Shown here piece by piece: positions 1-64,000 of a stretch of DNA of 64,000 nucleotides. Source of the DNA: Thermoanaerobaculia bacterium (GTDB lineage: Bacteria > Acidobacteriota > Thermoanaerobaculia > UBA5066 > Gp7-AA6); contig DASXAG010000110.1 of assembly GCA_036406835.1 (NCBI GenBank), positions 156 through 64,155 of the forward strand, in the 5' to 3' direction. The translations under genes were made by a program, and so were the position numbers. The notes beneath the pieces were generated by a model. It made no database searches, was not told the DNA's origin, and saw only the letters and a program-made list of their open reading frames with translations. Each line of letters opens with the position of its first letter. Positions within the stretch are counted from its first letter, which is position 1.

Positions 1-1
1 C

Positions 2-463
2 CTCGCGCCCGGCGGCCGGTTCGTCCTCGAGACGCTGCGGCTCGCGCCGGACGCTCCGCGGCGGCGGACGCGGCGCGTGCGAGACGGCGACGCGGTGCTC
101 GTCGTCGACGAGACCTGGAGTCCCGTGGCTCCCGCGCTCTGGCGCGCGACGTTCCGCTACCGTCTGCGCGACCGCGCGGGAGATCGCACGGCCCAGGCTT
201 CCTTTCTCGCCCGGCCGTGGGACGCCGCGACCCTCGAGCCGCTCTTCGCGGCGGCGGGCCTCGCGATCGAGACGATCTGGGGGGACTTCTCCGGCGGTCC
301 GTTCCGCGCGGACTCCGAGCGGCGGATCGTCCTCGCGCGAAGCGCTACGACAGCTCGAGCATCCGCAGAAGAGGCTTCTCCGCGGCGGCGCGCAGCGGCT
401 CGGGGAACACGATCTCGGGCCGCTCGTCGCGCAGACACAGATAAAGCTTCTCGAGCGTGTTGA
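2..463 (+). CDS. Class I SAM-dependent methyltransferase, C-terminal part (5' end outside window)
   Basis: The frame is open from base 2 and reads LAPGGRFVLE...LAIETIWGDFSGGPF...RRIVLAR, typical of the C-terminal half of class I methyltransferases. Confidence 0.7.
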   Translation, partial: LAPGGRFVLETLRLAPDAPRRRTRRVRDGDAVLVVDETWSPVAPALWRATFRYRLRDRAGDRTAQASFLARPWDAATLEPLFAAAGLAIETIWGDFSGGPFRADSERRIVLARSATTARASAEEASPRRRAAARGTRSRAARRADTDKASRAC

Positions 464-1346
464 GCTTCATGAAGGGGCACTCGTTGCAGCGGCAGCCGTT
501 GTCGGGCGGGACGGGGATGTACTCGCGGTCCGGCGCGAGCTTCTTCATCTGGTGGACGATTCCCTCCTCCGTGGCGATGAGGAAGCGCTTCCCGGGCGCG
601 GTGGTGACGTAGTTGAGGATCGACCGGGTCGAGCCGACGTGGTCGGCGTGCGCCAGGATCGGCTCCGGGCATTCCGGGTGCGCGGCGAGCTTCGCGTCGG
701 GGTATCTCGCCTTGAGACGGAGGATCTCGCGCTCCGAGAACTGCTCGTGGACGATGCAGGTCCCCGGCCACAGGGTCATGGGCCGGTGGAGCTTCTCGGA
801 GAGGAACCGGCCGAGGTGCCGGTCCGGTGCGAAGAGGATCTCCTGCTCGGGGGGGATCGAGCGAACGATCTTCTCGGCGTTGGACGAGGTCACGATGATG
901 TCCGAGAGCGCCTTCACGGCGGCGGAGCAGTTGATGTACGTCAGCGAGACGGCGCCGGGGTGCTTTTCCCGCCAGGCGCGGAACGCCTCGGGGGGGCAGG
1001 AGTCCTCGAGCGAGCAGCCGGCCTCGTAGTCCGGCAGGACGACCTTCCGCGTCGGGTTCAGGATCTTGGCGGTCTCGGCCATGAACCGCACGCCGGCGAA
1101 CGCGATGATCCGCGCCTCGCTCTCCTGGGCCTTGCGTGCGAGATCGAGCGAGTCGCCGACGAAGTCCGCGAGGTCCTGGATGGACTCTTCTTGGTAGTAG
1201 TGGGCCAGCAGGACTGCGTTTTTTTGTCTCTTCAGATTCCGGATCTCGGCCTCGAGGTCCAGCCGGGGATCGATCGAGGAGATGTCCGGCGCCGGAGGCC
1301 TCGGCGGAAGTGTCGGATAGGACGGGGCGATTCCGTTTCCGCTCAT
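345..1346 (-). CDS. nadA: Quinolinate synthase A
   Basis: Motifs LLAHYYQ, GDSL, GVRFMAET, AGCSL, YINCS, CIVHE, HPEC and CNECPFMK; ATG at 1346 preferred as start. Confidence 0.95.
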   Translation of the reverse strand: MSGNGIAPSYPTLPPRPPAPDISSIDPRLDLEAEIRNLKRQKNAVLLAHYYQEESIQDLADFVGDSLDLARKAQESEARIIAFAGVRFMAETAKILNPTRKVVLPDYEAGCSLEDSCPPEAFRAWREKHPGAVSLTYINCSAAVKALSDIIVTSSNAEKIVRSIPPEQEILFAPDRHLGRFLSEKLHRPMTLWPGTCIVHEQFSEREILRLKARYPDAKLAAHPECPEPILAHADHVGSTRSILNYVTTAPGKRFLIATEEGIVHQMKKLAPDREYIPVPPDNGCRCNECPFMKLNTLEKLYLCLRDERPEIVFPEPLRAAAEKPLLRMLELS

Positions 1347-1446
1347 GAGCTGCCGAGCATAACAAGGCGATCTCGTAAACGTTTCAGCCCGATTCCTCGT
1401 ATCTTTAGTGGATGGCATGAGATTCGCAAACACGACGACCGCACCT

Positions 1447-1557
1447 ATGTCCGAAATGCACTCAGAATCCCGCCGAGACGCGAAGGCTCTCATCTTCCTG
1501 GCCATCACCTTGTGCCTCGCGGCGCTCGAGGTGTGGGGTCTGATCAGACTGTTTTGA
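1447..1557 (+). CDS. Candidate 36-aa single-pass membrane protein
   Basis: Translates as [36 protein letters not shown] and is followed by a GC hairpin at 1562-1582. Confidence 0.45.
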
Positions 1558-1561
1558 CCGC

Positions 1562-1582
1562 GGGCGGGGACGAGCCCCGCCC
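1562..1582 (+). terminator. GC hairpin, possible terminator
   Basis: GGGCGGGG-acgag-CCCCGCCC; no U-tract follows. Confidence 0.35.
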
Positions 1583-1654
1583 CTGCGACCGGGGCGAGCC
1601 ATCCGCGCCGCCGTCACCGTCCCGCCAAAAACCCCTTTGGTATATTCGGCTGCG

Positions 1655-3772
1655 ATGGCGACCGAGGTGCGCACCGACCGGCTTCGCGGCCTCGATCCCG
1701 CCACCCTGATCGCGGCCTACCGCAACGTCTACCTCTCCCGGCGGGTCGACGACAAGGAGATCCAGCTCAAGCGGCAGAACAAGATCTACTTCCAGATCAA
1801 CAGCGTGGGCCACGAGGCCGTGACGACGGCAGCCGGCATGGTCCTCAAGCCCGGCTACGACTGGTTCATGGCCTACTACCGGGACCGGGCGCTCTGCCTG
1901 GCCCTCGGGGTGACCCCCTACGAGATGTTCCTCCAGGCGGTCGGCGCCCGGGAGGACCCCGCCTCCGCCGGCCGGCAGATGCCGTCGCACTGGGGGTCGA
2001 AGCGGCTCAACCTGATCTCGAAGTCCTCCTGCACCGGCACCCAGTTCCTCCAGGTCGCCGGCGCGGTCGAGGCCGGCTGGCGGCTCTCCCGGATCGCCGA
2101 GCTCGCCGGCAAGGGCGGGTTCCAGAAGGACGAGGTCGGCTACGTCTCGGGCGGCGAGGGGCAGACCTCCGAGGGCGAGTTCTGGGAGGCGATCTCGACG
2201 GCGAGCAACCTGAAGCTCCCGGTGATCTTCCTCGTCGAGGACAACGGCTACGCGATCTCGGTCCCCGTCGAGGTCAACGTCCCGGGCGGATCGATCTCGA
2301 AGCTCGTCCGCGGCTTCCCGAACTTCTTCGTGACGGAGATCGACGGGACCGACTTCGTCGAGTCCTACGACGCGATGCGGCACGCGGCGGAGTACTGCCG
2401 CAAGCGGATGGGGCCGGCCCTCGTGCACGCGAAGGTCATCCGGCCCTACAGCCATTCGCTCTCGGACGACGAGGCGCTCTACCGCCCGAAGGCGGAGCGC
2501 GAGCAGGAGCTCGAGAGGGATCCGGTCCGCCGGCTCTCGCGCCTCCTGCTCGACGAGGGGATCCTCCAGCAGGCCGACCTCGAGAAGCTCCATGCCGAGG
2601 TCGAGGCGCAGGTCAACGCCGACGCGGACCGCGCGCTCGCCGCCGAGCTGCCCAAGCCCGAGTCCGCGTACGACTTCGTCTATTCCCCGGACGTCGACCC
2701 GACCTCCTCGGCGTTCGCGACGAAGCCGGCCTTCGCCGAGGGCGCGATGCCGACGACGATGGTCGATCTGCTCAACGCCTGCATGCGCGACGAGATGAAG
2801 CGCAACCCGGCGATCGTCATGTTCGGCGAGGACGTCGCGGACGCCACGCGCGAGGACGTGCTCGCCGAGTGCAAGGGCAAGGGCGGCGTCTTCAAGCTCA
2901 CCGCGGGCCTCCAGCGGCTCTACGGCGCGAACCGCGTCTTCAACTCGCCTCTCGCCGAGGCCAACATCGTCGGCCGCGCGATCGGGATGGCGGTGCGCGG
3001 GCTGAAGCCCGTCGTCGAGATCCAGTTCTTCGACTACATCTGGCCCGCCTACATGCAGATCCACAACGAGCTCTCGAACCTGCGCTGGCGGTCCGGCAAT
3101 GCGTTCTCCTGCCCGGTCGTCGTGCGCGTCGCCGTCGGCGGCTACATCGGCGGCGGCGCCGTATACCACTCGCAGTCGGGCGCCGTGCTCATGACGCACA
3201 TCCCGGGGCTGCGCGTCGTCATGCCGTCCAACGCGCTCGACGCCAACGGCCTGCTCCGCACCGCGATCCGCTGCGAGGATCCGGTGCTCTTCCTCGAGCA
3301 CAAGCACCTCTACCGCCAGACGCACAACAAGGGCGTCTACCCGGGTCCGGACTACATGGTGCCGTTCGGCAAGGCGGCGGTCGTGCAGGAGGGCGCGGAC
3401 GTCACGATCGTGACCTACGGCGCCACGGTCTACCGTTCGTGGCAGGCGGCCAAGGCGTTCACCGAGGAGACCGGAAAGACCGTCGAGATCCTGGACCTTC
3501 GGACGCTCTCGCCGTACGACTTCGAGTCGATCGCGGCCTCCGTCAAGAAGACCTCGCGCGTCCTGGTCGTCTACGAGGACCCGATCTCGTGGGGCTACGG
3601 CGCGGAGATCGCGGCGCGCGTCTCGACCGAGCTCTTCTCCTATCTGGATGCGCCGGTGGAGCGCGTCGCCGCGACCGACACCTTCGTCGCGTACCAGCCC
3701 CAGGTCGAGGACTTCATCCTTCCGCAGGCCTCGCACATCCGGAAGGCGCTCGAGAAGGTTGTCGCCTTTTAG
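1655..3772 (+). CDS. Fused 2-oxoacid dehydrogenase E1 alpha/beta (TPP-dependent, probably branched-chain type)
   Basis: The alpha part has GHEA, YYRD, GRQMPSH and [12 protein letters not shown]; the beta part has [19 protein letters not shown] and EIQFFDY. Confidence 0.9.
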
Positions 3773-3898
3773 AGACTTCTTTCGCCACCCAGGCGACACT
3801 TTCGGTCGGCCCTCCTAACCCAAGTCCCGCCAGCTCAACGAGTTCCGTTTGGGTACGCAACATGCTCTCCTCGTAGGGCGTCTCGAAAGGAGACCTCG

Positions 3899-4102
3899 AT
3901 GAGACGCCAAGAAGCAATCCTGACCCTGGCCCTGGACGCGGACGCCAATCACCGGTCGCTCCGGCGCTGCCACGGTTGCGGCAGCTACACGCGCCCGGCC
4001 GCCGAGGTGCAGGGAAGACTGCTCTGCGAGCGATGCGCCGAGAGGGCGCGGCGGGAGTCGGAGCTGGAGCAGGGCAACCTGAACGAAGTTCTGGAGACCT
4101 AG
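3899..4102 (+). CDS. Small zinc-finger-like hypothetical protein (CxxC-x15-CxxC)
   Basis: CHGC...CERC in 67 aa, with an AAGGAG Shine-Dalgarno upstream. Confidence 0.65.
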   Translation: MRRQEAILTLALDADANHRSLRRCHGCGSYTRPAAEVQGRLLCERCAERARRESELEQGNLNEVLET

Positions 4103-4159
4103 CTCGTTGCCGCACGTCTCACGGCCTACGGCTCACGCCCAATGTAGAATCGCCGCCTG

Positions 4160-4948
4160 GTGAAGGCCGACCACCAGGCGACGCTCCTCCGCCGACACGT
4201 TTTCTCCACCGGCCTCTTTTCGGTGACGTTCCGCTCGCCCGCGCTGGCGAGCGCCATCTCTGCCGGCCAGTTCGCGATGGTCGACGTTCCGGACCGGGCG
4301 CGCCCGTACCTGCGCCGCGCCTACTCGGTGGCCGACGCGGACCCGGTGGCCGGCAACGTCGAGTTCCTGATCAAGACGATCGGCGCGGGGACGGCGGCGC
4401 TCGAGGAGCTTCCGACGGGCGCGGGCGTGGGCCTGCTCGGGCCGCTCGGCAACGCGTTCGGCACGGCGGGGTTCGCGAAGGGGGATCGCGCGGCGATCGT
4501 CGCGGGCGGCATCGGCGCGGCCCCGTTCCCCCTGCTGCTGAAGGCGCTCCGGCAGGCCGGAGTTCCGTGCGACTTCTTCTTCGGCGGGCGCAGCGAGAGC
4601 GAGCTCTCGATCCGCAGCCGCTTCGACGGGCTCGTGCGCGGCGACACGATTCTCTCGACCGACGACGGTTCACTGGGCGAGAAGGGCTTCGTCACGCAGG
4701 CGCTGGCGAGGCGGCTCGAGGCGGGCGCGCGCTACGCGAAGGTCTACGCCTGCGGGCCGATGCCGATGTTCGCGGCGCTCGCGAAGGTCGTCGGGGCCGC
4801 GAGGGTGCCGGCGGAGTTCTCGACGGAGGCGGAGATGGGCTGCGGCTTCGGCGCCTGCCTCGGCTGCGTGATCCCCGGGACCGAGAAGCCGTTCATCGTG
4901 TCGTGCAGCGAGGGGCCGATCCTGAGTCCGGAGAAGATCAAGTGGTGA
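4160..4948 (+). CDS. pyrK: Dihydroorotate dehydrogenase electron transfer subunit
   Basis: GQFAM, LRRAYSV, GPLGNAF, AGGIG, YACGP and the 2Fe-2S motif MGCGFGACLGC; lies next to pyrD. Confidence 0.93.
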   Translation: MKADHQATLLRRHVFSTGLFSVTFRSPALASAISAGQFAMVDVPDRARPYLRRAYSVADADPVAGNVEFLIKTIGAGTAALEELPTGAGVGLLGPLGNAFGTAGFAKGDRAAIVAGGIGAAPFPLLLKALRQAGVPCDFFFGGRSESELSIRSRFDGLVRGDTILSTDDGSLGEKGFVTQALARRLEAGARYAKVYACGPMPMFAALAKVVGAARVPAEFSTEAEMGCGFGACLGCVIPGTEKPFIVSCSEGPILSPEKIKW

Positions 4949-4961
4949 GGAGTAAGGGGCT

Positions 4962-5052
4962 CCCCTCACCCCGTCCCTCTCCCGCCGGGAGAGGGGGTTC
5001 TGTACGACCGCCCTTGCAGGAATTCCCCTCTCCCCCCGGGCAGGGTGAGGGG
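4962..5052. repeat. REP/MITE-like palindromic element, family A
   Basis: Terminal inverted repeats CCCCTCACCC...GGGTGAGGGG with an internal hairpin CCCTCTCCC-gcc-GGGAGAGGG; a half copy occurs at 7579-7612. Confidence 0.75.
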
Positions 5053-5057
5053 GGCGA

Positions 5058-6002
5058 ATGAGCCTCGACGTCCGCCTCGGCCCTCTCTCGCTCGCGAACC
5101 CGATCACGACCGCGTCGGGCACGTTCGGCTACGGCCTCGAGTTCACGGACTTCGTGGATCTCGCGGCCATCGGCGCGCTGTGCACGAAGGGCCTCTCGCT
5201 GAAGCCCCACGCCGGCAACGCGCCGCCGCGCATCTGCGAGACGCCCGCGGGCATGCTCAACGCGATCGGCCTCCAGAACGTGGGCGTCGAGGTCTTCCTC
5301 TCGGAGAAGCTGCCGAAGCTGCGCGCGCTCGGCGCGACGGTGATCGCGAACGTCTGGGGCGACCTCGAGGAGGACTACGTCACGGTGGTTCGGGCTCTCG
5401 AGGGCGCGCAGGGAGTCTCCGCGATCGAGCTCAACATCTCCTGCCCGAACGTGCGCCAGGGCGGGATGCTCTTCGGCAACTCGCCGCCGCTGACGCGCTC
5501 GCTCGTCGGCAAGGTGCGCGCCGCGACGCGGCGGCCTCTGATCGTGAAGCTTTCGCCGAACGCCCCCGACCTCGTGGAATCGGCGAAGGCCGCGCGCGAG
5601 GCCGGCGCCGACATCCTCTCGCTGGTCAACACCTTCGTCGGCATGGCGATCGATCCCGAGACCGCGCGGCCGCGGATCTCCTTCGGCACGGGCGGCCTCT
5701 CGGGCCCGGCGATCAAGCCGCTCGCGGTGCGGATGGTCTACCAGGTCGCGCGCGCCCTGCCGGACACGCCGCTCATGGGCATCGGCGGGATCGGGGAGCT
5801 CTCGGACGTGCTCGAGTTCCTCGCCGCGGGCGCGACCGCGGTCCAGGTCGGCACGGCGAACTTCAAGGACCCCGCCGTCTCCGGGAGGCTCGTGCGGGAG
5901 CTCTCCGAGTACTGCGCGCGCAAGGGCGTCACCGCGGCGTCGCTCGTCGGGCGCGCGCAGCGCGCGGGAAGCGCCGCGAAAGACAGCGGGGCGGAAGGAT
6001 GA
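5058..6002 (+). CDS. pyrD: Dihydroorotate dehydrogenase class 1B catalytic subunit
   Basis: TASGTFGYG, GNAPPRICET, MLNAIGLQN, ELNISCPNV, VKLSPN and GGLSGPAIKP. Confidence 0.95.
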   Translation: MSLDVRLGPLSLANPITTASGTFGYGLEFTDFVDLAAIGALCTKGLSLKPHAGNAPPRICETPAGMLNAIGLQNVGVEVFLSEKLPKLRALGATVIANVWGDLEEDYVTVVRALEGAQGVSAIELNISCPNVRQGGMLFGNSPPLTRSLVGKVRAATRRPLIVKLSPNAPDLVESAKAAREAGADILSLVNTFVGMAIDPETARPRISFGTGGLSGPAIKPLAVRMVYQVARALPDTPLMGIGGIGELSDVLEFLAAGATAVQVGTANFKDPAVSGRLVRELSEYCARKGVTAASLVGRAQRAGSAAKDSGAEG

Positions 6003-6688
6003 GGGACGCGCGGCTCTGCATCGCGCTCGACTTCCCCGCGCGCGCCGAGATCCTCGCGATGGCGCGACTCGTGGCGCCGCGCGTCGGCTGGCTCAAGGTC
6101 GGCCTCGAGGCCTTCGTGGCGGAGGGGCCCCGCCTCGTCGGCGAGGTCGCGGCGACGGGTGCGAACGTGTTTCTGGACCTCAAGCTGCACGACATCCCGG
6201 CGACCGTGGCCGGCGCCGTCGCCGCCGCGGCCCGCTCGGGCGCGCAGATGGTCAACGTCCACGCCTCCGGCGGCCGGGCGATGCTGGAGGCGGCGCGAGA
6301 GGCGGCCGACCGCGCGAAGCTGCCGCGGTTGATCGCCGTCACGCTGCTCACTTCGCTCGACGCCCGCGCGCTCGCGGACCTGCCGATGGCCGGCAATCCC
6401 GAGGGCATCGCGCGCAGGCTCGCGCTTCTCGCGAAAGACTGCCGCCTCGACGGCGTCGTCTGCGCGGCGACGGACCTCCACGGCATCCGCGACGCCTGCG
6501 GGCCGGACTTCGTCACGGTCGTGCCGGGCATCCGGCCGGCCGGCGCGGGCGTGCAGGACCAGAAGCGCATCGCGACTCCCGCGGCGGCTCTCCGGGACGG
6601 GGCGAGCCTGCTGGTGATCGGCCGGCCCGTCACCGCCGCTCCGGACCCGGTGGCGGCGCTGGAGAAGATCCTGGACGAGATCCGCTAA
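5999..6688 (+). CDS. pyrF: Orotidine-5'-phosphate decarboxylase
   Basis: IALD, KVG, FLDLKLHDIPATV, VPGIRP, DQKR and LVIGRP; ATGA overlap with pyrD. Confidence 0.95.
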   Translation: MRDARLCIALDFPARAEILAMARLVAPRVGWLKVGLEAFVAEGPRLVGEVAATGANVFLDLKLHDIPATVAGAVAAAARSGAQMVNVHASGGRAMLEAAREAADRAKLPRLIAVTLLTSLDARALADLPMAGNPEGIARRLALLAKDCRLDGVVCAATDLHGIRDACGPDFVTVVPGIRPAGAGVQDQKRIATPAAALRDGASLLVIGRPVTAAPDPVAALEKILDEIR

Positions 6689-6694
6689 CTCAGT

Positions 6695-6780
6695 GTCATC
6701 CCGAGGGCCGCAGGCCCGAGGGATCCCTCTCGGAGCCACGGCGCGGCTTCAAAGGGGCCCCTCGCTGCGCTCGGGATGAC
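6695..6780. repeat. REP/MITE-like element, family B (86 bp)
   Basis: 11-bp inverted ends GTCATCCCGAG...CTCGGGATGAC; a second 86-bp copy lies at 57258-57343. Confidence 0.85.
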
Positions 6781-6806
6781 CGGACACGAGGCATAATCCC
6801 CCCGCC

Positions 6807-7628
6807 ATGAGCCTCTGGAAGCAGCCGCACGGGACCTGGATCGTGGGCCACCGCGGCGCGCCGCGTCGCGCGCGCGAGAACACGATCGACAGCATGGACT
6901 TCGCCGAGAGCTTCGGCGCCGACGCCGTCGAGTTCGACGTCCGCCAGACGCGCGACGGCGAGGCCGTCGTCTACCACGACGAGGACATCCTGCTCGGCAC
7001 CCAGCGCATTCCCGTGAAGAGCTTCACCTCGCGCGAGATCGAGCGGCTGAGCCTGCCGTCCGACCTCGGCGAGTACCACATCCCGCGCCTCGAGCAGGTC
7101 TTCCACCGCTTCGGCACCGCACTCTGCTACATCGTCGAGGTGAAGTCCGGGCCCGGAACGCAGCTCGGGACGATGGCGCGCCGCGTCGCGCGGCTCGCCC
7201 GCGCCTACGGGGTCGCCGCGCGCTGCCTCGTCGCGTCGTTCGACGCGGAGTTCCTGAAGCGCATGCGGGAGGCCGACCCCGAGATCGCGACGAGCTTCCT
7301 CTTCGATCATCCCGTCGCGCTGCCCGCCCCGGGCCAGCCCGCGCCGATCTTCCCGCCGGTCGACGCGATCGGGCCGCGCCGCGATCTCGTGACGCCGGCG
7401 CTCCTCGCCTCGGCAGCCGCCGCGAGCCTCTCGGTGAACCCGTGGACGGTGGACGAGCCGGAGGAGATCCGGCGGCTCCTCGACGCGGGCGTCTCCTCGA
7501 TCACGACGAACGTGCCCGACGAGGCGGTCCGGCTCCGCAACGGGCTGTCGGCGTCCGCGAGCGTCGGAGCGGAAGGCGCCCCTCACCCCGGCCCCCTCCG
7601 GCCGGGAGAGGGAGCGGAGCCGTCCTGA
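6807..7628 (+). CDS. Glycerophosphodiester phosphodiesterase
   Basis: VGHRG, RENT, EFDV, IVEVK, SFD, WTVDE and ITTN motifs. Confidence 0.9.
   Translation: MSLWKQPHGTWIVGHRGAPRRARENTIDSMDFAESFGADAVEFDVRQTRDGEAVVYHDEDILLGTQRIPVKSFTSREIERLSLPSDLGEYHIPRLEQVFHRFGTALCYIVEVKSGPGTQLGTMARRVARLARAYGVAARCLVASFDAEFLKRMREADPEIATSFLFDHPVALPAPGQPAPIFPPVDAIGPRRDLVTPALLASAAAASLSVNPWTVDEPEEIRRLLDAGVSSITTNVPDEAVRLRNGLSASASVGAEGAPHPGPLRPGEGAEPS
7579..7612. repeat. Half copy of family A repeat inside the 3' end of the GDPD gene
   Basis: CCCCTCACCCC...GGGAGAGGG matches the left arm at 4962-4995. Confidence 0.6.
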
Positions 7629-7987
7629 TGCAGGTGGCGGGGTTGATCCTGGTCGGGGTCGTCGCCGGAGTGTGCGCGGGCATGTTCGGGATCGGCGGTG
7701 GTCTGATCATCGTCCCGGCGCTCGTCTTTTTCTTCGGGATGACGCAGCACTCGGCGGTCGGCACGTCGCTCGGCGCGATCCTGCTGCCCGTGGGCATCCT
7801 CGGCGCGTACGTCTACTGGAAGAACGGCCACGTCAACGTGGCCTACGCCGCGTGGATCGCCGCGGGCCTGATCGTCGGCGCCTTCCTCGGCGCGAAGCTG
7901 GTCCAGCCCGTCTCGGATCTCACGCTGCGGCGGATGTTCGGGGTGTTCCTGATCGTCGCCGCGCTGAAGTTGATCTGGGGGAAGTGA
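7628..7987 (+). CDS. Sulfite exporter TauE/SafE (TSUP) family, half-size
   Basis: AGMFGIGGGLIIVPAL and AVGTSL motifs in a 119-aa hydrophobic protein. Confidence 0.85.
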   Translation: MQVAGLILVGVVAGVCAGMFGIGGGLIIVPALVFFFGMTQHSAVGTSLGAILLPVGILGAYVYWKNGHVNVAYAAWIAAGLIVGAFLGAKLVQPVSDLTLRRMFGVFLIVAALKLIWGK

Positions 7988-7988
7988 C

Positions 7989-8990
7989 GTGCTCGGGGCG
8001 TTGATCGCCCTCTTCGCGGCCGTCTGGCTGGCGCAACACAGCGGCAGCGACGCGGAGCTGCGCGGGCTGGCTGTGCGCGACGCGCAGCACGCGTGGGCGA
8101 GCGGCGCCGGCGGGACGGTGCTCCGCACCCGCGACGGCGAGCGCTGGGAGAGGCTCACGGTCGACTTCGGCGAGAAGCTCGACTTCCGCGACGTCGAGTC
8201 GCTCGGGGGAGAGAAGCTCGTCCTGATGAGCGCGGGCGAGGGCGAGGCCTCGAAGATCTTTCAGTCGACCGACGGCGGCACGACGTGGCATCGGCTGCAT
8301 ACCAACCCCGATCCCAAGGGCTTCTACGACGCGATCGCGTTCTGGGACGACCAGAACGGGATCTTGCTGGGCGACCCCGTCGGCGGCCGTTTCGTCGTGC
8401 GCACCACCGCGAACGGCGGCCGCACGTGGTACGCGCCGAAGCGGCTCGAGATGCCGCCGGCGTTGCCCGGCGAGGGCGCTTTCGCCGCGAGCGGAACGTG
8501 CCTCTTCGCCCTGAAGGGGACCAACGACGCGTGGTTCGTCAGCGGCGGCGGAGGCAAGTCGCGCGTCTTCCACACGAGCGATCGCGGCGTGACGTGGACC
8601 GCGGCCGAGGCGCCGCTCACCGCGGCCAACGCGTCCTCGGGACTCTTTTCGATCGCGTTCGCCGACGCGAGGCGCGGATTTGTGACGGGCGGCGACTACA
8701 AGCAGCCGAAGTTCGCGGGACTCAACGGTGCGCGCACGGAGGACGGCGGCGCGACGTGGTCCCCGGCGCCAATTTCGGCGACCGGCTTCTACTCGGCCGT
8801 GGTCCCGCTTCCAGGCGCGCCGTCGGACTGGATCGCGGTCGGCCTCGCCGGCACCGCCGTGAGCCACGACGGCGGCAAGACGTGGGCGGCGCTCGATCGG
8901 GCGCCCTTCAACGCGGTCGCCTTCAGTGATCCCAACACCGGCTGGGCCGCCGGGCCGAAGGGGACGATCGTCCGGTTCGGGAAGCCGTAG
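7989..8990 (+). CDS. Secreted BNR/YVTN beta-propeller protein (Ycf48-like)
   Basis: Signal peptide plus repeated S/TxDGGxTW Asp-box motifs. Confidence 0.8.
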   Translation: MLGALIALFAAVWLAQHSGSDAELRGLAVRDAQHAWASGAGGTVLRTRDGERWERLTVDFGEKLDFRDVESLGGEKLVLMSAGEGEASKIFQSTDGGTTWHRLHTNPDPKGFYDAIAFWDDQNGILLGDPVGGRFVVRTTANGGRTWYAPKRLEMPPALPGEGAFAASGTCLFALKGTNDAWFVSGGGGKSRVFHTSDRGVTWTAAEAPLTAANASSGLFSIAFADARRGFVTGGDYKQPKFAGLNGARTEDGGATWSPAPISATGFYSAVVPLPGAPSDWIAVGLAGTAVSHDGGKTWAALDRAPFNAVAFSDPNTGWAAGPKGTIVRFGKP

Positions 8991-9011
8991 GAGCGGCGCG
9001 CTAGCGCGCAC

Positions 9012-9206
9012 TCAGTCGGCGAGTGGGTTGCGAACCGTCAGGAAGTCGAACTTGAGGAAGTCGCGGTCGGCCGTGTGGAGAGTCGGCACGTCGTGCTGGC
9101 TCAGGAGAGCGGCCAGATGCGCATCCGGGACGTCGTTGCCGCGGGTGAGCACATCTCGCGTGATGGCGCGGTAGACGTCCCGGAAGCGCCGGCGTCGGTT
9201 CGCCTC
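9012..9206 (-). pseudogene. Truncated PIN-domain (VapC-like) toxin, C-terminal half only
   Basis: Manual translation gives ...FRDVYRAITRDVLTRGNDVPDAHLAALLSQHDVPTLHTADRDFLKFDFLTVRNPLAD*; the N-terminus is missing and the fragment abuts the kinase stop codon. Confidence 0.7.
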
Positions 9207-11855
<2,649 letters not shown>

Positions 11856-11876
11856 GGCCGGCGGTGATCCTCCCTG

Positions 11877-12935
11877 CTAGAACCGGCGCGCGTAGCTCGC
11901 GAGGAGGAGATAGGACGCGAACGACGCGCCGATCTTCTGGTTCATGGAGACGTCGAGCGGGCTGTCCAGCTTGTTCGCATACGCGCGGATCGGAACGCTC
12001 AGCGAGGCCATGTTGTCGCCGATCGTCCAGGTCAATCCCGGCTCCACGTACACGACGTAACCGGGCCGGCGCCAGTAGAGATCGCCGCCGCCGATCACGT
12101 CGCGCACGGTCACGCCGTTGATGCGGCCGCCGAGGCTGAGCGCGAATTCGCCCGCCCAGGGCAGCAGGTAGGCCGCGCCGATTCGGCCGGAGTACGTGTC
12201 GGGGACCGAGCGGAGAACTCCGAAGTTGAGCACGCCGGTGTGCTCCTCGAGGGTCAATCCGTAGTAGCCGGACGCGTATGCGTAGAGCGGACCCTCGAGG
12301 TGCGCCGTGCCCTGCGCGCGCAGGATGATCTCCCACCCGCCCGTGCCGAGCTGGGCGGACTCGTCGATCGGACTGTTGCCGAGTCCGGGCTGATCCTTCT
12401 CGACATTGTCATTCCCGGTCGGCGCCTTGAATCCCAGACCGACCGAACCGGTGACCCGTGTCGGTTTCGCCGGGTCCGACAGCCAGTATTCGGCCTGAAG
12501 CGTCACATCGCCGAGCCCCGACGCCCGGTAGTCGTAGACCTGATACCCGGCCGGCGCGTCCGCGCTCGCGAGGGCCACCTTCGCGCCGCCGATCGCGAAA
12601 GGGACCGTCAGGTCGAGACTCAGCCGGTCGCTGACGCCGTACAGGACGTCGAGGTTGATGAGGCTGACGATGCGGTGCGGCGGAATCCCGGGCACGGGCG
12701 CCTGCGAATCGTCCCGCTGATCGCCCACGAAGAAGTCGTCGGCGTTGCCGTACTGGTACGAGAGCTGAGCCTGCCAGCGCCTCGCCGGGAGGAACACGTC
12801 GTTCTGGACGCCCAGACTGGGCGCCGTGAAGCGGATCGGCTGTCAGCCCTGTCCGGAGGCCGTGCGGACGGCGAGCAGGACGAGGGCCGCGATGAGCAGC
12901 CCCAAGCGTCTCGAGGTGCCGAACCTGCGCTGAAT
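11877..12935 (-). CDS. Outer-membrane beta-barrel transporter-like protein with in-frame TGA (candidate selenocysteine at 12843-12845)
   Basis: The frame continues upstream of the listed ORF through QG-TGA-QPIRF into a signal peptide. A SECIS-like hairpin lies at 12807-12825. GLGD, GFKAPTG and RRPGY motifs and a C-terminal RF are present. The start is uncertain (ATT 12935 or TTG 12905). Confidence 0.7.
12807..12825 (-). promoter_or_regulatory. Candidate SECIS element
   Basis: GGCGCCCA-GTC-TGGGCGTC stem-loop beginning 18 nt after the UGA; it shares GTCTGGG with the FDH SECIS. Confidence 0.65.
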
Positions 12936-12959
12936 GACGCTCTCCTCGTTTCTCCTATC

Positions 12960-13628
12960 CTACGGCTCAGCGCCCGTCTCGGTCGAGTAGGGAAGCGCGA
13001 ACGCCCGGTAGGTGAGGGCAACATGGCCGACGAGGATGCGGGCGCCGTCGGCGAGGGGGATCGAGGCCTCGACTTTCCGGTCGTCCACGCGGGTGCCGTT
13101 CTTGCTGCCGAGGTCCTCGATCGCGGCGCTTCCGTCCGTCACCACGATGCGCGCGTGGCGGCGCGAGACGCTCGCATGGTCGACGAAGAGGCCGACTCCC
13201 GGATCTCTTCCGATGAGCGTCTCGCCGGAGGGAAGCTCCGTGCGCTTGTCGCCGTGCAGGATCCAGCAGGACCACTTGCGGACCGAGCCGCGGACCGTGC
13301 CGGAACGAAGATCGCCCTGCTCCTCCCGCGCCTCGCCGCAGAACGCGTAGCCGAACCCGTGAACGGTTCGTACGAAGAGCGGGTCTCGCGCCTGATCGCC
13401 GATGGCGCCGCGGAGCTCGACGAGGAGGCTCGTCAGCGTGGCGTCCGAGACGAACGTTCCGGGCCAGAGCCTCTCGTGAATCTGGCTCTTCGAGACGGCC
13501 CGCGGCCGGTTTTCGAGGAGCAGCTCGAGAAGCTGGAAGGCCTTGGGTTGGATATGGACGACCTCACTGCGGACGGACAGCTGCCGCGTCTCTGAGTCGA
13601 GCAGGCACTCTCCAAATCGGATCCGCAT
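12960..13628 (-). CDS. Winged helix-turn-helix (OmpR/CadC-type) plus FHA domain transcriptional regulator
   Basis: N-terminal wHTH (LLELLLENRP...LRGAIGD...VRTVHGFGYAF) and FHA motifs (IGRD, SRRHA, DLGSKNGT). Confidence 0.9.
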   Translation of the reverse strand: MRIRFGECLLDSETRQLSVRSEVVHIQPKAFQLLELLLENRPRAVSKSQIHERLWPGTFVSDATLTSLLVELRGAIGDQARDPLFVRTVHGFGYAFCGEAREEQGDLRSGTVRGSVRKWSCWILHGDKRTELPSGETLIGRDPGVGLFVDHASVSRRHARIVVTDGSAAIEDLGSKNGTRVDDRKVEASIPLADGARILVGHVALTYRAFALPYSTETGAEP

Positions 13629-13781
13629 CGATTTCGCCTGGAGCCTTGCAGCGAATTATGGACCGGTTCGCTGGCCGCCCGGTTCAAACCCAGCGATTTT
13701 CAAGGGTCCTTCCCACGACTCGGTCCGCGCCCGAGCACTAGCGTCCGTGGCGTGGACGGGCCAATCCAAGAGGAGGACAAG

Positions 13782-16700
13782 ATGTTCCGCAAGGCGATTC
13801 GTCAGATCTGGATCCTCGGCGTCCTGTTGGCGATTCCGGCGTTTCTGCGCGGCGGCGTGAACACCTGGACGGGCGGCGATGCGACCTCGGCGGCCGAGAC
13901 GTTCAGCGTGGTCGCCGCGGACCCGACCGATCCCTACGTGGTGTACGGGTCGTTCGGCCACGACCTCCATCGGAGCCGCGATGGCGGCCGCACGTGGGAG
14001 CGGCTCCGATCCTTCGGTCCGATCTCGGCGATCCTGGTGCTCCCGGCGTCGCCCTCGACGATCTACGCCGTAGGCTACGACGCCTTCGGATCATCCGGTG
14101 TCTTCCGGAGCACGGACTCCGGGGACAACTGGACCAACGTCCTCGAAGCCCCGGTGTACTCGCTCGCCAGTAGTCCGACGGACGCCTCGGTCGTCTTCGC
14201 GGGAGGATGGTCCAGGATCTACAAGTCGACGGACTCCGGGGACCATTGGTCCTTCGTCTCGTTTCAAGGCGTGATCACCAGCCTCGTGATCAATCCCAAG
14301 AACCCCTCGACTCTCTATGCGGGCGCGGACGCGGACCTCAGCTACGGCTACTTCTGGGGCGCCTTCGGGAAGAGCGAGGACGGAGGAGCGAGTTGGAGCA
14401 ATCTCACGCCCGCAACCGTCCGGAGTGTTCCCGCCCTCGGGATCGACGCCGGCGCGAGCGCGACGCTGTATGCCGCGCGCTTCCAGACCGGGGCTCCGGC
14501 CGGCGCCGACCCCGTTTTCGCCGAGCCCACCGTTCCCTGGAGCGTCGTTCGCTCGGAGGATGGCGGGGTCACGTGGAGCTTGCCGGGCACGGGGCTCCCC
14601 GAGGTCAAGGTCCAGTCTCTGGCGACGGATCCGCGGATCTCCGGGACGCTTTATGCGGGAACGGACGTCGGCGTCTACCGCAGCCGCGACGGCGGCCGCA
14701 GCTGGACTCCGTTCGGCCTGGCCGGACTTCCGATCATTTCGCTGGCCATCGACGGTAACGGGACCCGCCTGCACGCGGGGACGTCGACGCAGGGCATCTA
14801 CGACTTCGAGATCGCGAGCGGGCCTCTCGACGTCGCCGCGGGACCCGCGGGCGGGAGTCGATTCCTCTCGTGGAACACCGACCGGCTCTCGGTCGCGGCG
14901 CTCGACGCGTCCGGACATTCGACGGTGGGACCGACGAGTGATGCATCGGAGACCTGGAGGGCGACGGCGATCGCGTCGGACGGAGGCGACCGGGCGCACG
15001 TTCTCTGGCATTGCACCGACGGGCGCTCGGCGCTCGAGATCGTCGGACGGTCCGGACGCGAGTCCGTGAAGGTGTTCGCGGCGGAAGCCGGGTGGATGCC
15101 CGGCGACGTCTCGGTGCGCTCCGGCGGGAAGACGAGCCTGCTGTGGACGCATGCCGACGGAAGGATGCGGATCGCGACGATCGACTCCTCCGGCGGCGCG
15201 GTGGTCGGCCCGGAGTATGGGCCCGCCTTCGGCTGGTCCGCCGTGGCCATTGCGGACGATTTCGCCGGTACGACGCGAGTGCTCTGGCGGTCGAGCGACG
15301 GACGGTCGTCCCTCTCGCTCCACCGGGACGGCGAGATGCTCTCGTTCCTGGGCTGGCCGGCCGATCCGGGCTGGTCGGTCGAAGACATCGCCGTGGGAGC
15401 CGATGGACGGACGCGGCTGCTTCGAACCTCGCCGGACGACTCGGCCGAGGTGTCGATCGTCGAACCGGACGGCACGCGGACTTCGCCCACGACCTACGCC
15501 TCGCCCGGATTCACGCCTCGAAGGATCGCGGCGGGCGCGGACGGTCTCACGCGGCTTCTCTTCAGCGGGGATGAGGGAAGCGGCGACCTCGTCGTTCTCG
15601 CCGCCGACAACACGCTCACCGCGCGGCATGCGATCCCCTCGGCGAATGCTGCGACCGTCGTCGTCACGACGGTGTCGGAGCTCGAGGCCGCGCTCGTTCC
15701 GGCCAACGCGGGAGCCCAGATCGTCGTACGTGCGGGCGACTACGAGATCGCCAATCCCCTGACGGTCCCGGACCGCGCAATCCTTGCGGGTGAGGGCGTC
15801 ATGACCCTCGACGAGTCGAAGCTGCCGGCCGGCATCGCGCCATCGGGGAGGACGGTGATCCGCGCCGCGGCCGGACTCGCGGGCGACATCCTGACCCTCG
15901 GCAACGGGTCCGTGATCCGAAGTCTCGTGATCGAGGACGCGGAGGGCCGGGCGGCCGGGAATCCCGTCGCCGTGGTCTCGCGAGACGCCGGCGATCGCGT
16001 CACCGCGCGGATCCTGGACTGCGAGATCGTCAACCCGAATCCGTCGGGGATCGCGCCGCAGGGCCCCACCGGGCGCGGCCTGGTCGTCTGGACGCGCAAC
16101 CCGAACCTGGGCGAGGATCCGCCGCCGCACGAGGGCGCCCGTCTGCGCGTGCAGATGACGCGCTCGATCGTGCGCTCGCCGGCGGCGGCCATCGGCGTCT
16201 TCTCCATCAACTTCGCCTCGCACGCCGCGATCGACCTCGACCTCGACGGCTGCGTGATCGGCGGTGGACTCACGACGGCCGGCGGCGTCAGCCGCCCCGA
16301 TGCCGTGACGGGCGCGGTCCTGAACGTCGCGTCCCGCCGGAACCTGTACCGCTCCGACAGCCCCGATCCGACGCCTCAGGGCTGGAATCTGCAGGGCGGA
16401 ACGAGTGCTCCCATTCCCGGTCTCGCGTCGCAGGCGTCGACCTCCAACACGCTGCGTGTTCACTCCAGGGACGACCGGATCGAGGGCTTCGCGAACGGGA
16501 TCTTCGCCACGGGTGCGACGCGGTCGAATCCCCTCTCGGAACCGAGCTCGTCGAACGGGATCGACCTGACTCTCCAGGGCCTGCGCCTGCAGACGGCGGC
16601 GGCCGATCTCACGCTCTTCGGCGCGACGACGTTCGTCGAGGGCGTCTCGGCGGGGGATGACAACGGCGTGCGCGTCGTGATGCGCCAGTCGACCGGCAGC

Positions 16701-16850
16701 GGAGCCCGCGCCAACGTGTACGCGAACTCGGCGGGCGACCTGGGTACCGGCAATCGTCTCGAGTTTGCCGGCAGCGCGACCGCGTTCGCTCAGACCAACG
16801 AGGCCATCGACCCGGCGCCGCCGGCGGAGTTCTTCACGTCGGGAAACTGA
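13782..16850 (+). CDS. Large secreted mosaic protein (Asp-box propeller, second propeller, beta-helix-like C-terminus)
   Basis: GAGGAGG Shine-Dalgarno, signal peptide, S.DGG..W repeats, AIAVGADG.TR repeats and a C-terminal domain starting VTTVSELEAAL...VRAGDY. Confidence 0.75.
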   Translation: MFRKAIRQIWILGVLLAIPAFLRGGVNTWTGGDATSAAETFSVVAADPTDPYVVYGSFGHDLHRSRDGGRTWERLRSFGPISAILVLPASPSTIYAVGYDAFGSSGVFRSTDSGDNWTNVLEAPVYSLASSPTDASVVFAGGWSRIYKSTDSGDHWSFVSFQGVITSLVINPKNPSTLYAGADADLSYGYFWGAFGKSEDGGASWSNLTPATVRSVPALGIDAGASATLYAARFQTGAPAGADPVFAEPTVPWSVVRSEDGGVTWSLPGTGLPEVKVQSLATDPRISGTLYAGTDVGVYRSRDGGRSWTPFGLAGLPIISLAIDGNGTRLHAGTSTQGIYDFEIASGPLDVAAGPAGGSRFLSWNTDRLSVAALDASGHSTVGPTSDASETWRATAIASDGGDRAHVLWHCTDGRSALEIVGRSGRESVKVFAAEAGWMPGDVSVRSGGKTSLLWTHADGRMRIATIDSSGGAVVGPEYGPAFGWSAVAIADDFAGTTRVLWRSSDGRSSLSLHRDGEMLSFLGWPADPGWSVEDIAVGADGRTRLLRTSPDDSAEVSIVEPDGTRTSPTTYASPGFTPRRIAAGADGLTRLLFSGDEGSGDLVVLAADNTLTARHAIPSANAATVVVTTVSELEAALVPANAGAQIVVRAGDYEIANPLTVPDRAILAGEGVMTLDESKLPAGIAPSGRTVIRAAAGLAGDILTLGNGSVIRSLVIEDAEGRAAGNPVAVVSRDAGDRVTARILDCEIVNPNPSGIAPQGPTGRGLVVWTRNPNLGEDPPPHEGARLRVQMTRSIVRSPAAAIGVFSINFASHAAIDLDLDGCVIGGGLTTAGGVSRPDAVTGAVLNVASRRNLYRSDSPDPTPQGWNLQGGTSAPIPGLASQASTSNTLRVHSRDDRIEGFANGIFATGATRSNPLSEPSSSNGIDLTLQGLRLQTAAADLTLFGATTFVEGVSAGDDNGVRVVMRQSTGSGARANVYANSAGDLGTGNRLEFAGSATAFAQTNEAIDPAPPAEFFTSGN

Positions 16851-16862
16851 GGATTTCAAGGT

Positions 16863-16891
16863 GGCCGCGGCGTCGTCCCGGCGCCGCGGCC
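16863..16891. terminator. Hairpin between convergent genes
   Basis: GGCCGCGGCG-N9-CGCCGCGGCC. Confidence 0.55.
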
Positions 16892-16909
16892 TAAGCGAGA
16901 TCGTCGGGC

Positions 16910-17641
16910 CTACGGCGCGATCACCAGGTGCGTCCCGCCGAACACCTCTAACGTCGTCCCGGTGATGGCGGCGGCGTCGTCGGAGGCGAGGAACAGAACC
17001 GCCTTCGCGACGTCGCGGGGCCACAGCTTCTCCGCGAGCGGCTCCGCGTGGAGGCTCTCGCCCTCGTCCTTCTTGTTCTCGACGGTGCCGGGTGAGACGG
17101 CGTTGACGGCGATGTTGTGCGCGCGGAACTCGCGCGCGAGCGCCTGGGTCATTCCGATCAGCCCGAACTTCGCCGCGCTCTGAGCCACGACGTTGGCGTC
17201 GCCGCGCATGCCGTGGATCGACGCCACGTTGACGATCCGGCCGCGGCGGCGCTCGACCATTCCCGGCAGGACGGCGCGGCACATGCTCGCGGCCGCCGAC
17301 AGGTTCGTCGCGATGACGCGATCCCAGTCCTCGGGCGGCAGCTTCAGGAACGGCCGCCAATGGAAGATGCCCGCGTTGTTGACGAGCACGTCGACCTTGC
17401 CGAGCTGCGCCTCCGTCTTCGCGACGCACTCCTGCGCCGCTCCGGGCGCGGTGATGTCCACCGGCAGGACCGCGCTCTTCCCGCCGGCCGCCCCGACCTG
17501 GCGGGCCGTCTCTTCGAGGTCCGAGGCCGTGCGGGCGACGAGCGCGACGCGGCCGCCCTCCTCCGCGAAGCGCAGGGCGATCGAGCGCCCGATGCCCCGG
17601 CCCGCTCCCGTGACGAGGATCGTCCGGTCGGTGAATCTCAT
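16910..17641 (-). CDS. SDR family oxidoreductase (FabG-like)
   Basis: TGAGRGIG, NNAG, NVAS, QSAAK (catalytic Tyr position is Gln) and VSPG. Confidence 0.88.
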   Translation of the reverse strand: MRFTDRTILVTGAGRGIGRSIALRFAEEGGRVALVARTASDLEETARQVGAAGGKSAVLPVDITAPGAAQECVAKTEAQLGKVDVLVNNAGIFHWRPFLKLPPEDWDRVIATNLSAAASMCRAVLPGMVERRRGRIVNVASIHGMRGDANVVAQSAAKFGLIGMTQALAREFRAHNIAVNAVSPGTVENKKDEGESLHAEPLAEKLWPRDVAKAVLFLASDDAAAITGTTLEVFGGTHLVIAP

Positions 17642-18174
17642 TCGGCCGGGACGCCCCTCCGGGGCCGGCTCCGGGCGGGGCGGCGCGCCGTCGCTTCGGC
17701 GGAGAACGCCGCCCCGAGCTCCGCGAAGAGCGTGTCGGAGAAGAGCGCGTCCGCGTCGGGACCCGCGAACGTGGGCCCGGTGAGGAGCTCGACGTCTCCC
17801 TCCCGCGGATCGGGACGGTCGATGCGCACGTGCAGGACGTGCAGCGGGAAGACCTGGCGCTCGGGATCGACGCTGCACGCGCGCCCGTGTCCGGCCTTCG
17901 TCTGGACGGACGCCGTGAGCCCGCGGTTCATGTAGAGCAGCGTGGCGCTGCCGCGGCGCACGAGGTTGAACGCCGTCCGGCTCTTCGCGCGGACGGCGAC
18001 GGCGATCTCGTCCGGGGAATTGGCGCGCACCTCCCCCAGGGTCAGGAGCGCGACCCGCGGGAATCCCTCGGGATCGGTCGTCAGCAGCGGCAGGGCAATG
18101 CGCCGGCGCCGCCGGAAGCCCTCCCCGCCGAGCGCGACGTGGAGATCCCGCGGCATCCTGTCCAGGTCCGGCAC
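17638..18174 (-). CDS. Pyridoxamine 5'-phosphate oxidase-like split-barrel protein
   Basis: LLTTDPEGFPRVALL...SRTAFNLVRRGSATL; translationally coupled to the SDR gene. Confidence 0.6.
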   Translation of the reverse strand: MPDLDRMPRDLHVALGGEGFRRRRRIALPLLTTDPEGFPRVALLTLGEVRANSPDEIAVAVRAKSRTAFNLVRRGSATLLYMNRGLTASVQTKAGHGRACSVDPERQVFPLHVLHVRIDRPDPREGDVELLTGPTFAGPDADALFSDTLFAELGAAFSAEATARRPARSRPRRGVPAE

Positions 18175-18211
18175 GCCCTGAGTTTAGCGGCTCGGACGTA
18201 GGATCCCAACG

Positions 18212-19105
18212 ATGAAGACGCGAATGCGCGCTTCGAGGTTGGCCGCCGTTCTCGCGTCCGCCTGCATGGGAGCCGGCTGCGCCGGCGCCCCGCCTCCCGG
18301 CGCGCTCTGGGAATCCGTCCCGACGCCGACGATGCCCTCGCCCGTGCACGTGCTCGTCGTCGTGCCGCCGTCCTACGACCTCGAGCCGGCGCGGCGGTTT
18401 CCGGTCCTCTACTTCCTGCACGACGGCTACGGCGACGGCCGGACGCTGGCGCGGCGCGGCGTGGCCGAGGACGCGCTCGCGCGCATGCGCAGCGGGTCGC
18501 TGCCGGAGTTCTTCATCGTCGCGCCGGACGGCTCGGGCAGCTGGTTCGCGGACTCCTACGACGGCAAGCGCCGCTTCGGCGAGTTCCTCGTCGGAGACCT
18601 GCCGCGCTGGGTCGAGTCGCGCTTTCGCACGCTGCCGCGGAAGGCGTCGCGCGGGATCACCGGCATCTCGATGGGGGGCTACGGCGCGGTCAGGCTCGGG
18701 CTGACGCATCCGGATCTCTACGGTTCGGTGTCCGCGCTCTCGGGCGCGATCATCCCGTTCGGGTGGGAGGACCTCAAGCGCTACAGCTGGGTCGCCCGCT
18801 ACACGCTGATGCGCGTCTTCGGGCGCGACGAGAAGAAGAACTCGCTCGACGCGAACGACGCGTGGCAGATCCTGGGGGGGCTGCAGTTCGACCGGCCGCC
18901 GTTCGCGGCGCGGCTCGAGGCGGGGACCGAGGACGTCTACGGGCTCGACGGCGTCGCCGCGCAGTACGGCAACCTCCTGAACGAGCACGGCGTGCCGACG
19001 ACCATCCTGCTCGAGCCGGGCGGCCACGACTGGAGCTACTGGAGGCCGGCGATGCGGGAGATCCTCGACTGGCACGCCGCGCGCTTTGAATATGATGCGC
19101 GTTGA
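18212..19105 (+). CDS. Alpha/beta hydrolase esterase (tributyrin/enterochelin esterase family)
   Basis: PVLYFLHD, GISMGGYG nucleophile elbow and GGHDWSYW. Confidence 0.88.
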   Translation: MKTRMRASRLAAVLASACMGAGCAGAPPPGALWESVPTPTMPSPVHVLVVVPPSYDLEPARRFPVLYFLHDGYGDGRTLARRGVAEDALARMRSGSLPEFFIVAPDGSGSWFADSYDGKRRFGEFLVGDLPRWVESRFRTLPRKASRGITGISMGGYGAVRLGLTHPDLYGSVSALSGAIIPFGWEDLKRYSWVARYTLMRVFGRDEKKNSLDANDAWQILGGLQFDRPPFAARLEAGTEDVYGLDGVAAQYGNLLNEHGVPTTILLEPGGHDWSYWRPAMREILDWHAARFEYDAR

Positions 19106-19830
19106 TGCGTGAACAGCCGGCGAACGGCCACAAGCTCGTCCTCTTCGACATCGACGGAACCCTGATCTCGGCGGGCCGGATCGCCCGCGACGCGATCCTG
19201 AAGTCGCTCGAGACGGCGTACCCCTGGAAGGCCGGCGATCACCACCAGGACCGCTCGCGCTTCGACTTCTCGGGCAAGACGGACCCCCAGATCGTCCGCG
19301 ACCTCGTCGAGGCGGAGATCGGGAAGGAGCCCTTCGAGAGCGGCCTCCCGCGCGCCCTCGAGCTGTACCTCGCGGAGCTCGCGCGCCAGCTCGCGCCGGC
19401 TCCCGACCAGGTGGTCCCGAAGCCGGGGATCCCGCAGCTCCTCGCCCGGCTGGCGGAGGAGCCGAAGGTGACGCTGGCGCTCCTGACGGGGAACCTCGAG
19501 CGCGGGGCGCGCCTGAAGCTCGAGCCGCCCGACTTCAATCGCTACTTCCCGTTCGGCGCGTTCGGCAGCGACTCGGCGGACCGCTACCAGCTCCCGCGCG
19601 TGGCGGTGCAGCGGGCGCGGGAGCACACCGGCCGCCACTTCGCCGGCAAGTCGGTCGTCATCGTGGGGGACTCGGTCCACGACGTCGCCTGCGGGCGGAG
19701 CCTCGGCGTCCGCGCGGTGGGCGTCGCGACCGGCATCACCAGCACCGAACGCCTCGCGGCCGAGCGGCCGGACGCGCTGATGACGGACTTCGCCGACACC
19801 GAGCGAGCGCTCGAGGCGATCCTCGGATGA
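19102..19830 (+). CDS. HAD family hydrolase
   Basis: LFDIDGTL, LLTGN and VGDSVHDVACG. Confidence 0.9.
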   Translation: MMREQPANGHKLVLFDIDGTLISAGRIARDAILKSLETAYPWKAGDHHQDRSRFDFSGKTDPQIVRDLVEAEIGKEPFESGLPRALELYLAELARQLAPAPDQVVPKPGIPQLLARLAEEPKVTLALLTGNLERGARLKLEPPDFNRYFPFGAFGSDSADRYQLPRVAVQRAREHTGRHFAGKSVVIVGDSVHDVACGRSLGVRAVGVATGITSTERLAAERPDALMTDFADTERALEAILG

Positions 19831-21023
19831 GCGTCGGCTTCCGTCGAGGGCGGGTCCCGATCGCCCTGCTCCTCGTCGCCGCGGGATGCGCGACGACGGC
19901 GCCGCCGCCGGGACCGCCTCCCGGAAGCACGACCGCCAGGGCGCCCTACGACGCGCCGCCCGCGACGCCTCTCAGGGACGACATCACGATCGACATCGAC
20001 GAGCGCGCGGCGCGCTCGATTCTCTCTCTCCTCTCCAAGGACCACTTCGATCCGGTCGAGGCCAAGCTGATCGAGGTCCTCCCCGCGGTGAAGGTCGCGA
20101 TCCGGGAATCCAACCGGCCGGCCGAGACCTTCGAGCGGGACCTGGCCGCCGCCTTCGACGAGCAGACGCGCATCGCCATGTTCGACTTCCGCAAGATCCG
20201 CGACGACCGCAACAAGTGGGACGCGTTGCTCGCCGCCCTCTCCGCGAAGGAGGACGACGTCAAGCGCCGGGCCGCGACGCGAGCGGCCGCGCTCCTTCCG
20301 GCGGACATCCCGGTCTCGGTCAAGACGCCGATCGCGCTGACCTTCGGCCTTCCCGGCCGCGCGGACCACGTGCTGGCGACGCTCGACACCGGCGAGCGGA
20401 CGACGGTGATCGACCTCGCCCGCGCGCTCGCCGAGGAGGAGAACGCGGCTCCGCCCGAGCAGCTCGAGCACCTCACGCGCATGCTCGCGGCCGACGCCTA
20501 CCTGCGCGCCTGGACCGCGTACCGGAACGCGAGCCCCGCCTGGCAGAAACACGACCTCGGACTCAAGCAGCTCGAGCCGCTCCTGCGCGAGGTGGCGGAG
20601 TCCGGCCCGGTCGCGCTCTACGGCGTGGACCAGAACTTCTTCCCGCTCTCGGTCTGGCTCAAGGACCGCATGAGCGACAGCCTCGACGAGCTCAACCGGG
20701 TGGCCGATCGCCTCGTCTCGACGCAAGAGGACCTCGACCAGCGCGTCTCGCTGTCGGCGGAGGTGCGCCGGCCCGACTTCGTCGCGCGCATCGCGGCGCC
20801 GGCCGGGGCCTTCCTCGCCGACGGCATCATCCAGACCCTCGGGGTCGACGCGTACCGCGCCGCCCTCGCTGCCGGGCCGCGCGCGTTCTTCGAGGCGTAC
20901 GAGAAGGCGCAGCAGCAGAAGGGCAAACAGCTCATCCCGCTCTCGAAGGTCATCCGCGACACGCTGGCGGGAAACACGCCTTCGCCGAAGCCGCCGCCGA
21001 AGACGACGCCCCGGCCCTCCTGA
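19827..21023 (+). CDS. Hypothetical lipoprotein
   Basis: Lipobox LVAAGC, Pro-rich linker and helical body; operonic overlap with the HAD gene. Confidence 0.65.
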   Translation: MSVGFRRGRVPIALLLVAAGCATTAPPPGPPPGSTTARAPYDAPPATPLRDDITIDIDERAARSILSLLSKDHFDPVEAKLIEVLPAVKVAIRESNRPAETFERDLAAAFDEQTRIAMFDFRKIRDDRNKWDALLAALSAKEDDVKRRAATRAAALLPADIPVSVKTPIALTFGLPGRADHVLATLDTGERTTVIDLARALAEEENAAPPEQLEHLTRMLAADAYLRAWTAYRNASPAWQKHDLGLKQLEPLLREVAESGPVALYGVDQNFFPLSVWLKDRMSDSLDELNRVADRLVSTQEDLDQRVSLSAEVRRPDFVARIAAPAGAFLADGIIQTLGVDAYRAALAAGPRAFFEAYEKAQQQKGKQLIPLSKVIRDTLAGNTPSPKPPPKTTPRPS

Positions 21024-21044
21024 GGCTGAGGAGAGACGACGCGC

Positions 21045-22340
21045 ATGGATTCCTACCTCGCTTTGGAGAAGATGCTGCTGATCCTGTGCGCCGACCTGGC
21101 GATCATCATCGGCGCGTCGCGGGTCTTCGGCTGGCTCTTCGGCAAGGTCGGGCAGCCGCCAGTCGTCGGCGAGATCCTCGCGGGCGTCATCCTCGGCCCG
21201 TCGCTCCTCGGCCGCCTCTATCCGGGCGCGATCCAGACGATGCTGACGCCGCAGACGACCGCGGTGCTGTCGGCGATGGCGCAGGTCGGGCTCGTGCTGC
21301 TGATGCTCCTGATCGGCCTGGAGTTTCCGTTCGACCGGCTCCGCCATGCCGCACGCGCGTCGGGCCTCGTGGCGGCGGCCGGCATCGTCGTCCCGTTCGC
21401 GTCGAGCTACGCGCTGGCGGGCTACCTCTACCGGCTGGCGCCCCCCGGCGCGCCGGAGCTTGCGTTCAAGCTCTTCTTCGCGACGGCCGTGTCGATCACC
21501 GCGATCCCGATCATGGGGCGGATCCTGATCCACACGGGCCTGACGCGGACGCGGATGGGCCTGACGTCGATCACCGCCGCGGCGATCGACGACGTCCTCG
21601 GCTGGCTCCTCCTCGGCGCGGTCGTCTCGATGGTCACGCACGGGAAGGCCGACCTCGGCGCGCTCGCCCTCTCCTTCGGCGGCGTCGTGGTCCTCGCCGT
21701 CGCGTTCTGGGCGCTCGGACGCTTCGGCCTCTCGCGCCTCAAGATCCGCCGCGGTCCGACGGGCGGCCTGACCGCGGACCTGCTCGCGGTCGTCCTGGTC
21801 GTCGTCTTCGCGGCCGCCATGGCGACGAACGCGCTCGGTGTCTTCTCGATCTTCGGCGGCTTCCTCTGCGGCATCGCCGGGTCCTTCAATCCCGGCCTGC
21901 GCGACGGGATCCGCGCGTCGATCGGGGATCTCGTCTCGGTCCTGCTCCTCCCGATCTTCTTCGTCTTCTCGGGCCTGCGCACCGACATGGGCTCGCTCGG
22001 CTCGGATCCGAGGCTGTGGTGGGCGCTCCTCTTCGTCGTGCTCGTCTCCTGCGCGTCGAAGTTCGGCGCCACGGCGCTCGTCGCGCGCGGCTGCGGGCTG
22101 CCGTGGAAGGAGTCGCTGTCGATCGGCCTCCTCATGAACACCCGCGCGCTGATGGCGCTCGTCGTCATCAACATCGGCGCGGATATGGGCGTCATCTCGC
22201 CGGCCACGTTCTTCTGGCTCATCGCGATGGCGCTCTTCACGACCGTGATCACGACGCCGATCCTCCGCCGCGCCTATCCGTCCCCCCAGGCCCTGGAGCC
22301 CTGGGGGGACGCCGTTTCCGACACGGCCCGGGCGGGATAG
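21045..22340 (+). CDS. Cation:proton antiporter (CPA2 family)
   Basis: GQPPVVGEILAGVILGP, SITAIP, AAAIDDVLGW and LMNTRAL; many TM helices. Confidence 0.9.
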   Translation: MDSYLALEKMLLILCADLAIIIGASRVFGWLFGKVGQPPVVGEILAGVILGPSLLGRLYPGAIQTMLTPQTTAVLSAMAQVGLVLLMLLIGLEFPFDRLRHAARASGLVAAAGIVVPFASSYALAGYLYRLAPPGAPELAFKLFFATAVSITAIPIMGRILIHTGLTRTRMGLTSITAAAIDDVLGWLLLGAVVSMVTHGKADLGALALSFGGVVVLAVAFWALGRFGLSRLKIRRGPTGGLTADLLAVVLVVVFAAAMATNALGVFSIFGGFLCGIAGSFNPGLRDGIRASIGDLVSVLLLPIFFVFSGLRTDMGSLGSDPRLWWALLFVVLVSCASKFGATALVARGCGLPWKESLSIGLLMNTRALMALVVINIGADMGVISPATFFWLIAMALFTTVITTPILRRAYPSPQALEPWGDAVSDTARAG

Positions 22341-22382
22341 AGTTCCTCTCAACAGTTTCATCTCGTGCGAACAGGAGGATTC

Positions 22383-24320
22383 ATGCCGCGGTTCTTCGTG
22401 CGTCTCGCCCCGGCCGTCGTCGCGCTCCTTGCGCTTTCCGGAGTCATTACCGCGCAGCCGGCCGCTCCGATCACGCTCGCGGTCGACGCGAGCGACGCGC
22501 CGCGTCGGATCTTCCACGTCCGCGAGACCGTGCAGGCGCCGCCGGGCCCGCTGACGCTCGCGTACCCGAAGTGGATTCCGGGCGAGCACGGGCCGACCGG
22601 TCCCATCACGGACCTGGTGGGCCTCAAGGTCGCCGCGGGCGGCAAGACGATCGAGTGGCGGCGCGTGCCGACCGAAATGTGGAGCTTCACGATCGAGGTC
22701 CCCGCCGGAGGCGCAGCCCTGGACGTCTCGTTCGACTACGTCGCGCCGCTGACCTCCTGGACGAGCGCGACGGCGCAGCTCGCGGTGATCAACTGGTGGC
22801 CGCTCCTGCTGTACCCGACGGGCCCGAAGGACATCGAGCAGATGTTCGTCCCGAGCCTGAAGCTCCCCGCCGGCTGGCAGTACGGCACCGCGCTGCCTCT
22901 CGCGCGCGGATCCGGCGACTCCATCGCCTTCGCGCCGGTCTCGCTCGTCACGCTGATCGACTCGCCGGTGCTCGCCGGCGCCCACTTCAAGACGGTGGAC
23001 CTCGCGCCCGGGCACTGGCTCCACATCGCCGGCGACACCGCCGCGTCGGTCGCGATTACGCCGGACGACGTCGCGCACTACAAGAAGCTGGTCGACGAGG
23101 CGTACGCCCTCTTCGGCGCGCGGCACTACGCGAACTACCACTTCCTGTTGACGCTCTCCGACCACATCTCGCCGAACGGCCTCGAGCATCACGAGTCGAG
23201 CGACAACCGAACGGGCGAGCGGGCCTTCCAGGACGAGAACGCGCGCCGCGTGCTCGGCACGCTCCTGTCGCACGAGTACACGCACTCCTGGAACGGCAAG
23301 TACCGGACCCCCGCCGGGCTCGTCTCGGGCGTCACCGACGACTACCAGAAGGTCCTCGACACGGACCTCCTCTGGGTCTACGAGGGACTGACCGAGTACT
23401 ACGGCGACGTGCTCGGCGGACGCAGCGGGCTGCGCACCCCCGAGCTCTACCGCGAGAACCTCGCGATCACGGCGGCGCAGATGGATCACCAGGCCGGGCG
23501 CTCGTGGCGCCCGCTCGTCGACACCGCCGTGGCGGCGCAGCTGCTCTACTTCGGCCGGCCGGAGTGGGCGGACTGGCGGCGCGGCGTCGACTACTACCCG
23601 GAGAGCGAGCTGATCTGGCTCGACGCCGACACGCTGATCCGGCAGAAGACGGCGGGGAAGCGGTCGCTCGACGACTTCGTCCACGCGTTCCACGGCGCGC
23701 CGGGCGGCGCGCCGGCGGTCAAGACGTACGTCTTCGACGACGTCGTGGCCGCGTTGAACGCGGTCGTGCCGAACGACTGGGCCTCCTTCCTGCGCGACCG
23801 CATCTGGAAGGTCCAGCCCCACGCCCCGCTCGCGGGCATCGAGCTTGGCGGGTGGAAGCTCGTCTACAACGACGTCGAGCCGGAGCTGACGAAGGCCAAC
23901 GAGGAGACCGCGCACCTCTACGACTTCTGGTACTCGCTCGGGATCATGGTGCAGGGCGACGGGACCTCGGGTGACGCCGAGGACGGCATCGTCCGCGACG
24001 TCATCCCCGGCCTGCCCGCCGCCGGCGCCGGGGTGGGGCCCGGGATGCGGCTCGTCGCGGTCAACGGGCACCGCTACACCGAGAAGGGCCTGCGCGACGC
24101 GCTTCGGGCCGGCAAGGACTCGAAGGAGCCTCTCGAGCTCCTGCTCGAGAACCTCGACACGTTCAAGACCTACAAGGTCGACTACCACGGCGGGGAGAAG
24201 TTCCCGCACCTCGAGCGCGACGCGTCCAGGCCGGACCTCGTCACCGCGATCGGGACGGCGAAGACGGGCGCGGCTCCGGCTGCGGCTCCCGCGAAGAAGG
24301 CGGCGCCGGCTCCCAAGTAG
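22383..24320 (+). CDS. M61 glycyl aminopeptidase with PDZ domain
   Basis: [22 protein letters not shown] (HExxH), LWVYEG and a C-terminal PDZ domain. Confidence 0.9.
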
Positions 24321-24438
24321 AGGGAGGGCGATCCTCGGTGTGCGTTTCCGCGCCGCGGCGCCGCCGCGTGCCGAGCGCCGGCGGTCGGCCCGGCCGTCCA
24401 GCGACGGGTATAGAGTCTTCGGAACGGCTCGCGATCCC

Positions 24439-25998
24439 ATGAAAGAGGCCGAACCCGAAGCACCGCGCGCGGAAGATCTCCTCCCGGAGAAGGAGGCGAG
24501 CCTCAGGATCCTGGTCGACCAGATGCCGGCGGTCCTCTGGACGACCGACACGGAGCTGCGCTTCCACGAGTCGGTGGGAAGGGGCCTCGCCGGGCTCGAC
24601 CAGACGCCCGGCGACCAGCGCGGCGTCAGCCTCTTCGCCTACTTCAAGACGACCGACCCGAACTTCGAGCCGATCGCGGCGCACCGCCGCGCGCTGAACG
24701 GCGAGTCCGTCACCTACCCCGTGACCTGGAAGGGGCGGACGTTCGACGCGCACGTCGAGCCGCTGCGCGGCCCGGACGACGACATCCGCGGCGTCATCGG
24801 CGTCGCCTTCGACGTCACCGAGCGCAAGCGGGTCCAGGACGAGCTCGAGCGCTCCGTCGCCCTGCTCGGCGCCACGATCGACGCGACCGCGGACGGGATC
24901 CTCGTGGTCGACGCGAACGGCAAGATGGTCCACTTCAACCGCCGCTTCGTGGACATGTGGGCCATCCCGGATCGCGTCGCCGAGAGCCGGCAGGAGAACG
25001 AGGCCCTGGCCCACGTCCTCTCGAGGCTCAAGGATCCGGCCGCCTTCGTCAAGAAGGTGATGACCGTCTACGCGCAGCCGTCCGCGGCGAGCCACGACGT
25101 GCTGGAGCTCACGGACGGCCGGCTCATCGAGCGCGACTCTCTGCCCCAGGTCGTGGACGGTGTGACCGTCGGACGCGTCTGGAGCTTCCGCGACGTCACG
25201 GAGCGCGTGCAGAGCGAGGAGGCGGTCGAGGAGACGCTCTCGCTGCTCAAGGCGACGCTCGAGGCCACGGCGGACGGGATCCTCGTCGTGGATCGGGAGG
25301 GCAAGATCGTCAGCTTCAACCGGAAGTTCGTCGAGCTGTGGCGGATCCCGGACACGATCATCGCGTCGCGCGACGACAACCAGGCGCTGGCGTTCGTGCT
25401 GGACCAGCTCCGAGACCCCGAGCGCTTCCTCAAGAAGGTCAAGGAGCTCTACGACCACCCCGACGACCAGAGCTACGACTGGCTGGAGTTCAAGGACGGG
25501 CGGGTCTTCGAGCGCTACTCGCACCCGCAGAAGATCGGAGGCCGCACCGTCGGGCGCGTGTGGAGCTTCCACGACGTGACGCGGCAGCGCCTCATGGAGG
25601 ACACGCTGCGCCGCCACACGCGCGCGTTCGAGCACATCAGCGACGCGCTCGTCCTGATGGACCTCGAGGGCAAGATCGTGGACTGGAACCCGGGCGCCGA
25701 GCGCATGTTCGGCTACTCGAAGGCGGAGATGATCGGGCAAAGGCCGTCCGCCCTGGCGCCGTCCGACGCGGGCGTGGACTACGCGCGGGCGATGCTCGAC
25801 GGCGTGAAGGAGAAGGGCCGCTGGACGGGCGAGGTCCCGTTCGTCCGAAAGGACGGCAGCGAGGGAATCGCCGACACCGTCGTCGTGCCGCTCTCGGACG
25901 ATTTCGGCCGGCGCATCGCCGCGCTCGGCGTCTGCCACGACGTCACCGACCGCAAGCACCTCGAGGAGCTCAAGAAGACCCGCGAGTCGAATCCGTAG
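24439..25998 (+). CDS. Multi-PAS (four PAS/PAC) protein without output domain
   Basis: Four PAS units ending DVTERK / DVTER / DVTRQ / DVTDRK; the protein stops shortly after the last PAC. Confidence 0.8.
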
Positions 25999-27225
25999 AT
26001 GGCGTCGGCGACTCGCGACTCCTCGCGGACTCCGACGCCGCGCGACCGCTTCCACGCGGTCATGGCGGGCTACCTCGGCTGGACCATGGACGCGTTCGAC
26101 TTCTTCGTCGTCGTGTTCCTGGTCGACACGCTGGCGCAGCGCTTCGGGGTGTCCAAGAAGGAGATCGTCTGGACGCTGACCGCGACCCTCGCGCTGCGGC
26201 CCGTCGGCGCCGTGATCTTCGGCCTGCTCGCGGACCGCTACGGGCGGCGGATCCCGCTGATGGCGAACCTGATCTTCTTCTCGACGGTCGAGGTCCTCTG
26301 CGGGTTCGCGCCGAGCTACGGAGCCTTCCTCGTCCTGCGGGCGCTCTTCGGCATCGGGATGGGAGGGGAGTGGGGAGTCGGCGCGTCGCTCGCCATGGAG
26401 AGCGCGCCGCCGCGGTGGCGGGGCGTGCTGTCGGGGATCCTGCAGAGCGGCTACTCGATGGGGTACCTGCTCGCGGCGCTCGCGGCGCGCCTCGTCCTGC
26501 CGGCGTGGGGCTGGCGCGCGATGTTCTGGATCGGCGGCGTGCCGGCGCTTCTCGCGTTCTACGTGCGCTGGCACGTCCCGGAGTCGGAGGCGTGGCGCCA
26601 GAGGCGCGCGCCGAACGTGCCGGCGATCGCGGGCGTCGTGCGCCGGTTCGCCCCGCGGCTCGCCTACCTCGTGGCGCTCATGACGATGATGATGTTCCTC
26701 TCGCACGGCACGCAGGACCTCTATCCCGACTTCCTCAAGATCGCCCATGGGATCGCGCCGCACACCGTGGCGGACGTCGCGGTCCTCTACAACGTGGGCG
26801 CCATCCTGGGCGCGGTCGTCTTCGGCCAGCTCTCGCAGCGGATCGGCCGCCGGCGCGCGATGGCCGGCGCGCTCGCGGTGTGCCTGCTCGTGATGCCGCT
26901 CTGGGCGTTCGGCGGCTCGCTGCTCGTACTCGCGACCGGCGCCTTCTTCATGCAGATGGGGGTGCAGGGCGCCTGGGGCATCATCCCCGCTCACCTGAAC
27001 GAGCTCTCGCCGGACGAGACCCGCGGGCTCGTCCCGGGACTCGCGTACCAGCTCGGGATCCTCTTCGCCTCGCCCGTCAACACGATCGAGTACACGCTGC
27101 GCGACCGCATCGGCTACGGCTGGGCGCTCGCGGCATTCGAGGGGGCGGTGATCGCGGCGCTCCTGACGCTGCTCTGGCGCGGGCCCGAGCAGCACGGGAA
27201 GGCGTTTCTGGAGGAGGCGGCCTAG
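25999..27225 (+). CDS. MFS transporter, sialate/carboxylate:H+ symporter (NanT/Jen1-like)
   Basis: GWTMDAFDFF, LADRYGRR, GMGGEWG and SHGTQDLYP. Confidence 0.88.
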   Translation: MASATRDSSRTPTPRDRFHAVMAGYLGWTMDAFDFFVVVFLVDTLAQRFGVSKKEIVWTLTATLALRPVGAVIFGLLADRYGRRIPLMANLIFFSTVEVLCGFAPSYGAFLVLRALFGIGMGGEWGVGASLAMESAPPRWRGVLSGILQSGYSMGYLLAALAARLVLPAWGWRAMFWIGGVPALLAFYVRWHVPESEAWRQRRAPNVPAIAGVVRRFAPRLAYLVALMTMMMFLSHGTQDLYPDFLKIAHGIAPHTVADVAVLYNVGAILGAVVFGQLSQRIGRRRAMAGALAVCLLVMPLWAFGGSLLVLATGAFFMQMGVQGAWGIIPAHLNELSPDETRGLVPGLAYQLGILFASPVNTIEYTLRDRIGYGWALAAFEGAVIAALLTLLWRGPEQHGKAFLEEAA

Positions 27226-27243
27226 CCGCGAAACGAGCGGGAG

Positions 27244-27462
27244 CTACAGGATCTTGCCGGCGCGGAGCTCGCCGAGGATCACCCAGCCCATCAGGATGAA
27301 GGCGATCCCGAGGAGCGCCGGCCCCAGGAACATGAAGGCCGTGAAGACGTAGGGCGTCTCCTTGAACAGGAGGGCCAGGCCGAGCAGGACCGCGATCGCC
27401 GTGGCGACGATCGCCAGGCGAACGAGCGTGATCGCCCGCTCCGGGGACGGCGCCGCGCTCAC
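27244..27462 (-). CDS. Small two-TM membrane protein
   Basis: 72 aa with two hydrophobic helices; GTGA overlap with the NapC-like gene. Confidence 0.65.
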   Translation of the reverse strand: MSAAPSPERAITLVRLAIVATAIAVLLGLALLFKETPYVFTAFMFLGPALLGIAFILMGWVILGELRAGKIL

Positions 27463-28163
27463 TTCATCGCCTCCTTCGTCTCGGCCGGCGTGTGGGCGGG
27501 GCCGTGGCAGTCGAGGCAGGAGTCCGTTCCCGCGGCCAGCTTCGGGAGCTCCTCGGCGTCGTGTTTGGCGAGGAACTTCTGCGAGCCGCTGTGGCAATTC
27601 AGGCAGCGGAGGTTCGAGTACGGCTTCGCGATCTTGATGGGTTTCTCGTAGTGGCCCGTCGTGTTGTGCCAGACGTGGCCGAGTCCCTCCATCTTGGCGC
27701 TGACGGTGCCGAACATGCCGTAGTCGCTGTGGCACGTGTAGCAGTGATTCTCCTGGATGTAGCGGTTCTTGTAGTGGACCGCCGCGAGCGACTCGCTCTT
27801 CGGGTTGCGCAGATCCTGCACGTGCCCGTCCATGACGTGGCAGTGCCCGCAGGCGTCGACCGTCATGGACTCCTGCATCCCCTGCGCCGTCGCGAGGAAC
27901 ACGACGATCACGGGAAGGACGAGGATCGACCCGAAGAGGAAGGCCTTGGAGATCGTCGTGATGCCGCGGCGGCGGAGGCTGATCCAGACCGCCGCGAGCA
28001 ACACGAGGTTCAGAACCGCGAAGGAGATTCCGACTCCGCGGAGCCACTGGTTCGTGGTTCCGACCCAGCCGTGCGGCGGTGGAACCTCCATTCCCTCCTT
28101 GACCGCCTGCGAGGGCGAGGTCGCGGAGACCGGAGCGGCTTCCTGGGCGTCGGGGGAGTACAT
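27459..28163 (-). CDS. NapC/NirT-family tetraheme cytochrome c
   Basis: N-terminal TM segments and four heme motifs: CGHCH, CYTCH, CLNCH, CLDCH. Confidence 0.85.
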   Translation of the reverse strand: MYSPDAQEAAPVSATSPSQAVKEGMEVPPPHGWVGTTNQWLRGVGISFAVLNLVLLAAVWISLRRRGITTISKAFLFGSILVLPVIVVFLATAQGMQESMTVDACGHCHVMDGHVQDLRNPKSESLAAVHYKNRYIQENHCYTCHSDYGMFGTVSAKMEGLGHVWHNTTGHYEKPIKIAKPYSNLRCLNCHSGSQKFLAKHDAEELPKLAAGTDSCLDCHGPAHTPAETKEAMK

Positions 28164-28454
28164 CTACTTGGCGGGGGTGTAGTCCTTCAGCCAGGCGCCG
28201 TCGACCTTGCTCGCGTTGCGCTTGGTCTTCTCCGCCACGAGCCACTTGCCGGCGTCGTTGAGCTCGTGCTTGCCCTCGTCCTTCTTGGGGAGCTTGTCGA
28301 CGTGGCAGGTGCTGCAGTCCTTCACCGCGACACCGGCGGCCTTGGCCTGCTTCTGGATTTCGAGATCGGCCGTCGAGGTGCCGCTGAAGGCGATCCAGCC
28401 GCACCACGCGAGGAGAACGGCGATCATTCCGAGGCGAGATCCGCGATTTTGCAT
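28164..28454 (-). CDS. Small periplasmic monoheme cytochrome c
   Basis: Signal peptide and a single CSTCH motif. Confidence 0.75.
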   Translation of the reverse strand: MQNRGSRLGMIAVLLAWCGWIAFSGTSTADLEIQKQAKAAGVAVKDCSTCHVDKLPKKDEGKHELNDAGKWLVAEKTKRNASKVDGAWLKDYTPAK

Positions 28455-28494
28455 GGGAGTCCCCCTTTTGGGGCCGAATCCTACAGGGGCCGGC

Positions 28495-30468
28495 CTACGG
28501 ACGCCAGTGGACGAAGATCCCATAGCGGTTGCCGTTGAAATCTGAGAGAGCGCCCGCCTGGTCGAACGCCGGCCGCTCGATGTACTTGTCCTGCAGCCAC
28601 TCGGCCTCGAGACCCAAATTCGGCGTGAAGAAGTACTCCGCCCGCATGCGAATCCGGTTGATCGAGAACGGAAGGGAGCCGTGGTTGCCCATCCACAGGT
28701 AGGCGCCGTCGAAGTTGAGGTTCTGCCACGCGACGGTCACGCCGCCCTCCCAGGTGTGGCCGACCTCGTCCTGGGCGGTCGGGACGACCGTGAAGTCCTG
28801 CGGCTGGAGGATCAGGACCGACCGGTCGACGCTGAACAGGCCGCCGGAGCCGTGGATCGTGACGGCGTGCTTGAACAGGTCCACGGAGACGTCGCCCGCC
28901 ACGTCCCGCACGACCGCGCGGTAGTCGATCGCCGGCTCGTCGTCCTTTGCCCGGCTCTCCTGGTACGTGCCGCCGATGCGGACCATCTCGTTCCACTCCC
29001 AGCCGACGCGGAACTTGTACCGGTCGCGGTCGAGGAAGTCGGACCGGAAGATCAGCTCGTCCGCGTGGTCGTGGCGGTAGTCTCCCGCGAGGGTCAGACC
29101 GAGGCAGCACGAGCGGAAGGTGAAGCCGCCGCCATAGGTGTCGACGGTCCGTTCGTACTCCCCGGGCGTCGAGCCGTCGATGAGGCTCGAAAACTCGCCG
29201 CCGAAGTCGACGTCCTGGTGGGTCTGCGACCAGCCCACGTTGACGGCGAAGGGCCCGAGCTGCCGGTCCTGGACGGTCACGTCGAAGGTGCGGTCGTCGC
29301 GGTGGAGCGAGGTGTTGCTCCGAACCGTGTTCAGCAGGTCGCCGGTGCTGATCCCGCCGAAGGTCTGGGAATCGATGTAGAGACTGTTGGCGAGCGCGCT
29401 GCCGGTGAGCTCGCGGCTCCTCTCCGTCCATCCTCCCGTCACGCCGATGCCCATGCCGAACTCGTAGTCCGCGCGCGCGGACCCTCGCCAGTAATTGACC
29501 TTGGCCGACGAGTTGATCGCGTCGTCGAGCCCCGTGAAGAAGCGCGAGATCGCGAAGGAGACGAAGTTCCCGGCGTCGGTCTCGGCCGAGTCCGAGGACG
29601 CGTTCGCGTCGGAGCGGATGTAGCTGCCGGACAGCGTGAGCTTGTCGAGGGGATGCCCGGTGATCCAGACGTTCGTCACGGGCGTGTTCGTCTTGGAGTT
29701 GGTGGTGCGGTCGATGCCGTCCGCCGTCACCGTCTGCCCGAGGATCGGGAAGGAGACGTTGCCGCCGTTCGCGCCCGGGAAGAGCGACACGACGTCCCGC
29801 AGGCGGTACTGCCGGTACCCCTCGGTCACGGCGCCCTGGACGATCGAGGTGTTGAAGGCCAGGCCGACGCGGTACTCGTCGTCGATCGCGCGCATCCCCT
29901 CGTTCAGGAGGAAGTCGTTCTCGCCGACGTGGAAGGTCGTCGTGCCGGGCCCGCGGTAGATGTTGCGGGTGAACCCGAGGATCGGGGTGAGGGTCTTCCC
30001 CGGGAAGATCTGGAGCGTGGCGTCGTAGATGTCGCGCGTGCGGTCGTAGGTGTGCTGGCCCGGGATGACGCCGTCGTCGAGGAGCGGGTTCGCGAACGCC
30101 GGAAGCGCGCTGAAGAGGTCGGTCCGCCGCCAGCTGAAGTCGAGGCGGAAGCGGTCGACCTGCCCGGCGGCGAGCTTGAGCATCCCCGCCGGCCCGGCGC
30201 CGACGTCGTTGGCGTCGATGCGGAAATAATCGAGCACGCCGTCGAGCGGCTTCGTCGAGGCCCACGTCAGCGACCGCAGCAGGACTCCGGGCTTGTCGTT
30301 GATCTGCGTCCGGTACATGTCGTCGTTGCCCGACACCTTGACGAAGCGGTAGCCGAGCTCGAACTCGACCGGGAACGACTGGGAGACCGTGGTCGGCTGC
30401 TGAGCGAAGAGCGCGGGCGCGACCCCGAGGACGAGCGCGGCGGCGATCCCGGCGATTCGCGTCCGCAT
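28495..30468 (-). CDS. MtrB/PioB-like outer-membrane beta-barrel
   Basis: Signal peptide MRTRIAG...LFAQ, alternating aromatic beta-strands, and position immediately after the decaheme gene. Confidence 0.8.
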   Translation of the reverse strand: MRTRIAGIAAALVLGVAPALFAQQPTTVSQSFPVEFELGYRFVKVSGNDDMYRTQINDKPGVLLRSLTWASTKPLDGVLDYFRIDANDVGAGPAGMLKLAAGQVDRFRLDFSWRRTDLFSALPAFANPLLDDGVIPGQHTYDRTRDIYDATLQIFPGKTLTPILGFTRNIYRGPGTTTFHVGENDFLLNEGMRAIDDEYRVGLAFNTSIVQGAVTEGYRQYRLRDVVSLFPGANGGNVSFPILGQTVTADGIDRTTNSKTNTPVTNVWITGHPLDKLTLSGSYIRSDANASSDSAETDAGNFVSFAISRFFTGLDDAINSSAKVNYWRGSARADYEFGMGIGVTGGWTERSRELTGSALANSLYIDSQTFGGISTGDLLNTVRSNTSLHRDDRTFDVTVQDRQLGPFAVNVGWSQTHQDVDFGGEFSSLIDGSTPGEYERTVDTYGGGFTFRSCCLGLTLAGDYRHDHADELIFRSDFLDRDRYKFRVGWEWNEMVRIGGTYQESRAKDDEPAIDYRAVVRDVAGDVSVDLFKHAVTIHGSGGLFSVDRSVLILQPQDFTVVPTAQDEVGHTWEGGVTVAWQNLNFDGAYLWMGNHGSLPFSINRIRMRAEYFFTPNLGLEAEWLQDKYIERPAFDQAGALSDFNGNRYGIFVHWRP

Positions 30469-30470
30469 GG

Positions 30471-31439
30471 CTACTTGAGGAACGCCTCGGAGAGGTTCGA
30501 GCCGTGGATCGCGACGTGGCACGTCGTGCAGTTGCGGTAGCGGGGGAGCGAGAGATCGTGGAACGACGGCGGCTGGCCTCCCGCCGTCCGCGGCCCGCCG
30601 CTCTTCGAGTGGCAGGAGAGGCAGAGCTGGTCGACGCGCGCCCAGATCAGCTGCTTCGGATTGCTCGAGCCGTGCGCCTCGTGGCAGGTCAGGCAGTTGC
30701 CGGCGGAGCCCGTGACGTGATCGAAGACGAAGGGCCCGCGCTTCTCGGCGTGACAGCTCATGCAGGCGAGCTCGCCGTCGGAGGTCAGCTTGACCGGCTG
30801 TCCCTTCCGGTCGTGGGGATCGTGGCAGTCGACGCAGGTCATGCCGCCCTTGTCGAGCCGATGCGCGTACGGCTTGTTGCGGAACGACGCCGCGATGCCC
30901 GTGTGGCAGGTCTGGCACAGCGCGCCGGTGTCCTTCGCCAGCAGGTGCTCGGCGCGCGGCCCGGTACCCGTTGCATGGATCGAGTGGCATGAGAGGCAGT
31001 TCACGGCGGCGGAGTTCGCGTGGAACCCGAACGCGAACGAGCCGTGGGGGTTCGACTTCGAGTGGCAGGAGAGGCAGTTCTCCGCGCCCTCGAGCCCGTG
31101 GAAGGTCATGATCTTGGTGGGATCGCCGCTGCTCTCGATGTGTGCGGTGCCGTCGCCGTGGCAGGTCGAGCAGGCCTCCTCCGGATCCGGCGCCGCCGGA
31201 CCGTGCGAGCGCGCGTGGGGGTTCGAGGCGAAGGCCTTGACCTGCGCCTCGTGGCAGTCGGCGCACTTGGGCAGTTCGGAGGCGGCGGCGGCCGCAGCGG
31301 CCGCCGTGGGGTGAGCGGCCGGCGAAGCCGGTGCGGCGGCCGGCTTCGGGGTCGGCGTGGGCGCGGCGGTCTGGCCGAGAAAGACCGCCGCTACGCCGGC
31401 CATCAGCGCCACCGCGGCGAGCGTCGCGCGGCTCCTCAC
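30471..31439 (-). CDS. DmsE/MtrA-family decaheme cytochrome c
   Basis: Ten CxxCH motifs (CADCH, CSTCH, CLSCH x3, CQTCH, CVDCH, CMSCH, CLTCH, CTTCH), KRGPFVFDH and HGSN. Confidence 0.9.
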   Translation of the reverse strand: MRSRATLAAVALMAGVAAVFLGQTAAPTPTPKPAAAPASPAAHPTAAAAAAAASELPKCADCHEAQVKAFASNPHARSHGPAAPDPEEACSTCHGDGTAHIESSGDPTKIMTFHGLEGAENCLSCHSKSNPHGSFAFGFHANSAAVNCLSCHSIHATGTGPRAEHLLAKDTGALCQTCHTGIAASFRNKPYAHRLDKGGMTCVDCHDPHDRKGQPVKLTSDGELACMSCHAEKRGPFVFDHVTGSAGNCLTCHEAHGSSNPKQLIWARVDQLCLSCHSKSGGPRTAGGQPPSFHDLSLPRYRNCTTCHVAIHGSNLSEAFLK

Positions 31440-31511
31440 ACCACCCTCACTCCCTCAACACGCGAGGCGCGGTCAACGCGACCGCCCTGTTACCCTAACG
31501 CGCCAATAACG

Positions 31512-33593
31512 CTACTGCGCGTGGACCTTGTCGACCGAGAATTCGGCGTCCGGGCCGTGGCACGCGGCGCAGGCCTCTCCGAACGGCGCCGTCATCGTGA
31601 ACGCGTGCGCCGCCGCCGCCTGGGTGTCGTGACAGCCCAGGCACGCCGCCGCCGTCGGCTGCTGCGGCGAGTACCAGTCTCTCGGCGTGGCGGTCGCGAG
31701 TCGCCCGGCCGGCATCACGTCCGGGATCTCCTGCGAGCCGTTCACGTGGCACATCGCGCAGTCGCGCCGGTCACCCGGGAAGCGCAGCCCGTTGAAGTCG
31801 AGGTAGGGCTGCGTCAGCTCGTCCCCGGTGTGAAGGCGGTGGATCAACCGCTTGAAGTCGAGCGACTCCGGCGGTTCCTGATCGTCGAACATGGTCGGGT
31901 TGTGGCAGAAGACGCACTCCTGAGGGTTCAGCCGGTTCGAGCCGTGGAAGTTGAGCTGGTCGTGGCAGGTGTTGCAGTTGGCGACGTCCACGACGATGCG
32001 GCGCGGCACCGGCGCCGGGTCCGTGACGGCGGCGAAGAAGACCGGGTTGAAGGCCGCGTCCCTCGCGGTCGTCGTGTCGCGCGGCGCGGGGTTCAGGTTC
32101 ACCGTGAGCCGGGCCTCGATCGAGAAGCCCCAGGTGCCTGTCGCGTCGGCCGGGATCGGCTCCATGAACGTATAGCTGTAGTTGCCTCCGCTCGGGGTCG
32201 CGCCGTCGGCGCGCTCGCGGAGCTGCGGCGGAATGGCGTAGTCGGTCGTCGGGCCGGACATGATGACGTTCAGGCCGCTGCTCGTGGTGCCGTCGGAGTT
32301 CACGGTCGTGAAGGCGGACGGCGGAATCGGCGTCCCGTCGTTCTGCTTGATGTTGAAGACGACCGTCGGGTTCTGCCCCGGACCGCTATGGGTCACCGAG
32401 ACGATCTCGGCGTTCACGCCCTTCAGCTGCGTCGACTTGGTGGGCACCGTGTGCGCGCCGATGATCGAGACGTCCCACTCCTGGTCGCCCTGCGGACGGT
32501 GGCACCCCGCGCACGAGCCGTCGGGCTCCGGACCCGGTCCGTGGTTCTCGCCCGTCGTCAGGTTCACGTCGTCGTGGCAGGACGTGCACGCCGCGGCGCT
32601 CGGATTCGTGTACCAGCTGACGGCGCCGGGCGCGGACTCCGGGTTGTGGCAGGTCGTGCAGTTGCGGATGTCCTGCGGGAAGACGACGTCCGAGAAGTCG
32701 ACCGTCGCGTTCTGGAACCCGACGATGTAATAGGGATTGCCGGCCTGAACGCTCGGCAGGTCCTCGCCGCGGTGGATCTTGTGGATCATCACCTTGAAGT
32801 CGATCGTGTTGCCGCTGTCGGGATCGATGTTCGGCGTGCCCGCCACCGTGGTGTTCGAATGGCAGAGGACGCAGAGATGAACGTCCTTGCGCGCCCCGCC
32901 GTGCGCCGAGAGGTCGGTGTGGCAGCCGTTGCACGCGGCGTTGCTGGCGAGGTCCCACTTCTCGGTCACCGCGCCGCCGTCGGGGCGGAAGTCGTACTCG
33001 GCGTTCGCGAAGTAGTTCTTGGTGAAGTTGCCGCCGGGAACGTTGAGCATGTCGCGCGTGCCGTAGATTCCGACCGTGGTCGTCTTCGTCGCGTCGTAGT
33101 CCGCGGGCAGCGCGGTGCCGAAGGTATAGATCGCGCGCCCGAGGTCGACGTCCTGGTAGCTTCCGCCCGAATCGGTTCCGGCCTGCGTCGCCTGGACTCC
33201 GTTCGTGCCCGTCTGCTTGCGCGTCGTGTACGCACTGTAGTCGTGCGTGGCGCCGTCGTACTTCGAGAGGATGAAGCTCGTCGAGATCGCTCCCGGCGTC
33301 GCTTTTCCGGCGCGGTCGAGCGGCTGCCCCAGGTCGTCGGTGAGGGAAATGTCCACGACGGCCTTTCGGTCGGCGTTGATCGTGACGCTGTTGACGGTGA
33401 CGTGAAATCCGGGGCGCGTGTACCCGAGCTCGTCCGCCGTCATCCAAAATTCCTGCTGCGACTTCGTGTAGATCGTCTTCGGGTCGATGGGGCCGCGGCC
33501 CACGGTGCGTGTCACGCGAGGATTCGTCGTGGGAAGCGCGACGAGCGCTCCCGCCATCAACATCGTCACCAGACCGGTTCGATGAGTCGTCAT
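31512..33593 (-). CDS. OmcA/MtrC-family decaheme cytochrome c
   Basis: Ten CxxCH motifs in two clusters of five separated by a beta domain; DFKVMIHKIH and DFKRLIHRLH. Confidence 0.88.
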   Translation of the reverse strand: MTTHRTGLVTMLMAGALVALPTTNPRVTRTVGRGPIDPKTIYTKSQQEFWMTADELGYTRPGFHVTVNSVTINADRKAVVDISLTDDLGQPLDRAGKATPGAISTSFILSKYDGATHDYSAYTTRKQTGTNGVQATQAGTDSGGSYQDVDLGRAIYTFGTALPADYDATKTTTVGIYGTRDMLNVPGGNFTKNYFANAEYDFRPDGGAVTEKWDLASNAACNGCHTDLSAHGGARKDVHLCVLCHSNTTVAGTPNIDPDSGNTIDFKVMIHKIHRGEDLPSVQAGNPYYIVGFQNATVDFSDVVFPQDIRNCTTCHNPESAPGAVSWYTNPSAAACTSCHDDVNLTTGENHGPGPEPDGSCAGCHRPQGDQEWDVSIIGAHTVPTKSTQLKGVNAEIVSVTHSGPGQNPTVVFNIKQNDGTPIPPSAFTTVNSDGTTSSGLNVIMSGPTTDYAIPPQLRERADGATPSGGNYSYTFMEPIPADATGTWGFSIEARLTVNLNPAPRDTTTARDAAFNPVFFAAVTDPAPVPRRIVVDVANCNTCHDQLNFHGSNRLNPQECVFCHNPTMFDDQEPPESLDFKRLIHRLHTGDELTQPYLDFNGLRFPGDRRDCAMCHVNGSQEIPDVMPAGRLATATPRDWYSPQQPTAAACLGCHDTQAAAAHAFTMTAPFGEACAACHGPDAEFSVDKVHAQ

Positions 33594-33660
33594 CGCGCAT
33601 CTCCCTCGACGCGGACGCCTTGATACTTCGGCCGACTGCTGCCGCAAATCGTATGGCTTC

Positions 33661-34152
33661 CTAGGGGCGGTAAGTCAATATGCCCTTTGGTCCCACGGGG
33701 TTTTGAGCGCTTTGAGCGGTTTGGGGCGGGCCTCCCTCGACGACCGTGACGCTCCTCCCGAGGACCTCGTCGCAGAACCGCTCGAGATCCGCGTTCGAGA
33801 ACTCGTCCCAGCCCCGGCAGGGGCCGCAGCCGGTCCGAGCGTCGCAGGCGATCGGAATCCGCAGGCGCAGCTGCTCGGTTTGCTGCCAGAGATCCGCGAC
33901 GAGCTCCATCTGGGCGCGGTTCAAATGCGTGGATCGGCCCATCGCCTTCGACCAGACCTTGAGAAACGTTCCGTCGGGCCACCGGCGGAATCCCCGGCAG
34001 AAGACGCCGAGCCTTGCGGCGATTTCACACATCGAGTGCTCGCCGTCCGACAGCCGGAGCAGGCCCTCGCGCAGGCACGCGATCGCCTGCTCACGCGTCA
34101 GGACCGCGGGCGCGGGGGCCGGCGAGGCGGTACCGTCACTCGACGAGGACAC
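33661..34152 (-). CDS. Cys-rich hypothetical protein (paralog B)
   Basis: HxxC-x9-C and CD-x7-CxGW; aligns by eye with 34136-34525. Confidence 0.7.
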   Translation of the reverse strand: MSSSSDGTASPAPAPAVLTREQAIACLREGLLRLSDGEHSMCEIAARLGVFCRGFRRWPDGTFLKVWSKAMGRSTHLNRAQMELVADLWQQTEQLRLRIPIACDARTGCGPCRGWDEFSNADLERFCDEVLGRSVTVVEGGPPQTAQSAQNPVGPKGILTYRP

Positions 34153-34525
34153 GGCGGCCCGTCAGCTCCAGGATGGCGCCCTCGAGCGCCAGGTTGTCGA
34201 ACTGGTTCCAGCCATCGCACCCGCAGTGCTCGCGGGTCTCCAGGTCGCAGCACAGCGTGAGCCCCGCGACCTGCTGCCTCCCCAGGTGGTAAAGGCTGAT
34301 GAGGCTCTCGAGCTCCTCACGGGAGATGCCCGGCCGGGTCCTCGCGATCCAGGAGAACCGGCGGCGCAGCTCGGCGTCCGAGAGCTCACGCAGGCCGCCG
34401 CAGAAGACGTTGGCCTTCGCGGCCACGGCGCAGGCGCAGTGCGTCTCGTCGGTGAGCGCGGAGAGGCGCTCGCGCAGTATGCCGATGGCCTTCGGTCGGG
34501 AGAGACATTCGAACGCGGGCTCCAT
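34136..34525 (-). CDS. Cys-rich hypothetical protein (paralog A)
   Basis: GAGGAGG Shine-Dalgarno; HxxC-x9-C and CD-x8-CxGW. Confidence 0.75.
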   Translation of the reverse strand: MEPAFECLSRPKAIGILRERLSALTDETHCACAVAAKANVFCGGLRELSDAELRRRFSWIARTRPGISREELESLISLYHLGRQQVAGLTLCCDLETREHCGCDGWNQFDNLALEGAILELTGRRVLVE

Positions 34526-34571
34526 GACGTCCTCCTCTCTTTCTCTTCTTCGCGTGGTTTCTTCGTTCTCC

Positions 34572-34964
34572 TCAGCCTGCCGAGCGTGCGTCCGCCGCGG
34601 CGTCCGCCGTCGCGCCGAGCCAGGCCACCGCGAGCGTCGAGGCCGCGAGCGCGAAGGCGATTGAGAGGCGCGCCAGATCCGCGCGCGAAGCGTCGGACAG
34701 GAGGATGAATGCCGTGAAATAGAAGTCCAGCACGGCAACGTCCACGAGGTCCCGCACCCGACCCTGAACGCAGACGCGGAGGAAGAGCAGGGCCAGGACC
34801 CCCAACGCGAAGGGCAGCCACGACGCGCCGGTCGTGGGCCAGCCCGCGCCCGGGTTGTCCCGCGTCGGGAGGACGAGCAGGGCGCAGAGGAAGAGCACGA
34901 CGCGCGCGCCGGTGCCGAGGGGGCGATCGAGGAAGCGCTGACCGCGGACGAGGATGGCGTTCAT
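34572..34964 (-). CDS. Membrane protein, possibly an internally deleted relic
   Basis: Hydrophobic 130-aa ORF with GAGG Shine-Dalgarno; FLDRPL...LLVLPT and WLPFALG...LVDVAVL. Confidence 0.5.
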   Translation of the reverse strand: MNAILVRGQRFLDRPLGTGARVVLFLCALLVLPTRDNPGAGWPTTGASWLPFALGVLALLFLRVCVQGRVRDLVDVAVLDFYFTAFILLSDASRADLARLSIAFALAASTLAVAWLGATADAAADARSAG

Positions 34965-34974
34965 CGGAACCTCC

Positions 34975-35214
34975 TCACTCCGCCGTGTCGGAGTCCACGG
35001 CGGACGGTCGGACCGAACGGAGCAGGTCCGCCGCGGGATAACGGTAGTGGCCGCCGGGAGTGCGGACGGCCTGGATCAGCCCGGTGCGGGCCCACCGAGT
35101 GACGGTCGAGAGCGAGACCCCGTAGAGGCGGGCGACCTCGCCCCGAGACAGGAACTCCTTGCGAAACGGGACATCGATCGGTTCGGCGAATTGCTCGACT
35201 TGTTCTGTTTCCAT
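34975..35214 (-). CDS. BldC/excisionase-like MerR-type helix-turn-helix DNA-binding protein
   Basis: LSRGEVARLYGVSLSTVTRWARTGLIQAVRTPGGHYRY. Confidence 0.85.
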   Translation of the reverse strand: METEQVEQFAEPIDVPFRKEFLSRGEVARLYGVSLSTVTRWARTGLIQAVRTPGGHYRYPAADLLRSVRPSAVDSDTAE

Positions 35215-35248
35215 GGCCCGATTCTGTGTTCGCGCGCTCTGCGCGTCC

Positions 35249-35264
35249 TGATGCAAACGCATCA
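35249..35264. promoter_or_regulatory. Palindromic operator TGATGC-N4-GCATCA, copy 1
   Basis: TGATGCaaacGCATCA in the divergent intergenic region. Confidence 0.75.
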
Positions 35265-35310
35265 TTCGCGCCCGGCGCTTCTCTCCTATGGTTCCTCATG
35301 GAGGTCAGCC

Positions 35311-35691
35311 ATGAGAAACCGACTCATCCCCCGGACCGAATGGGACCGCTTCTTCGAGGCGTTCAGCCGCCGCCACCACGGGCGGAGGGCGACCGTCCGG
35401 GTGTTCGGACCGAAGATCGGCTCGCAGGTCGAGGCTCACGAGCTGCCGCTCGAGGGCATCGTTCCCGAGGCCAGGGGTCCGGCCGTCATCGACATCTTCC
35501 TGGGCGCCGCGCCGCCCAGGTCCAACATCGAGCACCGCGTCGCCGAACCCGAGCAGGTCTGGGTCGAGCTGACCGACGCGGGCTCCGAGGAGGCGCTCGA
35601 GATCCGGTCGCAGGACGGCACGCAGACCGTGGTTCAGTTCGAGGTCCCGCGGCGGATGGCCGTGCCGATCACCGAAGCCGAGTGGCCATGA
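35311..35691 (+). CDS. DUF5335-like protein
   Basis: GGAGG Shine-Dalgarno; IPRTEWDRFFEAFSRRH...QVEAHELPLEGI...LEIRSQDG. Confidence 0.75.
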   Translation: MRNRLIPRTEWDRFFEAFSRRHHGRRATVRVFGPKIGSQVEAHELPLEGIVPEARGPAVIDIFLGAAPPRSNIEHRVAEPEQVWVELTDAGSEEALEIRSQDGTQTVVQFEVPRRMAVPITEAEWP

Positions 35692-36149
35692 GAGTCCTCG
35701 TTGCGACGGACGGCTCGAGGGCCGGCGGGGCGGCCTTGAAATTCGCGTCGCATCTGGTCCGGAGCCGGGGTACCGGCGAGCTCATCGTGGTCACGGTCTG
35801 CCCGGTCTCGCCTCGCTCGATTCGCGCGGGCGGGAAGGACCCCCGCCAGGCGGTGCATGCGCGCCGGGTCCTCGCCGCGGCCGCTCGCGACCTGCGCCGT
35901 CCGGAGTCGCCCCCGGCGCGCTTCGAAATGATCCACTCCCGAAACGCGGACGAGGTGCCGGAAGCGATCTCCCGCCACGCGGACCGCGTGAAGGCGGACC
36001 TGGTCGTGGTCGGCAGCGAGGGGCGCGAGTCGCTGACCGAGTGGGTGGTCGGCGGGACGGCCCTGCGCCTGATCTACGTCGCCAGGCGGCCCGTCACGGT
36101 CGTCCGGGCGCCGCGCCGCCGGCGGACTCGGGGAGCCACTGTGCTCTAA
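35688..36149 (+). CDS. Universal stress protein
   Basis: VLVATDGS...ADLVVVGSEGR...VVGGTA...PVTVVR. Confidence 0.88.
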   Translation: MRVLVATDGSRAGGAALKFASHLVRSRGTGELIVVTVCPVSPRSIRAGGKDPRQAVHARRVLAAAARDLRRPESPPARFEMIHSRNADEVPEAISRHADRVKADLVVVGSEGRESLTEWVVGGTALRLIYVARRPVTVVRAPRRRRTRGATVL

Positions 36150-36165
36150 TCTCCCCGAGGAACTC

Positions 36166-36825
36166 GTGGCGACTTCGGACGAGGCCCTGGACCGCATCGC
36201 CCGCAGCGGAGACGCCGTCTTCGCGATCGACTCCTCCGACCGGATCATCCTCTGGAACAGGAAGTGCGAGGAGATGCTCGGCCGGCCCGCCCGCGCCGTG
36301 CTCGGCAAGCGCTGCTACGACGTCATCGGCGGACGCGACGAGAACGGCAACGTCTACTGCTACCGCAACTGCCCCGTCGCCCACCAGGCGCGGGATTTGC
36401 CCCAGGATCCCGTCCACCGATTTCAGCTCTCGATGGAGGCCGGAGACGGGAAGCGCAAGATGGTCGACGTCTCGCTGTTCGCCATTCCCTCCTTCCACCC
36501 GGCGCTCTCGACGGTGGTCCACGTCCTCCGCGACGGAAAGAAGAAGAAGCCTTCGGGGCTCGAGCGCGGCCTCGCGGAGAAGGCCGACGCGCGCCCGCCC
36601 CTCTGGCCGATGACCCGGAAGTCCGCGCCCGTGACGGAGCTGACGGAACGCGAGAAGGAGATCCTCCGCTGCCTGGCGGAGGGCCTGCCGACGGCGGCGA
36701 TCGGTAAGAAGCTCTTCATCGCGCCGGTGACGGTTCGCAACCACGTCCAGAGCATCCTCCAGAAGCTCGACGTCCACACGAAGCTCGCGGCCGTCGTCTT
36801 CGCCTACCAGAACGGCCTGATCTGA
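36166..36825 (+). CDS. PAS plus LuxR HTH one-component regulator
   Basis: N-terminal PAS domain and C-terminal LTEREKEILRCLAEG...TVRNHVQSILQKL. Confidence 0.9.
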   Translation: MATSDEALDRIARSGDAVFAIDSSDRIILWNRKCEEMLGRPARAVLGKRCYDVIGGRDENGNVYCYRNCPVAHQARDLPQDPVHRFQLSMEAGDGKRKMVDVSLFAIPSFHPALSTVVHVLRDGKKKKPSGLERGLAEKADARPPLWPMTRKSAPVTELTEREKEILRCLAEGLPTAAIGKKLFIAPVTVRNHVQSILQKLDVHTKLAAVVFAYQNGLI

Positions 36826-36869
36826 CGCCGGCGCCGGCGTCCCGCCCGGCCGGATGTCCCGCCTCGAAT

Positions 36870-36885
36870 TGATGCAATCGCATCA
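36870..36885. promoter_or_regulatory. Palindromic operator, copy 2
   Basis: TGATGCaatcGCATCA upstream of the radical SAM gene. Confidence 0.75.
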
Positions 36886-36957
36886 GATCGCCGGAATCGC
36901 CTTCCGGGGATGATTCGGATCATGCGGCGCGAGGCCTCCGAACCATAAGGTGACGCC

Positions 36958-38232
36958 ATGCTGACACCCGTCGAACTCGAGATCGAGCTCTTCTGCCGGG
37001 GAATGCGGATCGAGAACTCGTGCGACCCGTCCGGGGACGGACGCCGGATCTCGCGCACGCGCGCGGGGCTCGGCTCCGGACTCGAGCTCCTGCTGCCCGG
37101 CCGGCCGCGGCCGATCTGGGTGAACGTGCCGGTCGTCGAACGCTTCGCGACGGCCTCGCCGCTGGTCCTGATGCGCGGCGACTCGTCGTCGGGTTACTGG
37201 ATCCACGACACGCGGTCGAACGACGTCTACGACGTCGCGCTGCCTCCCGAGCCGCGCTGGTACTCGCGGTCGACCTCCTCCGGAGTGCCGATGCCGCGGA
37301 TCGGCGTCCTCCAGGGAAACTACCTCGGCATCTACGTCTCGAACGCGTGCCTCTTCTGGGCCTCCTCGCCCTCGCGCGCCTGCAAGTTCTGCACGACGGG
37401 CAAGAACGTCGGCGTCGCGGAGGAGAAGCGCAAGAAGGTGGAGGACGTCGTCGAGGTGGCGCAGGCGGCGCGGGCGGAGGGCTCCGTCTTCACGCATCTC
37501 AACACCGGCTACCACTACGAGGACGTCCCGCGTCTCGAGAAGATCCACGGGTTGCGGCAGTGCGAGCCCTACGTGCGGGCCCTGCGCGAGCAGGTGGGCG
37601 GGTTCATCGGCGTGCAGGCGTTCCCGGTCCCGCGCGCGCAGTTCCACGAGTACGACGCCCTGATCGAGGCCGGCGCGGACCACTTCTCGTTCTGCTACGA
37701 GTTCGAGGATCCCGAGTACTTCGCGCGGATGTGCCCCGGCAAGGCGCAGACGCTCGGGCAGGAGGGGTTCTTCGAGGCGATGGAGTACGCGGCGCGCAAG
37801 CTCGGCCGCGGCCGCGTGTCGGGGGAGATCATCGCGGGCATCGAGCCGATCGAGGCGACCAAGCGCGGGATCGACCGCATCGTCGCCGCGGGCGCGTTTC
37901 CGACCGTCTGCATCTTCCGGCCGACCGTCGGCAGCGAGCTCGAGAACGCCCTGCCCGCGTCCCCCGCCGCCATGCGCGAGGTCTTCGCGCACGTGTGGGA
38001 GGCGTGCCGCAAGGCGCGCCTGCCGGTCGGCGTGCTGCCGATCGACGTCTCGCTCGTCGTCCAACCCGAGGAGTGCGCCGGTCTCGCGGGGCCGAGCCTG
38101 GCCTCGTGGCTCTACGCGCGGGGACTCGGCGCGCTGCGGCTGCTCGCGAAGCCCTACGTCGCCTGGAAACGGATGCCGCAGCCTCCCCTCGAGGCGCTGC
38201 GGCCGTCTCCCGCCGCGATGCCTTTCTTTTGA
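36958..38232 (+). CDS. Radical SAM protein with Cx10Cx2C motif (resembles MSMEG_0568-type family)
   Basis: RTRAGLGSG, NACLFWASSPSRACKFC, RMCPGK, GEIIAGIE and FPTVCIFRP. Confidence 0.8.
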   Translation: MLTPVELEIELFCRGMRIENSCDPSGDGRRISRTRAGLGSGLELLLPGRPRPIWVNVPVVERFATASPLVLMRGDSSSGYWIHDTRSNDVYDVALPPEPRWYSRSTSSGVPMPRIGVLQGNYLGIYVSNACLFWASSPSRACKFCTTGKNVGVAEEKRKKVEDVVEVAQAARAEGSVFTHLNTGYHYEDVPRLEKIHGLRQCEPYVRALREQVGGFIGVQAFPVPRAQFHEYDALIEAGADHFSFCYEFEDPEYFARMCPGKAQTLGQEGFFEAMEYAARKLGRGRVSGEIIAGIEPIEATKRGIDRIVAAGAFPTVCIFRPTVGSELENALPASPAAMREVFAHVWEACRKARLPVGVLPIDVSLVVQPEECAGLAGPSLASWLYARGLGALRLLAKPYVAWKRMPQPPLEALRPSPAAMPFF

Positions 38233-38260
38233 GGCGGGCGGGCGGCACTAAGATCCGGCC

Positions 38261-39790
38261 GTGATCCCCAAGCCGCCCTTCGCCCGCGACCTCACGCCCG
38301 AACGCGAGATCGCGGAGTTCGAGCGGCTCAAGCCGCGTCTGCTGGAGCTGTGGAACGCGCTCTCGGCGAGGGAGGAGGAGCCCTACACCTCCGTCGTGAT
38401 TCCGTCGCTGACGCTGGACCGCGCCGAGCTCGCGAAGCTCGAGGCGGCGTCCTTCTACGAGGAGCGGCTGCTCTTTCTCCTGATCCGGCTGCGGAATCCC
38501 CAGGCGCGGATGGTCTACGTGACCTCCGAGCCCATCCATCCGCTGATCCTCGAGTACTACTTCCAGCTGCTCGCGGGCATCCCCGCGAGCCACGCCCGCT
38601 CGCGGCTGACGCTCCTGTGCGCGTACGACTCCTCGCCGCGGTCGCTCACGGAGAAGATCCTCGAGCGTCCCCGCCTGATCCAGCGGATCCGCTACGGCAT
38701 CGCCGATCCCTCGCGGGCGTTCATGACGGTGTTCAATTCGACGCCGCTCGAGCGAAAGCTCGCGGTCCTCCTCGGCATCCCGCTCAACGGCGTCGACCCC
38801 GCGCTCACGCGGCTCGGGACGAAGTCCGGCGGCCGGAAGCTGTTCCGCGAGGCCGGCGTGCCGCTGCCGGCCGGCTCCGAGGACCTGCGCTCGCAGGACG
38901 ACGTCCTCGCGGCGCTGGTCGAGCTGAAGGACCGTCATCCCCGGACGAAGCGGGCGGTGCTCAAGTTCGACGACAGCTTTTCCGGCGAGGGGAACGCGAT
39001 CTTCACGTATCCCAAGGTGTCCTGGAGAGGCGCGATCCGCGACGGGCTGAACCGGCTCGCGTTCTCGGTTCCGAACGAGACCACGGAGGGCTACTACCGC
39101 AAGTTCGCCGAGATGGGAGGGATCGTCGAGGAGTACCTGGAGTTTCCGCGCTCGGCGTCGCCCAGCGTGCAGCTGCGCATCGACCCGCAGGGAGAGGTCG
39201 TCCTCCTGTCCACGCATGACCAGATCCTCGGCGGCCCGTCGAACCAGGTCTACCTGGGCTGCCGCTTTCCCGCCGCGGAGCCGTACCGCCGCCAGATCCA
39301 GTCCGCCGCACGCGCGGTCGGCGCCTCTCTCGCGGCGCGGGGCGTGGTCAGCCGCTTCGGCGTCGACTTCTTCGTCGGGCGCCGCCGCGGCGAGGACTCC
39401 GAGTGGGAGGTGTACGCGCTCGAGATCAACCTGCGGATCGGCGGCACGACGCATCCGTTCCTCGCGCTGCAGTTCCTGACGGGAGGAAAGCTGGATGGGG
39501 AGTCGGGGGCGTTTCGCTCGCCGCGGGACATCGAGAAGTTCTACCGCTCGACGGACAACCTCAAGTCCGAGGCGTACCGCGGTCTCTGTCCCGAGGACCT
39601 GATCGACATCACGACGATCAACCGGCTTCACTACAGCCACGGGACCGAGACGGGCGTGCTCTTCCACATGATCGGCGCGCTGTCGCAGTATGGCAAGGTG
39701 GGCCTGACGGCGATCGGCAACAGCCCGGAGCAGGCGGACGAGATTTTCGAGAACGCGCTCGCCGTGCTCGACCGCGAGGCGAGCCGGTGA
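38261..39790 (+). CDS. Peptide ligase PGM1-related ATP-grasp protein
   Basis: VVIPSLT, YEERLLFLLIRLRNP, GTKSGGR, SGEGNA, SPSVQ, STHDQILGG and EINLRIGGTTHPF. Confidence 0.85.
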   Translation: MIPKPPFARDLTPEREIAEFERLKPRLLELWNALSAREEEPYTSVVIPSLTLDRAELAKLEAASFYEERLLFLLIRLRNPQARMVYVTSEPIHPLILEYYFQLLAGIPASHARSRLTLLCAYDSSPRSLTEKILERPRLIQRIRYGIADPSRAFMTVFNSTPLERKLAVLLGIPLNGVDPALTRLGTKSGGRKLFREAGVPLPAGSEDLRSQDDVLAALVELKDRHPRTKRAVLKFDDSFSGEGNAIFTYPKVSWRGAIRDGLNRLAFSVPNETTEGYYRKFAEMGGIVEEYLEFPRSASPSVQLRIDPQGEVVLLSTHDQILGGPSNQVYLGCRFPAAEPYRRQIQSAARAVGASLAARGVVSRFGVDFFVGRRRGEDSEWEVYALEINLRIGGTTHPFLALQFLTGGKLDGESGAFRSPRDIEKFYRSTDNLKSEAYRGLCPEDLIDITTINRLHYSHGTETGVLFHMIGALSQYGKVGLTAIGNSPEQADEIFENALAVLDREASR

Positions 39791-39805
39791 GCGCCGCCGA
39801 AGAAA

Positions 39806-39821
39806 TGATGCGTCTGCATCA
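39806..39821. promoter_or_regulatory. Palindromic operator, copy 3
   Basis: TGATGCgtctGCATCA just after the ATP-grasp stop codon. Confidence 0.7.
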
Positions 39822-39949
39822 TGGCGGCCAGGCGCGCCGGAGGCATCATCGCTGCGTGGTGATCGTGAACCGACCCGGAGCCGCGAAGGTGAAACCAGCA
39901 ACGACCTGACGGCGTCCGGGCGGGATTGAGCGCCGCTCTCGCGGCGCCT

Positions 39950-39985
39950 GAAGCGGCCGGCTGAGACCGGCCGCTTCTCTTTGTT
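39950..39985 (+). terminator. Rho-independent terminator
   Basis: GAAGCGGCCGG-ctgaga-CCGGCCGCTTC followed by TCTTTGTT. Confidence 0.7.
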
Positions 39986-40002
39986 CTCGGCGACCCGGGC
40001 CG

Positions 40003-40018
40003 TGGTGCGTTTGCATCA
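40003..40018. promoter_or_regulatory. Palindromic operator, copy 4 (one mismatch)
   Basis: TGGTGCgtttGCATCA ending 66 bp upstream of the USP start. Confidence 0.65.
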
Positions 40019-40084
40019 TGGGTGCGGCGGCCTCGCGCCACAGAATCGAATCGAGCCGATCGATTCGATACGAAAGGAGACCCC

Positions 40085-40531
40085 ATGAAACCGATCCGAA
40101 ACATCCTGCTCGCCACGGATTTCTCCGCGGCGTCGCGGCCCGCGTTCCGGCGGGCGCTCGACCTGGCGAAGGCGAACTCCGCCGCGCTGTGGATCACGCA
40201 CGTCGCCGTTCCGCCGGTCCCGATCTCGCCGAACGGATACGTCCTGCCTCGCGTCTACGACGAGATGGACGCGGCGATCCGGGCCGACGCGTCGAAGCAT
40301 CTGCGGCGCCTGCTCGTGCTCGCGCAGAAGGCCGGAGTGCGCGGCCGCACGCTTCTCCTGCGCGGCGCGCCCTCCGAGGCGCTCGCCCGGGCGGCGCGCG
40401 GGCGCCGCGCCGACCTCATGGTCCTGGGCACGCACGGGCGGACGGGCGTCGCGCGGTTCCTGGTCGGCAGCGTCGCCTCGCGGGTCGTCGCGACGGCGCC
40501 TTGTCCGGTCCTGACCGTGCGGGCGGCGTGA
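40085..40531 (+). CDS. Universal stress protein
   Basis: AAAGGAG Shine-Dalgarno; ILLATDFS...DLMVLGTHGRTG...GSVA...PCPVLTVR. Confidence 0.92.
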   Translation: MKPIRNILLATDFSAASRPAFRRALDLAKANSAALWITHVAVPPVPISPNGYVLPRVYDEMDAAIRADASKHLRRLLVLAQKAGVRGRTLLLRGAPSEALARAARGRRADLMVLGTHGRTGVARFLVGSVASRVVATAPCPVLTVRAA

Positions 40532-40541
40532 GGCTCCGTCC

Positions 40542-41510
40542 GTGACGTCGTTCCCCGCGGCCGAAGCTCTCTCCACGCCGATCGTGACGTTGACCGTCAA
40601 TCCGTGCGTGGACGAGAGCGCGGCGGTGGACCGCGTCATCCCGGACCGCAAGCTCCGGTGCGGATCGCCCCGCCACGAGGCGGGCGGGGGTGGCGTCAAC
40701 GTCGCGCGGGCGATCCGGAGGCTCGGCGGGGGAGTCCTCGCCGTCTATCCCGCGGGGGGAGCCACCGGCGCGTTCCTCGAGCGCCTGCTGGCGCGGGAGG
40801 GAGTTCCCCAGAGCCGCATCCCGATCGGCGCTTGGACTCGCCAGAATCTGAATGTCTTCGAGGAGTCGACGGGCCGCCAGTTTCGCTTCGTCTTTCCGGG
40901 ACCCGTGCTCGTGGAGGCGGAGTGGGAGGCGTGCCTCGCCCGAATCGAAGCGCTCCATCCGTTTCCGCGCCACGTCGTGGGCAGCGGGAGCCTCCCTCCC
41001 GGCGTCCCGGCCGACTTCTACGCCCGCCTGGCGGAGCTCGTGCGGAGCCGGGGAGGACGGCTGCTGCTCGACGCCTCGGGAGAGGGACTCCAGGAGGCGC
41101 TCGCGCGAGGCGTGTTCCTCGTCAAGCCGAGCCTCGCGGAATTCCAGGGCCTGACCGGGCTCCGCGGCGCCGAGGAGTCGCAGCTCCTGCGGGAGTGCTC
41201 GCGCCTCGTCGGCGAGGGCCGTTGCGAGGTGGTCGTCCTCTCCCTCGGCGGCGCCGGGGCGCTCATGGTGACCGCGGAGGAGCGCGTGCGCTGGGTCGCG
41301 CCGACCGTGCCCGTCCGCAGCACCGTCGGAGCGGGGGACTCGATGCTGGCGGGCATCGCGTCGAGGCTCGATGCCGGAGCGTCGGTTCGCGAGGCCGTCC
41401 GATTCGGCGTGGCCGCCGCGGCGGCCTCCGTGATGAATCCGGGAACGGAGCTGTGCCGCTGCGAAGACGTGCAGCGGCTCCTGCCGCGCGTGACGTCGGT
41501 CCGAGTATGA
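40542..41510 (+). CDS. pfkB: PfkB/1-phosphofructokinase-family hexose kinase
   Basis: TLTVNPCVD, GGGGVNVAR, SGSLPPG, LVKPS and STVGAGDS. Confidence 0.88.
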   Translation: MTSFPAAEALSTPIVTLTVNPCVDESAAVDRVIPDRKLRCGSPRHEAGGGGVNVARAIRRLGGGVLAVYPAGGATGAFLERLLAREGVPQSRIPIGAWTRQNLNVFEESTGRQFRFVFPGPVLVEAEWEACLARIEALHPFPRHVVGSGSLPPGVPADFYARLAELVRSRGGRLLLDASGEGLQEALARGVFLVKPSLAEFQGLTGLRGAEESQLLRECSRLVGEGRCEVVVLSLGGAGALMVTAEERVRWVAPTVPVRSTVGAGDSMLAGIASRLDAGASVREAVRFGVAAAAASVMNPGTELCRCEDVQRLLPRVTSVRV

Positions 41511-42262
41511 CCGCCGCGCATGAAAGAGGACACGTCGGCTCTCTCGCGGTCCGGTTCGCCCTCGCCGGCGCCTTCCTCGCCCTGGGCGCTCCGGCCGGGG
41601 CGCTGATCCTGCGGGTTCTCGCGGGAGCCGGCGCGGTTCCGGAGCTGCGTGCGCACGCGTTCTTCTACCTGTACCAGCTGATCGGCACGTGCGTCGTCTT
41701 CGCGACGGCGGGCTTCGTCGCGGGCAGGCGCGCCGACCGGCTGCGGCGCGGCCGCGATCAGTACCGGCACCTGTCGGAGATCGACTCCCTCACGCGCCTC
41801 GCCAACGCGGAGACGTTCCGCCGGCACTACGATCGCTCGATGGAGCACGCGGCTCGGTTCTCCGAGCCGATCTCGCTCATGATGATCGACGTCGATCAAC
41901 TCAAGGGCCTGAACGACGAGCTCGGCCACTCCTTCGGAAGCGCCGCGCTCCGTCACGTCGCCCAGGTGCTGGACGAGTCCAAGCGGGCCGGCGACCTCGC
42001 CGCGCGCTGGGGAGGCGACGAGTTCACGCTCCTGATGCCGGGGACGGAGGCGGACACCGCGGCGCGGCGCGCCGAGAGCATCCTCGAGCGGCTGCGCGCG
42101 GTGCCGGTCCGCGTCGACGGGCGCGAGAAGACCATCTCGGCGACCATCGGCGTCGCCACGGCGTCCGGCGCGCCCGATTCGGATCTCTTCGAGGCCGCGG
42201 ACCGCGCGCTCTATGCGGGCAAGCGCGCCGGCCGCGGGCAGGTGCGCGCGGAGCGGGCGTGA
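41507..42262 (+). CDS. Membrane-anchored diguanylate cyclase
   Basis: Two TM helices, DSLTRLAN, and RAGD I-site five residues before GGDEF. Confidence 0.9.
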   Translation: MTAAHERGHVGSLAVRFALAGAFLALGAPAGALILRVLAGAGAVPELRAHAFFYLYQLIGTCVVFATAGFVAGRRADRLRRGRDQYRHLSEIDSLTRLANAETFRRHYDRSMEHAARFSEPISLMMIDVDQLKGLNDELGHSFGSAALRHVAQVLDESKRAGDLAARWGGDEFTLLMPGTEADTAARRAESILERLRAVPVRVDGREKTISATIGVATASGAPDSDLFEAADRALYAGKRAGRGQVRAERA

Positions 42263-42266
42263 GCGG

Positions 42267-42818
42267 CTAGCGCGAGTTCGCGGGAAACAGCGTCGGGATC
42301 GCCGCCGCGGCCGCGCCCTCGATCTCGAGGAGCCGCAGCTTCGTCGCCACGCCGCCGGGGGCCGAGAAGCCTCCCGTCCGGCCTTGCGCGGCGAGGACGC
42401 GGTGGCAGGGGATCAGGATCGGGATCGGATTCGCGCCCAGCGCCTGCCCGACCGCGCGCGCCTGCGTCGGATCGCCCAGGCGGCTCGCGATCTCGCCGTA
42501 GGAGAGCGTCTCGCCGGGCGGAATTGCGCGGGCGATCGCGTAGACGCGTCGGTGGAAGTCGGGCACGCCGTCGAGGTCCAGGGGAACGCTCGACAGGTCG
42601 CTCGGGGAGCCCGCGAGGTGCGCCGCGATGCGGTCGATGACCTCGCGAATCTCCTCGGTCGGCCTCGCCTCCCGTGCGTCGGGGAGCCGGCGGGCGATGC
42701 GGCCGCGCAGGCGCGCGGCGTCCCGTTCGGGCAGCCAGGCATGCGTGACCCCGCGCTCGCCCCAGGCGATGCCGCAGGCGCCGATCGCGGTGTCGAAGAC
42801 GTTGAACGAGGTCGTCAT
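42267..42818 (-). CDS. ogt: Methylated-DNA-protein-cysteine methyltransferase
   Basis: IPPGETLSYGEIA, ARAVGQALGANP and the PCHRV active site. Confidence 0.92.
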   Translation of the reverse strand: MTTSFNVFDTAIGACGIAWGERGVTHAWLPERDAARLRGRIARRLPDAREARPTEEIREVIDRIAAHLAGSPSDLSSVPLDLDGVPDFHRRVYAIARAIPPGETLSYGEIASRLGDPTQARAVGQALGANPIPILIPCHRVLAAQGRTGGFSAPGGVATKLRLLEIEGAAAAAIPTLFPANSR

Positions 42819-42876
42819 GATCAGTCCTCAGAACCCCGGCCGGAGCCAATTGGTTGCGCCGCTAGAATGACTCATC

Positions 42877-42967
<91 letters not shown>

Positions 42968-43178
42968 CTCGCCTTTCCCACCTCCTGTCTCCATTTGGGT
43001 ACTACCAGCCGCCATTGCACCAAGGTCCTACTGCCCCAGGGTCGGGACTCCTGTACATTGATCCGCAGTTGTCGGCTCTGGGTTCGTTCGCCGCGCAACG
43101 GGTGGCGCAGTTTCGCGAGGGCAGCGCTCGTGTCCTCGTGGATCTGAATCGCCCGTCGCCTGCAACCTGACGGGGGGC

Positions 43179-46100
43179 ATGAGGATGGATGACAACCCGA
43201 ACTCTTCTCAGCCGCAGCCGCACCCCTTGACCGGCGTCAATCGCCGGGACCTCTTCAAGCTGGGCCTGCGGGGGAGCGCCGGCCTCGCGCTCGGCGGCCT
43301 GTTCGACGTCGCGGCGGCCCGGGCCGCGACCCGCGAGATGAAGCTCGCGGAGATCAACGAGTTCACGACGTCCTGCAACTTCTGTTCGTGCGGCTGCGGC
43401 ATGATCGCCGCGGTCCGCGACGGCAAGCTGATCAAGATGGAGGGCGACTACGACCACATCGTCAGCCGCGGCTCGCTGTGCGTCAAGGGCATCTCGATGT
43501 TCGCGACGCACGCGTCGCCGAACCGCCTGACGAAGCCGCTCTACCGGGCGCCCGGCAGCGATCACTGGGAAGAGATGGAGTGGAAGGACGCGGCCGAGAA
43601 GATCGCGCGGAAGATCAAGAAGGTCCGCGACGAGAACTGGATCGCGACCGAGAAGCTCGTGGACAAGACCCACGCCGCCAACAAGGACGCGATCGGAAGG
43701 GAAGCCGACGCGAAGCCTCCGGAGGCGCTGGGGACGGACGTCCCCGTGAATCGCACGGACGCGATCGCGTTCCTCGGCGGCGCCCAGAACACCAACGAGG
43801 AGTGCTACATCTTCCAGAAGGCCAGCCGGCTGCTCGGCATCCCGTGGGTCGAGCACCAGGCCCGACTTTGACACAGCCCCACGGTCCCCGGTCTGGGGGC
43901 CGCGTTCGGGCGGGGCGCGATGACGAACCACTGGGCGGACATGCAGAACGCCAAGTGTTTCCTGATCGAGGGGAGCAACGTCGCCGAGAACCATCCGATG
44001 GCCTTCAAGTGGATCCGCAAGGCCCAGGAGAACGGCGCGAAGATCATCCACGTCGACCCCCGGTTCACGCGCACGTCGGCGACCGCCGACACGTACGCGC
44101 GCATCCGCCCGGGCACGGACGCCGCGTTCCTCAACACGATGATCAACCACATCCTCGTCAACAAGCTCTACGACGAGGACTTCGTCACGACCCACACGAA
44201 CGCGCTCTTCCTGCTCCAGCCCGACTTCGGCTTCCAGGACGGGCTCTTCTCCGGCTGGGACGAGGAGAAGCACGCCTACGACACGAAGTCGTGGGGCTAT
44301 CAGCTGGACGGCACCGGCCGCCCGAAGAAGGCCACGAGCCTCGATGACCCGCACTGCGTCTTCACGGCGCTGAAGACCTTCGTCTCTCGGTACACGCCCG
44401 AGACCGGCGCGAAGATCACCGGCGTCCCGGCGCAGCAGATCACGTCGATCGCCGAGACGTTCGCGAAGAACCGGCCCGGCACGATCCTCTACGCGCTCGG
44501 GATGACGCAGCACACGACCGGCGTCCAGGGAATCCGCGGCTTCACGATTCTCCAGCAGCTCCTCGGCAACCTCGGCAAGCCCGGCAGCGGCGTGAACGCG
44601 CTGCGCGGCGAGCCCAACGTGCAGGGCGCCTGCGACATGGGCGTGCTGAACAACTACCTGCCGGGCTACATGGACTATCCCGCGGCCACGGAGCCCACGC
44701 TCGAGGCGTACACCCGGAAGAACGGGACCGGCGACCGCCGGTTCCTCGTCAACATGCTCAAGGCGTTCTACGGGGACAACGCGACGCCCGAGAACGACTT
44801 CTGCTACGCGTGGCTGCCGAAGAAGAGCCCGTCGAAGAACTACGGCACGCTCCCGATCTTCCAGGATGCGCTCGCGGGCAAGCTGAAGCTGCTCTGGATC
44901 GTCGGGCAGAACCCGGCGGTCACGACGCCCAACCTGAACCTGACGTTCGCGGGGCTCGACAAGCTCGACACGCTGGTCGTCCACGAGATCTGGGAGACGG
45001 AGACGGCGAAGTTCTGGAAGCGTCCGGGTGCGGATCCGAAGTCGATCCAGACGGAGGTCTTCCTCCTGCCCGCGGCCTTCTTCATGGAGAAGAACGGCAC
45101 CATCACGAATTCGGGCGGACTCATCCAGTGGCGCCACGCCGCGGTCAAGCCGCCGGGCCGGGCGCTGCCGGACGGCGAGGTCGTCGACTACATCTTCCGC
45201 CGCGTGCGGGACCTCCTGCACGAGTCGCGCGATCCCAAGGACGATCCGGTCAAGAAGGCGGCGTGGACCTACCTCTCCGCCGAGGACGTGCTCAAGGAGA
45301 TGAACGGCTTCGCGCTCAAGGACCTCCCGGAGTCGAACCTCAAGGCCGGCGATCTCGTGACCAAGGTGGCCGACCTCAAGCCCGACGGCTCGACGTCCTC
45401 CGGCGCGTGGCTTTACGCGGGCATCTTCGCCGGCGGGAAGAACCTCTCGAAGCGCCGCGACAATCGGACGGATCCGGGGGACCTGGGCATCTATCCCGGC
45501 TTCGCGTGGACCTGGCCCAACAACATGCGCGTCCTCTACAACCGGGCCTCCTGCGACCGAAACGGGAAGCCGTACCCGGGCAGCAAGCCCATCGTCTGGT
45601 GGGACGAGAAGGCCGGTAAGTGGACGGGATACGACGTGCCCGACGTTCCCAAGGCGACCGACGGCCCGAGCACCCCCAACGGCGTCCGCGCGTTCCACAT
45701 GAACGCGGAAGGCGTGGGGCGTCTCTTCGCGGCCGTGTACAAGGACCCCGACGACAAGGCCGACAACGCCCAGCGCGACAGCCCGATCCCCCGCGACGTC
45801 GGCTACGTCCCGAAGGACGGTCCGATGCCCGAGATGTACGAGCCCGTCGAGAGCCCGGTCGACAACATCCTCCACCCGAAGGTCCGGACGAATCCGCTGC
45901 TCAAGTACCCGAGCAACAAGGAACATCAGCCGATCGGCACGGCCGACAAGTTCCCGTACGTGCTCATGACCTCCACGGTCGCCGAGCACTGGTGCGGCGG
46001 ATCGACGACGCGCAACATCCCCTGGCTCAACGAGCTCGTCCCCGAGCCCATGGTCGAGATCCCGCCGGCGCTCGGGCAGAAGCTCGGGGTGAAGTCGGGC

Positions 46101-46385
46101 GACTGGGTCAAGGTCTCCTCCGCGCGCGGCGAGCTCACCGTGAAGGCCCTCGTGACGCCGCGCATGAAGCCCCTGACGGTGGACGGCAAGGAGGTCACGA
46201 TCGTCTGGATGCCCTACAACTGGGGCTTCCAGGGGCTGTCTCCGGGCGCCAGCGTCAATCACCTCACGATCGACGCGGCGGACCCGGGCGCCGGGACGCA
46301 GGAGACGAAGGCGTGCCTCGTGAACGTCGCCAAGTCGAGCAAGCCGGGAAGCGGCCGGTCCGAATCGCAAGGGAGGAAGGCATGA
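43179..46385 (+). CDS. fdnG: Selenocysteine-containing formate dehydrogenase alpha subunit (Tat-exported; TGA 43869-43871 = Sec)
   Basis: NRRDLFK Tat motif, CNFCSCGC and HQARL-TGA-HSPTVPGLG...FGRGAMTNHW; the two listed ORFs are in the same frame across the TGA. Confidence 0.93.
43883..43901 (+). promoter_or_regulatory. SECIS element of FDH
   Basis: GGTCCCC-GGTCT-GGGGGCC hairpin 11 nt after the UGA, similar to the E. coli fdhF arrangement. Confidence 0.85.
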
Positions 46386-48601
46386 GCACGCCGCAGACCG
46401 CCGGCGGCAACTCGAAGCCGACGCCGATCCGGACGACCCTGATCGACATCACCAACTGCATCGGCTGCCGCGCCTGCCAGGTCGCGTGCAAGCAGTGGAA
46501 CGACAAGGACGGCGAGTCGACCGAGCTCGACGGCCAGCTCGGCTTCCAGAATCCCGCGACGCTCAGCGCGAAGACGTACACGCTGATCTCGTTCCACGAG
46601 ATCGAGAACGAGCAGAAGCCGAGCGGGCTCGACGCCGCCTACGTGATGCGGCGCTGCTTCCATTGCCTCGAGCCGGGCTGCGTGTCGGCGTGCCCGACGA
46701 CGGCGCTCTACAAGCAGCCCGACGGCCCCGTCTCGTACTCCGCCGACAAGTGCATCGGCTGCCGCTACTGCATGCTGGCGTGCCCGTGGGACGTCCCCAC
46801 CGCGGAGTGGGACAAGCTCGCGCCGAAGATCGAGAAGTGCACGCACTGCGCCGATCGCGCCGATCAGCCCGTCCCGATCACGTTCAACGGCGAGAAGGCG
46901 TCCGACTACGAGACGAAGCGTTTCCTCGACACGATCAATACGCCCGCATGCGTCAAGGCGTGCCCGGCGGACGCTCTCCGCTACGGAACCCGCGACGAGA
47001 TGCTCGCGATGGCCAAGAAGCGCATGGCCGACCGGCCCGAGCGCTACGTCGACCACATCTACGGCGAGAAGGAGCTGGGCGGCACGACCGTGCTCTACCT
47101 CTCGGGCGTGCCGTTCGACAAGCTCGGCTTCCCGACGTTCGGCGAGAAGCCGTACCCGAAATTCACGGCGGCGGCGCTCGGCGCCGTCCCCCCGGCGGTC
47201 ATGGCGATCGGCGCGCTCCTGGGCGCCCTCTACGCGTTCTTCCGCAAGCGCGTCCAGGCCGTCGCGGACTCCCGTGGCGGGAACGGCCACGGCGGTGGCC
47301 ACGATCACCACGTCGAGTTCGAGACCCTTCCCGACAAGCTGATGACCCCGTTCAACTGGCTCCTGCTGGTGCTCATGCTCCTCTGCGGCGCGTCGATGGT
47401 GGCGCGGTTCGCGCTGGGACTCGGCGGCAGCACGCACCTCTCCGACACCTATCCGTGGGGCCTCTGGATCGTCTTCGACCTCGTCTGGATCGCCGTGGCC
47501 GCGGGGGCATTCGTCATGGCGGGGTTGATCTACGTCTTTCAGCGAAAAGACCTGTACGGGCTGGGTCGAATAGCCGTGCTCATGGGCTTGCTGAGCTACT
47601 CGTTCGTGACCGTCACGCTCATCGCCGACCTCGGCCTGCCGTGGCACTTCTACCAGCTGGGCCTGCAGTCGCCGGACCACTCGGCGATGTTCGAGGTGTC
47701 CTGGTGCGTCGGCCTCTACGTCACGATACTCGCGTTCGAGTTCCTGCCGGTCGTGCTGGACCGGTTCGGCCTCCATCGCCTGAAGGAGCTCTGGCAGAAG
47801 TGGTCGGGCTGGTACGTGGCGTTCGCGGTAACGCTGTTCATCTTCATGATGACCCGCAACCCGCTCTACACGGCGCTGACGTTCGTGATCTTCGCGACGC
47901 TCGCCTGGATCTTCCGCGACCGGCCGCGGACCGCGTTCGAGCCGATCCTCCTCGCGATCGCCGCCGTCACCCTGTCGACCATGCACCAGAGCTCCCTCGG
48001 CTCGCTGTATCTGCTGATGCCGAACATGCTCGCGCCGCAGTGGTGGACGCCCGTGCTGCCCGTTTACTTCTTCCTCTCCTCGATCGTCGCGGGGTCCGCG
48101 CTCGTCATCCTCATCGACATGTGGATCGCGAAGGGCTGGAAGCGCCCGCTCGTCATGGACCGGCTCGCCCGGGTCGGGCAGGTCACGTTCTGGTCCCTGC
48201 TCGTCTACCTCGGGTTCCGCCTGGGCGACATGGCGATGCGCGGCGCGTTCGCCGGCGCCTTCTCCGGACGGAAGGGCCTGGCCTTCGCCGCCGAGATCGT
48301 GCTCGGGGGGATCGTCCCGCTCGTGCTGCTGTCGAGCCGGGCGCTGCGGTCGCGGTCCGACGTGCTCTTCGCGGCCGCGCTCCTCGCGGTCCTCGGCGTG
48401 GTCTACAACCGGATGAACGTCGTCCTCTTCGCGATGGATCTCCGCGGCCGGATGCCCTGGGTCGCGCCGCACACGTATTTCCCGTCGCTCGTCGAGTGGA
48501 GCATCTCGATCGGCCTGATCGCCGCGACCATCTTCCTGTTCGGGCTGGGCGCGCGCCTGTTCCCGATCCTTCCCAAGGCGGAGGCGCGCGGGAGCCACTG
48601 A
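46382..48601 (+). CDS. Fused 4Fe-4S ferredoxin (FdnH/HybA-like) plus NrfD/HybB-type membrane anchor
   Basis: CIGCRACQVAC, CFHCLEPGCVSAC, CIGCRYCMLAC and CTHC...CVKAC, continuing in frame into YPWGLWI, LIADLG and LSTMHQSSLG. Confidence 0.88.
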   Translation: MSTPQTAGGNSKPTPIRTTLIDITNCIGCRACQVACKQWNDKDGESTELDGQLGFQNPATLSAKTYTLISFHEIENEQKPSGLDAAYVMRRCFHCLEPGCVSACPTTALYKQPDGPVSYSADKCIGCRYCMLACPWDVPTAEWDKLAPKIEKCTHCADRADQPVPITFNGEKASDYETKRFLDTINTPACVKACPADALRYGTRDEMLAMAKKRMADRPERYVDHIYGEKELGGTTVLYLSGVPFDKLGFPTFGEKPYPKFTAAALGAVPPAVMAIGALLGALYAFFRKRVQAVADSRGGNGHGGGHDHHVEFETLPDKLMTPFNWLLLVLMLLCGASMVARFALGLGGSTHLSDTYPWGLWIVFDLVWIAVAAGAFVMAGLIYVFQRKDLYGLGRIAVLMGLLSYSFVTVTLIADLGLPWHFYQLGLQSPDHSAMFEVSWCVGLYVTILAFEFLPVVLDRFGLHRLKELWQKWSGWYVAFAVTLFIFMMTRNPLYTALTFVIFATLAWIFRDRPRTAFEPILLAIAAVTLSTMHQSSLGSLYLLMPNMLAPQWWTPVLPVYFFLSSIVAGSALVILIDMWIAKGWKRPLVMDRLARVGQVTFWSLLVYLGFRLGDMAMRGAFAGAFSGRKGLAFAAEIVLGGIVPLVLLSSRALRSRSDVLFAAALLAVLGVVYNRMNVVLFAMDLRGRMPWVAPHTYFPSLVEWSISIGLIAATIFLFGLGARLFPILPKAEARGSH

Positions 48602-48605
48602 GCGC

Positions 48606-49526
48606 ATGAGCCCGAGGGGGGACATCGAGGCCTGGCTGGAGGCGCACGCGTTCCTCCGGCCGCTCGCCGAGGTGTGCGCCCGCGTCGAGCGCGCGGCCGA
48701 TCGAGTGGCCTCCGGCGGACCGCGTCTCGAGCCGCCCGCGTTCGACGACCATCGCGCCGACTTCATGGCCGGCGTCCCGGCGCTCCAGGGTGAATCGACC
48801 ACGGTCGACCTCGAGCCGGCGGGCGCGGCGGCGTTGGCGCTCGTCCGCGAGCTCGCGTCCGACCCGGAGGCGGGGCGAGTCGGCGAGGACGCCCGTGCGC
48901 TCGACGCCGAGTTGCGGCGGGAGCCCGAGGCGGTCCGCCGCGTCGCGGCGTGGCTTCTCGGAGACGACTCCCTCGCGGTGTCCTCGGCGGGCCTGCTGCG
49001 CTACCTCGGCTGGACCGCGGCGTCGCGCTGCCTCGCGCCGGTCGTCGCCGCGTTCGAGCGCTGGCGTATGGGCGGGGAGGGAGAGAACGACGAGCGGTGG
49101 CTCCGGCGCTACTGCCCGCTCTGCGGATCGGGACCGGCGATGGCGCAGCTCGTGGGAGCCGATCCCGGCCGCAAACGCCTGCTCGCGTGCGGATGCTGCG
49201 GCAGCCGCTGGCAGTTCAAGCGGACCGGATGCCCGTTCTGCGAGGCCGACTCGCACAAGATCGCGGTGGTGAGCGTGGAGGGGGAGAGCGGGCTCCGGAT
49301 CGACTACTGCGAGTCCTGCCGCGGGTACGTCAAGACGTACGACGGGCAGGGGAAGGAAGGCCTGCTCCTCGCCGACTGGACCTCGCTCCACATCGACCTG
49401 ATCGCGCAGGACCGCGGCCTGACGCGGATGGCCGCGTCGCTGTACGCGTTCGAATCGGGTTCCGCCGGGCCGGACGCCGCCGCGTCAGGCGCCGGCCGGG
49501 GACTCACCCTTCCAGTCCTGCAATGA
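48606..49526 (+). CDS. fdhE: Formate dehydrogenase accessory protein FdhE
   Basis: CPLCG, CGCCGSRW...CPFC and CESCRGYVK. Confidence 0.88.
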   Translation: MSPRGDIEAWLEAHAFLRPLAEVCARVERAADRVASGGPRLEPPAFDDHRADFMAGVPALQGESTTVDLEPAGAAALALVRELASDPEAGRVGEDARALDAELRREPEAVRRVAAWLLGDDSLAVSSAGLLRYLGWTAASRCLAPVVAAFERWRMGGEGENDERWLRRYCPLCGSGPAMAQLVGADPGRKRLLACGCCGSRWQFKRTGCPFCEADSHKIAVVSVEGESGLRIDYCESCRGYVKTYDGQGKEGLLLADWTSLHIDLIAQDRGLTRMAASLYAFESGSAGPDAAASGAGRGLTLPVLQ

Positions 49527-51597
49527 TCCGGCGGATCTCCTCGCGGACCGCCGGATCGAGCTCGAGCGGGAGCGCCGCGCGGAAGCACCGCAGGCTGTTG
49601 ACGCGATCCCCGAGGCGCGAGAGGTAGATCGCCCCCAGGGTCCTCCAGGTCTCCGAAGAAGGGGCGAGCTTCGCGAGCTCCTCGTAGAGCCTGACCGCGT
49701 CGGCGTCGCGGCCGAGCTGGTATGAGACGCGGGCGGCGTTCTCGAGGGCCAGCGGGTCTCCCGGATTGAGGTGGAACGCCTCCCGGAAGGATGCGTAGGC
49801 GTCCGTCAGGCGTCCGCCCTGCGCGAGCAGCGTCCCGCGCTCCAGGAAGACGGCCGAAGAGCGGGACCCGGCGGCGATCGCGCCGTCCAGCACCCGGAGG
49901 GCGCCGTCCCGATCGCCCGCCTGCGAGAGCAGCCGTGCGAGATTCGTGGCGGACTCCGCTTGCGCCGGATCGAGCGCGAGCGCGTGGCGGAACTCGGCGG
50001 CGGCTTCGTCCTTGCGCCCGAGCGTCAGGAGACAGCCTGCGGCGTCGACGATCGGGACCTCGGAGCGCGGGTTCTCCCGCGACGCGCGCTGGAAGAGCGG
50101 GACGGCCTCCGCGCATTGGCCGGTCTCCTGGAGGCACCGCGCCGCGAGCGTCAACGCGGTGAAGTTGCGCGGATCGCGTCGGAGAATCGACTTCAGCGCG
50201 GGCAGGGCGTCCGTGAATCGCTCCTCCTGCATCTGCCGCGTGGCCTCGTGGATCACGCGCGCGAGGTCCGTGCGCTGGCGGGCATCCGGCAGTTTCGGAT
50301 CGACGGCGCCGCCGGCGCCCTGGAGGTAGCCCAGCGACAGCAGCTTGCGCGCGTCCTCGACCGAGGCGGGGGATTCTCCGGAGACGTCGCCCTCGAGCCG
50401 CTCTCCGGCGGCGGCGACGAGAGACTCGAGCCGGCCCTCCCAGGCGCGCGCGGACGCGGGGTCGGCGGCGGCGCGCGTCTCCGAGGGGTCCGCGTCGATC
50501 GCGTAGACGCTCTCCTCCGGGCTCTTGAGGAACAGCTCCCGGCCGTCGGAGAGCGCCCGCGGCGGATACCAGTGATACGCGAAGTAGGGCAGGAAGCTCT
50601 CCGTGTAGCTCACGCGCCGGCAGTCGCCCGCGGAAGTCGCGGGCAGCGGCAGAAGCGGCGTCCCGTCCAGCCCGTCCGGGGCGGCCGCGCGCGCGAAGGA
50701 CAGAAGCGTCGGCGCCACGTCCGCGGTCCGGACGAGGCAGGGAGCGCGACGCCCCGCCGGAACGTCCGGACCGGCGAGGATCAGGGGCACCCTCCGCGCG
50801 CCGGCGTAGAGGAGGAGGCCGTGCGTCGGCTCGCCGCGCTCGCCGAGCATCTCTCCATGGTCGCCGACGGCGACGACGTCGGTCTCCGGGGGAAGGGCGG
50901 CGAGCAGGGCGCCGATCTGTTCGTCCACGAAGGCGATCTCGCCGTCGTAGAGGCGATGGGGTCCGGCCATGGTCCGGGCGATGCGCTCGGGAGGCCGGTA
51001 TTCCTCGTGCGGGTCGAAGTAGTGGACCCACAGGAAAAACGGCGCGTGCAGCTTCGCGAGGGCGGCGAGGGCGGCCTCGGTCGTCGCGTCGGCGGTGCGT
51101 TCGTTCGGCTCGCCTCCGCCGGCGGAAGCGCCCAGGTCGTCGTCGTAGATGCGGAAGCCGCGGTCGAGCCCGTAGCGGCGGGCCAGGACGACCGCCGAGA
51201 CGACGGCCGCCGTGTCGTAGCCCGCGGCGCGAAGCCGCGAGGCCGCGGTCTCGATCTTCGCCGGCAGGACGAAGGTCCCGTTGTCTCGGACGCCGTGGCG
51301 CGTCGGGAAGAGTCCGGTCAGGATCGTCGCGTGGCTCGGTAGCGTGATCGGAGCGGCCGTGTCGCATCGCTCGAACAGCAGACCGCGCCTCGCGAGCGCG
51401 TCGAGATGGGGCGTGCGGGCATGCGTCCATCCGTAGCAGCCGAGGTGATCGGCGCGCGTGGTGTCGAGGGTGAGGAGAACGACGTTGGGCCTCGACGCCG
51501 GCGGATCGACCGCGGCGGGACGCGCGGCGGCGTCGAAGTCCGTCGCGAGCACGACCCCGAGGAAAAGAGCCGCGGAGAGGAGCGCCGCCCGGCGCAC
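49504..51597 (-). CDS. Sulfatase-like hydrolase with C-terminal TPR repeats
   Basis: LTLDTTRADHL, PITLPSHATILTG, WVHYFDPH, VGDHGE, then TPR helices. Confidence 0.88.
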   Translation of the reverse strand: MRRAALLSAALFLGVVLATDFDAAARPAAVDPPASRPNVVLLTLDTTRADHLGCYGWTHARTPHLDALARRGLLFERCDTAAPITLPSHATILTGLFPTRHGVRDNGTFVLPAKIETAASRLRAAGYDTAAVVSAVVLARRYGLDRGFRIYDDDLGASAGGGEPNERTADATTEAALAALAKLHAPFFLWVHYFDPHEEYRPPERIARTMAGPHRLYDGEIAFVDEQIGALLAALPPETDVVAVGDHGEMLGERGEPTHGLLLYAGARRVPLILAGPDVPAGRRAPCLVRTADVAPTLLSFARAAAPDGLDGTPLLPLPATSAGDCRRVSYTESFLPYFAYHWYPPRALSDGRELFLKSPEESVYAIDADPSETRAAADPASARAWEGRLESLVAAAGERLEGDVSGESPASVEDARKLLSLGYLQGAGGAVDPKLPDARQRTDLARVIHEATRQMQEERFTDALPALKSILRRDPRNFTALTLAARCLQETGQCAEAVPLFQRASRENPRSEVPIVDAAGCLLTLGRKDEAAAEFRHALALDPAQAESATNLARLLSQAGDRDGALRVLDGAIAAGSRSSAVFLERGTLLAQGGRLTDAYASFREAFHLNPGDPLALENAARVSYQLGRDADAVRLYEELAKLAPSSETWRTLGAIYLSRLGDRVNSLRCFRAALPLELDPAVREEIRRIIAGLEG

Positions 51598-53058
51598 CTA
51601 CGGCTGCCGGAGCATGTAGTCGCCGGGCTCCGACATCCGGACGACCTTGCCGTCGGCGTCGAGACCGAACCGGATGAGCTCCCCCTGCTGGGAGCCGCTC
51701 TTCATGCGGAAGGTGTCGGCGGCGTCCTTCACGGGCTCGAGCCGCACGCGGCCCTCCCACGGGTCGTCGTCGGAGGGGTCCACGATGCAGAGCTCGCCGT
51801 CGAGCACCATCACGAGCGAGACGTCGTCCTGCCAGCCGTAAGTGCCCACGTACTTCGACCAGGCGATCTCGGACGGGGGAGTCTCGGCCTTCTTCTTCGT
51901 CGCGCGGTCGATCGCGGGAGCCACGATCCGGATCGCGGCGTTGGCGTAGTGAGACGGCTCGCCGTCCGCCGCGTTGGTCAGCACGATCACGCCGAACTTC
52001 TCCGCGGGGATGAGCGTGATCTGGGTGCGGTGTCCGGGAACCGCGCCGCCGTGGGAGACGAGCGTCCGGCCGTCGCGGCGGCTGACTCCCCAGCCGAGGC
52101 CGCGTCCGCTCCGCCAGTCGGGGTCGAGCCACTGCACGCGCTGCATCTCGTGGAGGGTGGACGCCTTCAGGATCGGGGAGCCGCCGGCGGCCGGCGAGGT
52201 CCCGTCGCGGAACTGCAACGCCGCGAATCGGGCGAGGTCCTCGACCGTCGAGGCGAGGTTCGCGGCGGGGACCATGTAGGCCGCGTCGAAGTATGGCTCG
52301 ACGCGCCGCGGCTTGCCGGGAACGCGCCGCCCGTAGCCCGTGGCGAGCGTCTTCATGTCGCGCGGCGGAATCACCTTCGTCGACGACATCCCGAGCGGCT
52401 CCAGGATGTGCCGCGTGACGTAGTCGGCGTAAGGCTCGCCCGACGCCTTCTCGACGACGTAGCCGGCGAGCGAAAGCGCGACGTTCGAATACTTGTATTC
52501 GGTCTCCGGCGGCCCGACGACGCCCGCCTGGTTGAGGAGCTTCTCCATCTCCTCGCGGGGCGGGAACCGCAGGTCGTTCCAGTACGTGCCCTCGACCTCG
52601 CGAGGCAGTCCGGAGGTGTGGGTCAGCAGGTGTCGAATCGTGATCACGGGGCTGTTCGCGTCGACGCGGGTCGGGGCGAACTCCGGCAGCCACTGCGACA
52701 CCGGGTCGTCGAGCTGCAGCTTGCCCGCGTCGCGCAGCTGGAGGATGGCCGTCGCGGTGAAGAGCTTCGACAGCGAGGCGATGCGATAGTCGGTCGCCGG
52801 CGTCGCCGGCGTCTTCTTCGCGAGGTCGGCGAAGCCGTAGCCCTTGGACCACACGAGGTCCTGGTCGTGGACGATGCCGATCGAGACGCCCGGCTGCTCG
52901 CGGTCGGCGGCGGTGCGCGCGACCCAGGCGTCGAACACCTGGATCGCCGAGGCGACGCCGGGGTCGTCGGTCAGACGCTTCGGGGGCTCGGCGGCGGCGA
53001 GCGCTCGAGCGACGAGAGCGGAAGCGAGAAGCGCCGCGAGGCGTCGGGACCGGATCAT
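51598..53058 (-). CDS. Serine hydrolase (beta-lactamase class C-like)
   Basis: IASLSK (SxxK), LLTHTSG, YSN and HGG. Confidence 0.9.
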   Translation of the reverse strand: MIRSRRLAALLASALVARALAAAEPPKRLTDDPGVASAIQVFDAWVARTAADREQPGVSIGIVHDQDLVWSKGYGFADLAKKTPATPATDYRIASLSKLFTATAILQLRDAGKLQLDDPVSQWLPEFAPTRVDANSPVITIRHLLTHTSGLPREVEGTYWNDLRFPPREEMEKLLNQAGVVGPPETEYKYSNVALSLAGYVVEKASGEPYADYVTRHILEPLGMSSTKVIPPRDMKTLATGYGRRVPGKPRRVEPYFDAAYMVPAANLASTVEDLARFAALQFRDGTSPAAGGSPILKASTLHEMQRVQWLDPDWRSGRGLGWGVSRRDGRTLVSHGGAVPGHRTQITLIPAEKFGVIVLTNAADGEPSHYANAAIRIVAPAIDRATKKKAETPPSEIAWSKYVGTYGWQDDVSLVMVLDGELCIVDPSDDDPWEGRVRLEPVKDAADTFRMKSGSQQGELIRFGLDADGKVVRMSEPGDYMLRQP

Positions 53059-53092
53059 GGGATGAGACCTCCTCGTGTCGAACGCGATTCTT

Positions 53093-53740
53093 TCACCCGA
53101 GGATCCCGGCGAGCCAGCGGTCCACGCCGGGCGCGAGGGCGACGGCGACCGTCCAGACCCAGAGCGCGGTGACCGCTCCCGCGAAGACGTCCATCGTGTA
53201 GTGCGCGCGCAGGACGATCACCGCGGCCGCCTCGGCGAGGACGATGGCGACGCCGAGGATCGCCGCCGCGGGTCCGCCCGCGTGCGCGAGCTCGAGACTG
53301 CCGTAGACGGCGATCGCGGTGTGGCCCGAGAAGAACAGGTCGTTGCTCGTCCCGTAGGTCACGAGCAGCGACGGGAGGCCGGGGCTCCGCCAGATCATGC
53401 CCTCCGGCGCGGGAAGCGCGCAGAGGCCCTGGCAGAGCTGCCGCAGCGCGAAGAGGAGGACGAGTCCCAGGAACGGCCGGATCGTCGGACCGAGGATCGC
53501 CCGCGCGACGAGGAAGATCCCGAGGAGGTCGATCACGGCGGACGTCGCCGCGAGCAGCGCGTCGGCCCGCCGCGGATGAGCGTGGAGCGACCGGTTCAGC
53601 GGCGCGGTCAGCTCGAGGAGGCGGTCGCCGATCGCGCCCTGCGGGAACGCGCGCCGCGCGATGAGCCGCTGGGTCCAGAACCACAGGCCGAGACCCGCTC
53701 CCACGAGGAGGGCCCGCCCCGCCGCGAGCGACACGCTCAC
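53093..53740 (-). CDS. PAP2-superfamily membrane enzyme (sphingomyelin-synthase-like PAP2_C)
   Basis: NDLFFSGHT and LRAHYTMDV catalytic motifs; GTGA overlap with the upstream gene. Confidence 0.78.
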   Translation of the reverse strand: MSVSLAAGRALLVGAGLGLWFWTQRLIARRAFPQGAIGDRLLELTAPLNRSLHAHPRRADALLAATSAVIDLLGIFLVARAILGPTIRPFLGLVLLFALRQLCQGLCALPAPEGMIWRSPGLPSLLVTYGTSNDLFFSGHTAIAVYGSLELAHAGGPAAAILGVAIVLAEAAAVIVLRAHYTMDVFAGAVTALWVWTVAVALAPGVDRWLAGILG

Positions 53741-55119
53741 GGCGCGCTCGACTCCCTGTCGCTGTCGGCGAGAGCGACGAGCGAGCCGAGCTCGGCGACC
53801 AGGCGTCGGCGTTGTGCGTGCAGCCGCCGCGACGCGCCGCGGTCGCCGAGGAACCGCGCGAAGGCGCGCGCCTCCGAGCCGACGCGCCCGAGCCGCTCCT
53901 GCCAGGCGAGCGCGAAGAAACCGAGCGGCAGGAGCGCGACCGCGAAGGCGGCCAGCGCGACGCCGCCGCCGAGCCGGTACGCGAGCCAGCCCTCGAGGAG
54001 CCACGCGATCGGGTAGAGGACGAGGCCCGCCGCGATCTTGTCGGTCGCCTCCTCCTCCTCGGTGTGGGGAATGAGCCGGACGGCGAGGATCGTCAGCAGG
54101 TAGGGCAGCCCGTGCACGGCCATGCCGCAGAGCGCGAGAGGCGCGCCGAGGAGGATTGCGGCTCCTTCGCTCAGTGTGAACCGCGCGACGCTCGCGCACG
54201 AGTAGCGGCGCGACAGCTGCTCCGCGGCGACGCCGGCCCTCTCCGCCTCCGCGTCGTAGGCCTCGAGGTCGCGGCGGAACGCGGCGATGCGCTCGGGTGC
54301 GGCCCGCGAGAGGGATCGGTAGCGCAGCATCGCGCCCTGCAGCCAGGCCGCGCGCTCGGCCTCGCTTTGGGACGCGGAGCCTCCGCCCTCCCGCCACAGC
54401 TCCTCGGCGAGCTTGAGGAGGCGCAGCGTCCTGCGGTCGTCCGCCTCGACGATGAGCCCGCGCAGGGCTAACGTGAGGCGCTCGGTGAGGACGCGCGGCG
54501 GCGGTCCCGTCAGGCCCGCGGCTCCCGGCGCGGCCGGGCCGAGGTCCCGCGTGGGGACGGGCGGGCCGATCGAGACCAGGGCGCGGCCGTCCCGGAACGT
54601 CCCCGGCCGGTCGAAGACGAGCCCGACCGGCAGGAGCGTCACGGCGAGGCCCGGCGCGGCGCTCTCGGCCGCGAAGAGCATCCGGGCGGTGCCGGTGCGC
54701 AGCTCCTGGAGGCTCGGCTCCGGCTGCGTGACGCCTTCCGGGAAGATGAGGATCGCGCCTCCGGAGGTGAGCGCCGCGGTCGTCGCCTCGAAGAGCGCCG
54801 CGTTCTTGGACGGATCGTCGCCCGCCTCCTTGCGCCGGTGGACCGGCAGCGCGCCCATCGTCCGCAGGAACGGGCCGATCAACGGATGGCGGAAGAGCGG
54901 CGCGTTCGCGAGGGTGCGCAGGCGGCGCGGGATCATGGCGATCGCGATCATCGCGTCCACGACCGAGTTGTGGTGATTCGCGGCGACGATCAGCGGCCCC
55001 TCCGCCGGGACGTTCTCCACGCCGACCCTCTCGATCCGCGAATAGAAGAGACGGAGGAGGAGGCGGCTCAGGCCGCGGACGAGGGCGTACCCCGCGCCGC
55101 CTCCCGCCCGGTCGCTCAC
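53737..55119 (-). CDS. Lysophospholipid/glycerol acyltransferase (PlsC-like) with C-terminal TM helices
   Basis: ANHHNSVVD (HxxxxD), LFRHP, IFPEG and LPVGL. Confidence 0.88.
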   Translation of the reverse strand: MSDRAGGGAGYALVRGLSRLLLRLFYSRIERVGVENVPAEGPLIVAANHHNSVVDAMIAIAMIPRRLRTLANAPLFRHPLIGPFLRTMGALPVHRRKEAGDDPSKNAALFEATTAALTSGGAILIFPEGVTQPEPSLQELRTGTARMLFAAESAAPGLAVTLLPVGLVFDRPGTFRDGRALVSIGPPVPTRDLGPAAPGAAGLTGPPPRVLTERLTLALRGLIVEADDRRTLRLLKLAEELWREGGGSASQSEAERAAWLQGAMLRYRSLSRAAPERIAAFRRDLEAYDAEAERAGVAAEQLSRRYSCASVARFTLSEGAAILLGAPLALCGMAVHGLPYLLTILAVRLIPHTEEEEATDKIAAGLVLYPIAWLLEGWLAYRLGGGVALAAFAVALLPLGFFALAWQERLGRVGSEARAFARFLGDRGASRRLHAQRRRLVAELGSLVALADSDRESSAP

Positions 55120-56474
55120 GCCGTCCCGCGTTGCAGCCGCGTCGGGGCCAGCGCCGTGTCGCGCTCGAGGTGACGCGCGCCGAGCAGCCAGAGGACTCCG
55201 GCGACGACGAACATGGCGCCGACGACGAAGAAGGCGCGGTGCATGGTGGAGCGGTCGGCGAGGATGCCGATGACGACGGGGGAGATCACGTCGCCGAAGG
55301 CGTGGATGAGGAAGATGTTGAGGGCGTAGCTCGCGGCGCGCATCGAGGGATGGCTGACGTTGGCGAGGATCGTGTTGGACGGTCCCGTGTTGAAGAAGAG
55401 GCAGAAGCTGGCGACGAAGATCCAGATCCAGATCCACGGGAACGGGGCGGAGAGAGTCAGGAGGAAGAAGGGGAACCCGACGAGCATCGCGGCGCCGGAA
55501 ACGAGGAAATAGGAGCCCGGGAAGCGGGCGCGCAGCCGGTCGCCGGCGACGCCGCCCAACAGCGTCGCGACGAGGCCCGCGACGCAGGTGATGCCGCCGA
55601 AGATCACGGTCGCGGACGCGGGGGCGCCGGGCTTCTGCACGAGGAAGAAGGGCATCCAGAACGCGATGCCCCCGATCGCGAACGTCATCGCGGTCATGCC
55701 GAGCGTGCAGAAGAGCCAGGACGGCGTCTTGAGCAGCATGCCGTAGTCGCGCAGGCGGACGTGCGGGGCCGGTCCGCCCGCGAGCCCGTCCGTCTGCCCG
55801 CGCGGCGGGTCCTTCATGAAGAACGCCCACGTGCCGAGGATCAGGCCGGGCGGCACGACGAGGAAGAACGCCCACCGCCAGCTCTCCGCATGGATCCCGA
55901 GGAGCCGCGCGCCCAGCGCGCCGATCGACGAGCCGCCGACCGCGCCGCCGAGCACGTAGCCGAGCGCGCTGCCGACCGGGATCGCCATGTAGAACCAGGC
56001 GAGGATGCGGCCGCGGTGCTCGACCGGATAGAGGTCCGAGAGGATCGCCGGCGCGACCGGTCCGTACGCGGCCTCGCCCACGCCCACGAGGCAGCGCGTC
56101 AGGAGGAGGGAGAAGAAGCCCGCCGCGAGACCGGACGCGCCGCTCGCCAGGCTCCAGAGGAGGATCCCGACGCCGACGAGCACCCACCGGGGATGGCGCT
56201 CGGCGAGGCGTCCGAAGATCGGCGCGCCGACCATGTAGAGCACCATGAAGGCCATCGACAGGACCCCGATGAGCGCGAGCGCGGGCTGGAAGCCGAGGTG
56301 GTCGCGGCACCAGGCCTGGAGCGCCTCGAGCGCCTCGGACCGCGCGGCGCCGCCGCCGAAGAAGCTGCGCTCGATCCACGGCACGACCGCGGCGAGGACC
56401 TGGCGGTCGACGTAGTTGAAGAGGTTGATGAGGAGAAGGAGAACCAGCGCCGTTCGGGGACCTCGGTCCTTCAC
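55116..56474 (-). CDS. Spinster-family MFS transporter
   Basis: LLINLFNYVDRQ, TRCLVGVGEAAY, AIPVGSALGY and NIFLIHAFGD. Confidence 0.85.
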   Translation of the reverse strand: MKDRGPRTALVLLLLINLFNYVDRQVLAAVVPWIERSFFGGGAARSEALEALQAWCRDHLGFQPALALIGVLSMAFMVLYMVGAPIFGRLAERHPRWVLVGVGILLWSLASGASGLAAGFFSLLLTRCLVGVGEAAYGPVAPAILSDLYPVEHRGRILAWFYMAIPVGSALGYVLGGAVGGSSIGALGARLLGIHAESWRWAFFLVVPPGLILGTWAFFMKDPPRGQTDGLAGGPAPHVRLRDYGMLLKTPSWLFCTLGMTAMTFAIGGIAFWMPFFLVQKPGAPASATVIFGGITCVAGLVATLLGGVAGDRLRARFPGSYFLVSGAAMLVGFPFFLLTLSAPFPWIWIWIFVASFCLFFNTGPSNTILANVSHPSMRAASYALNIFLIHAFGDVISPVVIGILADRSTMHRAFFVVGAMFVVAGVLWLLGARHLERDTALAPTRLQRGTA

Positions 56475-57262
56475 CTCTTGCTCTCCTGGACGCGCCGGGC
56501 GACCGCGGTGACGAGGCGGCGCGGGCTGACGCGCAGCGCCTCGACGAGCACGCGGTTGCCGGCGCCCGGGATGACGATCCGCTTGCCCCGAAGCATCCCG
56601 TCGTAGCCGGCGCGCGCGACCTCGGGCGCGTTCATCACGAGCATCGACCGGAAGAGGCGCGTCTGCGCCACGCCCGCGTTCTTCTGGAACTCCGTGATCG
56701 TCGGGCCGGGGCACAACGCGGTGACCGTGATCCCCGAGCCGTCGAGCTCGTTCGCGAGCGCCTCCGTGAAGGAGAGGACGTACGCCTTGGTCGCGTAGTA
56801 GACGGCCATGAGCGGTCCCGGCTGGAACGCGGCCGTCGAGGCGACGTTGAGGATGCGGCCCCGCCGCCGCGCGCGCATTCCGGGAAGCAGGAGCTTGGTC
56901 AGGTGCGTCGGCGCGGTGACGTTGACCCGGATCATCTCGAGCTCCTTCTCGATCGGAGTCTCCGCGAACGGGCCGTAGACGCCGAACCCGGCGTTGTTGA
57001 CGAGGCTGTCGACGTCGAGACCACGCTCCGCGAGGTCGCGCGCGATCGCGTCCGGCGAGGCGGGATCCGCGAGGTCCCGCACGAGGATCGTGACCGAGAC
57101 GCCGTACTCCTCGCCGAGGCCGCGGGCGATGGCGTCGAGCCGGTCGCGGCTGCGTGCCACGAGGACGAGGTCGTGCCGGTCGCGCGCGAAGAGAGTCGCC
57201 AGCTCCAGCCCGATGCCGCTCGAGGCGCCCGTGACGAGCGCGGTGCCGCCTGGTCCTGTCAT
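56471..57262 (-). CDS. SDR family oxidoreductase
   Basis: TGASSGIG, NNAGFG, NVAS, YYATK and LCPGPT; the ATG lies inside a repeat end. Confidence 0.9.
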   Translation of the reverse strand: MTGPGGTALVTGASSGIGLELATLFARDRHDLVLVARSRDRLDAIARGLGEEYGVSVTILVRDLADPASPDAIARDLAERGLDVDSLVNNAGFGVYGPFAETPIEKELEMIRVNVTAPTHLTKLLLPGMRARRRGRILNVASTAAFQPGPLMAVYYATKAYVLSFTEALANELDGSGITVTALCPGPTITEFQKNAGVAQTRLFRSMLVMNAPEVARAGYDGMLRGKRIVIPGAGNRVLVEALRVSPRRLVTAVARRVQESKR

Positions 57263-57343
57263 CCCGAGGAGCGCAGCGACGAGGGATCCCTTTCCGAGCG
57301 ACAGCATGGCTTCAAAGGGGTCCCTCGCTCCGCTCGGGATGAC
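57258..57343. repeat. REP/MITE-like element, family B, second copy
   Basis: GTCATCCCGAG...GAGGGATCCCT...GGCTTCAAAGGGG.CCCTCGCT.CGCTCGGGATGAC, the same length as the 6695-6780 copy. Confidence 0.85.
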
Positions 57344-57353
57344 AAGATGCTCG

Positions 57354-58970
57354 TCAGCCCTGAGCCTTCAACTCCTGGCCGGGCGATTCCGCCTTCCGGC
57401 TCGCGCCTCCCGCCTCCCGTGTCATCGGCCGCGGGCGCACGACGTAGGTCCAGGCGTTCGCCAGCTCCGCCTTGCCCCAGCGGAGCAGGCCGTGGAAAAG
57501 CATTACCCACATCGCTCCGCGCACCGAGTAGCCCACGAACTTCGGCCGGCGGCCGGCGTTGTGGTTCCCGTAGATCCCCAGGGCCTTCTTGCGCTGCGCG
57601 ATCTTGACCAGGCGGCGGTTGTAGAAGCGGATGGGGTAGTAGCCGATCTCGGCGCCGTCCTCGAAGAACGGCGGGATGCCGAGTCGCTCGTGCGACCACC
57701 GGTAGATCGGCATGACGGCGGCGAAGTAGTAGAGCGCGGTGTCGAGGAGGAACGCGGTCGTCATGGTGTCGTAGTCGCCCATGACGTAGTACTTGTCCCG
57801 GAAGATCGACTCGTAGAAGTACTTGAAGTAGCGGTCGTACCTCCGGTTGTGCAGGGCGTACTCCTCGGCCATCTTCTCCGCGGGGGCGCCCCCGAGGTCC
57901 TGGAGGATGAGCCGCGTCCGCGTCCAGACGGAGAACGACATCTGGTCGAGCCCGGGCGAGTAGAACGGGTCGAGGAATCCGCCCGCGTCGCCGACCTGGG
58001 CCCAGCCCGGGCCGATGAACTTGTCCACGAAGTACGGCAGGTGCGCGTAGTAGCGGCAGTCGCCTTCGACGGCCGTCGCGCCCTCGATCATCTCGCGCGT
58101 CAGGGGGTTGGTTTGCAGGAACCGCGTGAGCTTGTCGAGCGGCGTCGTCCCCTCGGGAGTCACCAGCCGCCTGTCCCAGACGAGGCCCACGCTCATCTCG
58201 CCGTCGTGCAGCGGGATGAACCAGATCCAGTAGCCCCAGCCGGTGAAGTGGTTGGTCGCCGCCCGCCGCGGCGCGATGAGCGCGCGGTGCCACGGATCGG
58301 CCGGATCGACTCCCGCGACCTCGATGCCGTCCATGTCCTTGACGTTCCGATAGCGGACCCAGATCGCGGCCGTGGGGTGCGAGTCGATCGGCGTGACGCC
58401 GCCGCGCTTGCGGGCGAGCATCGCCTGCCGGCCGGTCGCGTCCACGAGCCAGCGGCAGGAGACGGTCGACGAGGTAGTCGTCGTCCCGTCGGTTCTCTCG
58501 ACCGTGAGCGTGTTGGGCCCGGCCCCCTCGCCGAGAGTCCAGCCGGTGACCTTCGCGGGCCGCCAGAGCTCGGCGCCCGCCTCTTGCGCGACGGAGAGGA
58601 TGTGCTCGTCGAGCTTCGCGCGGTCGAGCTGGAAGGACGGCGTGCGTGCGAGCTGGGTCGGTCCGGTCTCGGACGCCTCGCGCAGGCACGTCACGTCGTC
58701 GTTGAAGAACCAGTACCGGAAGGCCTGCTTGGGAAGCTGCTCGCGCGAGAGGTACGTCCAGAGCTTGAGCACCCGCGTCAGGAAGTAGGAGGACACCTCG
58801 ACGGTGGACTCGCCGACCTTCCAGTCGAAGCGTTCGGTCTTCTCGACGACGAGGACGCGCAGCGCGGGATTGCCGCGCTTCAACACGGTCGCCGTCGACG
58901 CGCCCGCGACGGCGCCGCCCACGACGACGACGTCGTAGGCGAGGGGCTCGGCCGCCATGGGGGACTCCAT
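57354..58970 (-). CDS. NAD(P)/FAD-dependent oxidoreductase, flavin-dependent halogenase-like
   Basis: VVVVGGAVAG, KVGES, DATGR, WIWFIP and GDAGGFLDPFYSPG. Confidence 0.8.
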   Translation of the reverse strand: MESPMAAEPLAYDVVVVGGAVAGASTATVLKRGNPALRVLVVEKTERFDWKVGESTVEVSSYFLTRVLKLWTYLSREQLPKQAFRYWFFNDDVTCLREASETGPTQLARTPSFQLDRAKLDEHILSVAQEAGAELWRPAKVTGWTLGEGAGPNTLTVERTDGTTTTSSTVSCRWLVDATGRQAMLARKRGGVTPIDSHPTAAIWVRYRNVKDMDGIEVAGVDPADPWHRALIAPRRAATNHFTGWGYWIWFIPLHDGEMSVGLVWDRRLVTPEGTTPLDKLTRFLQTNPLTREMIEGATAVEGDCRYYAHLPYFVDKFIGPGWAQVGDAGGFLDPFYSPGLDQMSFSVWTRTRLILQDLGGAPAEKMAEEYALHNRRYDRYFKYFYESIFRDKYYVMGDYDTMTTAFLLDTALYYFAAVMPIYRWSHERLGIPPFFEDGAEIGYYPIRFYNRRLVKIAQRKKALGIYGNHNAGRRPKFVGYSVRGAMWVMLFHGLLRWGKAELANAWTYVVRPRPMTREAGGASRKAESPGQELKAQG

Positions 58971-58984
58971 CGGGATGTTCCAGT

Positions 58985-61183
58985 TTATCGCGGACGCGGC
59001 TCGAACGGCCGGACGCCGCTCGTCTCGTCGACGACGATCGCCGTGTCGATCGCGTCGAGGCGTCCCAGTTTCTGGACGGCGCCCGACGGCCACGTCACGA
59101 CCAGGTTCTCGAGGCGAGTGTCCTTCCCGAGGCCCAGGTGGACGATCGGGCTGCCGGTCGAGAGGTAGCCGCTCGCGTTGGCGTTCTCGGTCACGATCCG
59201 CCGGCCCGACGGGAGAGTCGCTTCGATCCGGGCACCGATGCCGTCGCGATTGTCTTGTCCCGCGGCTCCGACGAGACGGATGCGCAGAAAGTGGTTGCCC
59301 TCCGGACGCGATCCGAGGAACAGGGCCTCCGGAGCCTGTACCGAGCGGACGAAGACGTCGAGCGCGCCGTCGCCGTCGGCGTCGAACGCGACCGCGGCGC
59401 GGCCGTTGGTCTCGAGGTCGAGGCCGTCGAGGAACGCGCGGTCCTCGAAGAGGGTCGTGCCGTCCTTCATCGCCGCGGCGCCGCCGCGGTTGTGGAAGTA
59501 GCGGTCGCGCTCGATCCCGGCGATGCCCGCGCCCTTGCGGTCGAACGTCTTCGTGCCGGCCACGTAGTCGTCCCAGTACGCGAGCGTCTGCCACCAGAAC
59601 TCGAGCTCGACGTCGTGATCGCGGCCGTCGCCCCACATCCCGTTGGTCGAAAAGACGTCGGGCCAGCCGTCGTCGTCGAGATCGGCCGCGATCGCGCTCC
59701 AGTTCCAGCCGGCGTGCTGCGCGCCGGAGCGGTCCGTCGTGTTCGCGAACGTGTGGTTCGGACGCTGAAGGAGAAGCGCGTTGCCGGAGGCCATCTCCTC
59801 GCACCAGCGGATCGCCGTGGAGAGGAAGAGCCGTCCCCAGATGCTGACCGGGATCGCCGGGTACTCGTGGAGGAAGTACCACTGCGTGTCCGTGCCGGTC
59901 GTGTACACGTCCGGGAGGCCGTCGCCGTCGAAGTCCGCCCACGCTCCCGACATGCCGTAGGCGCGAGCCAGCGTTTCGGTCTTCTTCGCGACGTCCGCGA
60001 AGCGCCGGCCGCCCACGTTCCGGTACAGGTTCTTCAGGCCGAAGTCGTTGGTCGCGAGGAGGTCCTCGTGGCCGTCCTGGTCGTAGTCCTGGAAGAGCGC
60101 GGAGAGCGTCCAGCGCCGCATGCCCGCGAGGCCCCATTCCTTCGTGACGTCGGTGAAGTGGCCCTTGCCGTCGTTCAGGAAGAGGAAATTCTCGGAGCCG
60201 TCATTCGCGTCGAACGGCGGGTCCGGCATGCGGTGGTAGTAGTCGCCGGTGACGGCGACGAAGAGGTCGAGGTCGCCGTCGCCGTCCACGTCGGCGAAGG
60301 CGGCCGAGCGTGCGTTCGCGCCGACCGCGATCCCGGAGGAGGCCGTCGTTTCCTCGAAGGTGCCGTCTCCCTTGTTGTGGAAGAGCCGCGCGGGGCCGAA
60401 CGCGTTCGTGACGAAGAGATCCGGGTAACCGTCGCCGTCGACGTCGCCGGCGGCGACTCCGGTCGCGGCGATCCCTTCCGTGGCCGACTTCGCGAGCCCC
60501 GCCTTCTCGGTGACGTCGGTGAATCGCCCGTGGCCGTCGTTCCGGTACAGGATCGACCGCTCTCCGTCGGCGACGAACAAATCCTCGGCGCCGTCCTGGT
60601 CGAAGTCGAGCACCGCGACGCCGGACCCGGGCCAGATGTCGGCGATCAGGTGGTTCGTCAGCGCTTCGGGGAGACGGGGATCGTGGCGCGGCGCCCCGAG
60701 GCCCGCCTCGGCGGTCGCGTCGCGAAAGCGGGGCGCGCTCTCGACGCGGTCGGACGCGATCGCGATGAAGCGGACGGACGGCTTTCCGTCGAGCTCGGTC
60801 ACGTACGTGCGCGCGCTGCGTTCGACGCGCGCGCCGTCGCTTCGGAAGCCGCCGACCCAGAACGTCGCGAGACCCGACGTCGACTCCGCGCCGCCCGGGC
60901 TCTCGTGCCGCGGCCTCTCGACGCGGTAGTCGACGTAAGCGACGCGGTCGAGCCCCTTCCACGCCCACGACCGCAGCGTCGCGACTCCCTCGGGATCCTG
61001 CGGCGTCGCGGCCGGGCTTCGCAGCGCGCGGCGCACGGCCTCGTTCGCGTCGCGCCAGCGCTCGAGCCGGTGCATCCACGGCTCGAACCGCGCGCGCAGG
61101 CGGGTCAGCGAGGAGTTCCGGTACGCCCACCACGCCGCGGCCGCGAGCAGGAGCGCGACGAGGAGGACGGCGATCTTCCGCAC
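58985..61183 (-). CDS. CRTAC1-family protein (FG-GAP repeats plus ASPIC/UnbV domain)
   Basis: Repeated D.DGDG..D motifs and C-terminal NRDGIGAR...GYLS...VHLGLG...VTWPSG. Confidence 0.88.
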   Translation of the reverse strand: MRKIAVLLVALLLAAAAWWAYRNSSLTRLRARFEPWMHRLERWRDANEAVRRALRSPAATPQDPEGVATLRSWAWKGLDRVAYVDYRVERPRHESPGGAESTSGLATFWVGGFRSDGARVERSARTYVTELDGKPSVRFIAIASDRVESAPRFRDATAEAGLGAPRHDPRLPEALTNHLIADIWPGSGVAVLDFDQDGAEDLFVADGERSILYRNDGHGRFTDVTEKAGLAKSATEGIAATGVAAGDVDGDGYPDLFVTNAFGPARLFHNKGDGTFEETTASSGIAVGANARSAAFADVDGDGDLDLFVAVTGDYYHRMPDPPFDANDGSENFLFLNDGKGHFTDVTKEWGLAGMRRWTLSALFQDYDQDGHEDLLATNDFGLKNLYRNVGGRRFADVAKKTETLARAYGMSGAWADFDGDGLPDVYTTGTDTQWYFLHEYPAIPVSIWGRLFLSTAIRWCEEMASGNALLLQRPNHTFANTTDRSGAQHAGWNWSAIAADLDDDGWPDVFSTNGMWGDGRDHDVELEFWWQTLAYWDDYVAGTKTFDRKGAGIAGIERDRYFHNRGGAAAMKDGTTLFEDRAFLDGLDLETNGRAAVAFDADGDGALDVFVRSVQAPEALFLGSRPEGNHFLRIRLVGAAGQDNRDGIGARIEATLPSGRRIVTENANASGYLSTGSPIVHLGLGKDTRLENLVVTWPSGAVQKLGRLDAIDTAIVVDETSGVRPFEPRPR

Positions 61184-61214
61184 GGTTCGGGGAGCCGGAT
61201 CTCCGCGCGCGGCG

Positions 61215-61718
61215 CTACTCGCCGCCCTTTTCTCCGCCCTTGAGGTTGAACGTCAGCGAGCAGGAGGGATCGACCTTGTACTCCGCTTCGTCTCCGGAGA
61301 CCAGGCGGACCTGGTACTTGCCGGAATCCTCCAGGCTCTTCGTGCCGAGGTCGAACTTCCAGTGCGCCTCGTCGTCCCACACGAAGTGGTTGCCCTTGCC
61401 GTAGTCGCGGACCTCGACGGTCGAGGTCTTGTCGACCTCGGCGCCGGACTCGGGTTGGAACTTGAAGGAGATCGCGGGCGGCGTCTTGATCGTCTTCTGG
61501 TCGCCGAAGCTCCCGTCGGCGGCGACGAGCTTCCCGCGCAGCGGGAGCACGCGGCCCCGCGGAATGTTCATGCCGTCGTGGAGCGGCTCGTCGAAGCCCT
61601 GGCAGCGATACGTCGGTGTCGGCGGAGCCGGTGCGGGAGACTCGGCGGCGACGGCGAGGGGCCAGGCGAGAGCGAGGACGGCGCCGGTCAGCGCGAGGCG
61701 CGACGAACAACGGGACAT
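61215..61718 (-). CDS. Small secreted protein, PxKF-like Ig domain
   Basis: GAGG Shine-Dalgarno, signal peptide and GFDEPL...GRVLPLRGKL...HWKFDL. Confidence 0.6.
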   Translation of the reverse strand: MSRCSSRLALTGAVLALAWPLAVAAESPAPAPPTPTYRCQGFDEPLHDGMNIPRGRVLPLRGKLVAADGSFGDQKTIKTPPAISFKFQPESGAEVDKTSTVEVRDYGKGNHFVWDDEAHWKFDLGTKSLEDSGKYQVRLVSGDEAEYKVDPSCSLTFNLKGGEKGGE

Positions 61719-61813
61719 TCGAGTTTCCTCCGTCGGCGTAGCGTATCCCGGGTTCGGGTTCGGGTTCGGGTGCGGTGTGTCCCGCGTGGTAGGATCCCGC
61801 GCCAATCGCGCAA

Positions 61814-63346
61814 ATGCCGGTGAATCCTGTCTGGCTGGGAGCGGTCCTCGCCCTGACCCCGGGAGTGGTGAGGGCCGATCCGGCGCCGACACCGATCCCG
61901 ACTCCCGTCATTCCGTTCCGCGTGCCCGAGTTCCCGCAGGCCCTGCTCCTGAGCGGCAGACCGTTTCCTCAGGTCACGCCGGTCAAGGCGGTCCTCGCGA
62001 AGCCCGACCGGACTCTCTTCGTCGCGGCGAAGAAGGGCGACGGCGGCGCCAGCGGCAGTGGCGACGGATCGGAGGGGAGTCCCTTCCACGATCTCCAGGC
62101 CGCGCTCCGCGCGCTCGAACCGGGAGACCGGCTCCGGGTGGGCCCCGGCGATTACGCGGGCCCGATCCGGATCGACGAGACCTGCAAGGAGGGAACGCGT
62201 CGGCGGACGATCCAGGTGGTCTTCGACTCCAGGGCGAAGCTCGCGCCGGGCGGCGGCGTCGGGGCGGCGGCGCTGACGGTCCGCCGGGCGTTCTGGCACC
62301 TCTCCGGGACGTACGTCTCGCTCGACCAGTCGGCGAGCCCCGGCATCGCGATCGAGGGCGACGCGCACGACGTCCTCCTCGACGGCGCGCGGGTCTCGGG
62401 CGGCGCCGGTCCGAGCGTCTCGGTCGGAGGGGGCACCGTCGCGGTCCGCGTCGCGAACGCCCGCATCTCGAAGTCTCGCCTCGAGCGATCGAACCCGGAC
62501 GCCGTCGGGATCGCGGTCCTGGCCGGGGCGCGCGACACGCTCATCGCGAACAACCAGCTGAGCGAGAACCCCGGCGGGTCGGTCCGCGTGCAGGCGCCGT
62601 CGGACGGGGGTAAACCGGCGAGCGCCGTGCAGGTCGTCGGCAACTCGATCCGCGACGACGCCGCGACCGCGATCGACGTGGAGGCGGCGGACGGCGTTCG
62701 GATCGCCGGCAACACGATCACCGACTCTCCCACGTGGTCCGGGACCCGCGGCATCGCGCTCGGGAGCGTGCGGCGCGCGATCGTGCGGGAGAACGCCGTC
62801 ACCGACGTCGCGATCGGCATCCAGGTCGGCGAGGCGGGAGAGGGCGGCGAGTCGCGCGAGGCGTCGGGAGTCACCGTCGACCACAACTACGTCGTGGAGA
62901 CGGTCTCGGTCGGCACCGGCGTGCGCCTCGAGGCCGCGCGGGACACCCGCGTCGTCCACAACGTGCTCGAGCGGGTCGGGGAGGCGTTCGCGATCGCCGG
63001 CCGCCCGCCGCGGACGCAGGGCGTGACGGTGGTCAACAACCTGGCCGTCGGCGTCGCGAAGGTCGGCTTCGCCATCGACGACCCGAAGAGCGTGCTCGCG
63101 TTCGATTACAACCTGTTCTCGCCGGCGTCGGAGGGAGTGACGGCGCGTCTCGCCGGACGCGAGATGCCGCTGGCGAAGGCGCTGGAGGAGGGAAAGATGT
63201 CTCATTCGAAGGTGGCTCGCGGCGTCCGGATCCAGAATCACGACCTCGCGCGCATCGAGGGCGCCGAGGTCCGCGATCAGGGTTCGACGCTCGGCGGGTT
63301 CCCGCACCGGGGATCCGCGCCCGATCTCGGCATCGAGGAGAGATGA
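61814..63346 (+). CDS. Secreted right-handed parallel beta-helix protein
   Basis: Signal peptide, GDGSEGSPF...LEPGDRL...GDYAG, followed by beta-helix repeats. Confidence 0.8.
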   Translation: MPVNPVWLGAVLALTPGVVRADPAPTPIPTPVIPFRVPEFPQALLLSGRPFPQVTPVKAVLAKPDRTLFVAAKKGDGGASGSGDGSEGSPFHDLQAALRALEPGDRLRVGPGDYAGPIRIDETCKEGTRRRTIQVVFDSRAKLAPGGGVGAAALTVRRAFWHLSGTYVSLDQSASPGIAIEGDAHDVLLDGARVSGGAGPSVSVGGGTVAVRVANARISKSRLERSNPDAVGIAVLAGARDTLIANNQLSENPGGSVRVQAPSDGGKPASAVQVVGNSIRDDAATAIDVEAADGVRIAGNTITDSPTWSGTRGIALGSVRRAIVRENAVTDVAIGIQVGEAGEGGESREASGVTVDHNYVVETVSVGTGVRLEAARDTRVVHNVLERVGEAFAIAGRPPRTQGVTVVNNLAVGVAKVGFAIDDPKSVLAFDYNLFSPASEGVTARLAGREMPLAKALEEGKMSHSKVARGVRIQNHDLARIEGAEVRDQGSTLGGFPHRGSAPDLGIEER

Positions 63347-64000
63347 CCATGCGTGTCCACCGAACCGGGCTCGCCACAGCCCTCGCCTCTCTCACCGCCG
63401 CGCTGGTCGCGGCCCAGCCCGCTCCCTCGCCGACGCCCACGCCGGGCCGCGCCTCCGACAATCCCGAGGACGTGCGCGCGCGCATGCCGGCGCGCCCGAC
63501 GCCCTACCAGCACGAGACCAAGTTCCCTCCGCCGCAGCAGTCGCCCGAGGAGGAGGAGAAGAAGTCCAACTCGCCGATCGAGCCGGACCTCCTCCACGGG
63601 GAGCCGGCGGTTCTCCTGAACGGCGACCCGTTCCCGGCGCGCCTGCCCTACGACCCGAAGTTTCCGGAGGCGAAGCGGATGCGCTACGTCTCGGCGGACG
63701 CGAAGGACCCGGGGGACGGCAGCGCCGAGCACCCGTGGGCCAGCCTGCAGGACGCGTTCTGCCGTCTCGAGCCGGGCGACCGGCTCCTCATCGCCTCGGG
63801 CATCTACGCGGGCTCCTTCCGCATCGGCGGCGGCTGCAAGAGCGGCACGGCGGAGGCCCCGATCCAGGTCTTCGCGAGGCACGCGTTCCTGAAGGCGGCG
63901 CCCGGCGGCGGCGACGTGCTCACGATCGAGCGCGCCCACTGGCAGCTCTGGGAGGTCCAGCTCGCGCTCCTCGACGACGACGTCGCGGGACTCGTGATCT
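63343..64000 (+). CDS. Second beta-helix paralog, partial (runs off window)
   Basis: Manual translation gives MTMRVHRTGLATALASL...GDGSAEHPWASLQDAFCRLEPGDRLLIASGIYAG...; ATGA overlap with the previous gene. Confidence 0.75.
   Translation, partial: MTMRVHRTGLATALASLTAALVAAQPAPSPTPTPGRASDNPEDVRARMPARPTPYQHETKFPPPQQSPEEEEKKSNSPIEPDLLHGEPAVLLNGDPFPARLPYDPKFPEAKRMRYVSADAKDPGDGSAEHPWASLQDAFCRLEPGDRLLIASGIYAGSFRIGGGCKSGTAEAPIQVFARHAFLKAAPGGGDVLTIERAHWQLWEVQLALLDDDVAGLVI

Follow-up and report, generated by a model that had tools for sequence, protein, structure and literature searches.

Does an in-frame TGA near the start of a minus-strand reading frame terminate translation, or does it encode selenocysteine (Sec) in a longer, exported protein? 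This question is raised by one locus in the 64,000 nucleotides of Thermoanaerobaculia DNA analyzed here (hereafter the window). We consider it very likely, with a probability of about 0.85, that positions 11877-12935 of the minus strand are one intact gene for an exported Sec-containing barrel protein with a proposed plug function, a reading reached without RNA, proteomic or 75Se evidence and in which the function is inferred. Recoding of the UGA at 12845-12843 to Sec is itself very likely, although the evidence is computational, selenium has not been shown in the protein, and the support for a Sec machinery is indirect.

Structure of the gene

The minus-strand frame reads ...SVIQRRFGTSRRLGLLIAALVLLAVRTASG-QG-TGA(12845..12843)-QPIRFTAPSLGVQNDVFLP... 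and then remains open without a further stop until the TAG at 11879..11877, and the listed open reading frame of 306 amino acids (from GTG 12797) is merely the tail of this longer frame (Table 1). At the expected start of the window copy, ATG, GTG and TTG are all missing; where the window has ATT, the related MAG loci L011 and L013 have ATC, and the TTG at 12903-12905 is an alternative start. The predicted signal peptidase site is well kept among 88 distinct sequences, with A, S, T or V at position -3 in 86 of them and A, G or S at position -1 in all 88. A mature N-terminus of Gln-Gly-Sec-Gln-Pro-Ile-Arg-Phe, formed by cleavage of a type-I signal peptide before the invariant Gln, is likely and strongly supported, with the cleavage itself predicted. 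The sequence-only reading had proposed that the frame runs upstream of the 306-aa ORF through QG-TGA to a signal peptide, and that Sec is residue 3 of the mature chain. Both proposals held, the second fitting the clean (-3,-1) site of the 88 sequences.

Table 1. Coordinates of the proposed selenoprotein gene, its elements and other genes of the window; the reading of TGA as selenocysteine and the signal peptide cleavage are predicted.
Feature	Position	Strand	Details
Full gene of the proposed selenoprotein	11877..12935	-	351 sense codons plus TAG, counted from ATT; based on frame, orthologs and fold
Full gene product	11877..12935	-	Signal peptide, Q-G-Sec, COG4313/FapF-like outer-membrane barrel; C-terminus ...ASYARRF
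Probable start codon ATT (non-canonical)	12933..12935	-	Aligned to the ATG of the related MAG locus L023
Shine-Dalgarno-like GAGGAG	12942..12947	-	6 nt 5' of ATT; common to the window and L023
Signal peptide, 28 codons	12852..12935	-	Predicted signal peptidase I site T-A-S-G / Q at its end
Codons of mature Gln1-Gly2	12846..12851	-	Gln-Gly invariant in 88/88 sequences
In-frame TGA, very likely read as selenocysteine	12843..12845	-	Residue 3 of the predicted mature chain
Rest of the mature protein	11880..12842	-	321 residues without cysteine; conserved QPIRFTAPSLG, then beta-barrel
SECIS-type hairpin GGCGCCCA-GUC-UGGGCGUC (DNA GGCGCCCA/GTC/TGGGCGTC)	12807..12825	-	8 bp, loop closed by A-U (N1-G-U-N-N2)
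Regulator with winged-helix (Trans_reg_C) and FHA domains	12960..13628	-	Upstream gene; stop 22 nt before ATT
Ser/Thr protein kinase with TolB/PD40-type beta-propeller	9207..11855	-	Downstream gene; start 21 nt after the barrel stop
Formate dehydrogenase-N alpha subunit (FdnG)	43179..46385	+	Sec-TGA 43869-43871; SECIS hairpin 43883-43901

Alternatively, the locus could give two products, a leader peptide ending at the UGA and a barrel started downstream of it, with the hairpin acting in regulation or coupling. This possibility is supported by the downstream starts called just past the TGA, such as GTG 12797 in the window, and by the TGA-ATG found in many subfamilies. However, the signal peptide that an outer-membrane barrel needs lies upstream of the TGA, and the QPIRFTAPS stretch between the TGA and the called starts is among the most conserved of the family. 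Besides, the Cys forms are continuous and also include C-M-P, indicating that this Met belongs to the ancestral sequence rather than marking a start. We regard the two-product explanation as all but excluded.

Conservation of the TGA and alternation with cysteine

The window sequence with its TGA is identical in three independent JGI contigs from other metagenome assemblies and is matched with zero differences in Logan contigs from four soil runs. Related MAG loci, most of them from Thermoanaerobaculia and with identities as low as about 49%, also have the TGA at the same codon in 20/20 cases. A scan of soil metagenomes, based on the small alignment A5 with the broad alignments A4 and A3 being too divergent, returned 80 loci, of which 79 were readable; the codon was TGA in 43 and TGC or TGT in the other 36. 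One of the two A5 search patterns contained Cys, so the 43:36 ratio of Sec to Cys is, if anything, biased towards Cys. Across 58 distinct TGA sequences, whose divergence exceeds one substitution per site, the frame 3' of the TGA is fully conserved. Because it is identical elsewhere and conserved in both MAG and soil-metagenome loci, we rule out both an error and a nonsense mutation as the origin of the TGA.

The rival explanation at this point is a pseudogene, a nonsense mutation or an assembly error, in which the TGA terminates and the barrel is dead or misassembled. The missing canonical start codon of the window copy would fit this explanation, as would the frameshifts or internal stops in a few related MAG copies (L021, L024, L025). 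Against it stand the identical sequence in seven independent assemblies or runs and the retention of the downstream frame behind a TGA at the same codon in all 58 distinct sequences, which leave this option all but excluded.

The TGA position alternates with Cys codons only, and neither Ser nor Trp is ever found there. Distant full-length homologs read ...AQG-C-[MEV]P[IL]RF, with the Cys aligned to the TGA; this Cys is invariant in the 59-sequence alignment A4, where it is one of just 6 invariant columns, and the motif Q-G-[U/C]-x-P-[IVL]-R-F is invariant across the 88 distinct sequences. No other Cys occurs in the mature chain of 91 of 94 family proteins. A tree of these 94 distinct proteins, of which 60 have U and 34 have C, requires no more than 3 changes of state; the deepest splits are spanned by Sec, and the Cys clades are nested within the Sec grade.

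The statement in the sequence-only reading that similar transporter-like barrels begin QGC was correct for the distant full-length homologs, and the alignment that it proposed, asking whether Cys stands opposite the TGA, came out in its favor. Its search for further members with a TGA and a hairpin found many (the 20/20 MAG loci, 43/79 metagenome loci and 58 distinct sequences). Homologs without Cys at this site, or a TGA and hairpin unique to this assembly, would have refuted that reading, and neither was borne out. The Cys-to-Sec direction that it assumed is doubtful, as the Cys clades sit inside the Sec grade in the sampled tree.

A SECIS-type hairpin downstream of the TGA

Between the UGA and the stem of the barrel-gene hairpin lie 17 nt, and 25 nt separate the UGA from the loop; the energy of the hairpin is about -13 kcal/mol (-12.6 for the stem by itself, -13.7 if flanking bases are included). 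When compared with shuffles of this sequence, which is 70% G+C, the folding energy was no better than chance (z = -0.76; range -0.3 to -1.7), and thermodynamic stability was dropped as evidence because this test was not significant. The significance of the hairpin rests instead on conservation, covariation and the contrast between TGA and Cys forms. Its core, CCC-NGU-NUG-G, is present in 58/58 distinct TGA forms and in 1/34 Cys (TGY) forms (Fisher p = 3e-24, without phylogenetic correction), and a strict bSECIS search allowing no bulge was passed by 39/58 TGA forms and 3/34 TGY forms. The hairpin pair 45/57, in which both sides are third codon positions, is GC in 14 cases, AU in 4, GU in 3 and never broken, and the covariation score of the hairpin was reached by 0/500 shuffles. 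Codon choice points in the same direction, with the hairpin Pro codon being CCC in 19/19 sequences, against 31% of Pro codons elsewhere, and the hairpin Ser codon AGT in 19/19, against 5.7% of Ser codons elsewhere. The P-S-L-G peptide is present in some Cys forms too, so part of the nucleotide conservation is at the protein level.

The window hairpin satisfies the published bSECIS constraints (PMC13188914 Fig. 2A). Like the bacterial in-ORF SECIS of the E. coli fdhF type (Zhang and Gladyshev consensus per PMC13188914), it has an N1-G-U-N-N2 loop closed by a base pair, an upper stem of 7-8 bp, a UGA-to-loop distance of 25 nt and an energy of <= -7.5 kcal/mol. It differs from this model in having a 3-nt loop if the A-U pair closes, and one barrel subfamily carries a bulged A. 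An Rfam scan of the window at gathering thresholds gave only a tRNA and no matching bacterial SECIS family.

Evidence for selenocysteine decoding

The window also encodes a formate dehydrogenase alpha subunit, FdnG, which scores 1027.6 bits with TIGR01553 (cut-off 814.2) and has its U within EHQARLUHSPTV. Its hairpin, GGTCCCC-GGTCT-GGGGGCC (43883..43901), starts 11 nt past its TGA, 6 nt nearer than that of the barrel gene, and GUCUGGG is common to both. The claims made earlier about the barrel hairpin, namely its place, the GTCTGGG shared with the formate dehydrogenase SECIS and the extra 6 nt from the UGA, held in all details, and the SECIS check proposed with them placed it within the published constraints. 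We take this canonical Sec-containing FdnG as indirect evidence, and no more than that, of Sec decoding by the genome. Motif scans for SelA, SelB and SelD in the six frames of the window found nothing, and a tRNA scan detected no tRNA-Sec in the window or in 26 loci. What the window does have, at 42877-42966, is an ordinary tRNA-Ser (UGA anticodon). No RNA-seq run contained the locus. A genome-wide code with TGA as a sense codon was rejected, given that FdnG itself ends at TGA and the G+C content is 70%.

The UGA might instead be read through without Sec, by an opal-suppressing allo-tRNA (Ser), a SelB-dependent tRNA-Cys of the selC* type or near-cognate insertion of Trp or Cys. Acidobacteria have allo-tRNAs that are possible nonsense suppressors, and selC* tRNA-Cys(UCA) occurs in other anaerobes (PMC5389517); these precedents, together with the merely indirect support for a Sec machinery here, speak for this alternative. 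On the other hand, the hairpin fits the bSECIS model, which is specific to Sec, and is similar to the window's FdnG SECIS, the TGA swaps only with Cys codons and never with those of Ser or Trp, FdnG in the window ends at a TGA used as a normal stop, and selC* has not been reported from Acidobacteria (PMC5389517). Readthrough without Sec is thus very unlikely. In the preferred Sec reading, SelB and tRNA-Sec would recode the UGA, directed by the SECIS hairpin that lies 17 nt further on within the ORF and has the apex CCC-AGUCU-GGG.

Fold and family placement

The AF2 model of the barrel protein has a pLDDT of 92.5 and a pTM of 0.89, and Foldseek ranks FapF (5O65/5O67) and Pput2725 (4RL8), a COG4313 channel, highest (E about 1e-12, TM 0.6-0.73). 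It is strongly supported by the model prediction that the protein is an outer-membrane barrel of the 12-stranded type, nearest to FapF and Pput2725. The N-terminal 20 residues are modeled at a pLDDT of 49-57, with a short helix at 4-8. Searches of Pfam and NCBIfam with the read-through window protein gave 0 matches at E <= 1, and the family can be placed solely through its distant Cys homologs and its structure. These Cys homologs reach PF13557 with 17-26 bits over about 50 residues (P0133 26.1, cut-off 22).

The resemblance to the COG4313 channels (PF13557 Phenol_MetA_deg), exemplified by Pput2725 of Pseudomonas putida F1, extends over the fold (4RL8; Foldseek E 1e-11 to 5e-11, TM 0.60-0.73), a short N-terminal stretch preceding strand 1, a C-terminal Phe and a P-T-G loop cluster, KAPTG in the window protein and Pro119-Thr120-Gly121 in Pput2725 (PMC4493636). 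In contrast to these channels, the window protein falls below the PF13557 gathering score, with no Pfam match at E <= 1; the mature Q-G-[Sec/Cys]-x-P-x-R-F is not described there ('cysteine' occurs 0 times in PMC4493636); and the neighbors of the barrel family are kinases, regulators and thioredoxins, not genes of aromatic or lipid catabolism. The structure most similar to the model is the amyloid secretion channel FapF of Pseudomonas (5O65/5O67; E = 1.3e-12, TM 0.62-0.70), and the Cys homologs score weakly with NCBIfam NF058560 (13-20 bits, far under the cut-off of 700). Unlike FapF, the barrel family has no fap genes nearby and no coiled-coil N-terminal domain, and FapF lacks the Sec/Cys motif.

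Gene neighborhood

The genes next to the barrel gene in the window encode a regulator and a kinase (Table 1), and among 75 neighboring proteins of the family Pkinase was found 20 times, Trans_reg_C 12 and FHA 8. Kinases are very common in the genomes concerned, and part of the kinase linkage could be background. Exported ResA/TlpA-like thioredoxins (WCxPC) flank two separate subfamilies, where they account for 8/75 and 14/40 distinct neighboring proteins; no ResA-like gene adjoins the barrel gene in the subfamily of the window itself. A 250-aa protein with a TAT signal, encoded upstream of the Cys 'C-EPIRF' subfamily, was considered as a DsrE-like sulfur carrier, which neither Pfam nor a PDB sequence search supported.

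Proposed role of the N-terminal selenocysteine

The N-terminal ~14 residues of Pput2725 lie inside the barrel lumen (PMC4493636), and we hypothesize that the N-terminal segment of the window protein may likewise lie in, or at the periplasmic mouth of, its barrel. The placement of Sec in the lumen is by analogy only. There, a single selenolate or thiolate, the sole Cys-type residue of the mature chain, would be the reactive or ligand-binding group, which may trap a thiophilic substrate or enter into a mixed Se-S bond. Residue 3 would be kept reduced, in several of the subfamilies, by the adjoining exported ResA/TlpA-like thioredoxin. In the window organism, expression of the barrel as part of a regulator-barrel-kinase module would point to a connection with envelope signaling. 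A plug residue capturing metal, thiol or selenium was already proposed from sequence alone; this role is not shown and remains an inference, because the structural model that was to locate the plug gives the N-terminal 20 residues a pLDDT of only about 50.

The same Sec could have another role, either as a covalent tether that joins the barrel, through an intermolecular diselenide or selenosulfide, to another protomer or to a partner in the periplasm (for instance the kinase propeller), or as a lipoprotein-type +1 residue after cleavage by signal peptidase II. The single Cys-type residue of the mature chain would allow for such roles; FapF is reportedly trimeric (PMC5557850), and a kinase with a periplasmic propeller is encoded in the same operon, both in line with a tether. 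For a lipoprotein, the G-[C/U] after small residues is loosely lipobox-like. However, relative to the C/U the residues are G at -1, an invariant Gln at -2 and G/A/S at -3, not the usual Leu-Ala/Ser, an Arg is common about 5-8 residues before it, and the A/S-x-A/G site that directly precedes the invariant Gln is far more typical of signal peptidase I. The invariance of Q1, G2, P5, R7 and F8 also exceeds what a tether or a lipid anchor needs, and we find these other roles unlikely. As a candidate in its own right, a lipoprotein processed by signal peptidase II was rejected, the residue pattern not meeting the lipobox L-[AS]-[GA]-C preceded by uncharged residues.

Beyond the plug function that we prefer, a bolder and, in our judgment, unlikely interpretation is that the barrel family is a selenium-based outer-membrane sensor or shuttle with reset and trans-envelope signaling. 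An exposed mature Gln-Gly-Sec on the plug would capture, covalently or coordinatively, an incoming thiophilic species, for which oxidants, soft metals or metalloids, and sulfane sulfur or selenium are candidates. The Sec would then be reset by a ResA/TlpA-like reductase dedicated to it in the periplasm, and the occupied or oxidized state would be signaled to the propeller Ser/Thr kinase and onward to the FHA-containing transcription factor. If true, this would represent a new kind of trans-envelope signaling, begun at an outer-membrane selenocysteine, and a substantial unrecognized selenium demand of soil Acidobacteriota.

Novelty and implications

At E <= 1e-3 the family counts 605 cluster representatives, and JGI metagenomes contain more than 512 relatives. 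It is missing from the May 2026 catalogue, with its 119 families of prokaryotic selenoproteins (PMC13188914), and from the deep-Sep list, and no paper combining selenocysteine with COG4313 was found in the literature searched. The proposal of a candidate new selenoprotein family is supported by this absence. The suspicion that pipelines truncate the gene also held, since nearly all of the 120 homologs listed from a database of 5.8 billion proteins begin just past the TGA; the homolog names that were looked up read only 'hypothetical protein'.

Two outer-membrane beta-barrels predicted to contain Sec are already catalogued (PMC13188914 Table 1), the GSU2204 family of the MtrB/PioB type (NF041027) and a TonB-dependent receptor of the FCYXU type (NF049945). 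They differ from the barrel family in having unrelated folds and sizes, and their Sec is found within CXXCH or FCYXU contexts rather than as residue 3 of the mature chain; the window protein had no match to either model, or to any other of NCBIfam, at E <= 1. The protein described here would thus be a third, structurally distinct outer-membrane barrel among known selenoproteins, and the only one of them with Sec within the first three mature residues, a residue used by about half of the sampled members and replaced by Cys in the rest.

The family shows the scale at which selenoprotein genes are systematically mis-annotated, and it offers a rule for correction, namely signal peptide-QG-TGA-xP[IV]RF plus CCC-NGU-NUG-G. 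Its hosts are soil Acidobacteriota (Thermoanaerobaculia) and related uncultured bacteria, in which selenium biology has barely been explored. For COG4313-type channels, whose mechanism is still unknown, the family provides a conserved chemical handle, one invariant nucleophile on the N-terminal segment, which may have a dedicated thioredoxin partner and is open to mutation, labeling and trapping.

Reading frame and conservation of the in-frame TGA

The barrel gene is read on the minus strand as GAGGAG-6 nt-ATT CAG CGC AGG ..., i.e., (I/M)QRRFGTSRRLGLLIAALVLLAVRTASG-QG-TGA-QPIRFTAPSLGVQNDVFLP, with no other stop between the TGA and the terminal TAG. The 306-aa ORF that the mechanical list gives from GTG 12797 covers just the end of this longer frame. 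The positions that the sequence-only reading assigned to the barrel frame, its hairpin, and the hairpin of the formate dehydrogenase (FDH) gene were all correct.

Coordinates of the features discussed in the text
Feature	Position	Strand	Remarks
In-frame TGA	12845-12843	minus	barrel gene frame
Hairpin GGCGCCCA-GTC-TGGGCGTC	12825-12807	minus	17 nt from UGA to stem, 25 nt from UGA to loop
Barrel stop TAG	11879-11877	minus	
Secreted protein, BNR/sortilin-like repeats	13752-16850	plus	1032 aa
tRNA-Ser, ordinary (UGA anticodon)	42877-42966		just upstream of FDH
Formate dehydrogenase-N alpha	43179-46385	plus	TIGR01553, 1027.6 bits (cut-off 814.2)
FDH SECIS hairpin CCCC-GGUCU-GGGG	43883-43901	plus	FDH TGA at 43869-43871

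No ATG, GTG, or TTG lies at the expected start position of the barrel gene. Because ATT 12935 lines up exactly with the ATG of a related locus (L023), which is preceded by the same GAGGAG, and ATC occupies the aligned codon in the two closest relatives (L011 and L013), we take ATT (12933-12935) as the likely start, with a TTG at 12905 as the alternative. The clade of the window gene thus has no canonical start, only ATT or ATC behind a Shine-Dalgarno sequence. Such a weak start together with a Sec codon could possibly hold expression low or render it selenium-dependent.

Three independent JGI metagenome contigs (L032-L034) carry the 182 bases surrounding the TGA without any change, and Logan contigs of four soil runs likewise match with no difference. 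When species-representative genomes were scanned, 20 related loci emerged. Almost all belong to MAGs of Acidobacteriota or Thermoanaerobaculia, one is binned as Krumholzibacteriia, and each of the 20 has the arrangement signal peptide-...PASGQG-TGA-QP[IVF]RF[TM][AEG]PSLG[VL]QN. A pseudogene or an assembly error is contradicted by this conservation and is all but excluded; the TGA is neither a sequencing error nor a mutation. The 120 database homologs listed by a word-indexed protein search were, with few exceptions, 250-330 aa long, and the 20 inspected all start at MGVQNEPF, LGVQN, or MRFTAPSLG, therefore gene callers truncate each at the same place. It could be argued that a leader peptide ends at the UGA and that the barrel is started separately, but the barrel would then lack a signal peptide, and the residues between the two starts are the most conserved of the family, which makes this very unlikely.

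Two paralogous Sec-barrel genes (L014 and L026) lie about 12 kb apart on one 35.6-kb contig (JBBRFL010000034.1), each with its own TGA and hairpin and, apparently, a large kinase-sized neighbor. In three MAG copies (L021, L024, L025), either the match length is not divisible by three or the frame is interrupted by a stop (in L025, at residue 159). They reflect either assembly indels or decaying copies; the TGA and hairpin are still present in all three.

A probable SECIS hairpin downstream of the TGA

The hairpin of the window gene (A-GUC-U, 8 bp, 25 nt, -12.6 to -13.7 kcal/mol) meets the constraints described for bacterial SECIS elements (PMC13188914 Fig. 2A), namely an apical loop that is 3-9 nt long and has G[G/U] in N1-G-[G/U]-N-N2, an upper stem of ≥4 bp, a spacing of 16-37 nt to the UGA, and a stability of ≤ -7.5 kcal/mol. 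Its stability is no better than that of shuffled sequence (z = -0.76) and was therefore not counted as evidence. The core CCC-NGU-NUG-G occurs at a fixed offset in 58 of 58 distinct TGA forms versus 1 of 34 TGC/TGT forms; in the latter (Cys forms), the peptide is altered (P-V-N-L-G, P-N-F-G) or Ser is coded by AGC. Among 21 orthologs, the pair 45/57, in which both columns are third codon positions, is G-C in 14, A-U in 4, G-U in 3, and broken in none, while the pair 44/58 alternates between C-G, A-U, and G-C. The observed covariation score was reached by 0 of 500 shuffles, and pairing falls from 91% to ≤54% in shifted registers. Codon usage is constrained: Pro11 is CCC and Ser12 is AGT in 19/19 sequences each, whereas in the rest of these genes CCC makes up 31% of Pro codons and AGT 5.7% of Ser codons. 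A synonymous diversity as low as this is seen in no other stretch of 11 conserved codons. Other subfamilies form the same apex otherwise, e.g., CUGCCC-GGUCU-GGGCAG, the loop of which is that of the FDH SECIS in the window. Based on the TGA-form specificity, covariation, codon usage, and structural equivalents, the hairpin very likely behaves as a SECIS. The FDH hairpin does start 6 nt nearer to its own TGA, as had been noted earlier.

In three soil runs, the Logan unitigs are interrupted precisely at the SECIS region (12801-12830), where word depth roughly doubles; this would fit a 30-mer common to several family members or strains of one soil.

Probable Sec decoding in the genome

The FDH alpha gene encodes a canonical selenoprotein with U at codon 231, in EHQARLUHSPTV, and appears to be followed by a 4Fe-4S subunit and a membrane subunit. 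Since TGA also serves as the ordinary stop of this gene, it does not act as a sense codon in general. None of selA, selB, selC, or selD is present within the 64-kb window; Sec decoding in this genome is likely, supported by the Sec-FDH, with the selABCD genes of the genome unconfirmed. Non-Sec opal suppression of the UGA could be considered, as allo-tRNAs are reported in Acidobacteria, and selC* tRNA-Cys is reported in other anaerobes (PMC5389517). However, the hairpin is of the Sec type, the TGA alternates exclusively with Cys codons, and a Sec-FDH is encoded within the same window, so that such suppression is very unlikely, albeit not excluded while the tRNAs and selABCD of the genome are unconfirmed. 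We conclude that this is very likely (probability around 0.9, without direct selenium data) one signal-peptide gene in which a SECIS hairpin helps to recode the UGA as Sec.

The predicted mature N-terminus and barrel fold

In 88 distinct sequences, the (-3,-1) rule is obeyed before an invariant Gln (-3 A/S/T/V in 86, -1 A/G/S in 88), position -2 is variable and often Phe, and Q-G-[U/C]-x-P-[IVL]-R-F after the cleavage site is invariant. Because this predicted signal-peptidase site precedes Q-G-[U/C], Sec is very likely residue 3 of the mature chain, and the earlier proposal to this effect held. Other cysteines are absent from 91 of 94 mature chains, including that of the window protein. An invariant, lone Sec/Cys at predicted mature position 3 is strongly supported. 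A lipobox reading was also considered and fits the residue pattern before Sec/Cys poorly.

AlphaFold2, with a 59-sequence alignment, predicted a confident barrel (mean pLDDT 92.5, pTM 0.89), with a pLDDT of only 49-57 for the first 20 residues. The best structural matches were FapF (5O65/5O67) and the COG4313 protein Pput2725 (4RL8), with E of 1e-12 to 1e-10 and TM of 0.6-0.73, with FadL and TodX far behind; the product is thus very likely, as predicted by the model, a COG4313/FapF-type outer-membrane barrel. Sequence models barely detect this kinship: the window protein has no match in Pfam or among 18,950 NCBIfam models, and some Cys homologs match PF13557 and FapF models weakly. The family has an invariant KAPTG, comparable to the conserved P-T-G loop cluster of Pput2725, a proposed lateral gate (PMC4493636).

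Cys homologs and Sec/Cys exchange

An exhaustive HMMER search returned 605 cluster representatives at E ≤ 1e-3, and in the full-length homologs (30-42% identity) AQG-C-[MEV]-P-[IL]-R-F comes after a signal peptide, the Cys/Sec column being one of only six invariant columns in the 59-sequence alignment. More than 512 relatives were returned by the metagenome scan, and the codon was readable in 79 of the best 80 loci (TGA 43, TGC 29, TGT 7); this Sec share is not inflated, because Cys was written into one of the two patterns used for the search. The Sec subfamilies are U-QPIRF (window), U-MPVRF, U-PPIRF, U-APVRF, and U-EPIRF. A maximum-likelihood tree of 94 distinct proteins (60 Sec, 34 Cys; N-terminal columns excluded) requires only three Sec/Cys state changes, with Sec spanning the deepest split and the Cys clades nested inside a Sec grade. 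One Cys form (TGT; L065, 2501-3469), at the base of the large Cys clade, retains the hairpin core as CCC AGT TTG GG, likely a relic of a recent Sec-to-Cys replacement.

Gene neighborhood

A winged-helix and FHA regulator ends 22 nt before the barrel ATT, and a Ser/Thr kinase with a TolB/PD40-type propeller begins 21 nt past the barrel stop, all three on one strand, and this trio recurs in relatives. Pkinase was found among 20 of 75 distinct neighbors of Sec forms and 5 of 40 of Cys forms, and AhpC-TSA/Redoxin among 8/75 and 14/40, respectively; Trans_reg_C (12/75) and FHA (8/75) were not among the 25 listed for Cys forms (n=40). The Redoxin neighbors are exported ResA/TlpA-like thioredoxins with WCxPC, located directly upstream of U-PPIRF barrels and directly downstream of C-EPIRF barrels, which are two independent arrangements.

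Other genes also recur. VCPO/PAP2-like genes, for vanadium-chloroperoxidase-like or PAP2 proteins, lie directly upstream of Sec-barrel genes in two subfamilies (L018:1397-2722, L060:979-2253; also L005:4412-5698). Upstream of C-EPIRF barrels lies a conserved protein of ~250 aa with a twin-arginine signal (RRQFIGELAAGAAALAA; L050:1018-1776, L068:51-797, L072:1494-2318, and similar genes) and two conserved Cys (FVGCD, EAGCS), without a Pfam or PDB sequence match, forming a three-gene cluster with the barrel and the downstream ResA-like gene. The BNR/sortilin-like gene of the window is divergent from the regulator-barrel-kinase module, and a shorter one is also found near the module in L003 and L032.

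Proposed function and novelty

The lumen of Pput2725 takes up the ~14 N-terminal residues of the chain, which fold into it from the periplasmic side (PMC4493636), and by analogy, the N-terminal segment of the present family would occupy the periplasmic mouth of the barrel or lie right at it. The thioredoxin linkage suggests that the selenolate of residue 3 may be a reactive or ligand-binding group needing reduction in the periplasm. As the chain holds no partner Cys, its bonding would be intermolecular, to a substrate, a small thiol, another protomer, or a partner protein. Residue 3 might instead serve as a tether or lipid anchor, which is unlikely but still possible. The state of the barrel may be coupled to signaling, as the regulator-barrel-kinase operon suggests. 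This functional sketch as a whole (plug position, reactive selenolate, signaling link), inferred from the Pput2725 analogy and the thioredoxin linkage, is tentative, and we would not yet favor it over its being wrong in some part.

Of the 119 prokaryotic selenoprotein families for which a May 2026 review gives model accessions (PMC13188914), two are outer-membrane barrels, the GSU2204 MtrB/PioB type (NF041027) and the FCYXU TonB-dependent receptor (NF049945); this catalogue holds no COG4313/PF13557-kind entry and no Q-G-U motif. The barrel family is not among the nine deep-Sep families either, and no mention of selenocysteine together with COG4313 was found in the open-access literature searched. 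With both Sec and fold predicted, the barrels very likely represent a new family of selenoproteins, in which a COG4313-type channel carries a conserved chalcogen residue near its N-terminus.

Follow-up and report, generated by a model that had tools for sequence, protein, structure and literature searches.

The six-gene cluster described here raises the question of whether a single locus can encode an unbroken electron route from the inner membrane to the cell surface and, if so, in which direction electrons would travel. Within the window, by which we mean the whole stretch of 64,000 nucleotides analysed, the ORF list returned gene order, strand and coordinates as described in the first-pass annotation (Table 1), and the 25 CxxCH motifs counted there proved exact in a per-ORF motif count (10, 10, 0, 1, 4 and 0 from the mtrC-like gene to the gene of the 72-aa protein), all of them sharing a single minus-strand reading frame. 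Outside the six genes, all other frames of the 64-kb window contain a single CxxCH, and only three further ORFs with at least three such motifs are present in the 4.06-Mb genome. This multiheme cytochrome set is very small compared with those of dedicated metal reducers, which is counted against a role in extracellular electron transfer (EET). The identities previously proposed for the six parts were all borne out, and the host, annotated before as a probable acidobacterium, belongs to the acidobacterial class Thermoanaerobaculia as judged from named relatives. Soils and sediments commonly contain members of this class. The host, a soil bacterium, is a heterotroph that respires oxygen, and its genome carries cytochrome c maturation genes together with genes for two heme-copper oxidases.

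Table 1. Features of the locus, listed from the upstream end of the minus strand.
Feature	Position	Strand	Basis or remark
16-bp palindrome TGATGCAAACGCATCA	35249..35264	.	about 35 nt upstream of the likely start of the HTH gene
HTH_17/MerR-like gene	34975-35214	minus	Pfam
membrane protein gene	34572-34964	minus	upstream gene string
Cys-rich paralogue, first	34136-34528	minus	upstream gene string
Cys-rich paralogue, second	33661-34152	minus	upstream gene string
six-gene cluster	27244-33593	minus (all, co-oriented)	ORFs and CxxCH counts
mtrC-like, OmcA/MtrC-family decaheme, 693 aa	31512..33593	minus	TIGR03507, PF22113, 10 CxxCH
mtrA-like, periplasmic decaheme, predicted barrel-inserted, 322 aa, signal peptide	30471..31439	minus	TIGR03508, 6R2Q_A
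mtrB-like outer-membrane barrel, 657 aa, no plug domain	28495..30468	minus	AF2 fold, Foldseek, hhalign
small periplasmic monoheme c-type cytochrome, 96-aa precursor, about 67 aa mature	28164..28454	minus	one CSTCH, signal peptide
NapC/NirT-family tetraheme, 234 aa, alternative start 28091	27459..28163	minus	PF03264, four CxxCH
72-aa protein, two transmembrane helices	27244..27462	minus	start overlaps tetraheme stop by 4 nt

Assignment by HMM, which the first-pass annotation had suggested as a check, succeeded in part: the MtrC-like and NapC/NirT-family proteins scored above their cut-offs, whereas the MtrA-like protein fell 4 bits short and the barrel had no match. The MtrC-like protein reached 444.7 bits against TIGR03507 (cut-off 209.3) over profile positions 6-672 of 672, contains two PF22113 domains (E 1.4e-56) and matched MtrF (3PMQ, E 1.9e-38) and OmcA (4LMH, E 2.7e-21) in the PDB. 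Its CxxCH motifs, equally ten in its homologues, form two groups of five at positions 239-379 and 558-693, numbered on the 712-codon ORF that includes an upstream extension. All of its exactly 20 cysteines lie in heme motifs, as in nearly all of the approximately 60 homologues, leaving neither a lipobox cysteine nor an extra disulfide. The LxxC lipoprotein signal and the CX8C disulfide, typical of the Shewanella clade although not strictly defining for the OmcA/MtrC family, are thus absent, so that display at the surface is a prediction, a point counted against the EET reading.

The MtrA-like protein scored 188.1 bits against the DmsE-family model TIGR03508 (cut-off 192.2; profile positions 4-257 of 258), and aligned to MtrA 6R2Q_A with an E value of 3e-27 (residues 58-316 versus 66-325), all ten CxxCH motifs being in register. 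Its gene lies directly upstream of the barrel gene with a 2-nt gap, and in all loci whose contig extends that far, mtrA is listed beside the barrel. The MtrA phylogeny called for in the first-pass annotation was built solely against acidobacterial MtrA proteins adjoining canonical barrels; the tree splits by barrel type with a support of 100/99, and the MtrA-like protein falls into the divergent-barrel clade. A DmsEFAB-like function was rejected, as no DmsAB-type reductase is encoded nearby and MtrC is present.

For the barrel, the earlier label "MtrB-like" found no backing in family HMMs and was confirmed by fold and profile-profile comparison. Pfam and NCBIfam, including PF11854 and TIGR03509, gave no match at E<=0.1, a scan of the whole genome with these two models was equally negative, and a profile of 35 close homologues searched against PDB sequences returned chance matches, MtrB not being found. 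The AF2 model (pLDDT 79) comprises about 26 strands, the first of which directly follows the signal peptide, and its top Foldseek match was MtrB (6R2Q_B, E 2.7e-13, TM 0.63/0.64), compared with TM values of 0.33-0.47 for the other 49 matches listed. In hhalign comparisons with canonical MtrB, the close family alone reached ambiguous probabilities of 45-77%. Including 23 distant relatives from a search of 1.84 billion proteins gave 98.4-99.7% (E 1e-14 to 4e-26) against canonical acidobacterial MtrB over 494-609 aligned columns, with a reversed control below 3%; only with these distant relatives did the homology become clear. Four of ten distant relatives scored below threshold on PF11854 (13-22.8 versus 23 bits). 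Based on profile comparison and predicted fold, we conclude that the barrel is a remote MtrB/PioB homologue of a divergent subfamily; the source-named relatives listed carry it under the label "hypothetical protein".

On the inner-membrane side, the monoheme cytochrome matched no Pfam or NCBIfam family, and its AF2 model (pLDDT 75) had no fold match in the PDB, which leaves a kinship with MtoD or class I cytochromes without support. Its homologues share invariant CxxCH, PKK, W and D residues, and no sixth heme ligand was recognisable in their alignment, which is counted against the EET reading. Its gene directly follows the barrel gene in 33 of 35 close loci and is often duplicated. The protein is a candidate electron carrier linking the tetraheme of the inner membrane to MtrA. 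The tetraheme scored 40 bits against PF03264 (cut-off 24.1; profile positions 13-170 of 174) and stayed far below the equivalog cut-offs for NrfH (TIGR03153, 49 versus 134 bits), NapC/NirT (29 versus 311) and TorC (30 versus 478); a sequence search of the PDB gave no significant match. Its first heme motif reads CGHCHVM (CxxCHxM). Hydropathy and the homologue alignment point to a hairpin of two hydrophobic transmembrane helices rather than a single N-terminal anchor, the N-terminus being exported in most homologues, and we regard the protein as a candidate quinol dehydrogenase. The 72-aa protein has no Pfam or NCBIfam match and carries a conserved LLxxET...FxxFMxLGP motif; its gene is present wherever the tetraheme is (15/15 loci), and the protein is likely a membrane partner of the tetraheme.

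The four genes at 33661..35214, separated by short gaps or overlapping, probably represent the upstream part of the mtr operon. In about ten related loci mtrC is likewise preceded by this string, and in about eight further loci by the second Cys-rich paralogue alone. The palindrome ahead of the string may serve the operon as an operator or as an activator site: related loci contain 89 such boxes in 1.4 Mb versus about three expected, and in 30 of 63 loci either mtrC or the upstream gene string has a box no more than 300 nt ahead of it. The palindrome is also tied to a PAS-LuxR stress regulon. A promoter and terminator scan yielded zero promoters, and terminators at chance level. Soil metatranscriptome contigs with 100% identity covered 16% and 10% of the cluster, whereas for the 20 kb next to it the figures were 2.5% and 0%, at low depth and with the caveat that such contigs can contain DNA. 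Among these RNA-library contigs, one bridges mtrC and mtrA, and another bridges the monoheme and tetraheme genes.

The self-contained route from the inner membrane to the cell surface proposed in the first-pass annotation is supported as the best reading of these data, and we consider it probable that the cluster is a complete Mtr-type EET chain operating outward. The hairpin-anchored NapC/NirT-type tetraheme, probably paired with the 72-aa protein, would oxidise membrane quinol, and the small basic monoheme cytochrome would carry the electrons across the periplasm. From there, they would pass through the outer membrane along an MtrA homologue threaded through the 26-strand MtrB-type barrel to the MtrC homologue, with which the two would assemble into a complex, and which would reduce acceptors at the surface that are insoluble or macromolecular, for instance oxides of Fe(III)/Mn(IV) or humic quinones. 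Oxygen limitation most likely switches the operon on, presumably via the palindromic box of the PAS-LuxR stress regulon. The most likely function is to pass electrons outward to Fe(III), Mn(IV) or humics when oxygen is low, although direction and acceptors are what we infer above all else. Mtr-type modules are reversible, so that their direction cannot be read from sequence. The presence of an MtrC-type surface cytochrome in every locus is counted for the outward direction. Counted against the complete outward chain are the failure of the barrel in curated MtrB models, the 4-bit shortfall of MtrA and the absence or replacement of the inner-membrane module in most related loci. Reduction of both Fe(III) and Mn(IV) is a trait of Thermoanaerobaculum aquaticum, a cultured member of the class, and a hot-spring MAG assigned to this species is reported to encode an MtrC along with two MtrA proteins (PMC9671151).

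It is conceivable, if unlikely, that the same hardware works inward, as in MtoAB/PioAB, drawing electrons from Fe(II), reduced humics or minerals that would reach the quinone pool or terminal oxidases by way of the monoheme cytochrome and the tetraheme. The reversibility of Mtr-family conduits extends to NapC/NirT proteins, the two heme-copper oxidases could receive such electrons, and the small monoheme shuttle recalls MtoD in role. However, the invariable MtrC-type surface decaheme argues against this direction, since MtoAB/PioAB-type oxidising clusters are not known to have an MtrC partner, as do the lack of RuBisCO in the genome, the link of the operon to a stress regulon and the monoheme cytochrome, which had no PDB fold match (MtoD being covered only if contained in the library).

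The barrel family occurs in about half (195 of 401) of the sampled Thermoanaerobaculia genomes, and the order mtrC-mtrA-barrel was found in 64 of 64 related loci with room on the contig. The tetraheme module accompanies this core in 15 of 35 close loci, a second monoheme gene takes its place in 16, and none of the distant loci has an adjacent inner-membrane module; in the one second-monoheme locus that was read throughout, the genes that come next encode a multiheme cytochrome, a b-type cytochrome and a NapC-like protein of 484 aa. The conserved core does not include the inner-membrane module, an accessory that can be exchanged. This patchy occurrence, together with the second monoheme gene in loci without the module, would fit a conduit limited to mtrC-mtrA-barrel, with the monoheme cytochrome, tetraheme and 72-aa protein forming a separate, merely adjacent periplasmic respiratory branch. 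We judge such a separation improbable: gaps of 0-40 nt and the 4-nt overlap tie the module genes to the barrel gene, which the monoheme gene follows almost without exception, an RNA-library contig runs from the monoheme gene into the tetraheme gene, the vicinity has no gene for a periplasmic reductase, and swapping of inner-membrane modules is a published pattern for Mtr clusters (PMC8805035). That the barrel is an ordinary porin or transporter not housing MtrA, leaving no trans-outer-membrane conduit, is highly improbable, as the missing MtrB HMM match, a faint Porin_4 (PF13609) mark in some homologues and TonB-dependent transporters among the fold-search matches are set against about 26 strands (versus 22 in TonB-dependent transporters), the missing plug domain, MtrB as top fold match by a clear margin, profile-profile homology of 98-99.7%, the invariant synteny and an MtrA that co-evolves with the barrel.

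With the outward Mtr-type chain as the preferred reading, a broader proposal can be formulated, for and against which we see about equal weight: a class-wide, so far unannotated MtrCAB lineage, distinguished by MtrB and MtrA subfamilies of its own, an MtrC that is not a lipoprotein, an orphan monoheme cytochrome as shuttle and a NapC-like quinol dehydrogenase anchored by a hairpin, may be wired to a palindromic PAS-LuxR low-oxygen/stress regulon and make about half of Thermoanaerobaculia facultative EET organisms, whose barrel HMM-based censuses such as those with FeGenie, PGAP and Pfam would miss. Mtr censuses depend on MtrB found beside MtrA and MtrC, and the present barrel escapes Pfam and NCBIfam. 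If the system works as predicted, an abundant soil and sediment lineage would join the respirers of Fe/Mn oxides and humic substances once oxygen runs out, a second, very divergent MtrAB pair would become available for studies of barrel/decaheme co-evolution, and EET transplanting could draw on a compact operon of ten genes that comes with a candidate site for a regulator. In-cluster quinol dehydrogenases are already known from other Mtr groups; more notable are the escape of the barrel from every MtrB model and the class-wide lineage.

The multiheme-plus-barrel cluster of Flieder et al. 2021 (marine Thermoanaerobaculia, T. aquaticum) was rejected as this system, because its genes encode an NHL-repeat protein, a PPIase-like protein and two hypothetical barrels. 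Closer parallels exist to Shewanella MtrCAB (6R2Q of S. baltica), with which the locus shares the order mtrC-mtrA-mtrB, an MtrC decaheme with two pentaheme domains, ten MtrA motifs in register and a 26-strand barrel, and to the S. oneidensis MR-1 pathway (CymA, STC/FccA) with its succession of quinol dehydrogenase, periplasmic shuttle and conduit. In contrast, the barrel is only about 10% identical to Shewanella MtrB and invisible to PF11854 and TIGR03509, and MtrC is neither a lipoprotein nor equipped with the CX8C disulfide. Likewise, the putative quinol dehydrogenase is a two-helix hairpin with a small partner encoded in the operon, and the candidate shuttle is an orphan monoheme cytochrome instead of the tetraheme STC or FccA.

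Among Fe(II)-oxidising systems, Sideroxydans uses MtoA/B together with the monoheme MtoD and a protein resembling CymA. This MtoAB-MtoD-CymA(ES-1) system and the PioAB system of Rhodopseudomonas resemble the present locus in pairing an MtrA-type decaheme with a barrel of the MtrB/PioB type, and in having a monoheme carrier in the periplasm and a NapC/NirT-type protein in the inner membrane. MtoAB/PioAB clusters use canonical PF11854 barrels, whereas the locus described here has a non-PF11854 barrel, an MtrC and a monoheme cytochrome without PDB fold match. The combination of a membrane-anchored tetraheme with a tiny membrane protein recalls NrfH/CymA/NapC and NapE/TorE, and the CxxCHxM first motif is found as in NrfH. 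However, NapC/NirT proteins have one N-terminal helix, the tetraheme here has two and an exported, conserved N-terminal PxPxGWxGTTxxW, and the NapE/TorE models did not match its 72-aa partner.

The first-pass annotation had contrasted the in-cluster quinol dehydrogenase and shuttle with the separate loci of Shewanella; candidates for both are present here, although this arrangement is not unusual outside Shewanella, as most Mtr groups contain an in-cluster CymA, NetBCD or PdsA according to Baker et al. 2022, who also noted mtoC and mtoD (PMC8805035). With non-Shewanella systems such as Vibrio/Aeromonas pdsA-cymA/netBCD and the Group 5 Acidobacteriia, the locus shares a self-contained, modular build in which mtrCAB is accompanied by cytochromes specific to the group. 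The census of Baker et al. depended on a recognisable MtrB and listed only five acidobacteria (Acidobacteriia, Group 5), which possess a periplasmic tetraheme and no inner-membrane quinol oxidoreductase (PMC8805035). While these five provide an acidobacterial precedent, the lineage described here belongs to another class, uses another barrel subfamily and comes with an inner-membrane module.

Gene calling placed six closely packed genes on the minus strand of the window, and the interval proposed by the first-pass annotation runs exactly from the stop codon of the last gene to the start of the first. In order, they encode an MtrC-like protein, an MtrA-like protein, a barrel, a monoheme cytochrome, a tetraheme cytochrome and a 72-aa membrane protein, carrying 10, 10, 0, 1, 4 and 0 CxxCH motifs in a single reading frame, so that a recount returned both the gene set and the total of 25 motifs claimed earlier; across the remaining frames of the 64-kb window there is one CxxCH altogether. 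The source genome is a MAG of 4.06 Mb in 131 contigs (92.5% complete), in which a whole-genome ORF scan found only three further ORFs with at least three CxxCH motifs, leaving this cluster as the one candidate extracellular electron transfer (EET) system of the organism. On visual inspection, the three sequences resemble an alternative-complex-III-type pentaheme, a pentaheme with a TPR fusion and an octaheme membrane protein.

Coordinates of the cluster and of accompanying features in the window, elsewhere in the source genome and in related loci of other genomes
Feature	Location	Strand	Observation
Six-gene cluster	window, 27244-33593	minus	
Barrel gene	window, 28495-30468	minus	residues 454-455 are a vicinal Cys-Cys pair in this copy, without conservation in the family consensus
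Two Cys-rich paralogues	window, 33661-34528	minus	directly 5' of mtrC; no Pfam family
Further TGATGC-N4-GCATCA boxes	window, 36870-36885, 39806-39821, 40003-40018		in the adjacent island
ActA-like pentaheme	source genome, contig C56, 7074-18391		resembles ActA of alternative complex III; a heme-copper oxidase gene lies about 10 kb away
Alternative module	related locus L002 (L002/L012), ~10000-14200		two monoheme paralogues, 375-aa multiheme protein, Ni_hydr_CYTB-type b cytochrome, 484-aa five-heme NapC-like protein
Two barrel types in tandem	related locus L105 (GCA_016210925.1), 997-9685		divergent-barrel triad, directly followed by another MtrA-like decaheme with a canonical MtrB (PF11854)
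Tandem MtrC paralogues	related loci L060, 3487-7824, and L073, 4614-8890		5' of mtrA; seen in some distant-clade loci

By sequence, the 693-aa protein is clearly assignable to the OmcA/MtrC family, scoring 444.7 bits against TIGR03507 (cut-off 209.3), containing two PF22113 pentaheme domains (Pfam) and matching MtrF (3PMQ) with an E-value of 1.9e-38. Exactly 20 cysteines, every one within a heme motif, are found in the window's copy and in nearly all homologues. HMM assignment succeeded for this protein and for the 234-aa tetraheme (Pfam NapC/NirT, 40 bits versus 24.1), but the 322-aa MtrA-like protein fell narrowly below the DmsE/MtrA model TIGR03508 (188.1 versus 192.2 bits) and the barrel remained unmatched. 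The MtrA-like protein aligns over its whole length with MtrA of the solved Shewanella baltica complex (6R2Q chain A, E 3e-27), with ten of ten heme motifs in register. The tetraheme scored far under the NCBIfam equivalog cut-offs of NrfH, NapC and TorC; its first heme motif is CxxCHxM, as also occurs in NrfH, and hydropathy and homologue alignment revealed two hydrophobic helices and a conserved N-terminal segment that is exported, a cleavable signal peptide being present in most homologues and absent from the window's copy. Neither the 96-aa monoheme nor the 72-aa protein matched a Pfam or NCBIfam family. The 72-aa protein bears a conserved ET...F..FMxLGP motif and accompanies the tetraheme in every case among related loci. 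In the monoheme, CxxCH, PKK, a Trp and an Asp are invariant among homologues, with no second invariant His or Met, and its modelled three-helix structure found no match in a PDB fold search.

The 657-aa barrel had been described as MtrB-like, a label for which no family HMM offers support: it matched no Pfam or NCBIfam model, PF11854 (MtrB_PioB) returned nothing genome-wide, and a profile of 35 close homologues retrieved no MtrB sequence from the PDB. Fold and profile-profile comparison nevertheless place it with MtrB. The AlphaFold model (pLDDT 79, pTM 0.73) shows a plug-less barrel of about 26 strands starting directly past the signal peptide, and its top PDB match is MtrB (6R2Q chain B; E 2.7e-13, TM 0.63/0.64), while the other 49 listed matches, nearly all TonB-dependent transporters, reached only TM 0.33-0.47. 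Aligned by hhalign with 20 canonical acidobacterial MtrB sequences, the close family gave ambiguous probabilities of 45-77%. After 23 distant full-length members, taken from 856 representative relatives recovered by exhaustive profile search, were added, these became 98.4-99.7% (E 1e-14 to 4e-26, 494-609 columns; reversed-template control below 3%). Four of ten distant relatives scored 13-22.8 bits on PF11854 itself (cut-off 23). Of 80 related loci taken from species-representative genomes, 64 have upstream room, and in every one of them mtrC and mtrA precede the barrel; the MtrA tree splits by neighbouring barrel, this type or canonical PF11854, with support of 100/99, the two MtrA copies of locus L105 falling on opposite sides. 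Taken together, fold, profile-profile comparison, intermediate relatives, synteny and the MtrA split led to the conclusion that the barrel is an MtrB homologue despite lacking an HMM match, belonging to a divergent branch of MtrB/PioB that has evolved together with an MtrA of its own. The earlier interpretation as an EET conduit is supported.

The inner-membrane module is accessory. A monoheme gene directly follows the barrel in 33 of 35 close loci with downstream sequence; the tetraheme and 72-aa genes come next, as in the window, in 15 of these 35, and a second monoheme paralogue without tetraheme in 16. At L002/L012, the sole locus of the latter kind read fully, the genes that come next encode a multiheme cytochrome, a b-type cytochrome and a NapC-like protein of 484 aa, an arrangement resembling a Cbc-type quinol oxidoreductase in the tetraheme's place. 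None of 34 more distant loci has monoheme, tetraheme or 72-aa genes adjoining the barrel, and three read in detail contain the mtrC-mtrA-barrel triad only. This modularity agrees with other Mtr groups, in which CymA, NetBCD or PdsA are often encoded in-cluster (Baker et al. 2022, PMC8805035); the complete conduit in one cluster highlighted previously thus holds up, though such a layout is in itself not unusual.

Named relatives are nearly all Thermoanaerobaculia or Acidobacteriota MAGs, and those named by their source were, among the matches listed, all labelled 'hypothetical protein'. Of 401 genomes sampled from the class, 195 carry the barrel family, in 66 of 133 genera. In the phylum, 99 of 401 genomes carry canonical PF11854 barrels, none of these genomes belonging to the window's genus, family or order. 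The same triad lies on short contigs binned to other phyla, in a Longimicrobiales (L045) and an Acidithiobacillales (L069) MAG, which could reflect misbinning or horizontal transfer; the L045 MtrA nests within the Thermoanaerobaculia clade.

Upstream of mtrC, co-oriented and separated by short gaps, lie an HTH_17/MerR-like gene, a membrane protein gene and the Cys-rich paralogues, a string also found 5' of mtrC in many relatives. In about 25 of 80 related loci (L004-L083), a Cys-rich homologue lies no more than 10 kb from the triad; in the distant clade it sits about 5 kb downstream, encoded on the opposite strand and adjoining a PAS-LuxR gene. A perfect palindrome, TGATGCAAACGCATCA, occupies 35249-35264, about 35 nt 5' of the HTH gene, and a PAS-LuxR protein is encoded nearby at 36166-36825. 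Allowing at most one mismatch, 89 such boxes occur in the 80 loci (1.4 Mb) versus about 3 expected, and 30 of 63 loci, distant clade included, have one no more than 300 nt 5' of mtrC or of the upstream string. Soil metagenomes contained 95-98% of sampled 31-letter words of the stretch. Contigs of 100% identity from two soil metatranscriptomes covered the cluster to 16% and 10%, as against just 2.5% and 0% for the adjoining 20 kb; one of them bridges mtrC and mtrA, another the monoheme and tetraheme genes. The coverage argues for real transcription, at low depth and with possible DNA carry-over.

Two heme-copper oxidases, secretin-type proteins and genes for cytochrome c maturation are present in the genome; RuBisCO was not found in it. 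The ActA-like pentaheme near an oxidase gene suggests that aerobic respiration proceeds without a bc1 complex. Outward transfer, with electrons passing to Fe(III), Mn(IV) or humics when oxygen becomes limited, would fit a heterotroph that respires oxygen, bears a surface cytochrome of MtrC type and has its operon under a putative stress box; inward electron uptake by the cluster is less likely but compatible with its sequence. Within the same class, a cultured member, Thermoanaerobaculum aquaticum, can reduce Fe(III) and Mn(IV), and one MtrC and two MtrA were reported in a hot-spring MAG assigned to it (PMC9671151).

Overall, the cluster encodes a genuine MtrCAB, strongly divergent and equipped with a feeder module specific to its lineage, which shows Mtr-type EET to be widespread in a major soil acidobacterial class and probably expressed there, with a barrel invisible to curated MtrB models. 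Compared with the Shewanella paradigm, MtrC here is no lipoprotein and lacks the CX8C disulfide, as heme motifs use all of its cysteines, and the tetraheme has two helices, with an orphan monoheme and the 72-aa companion at its side.
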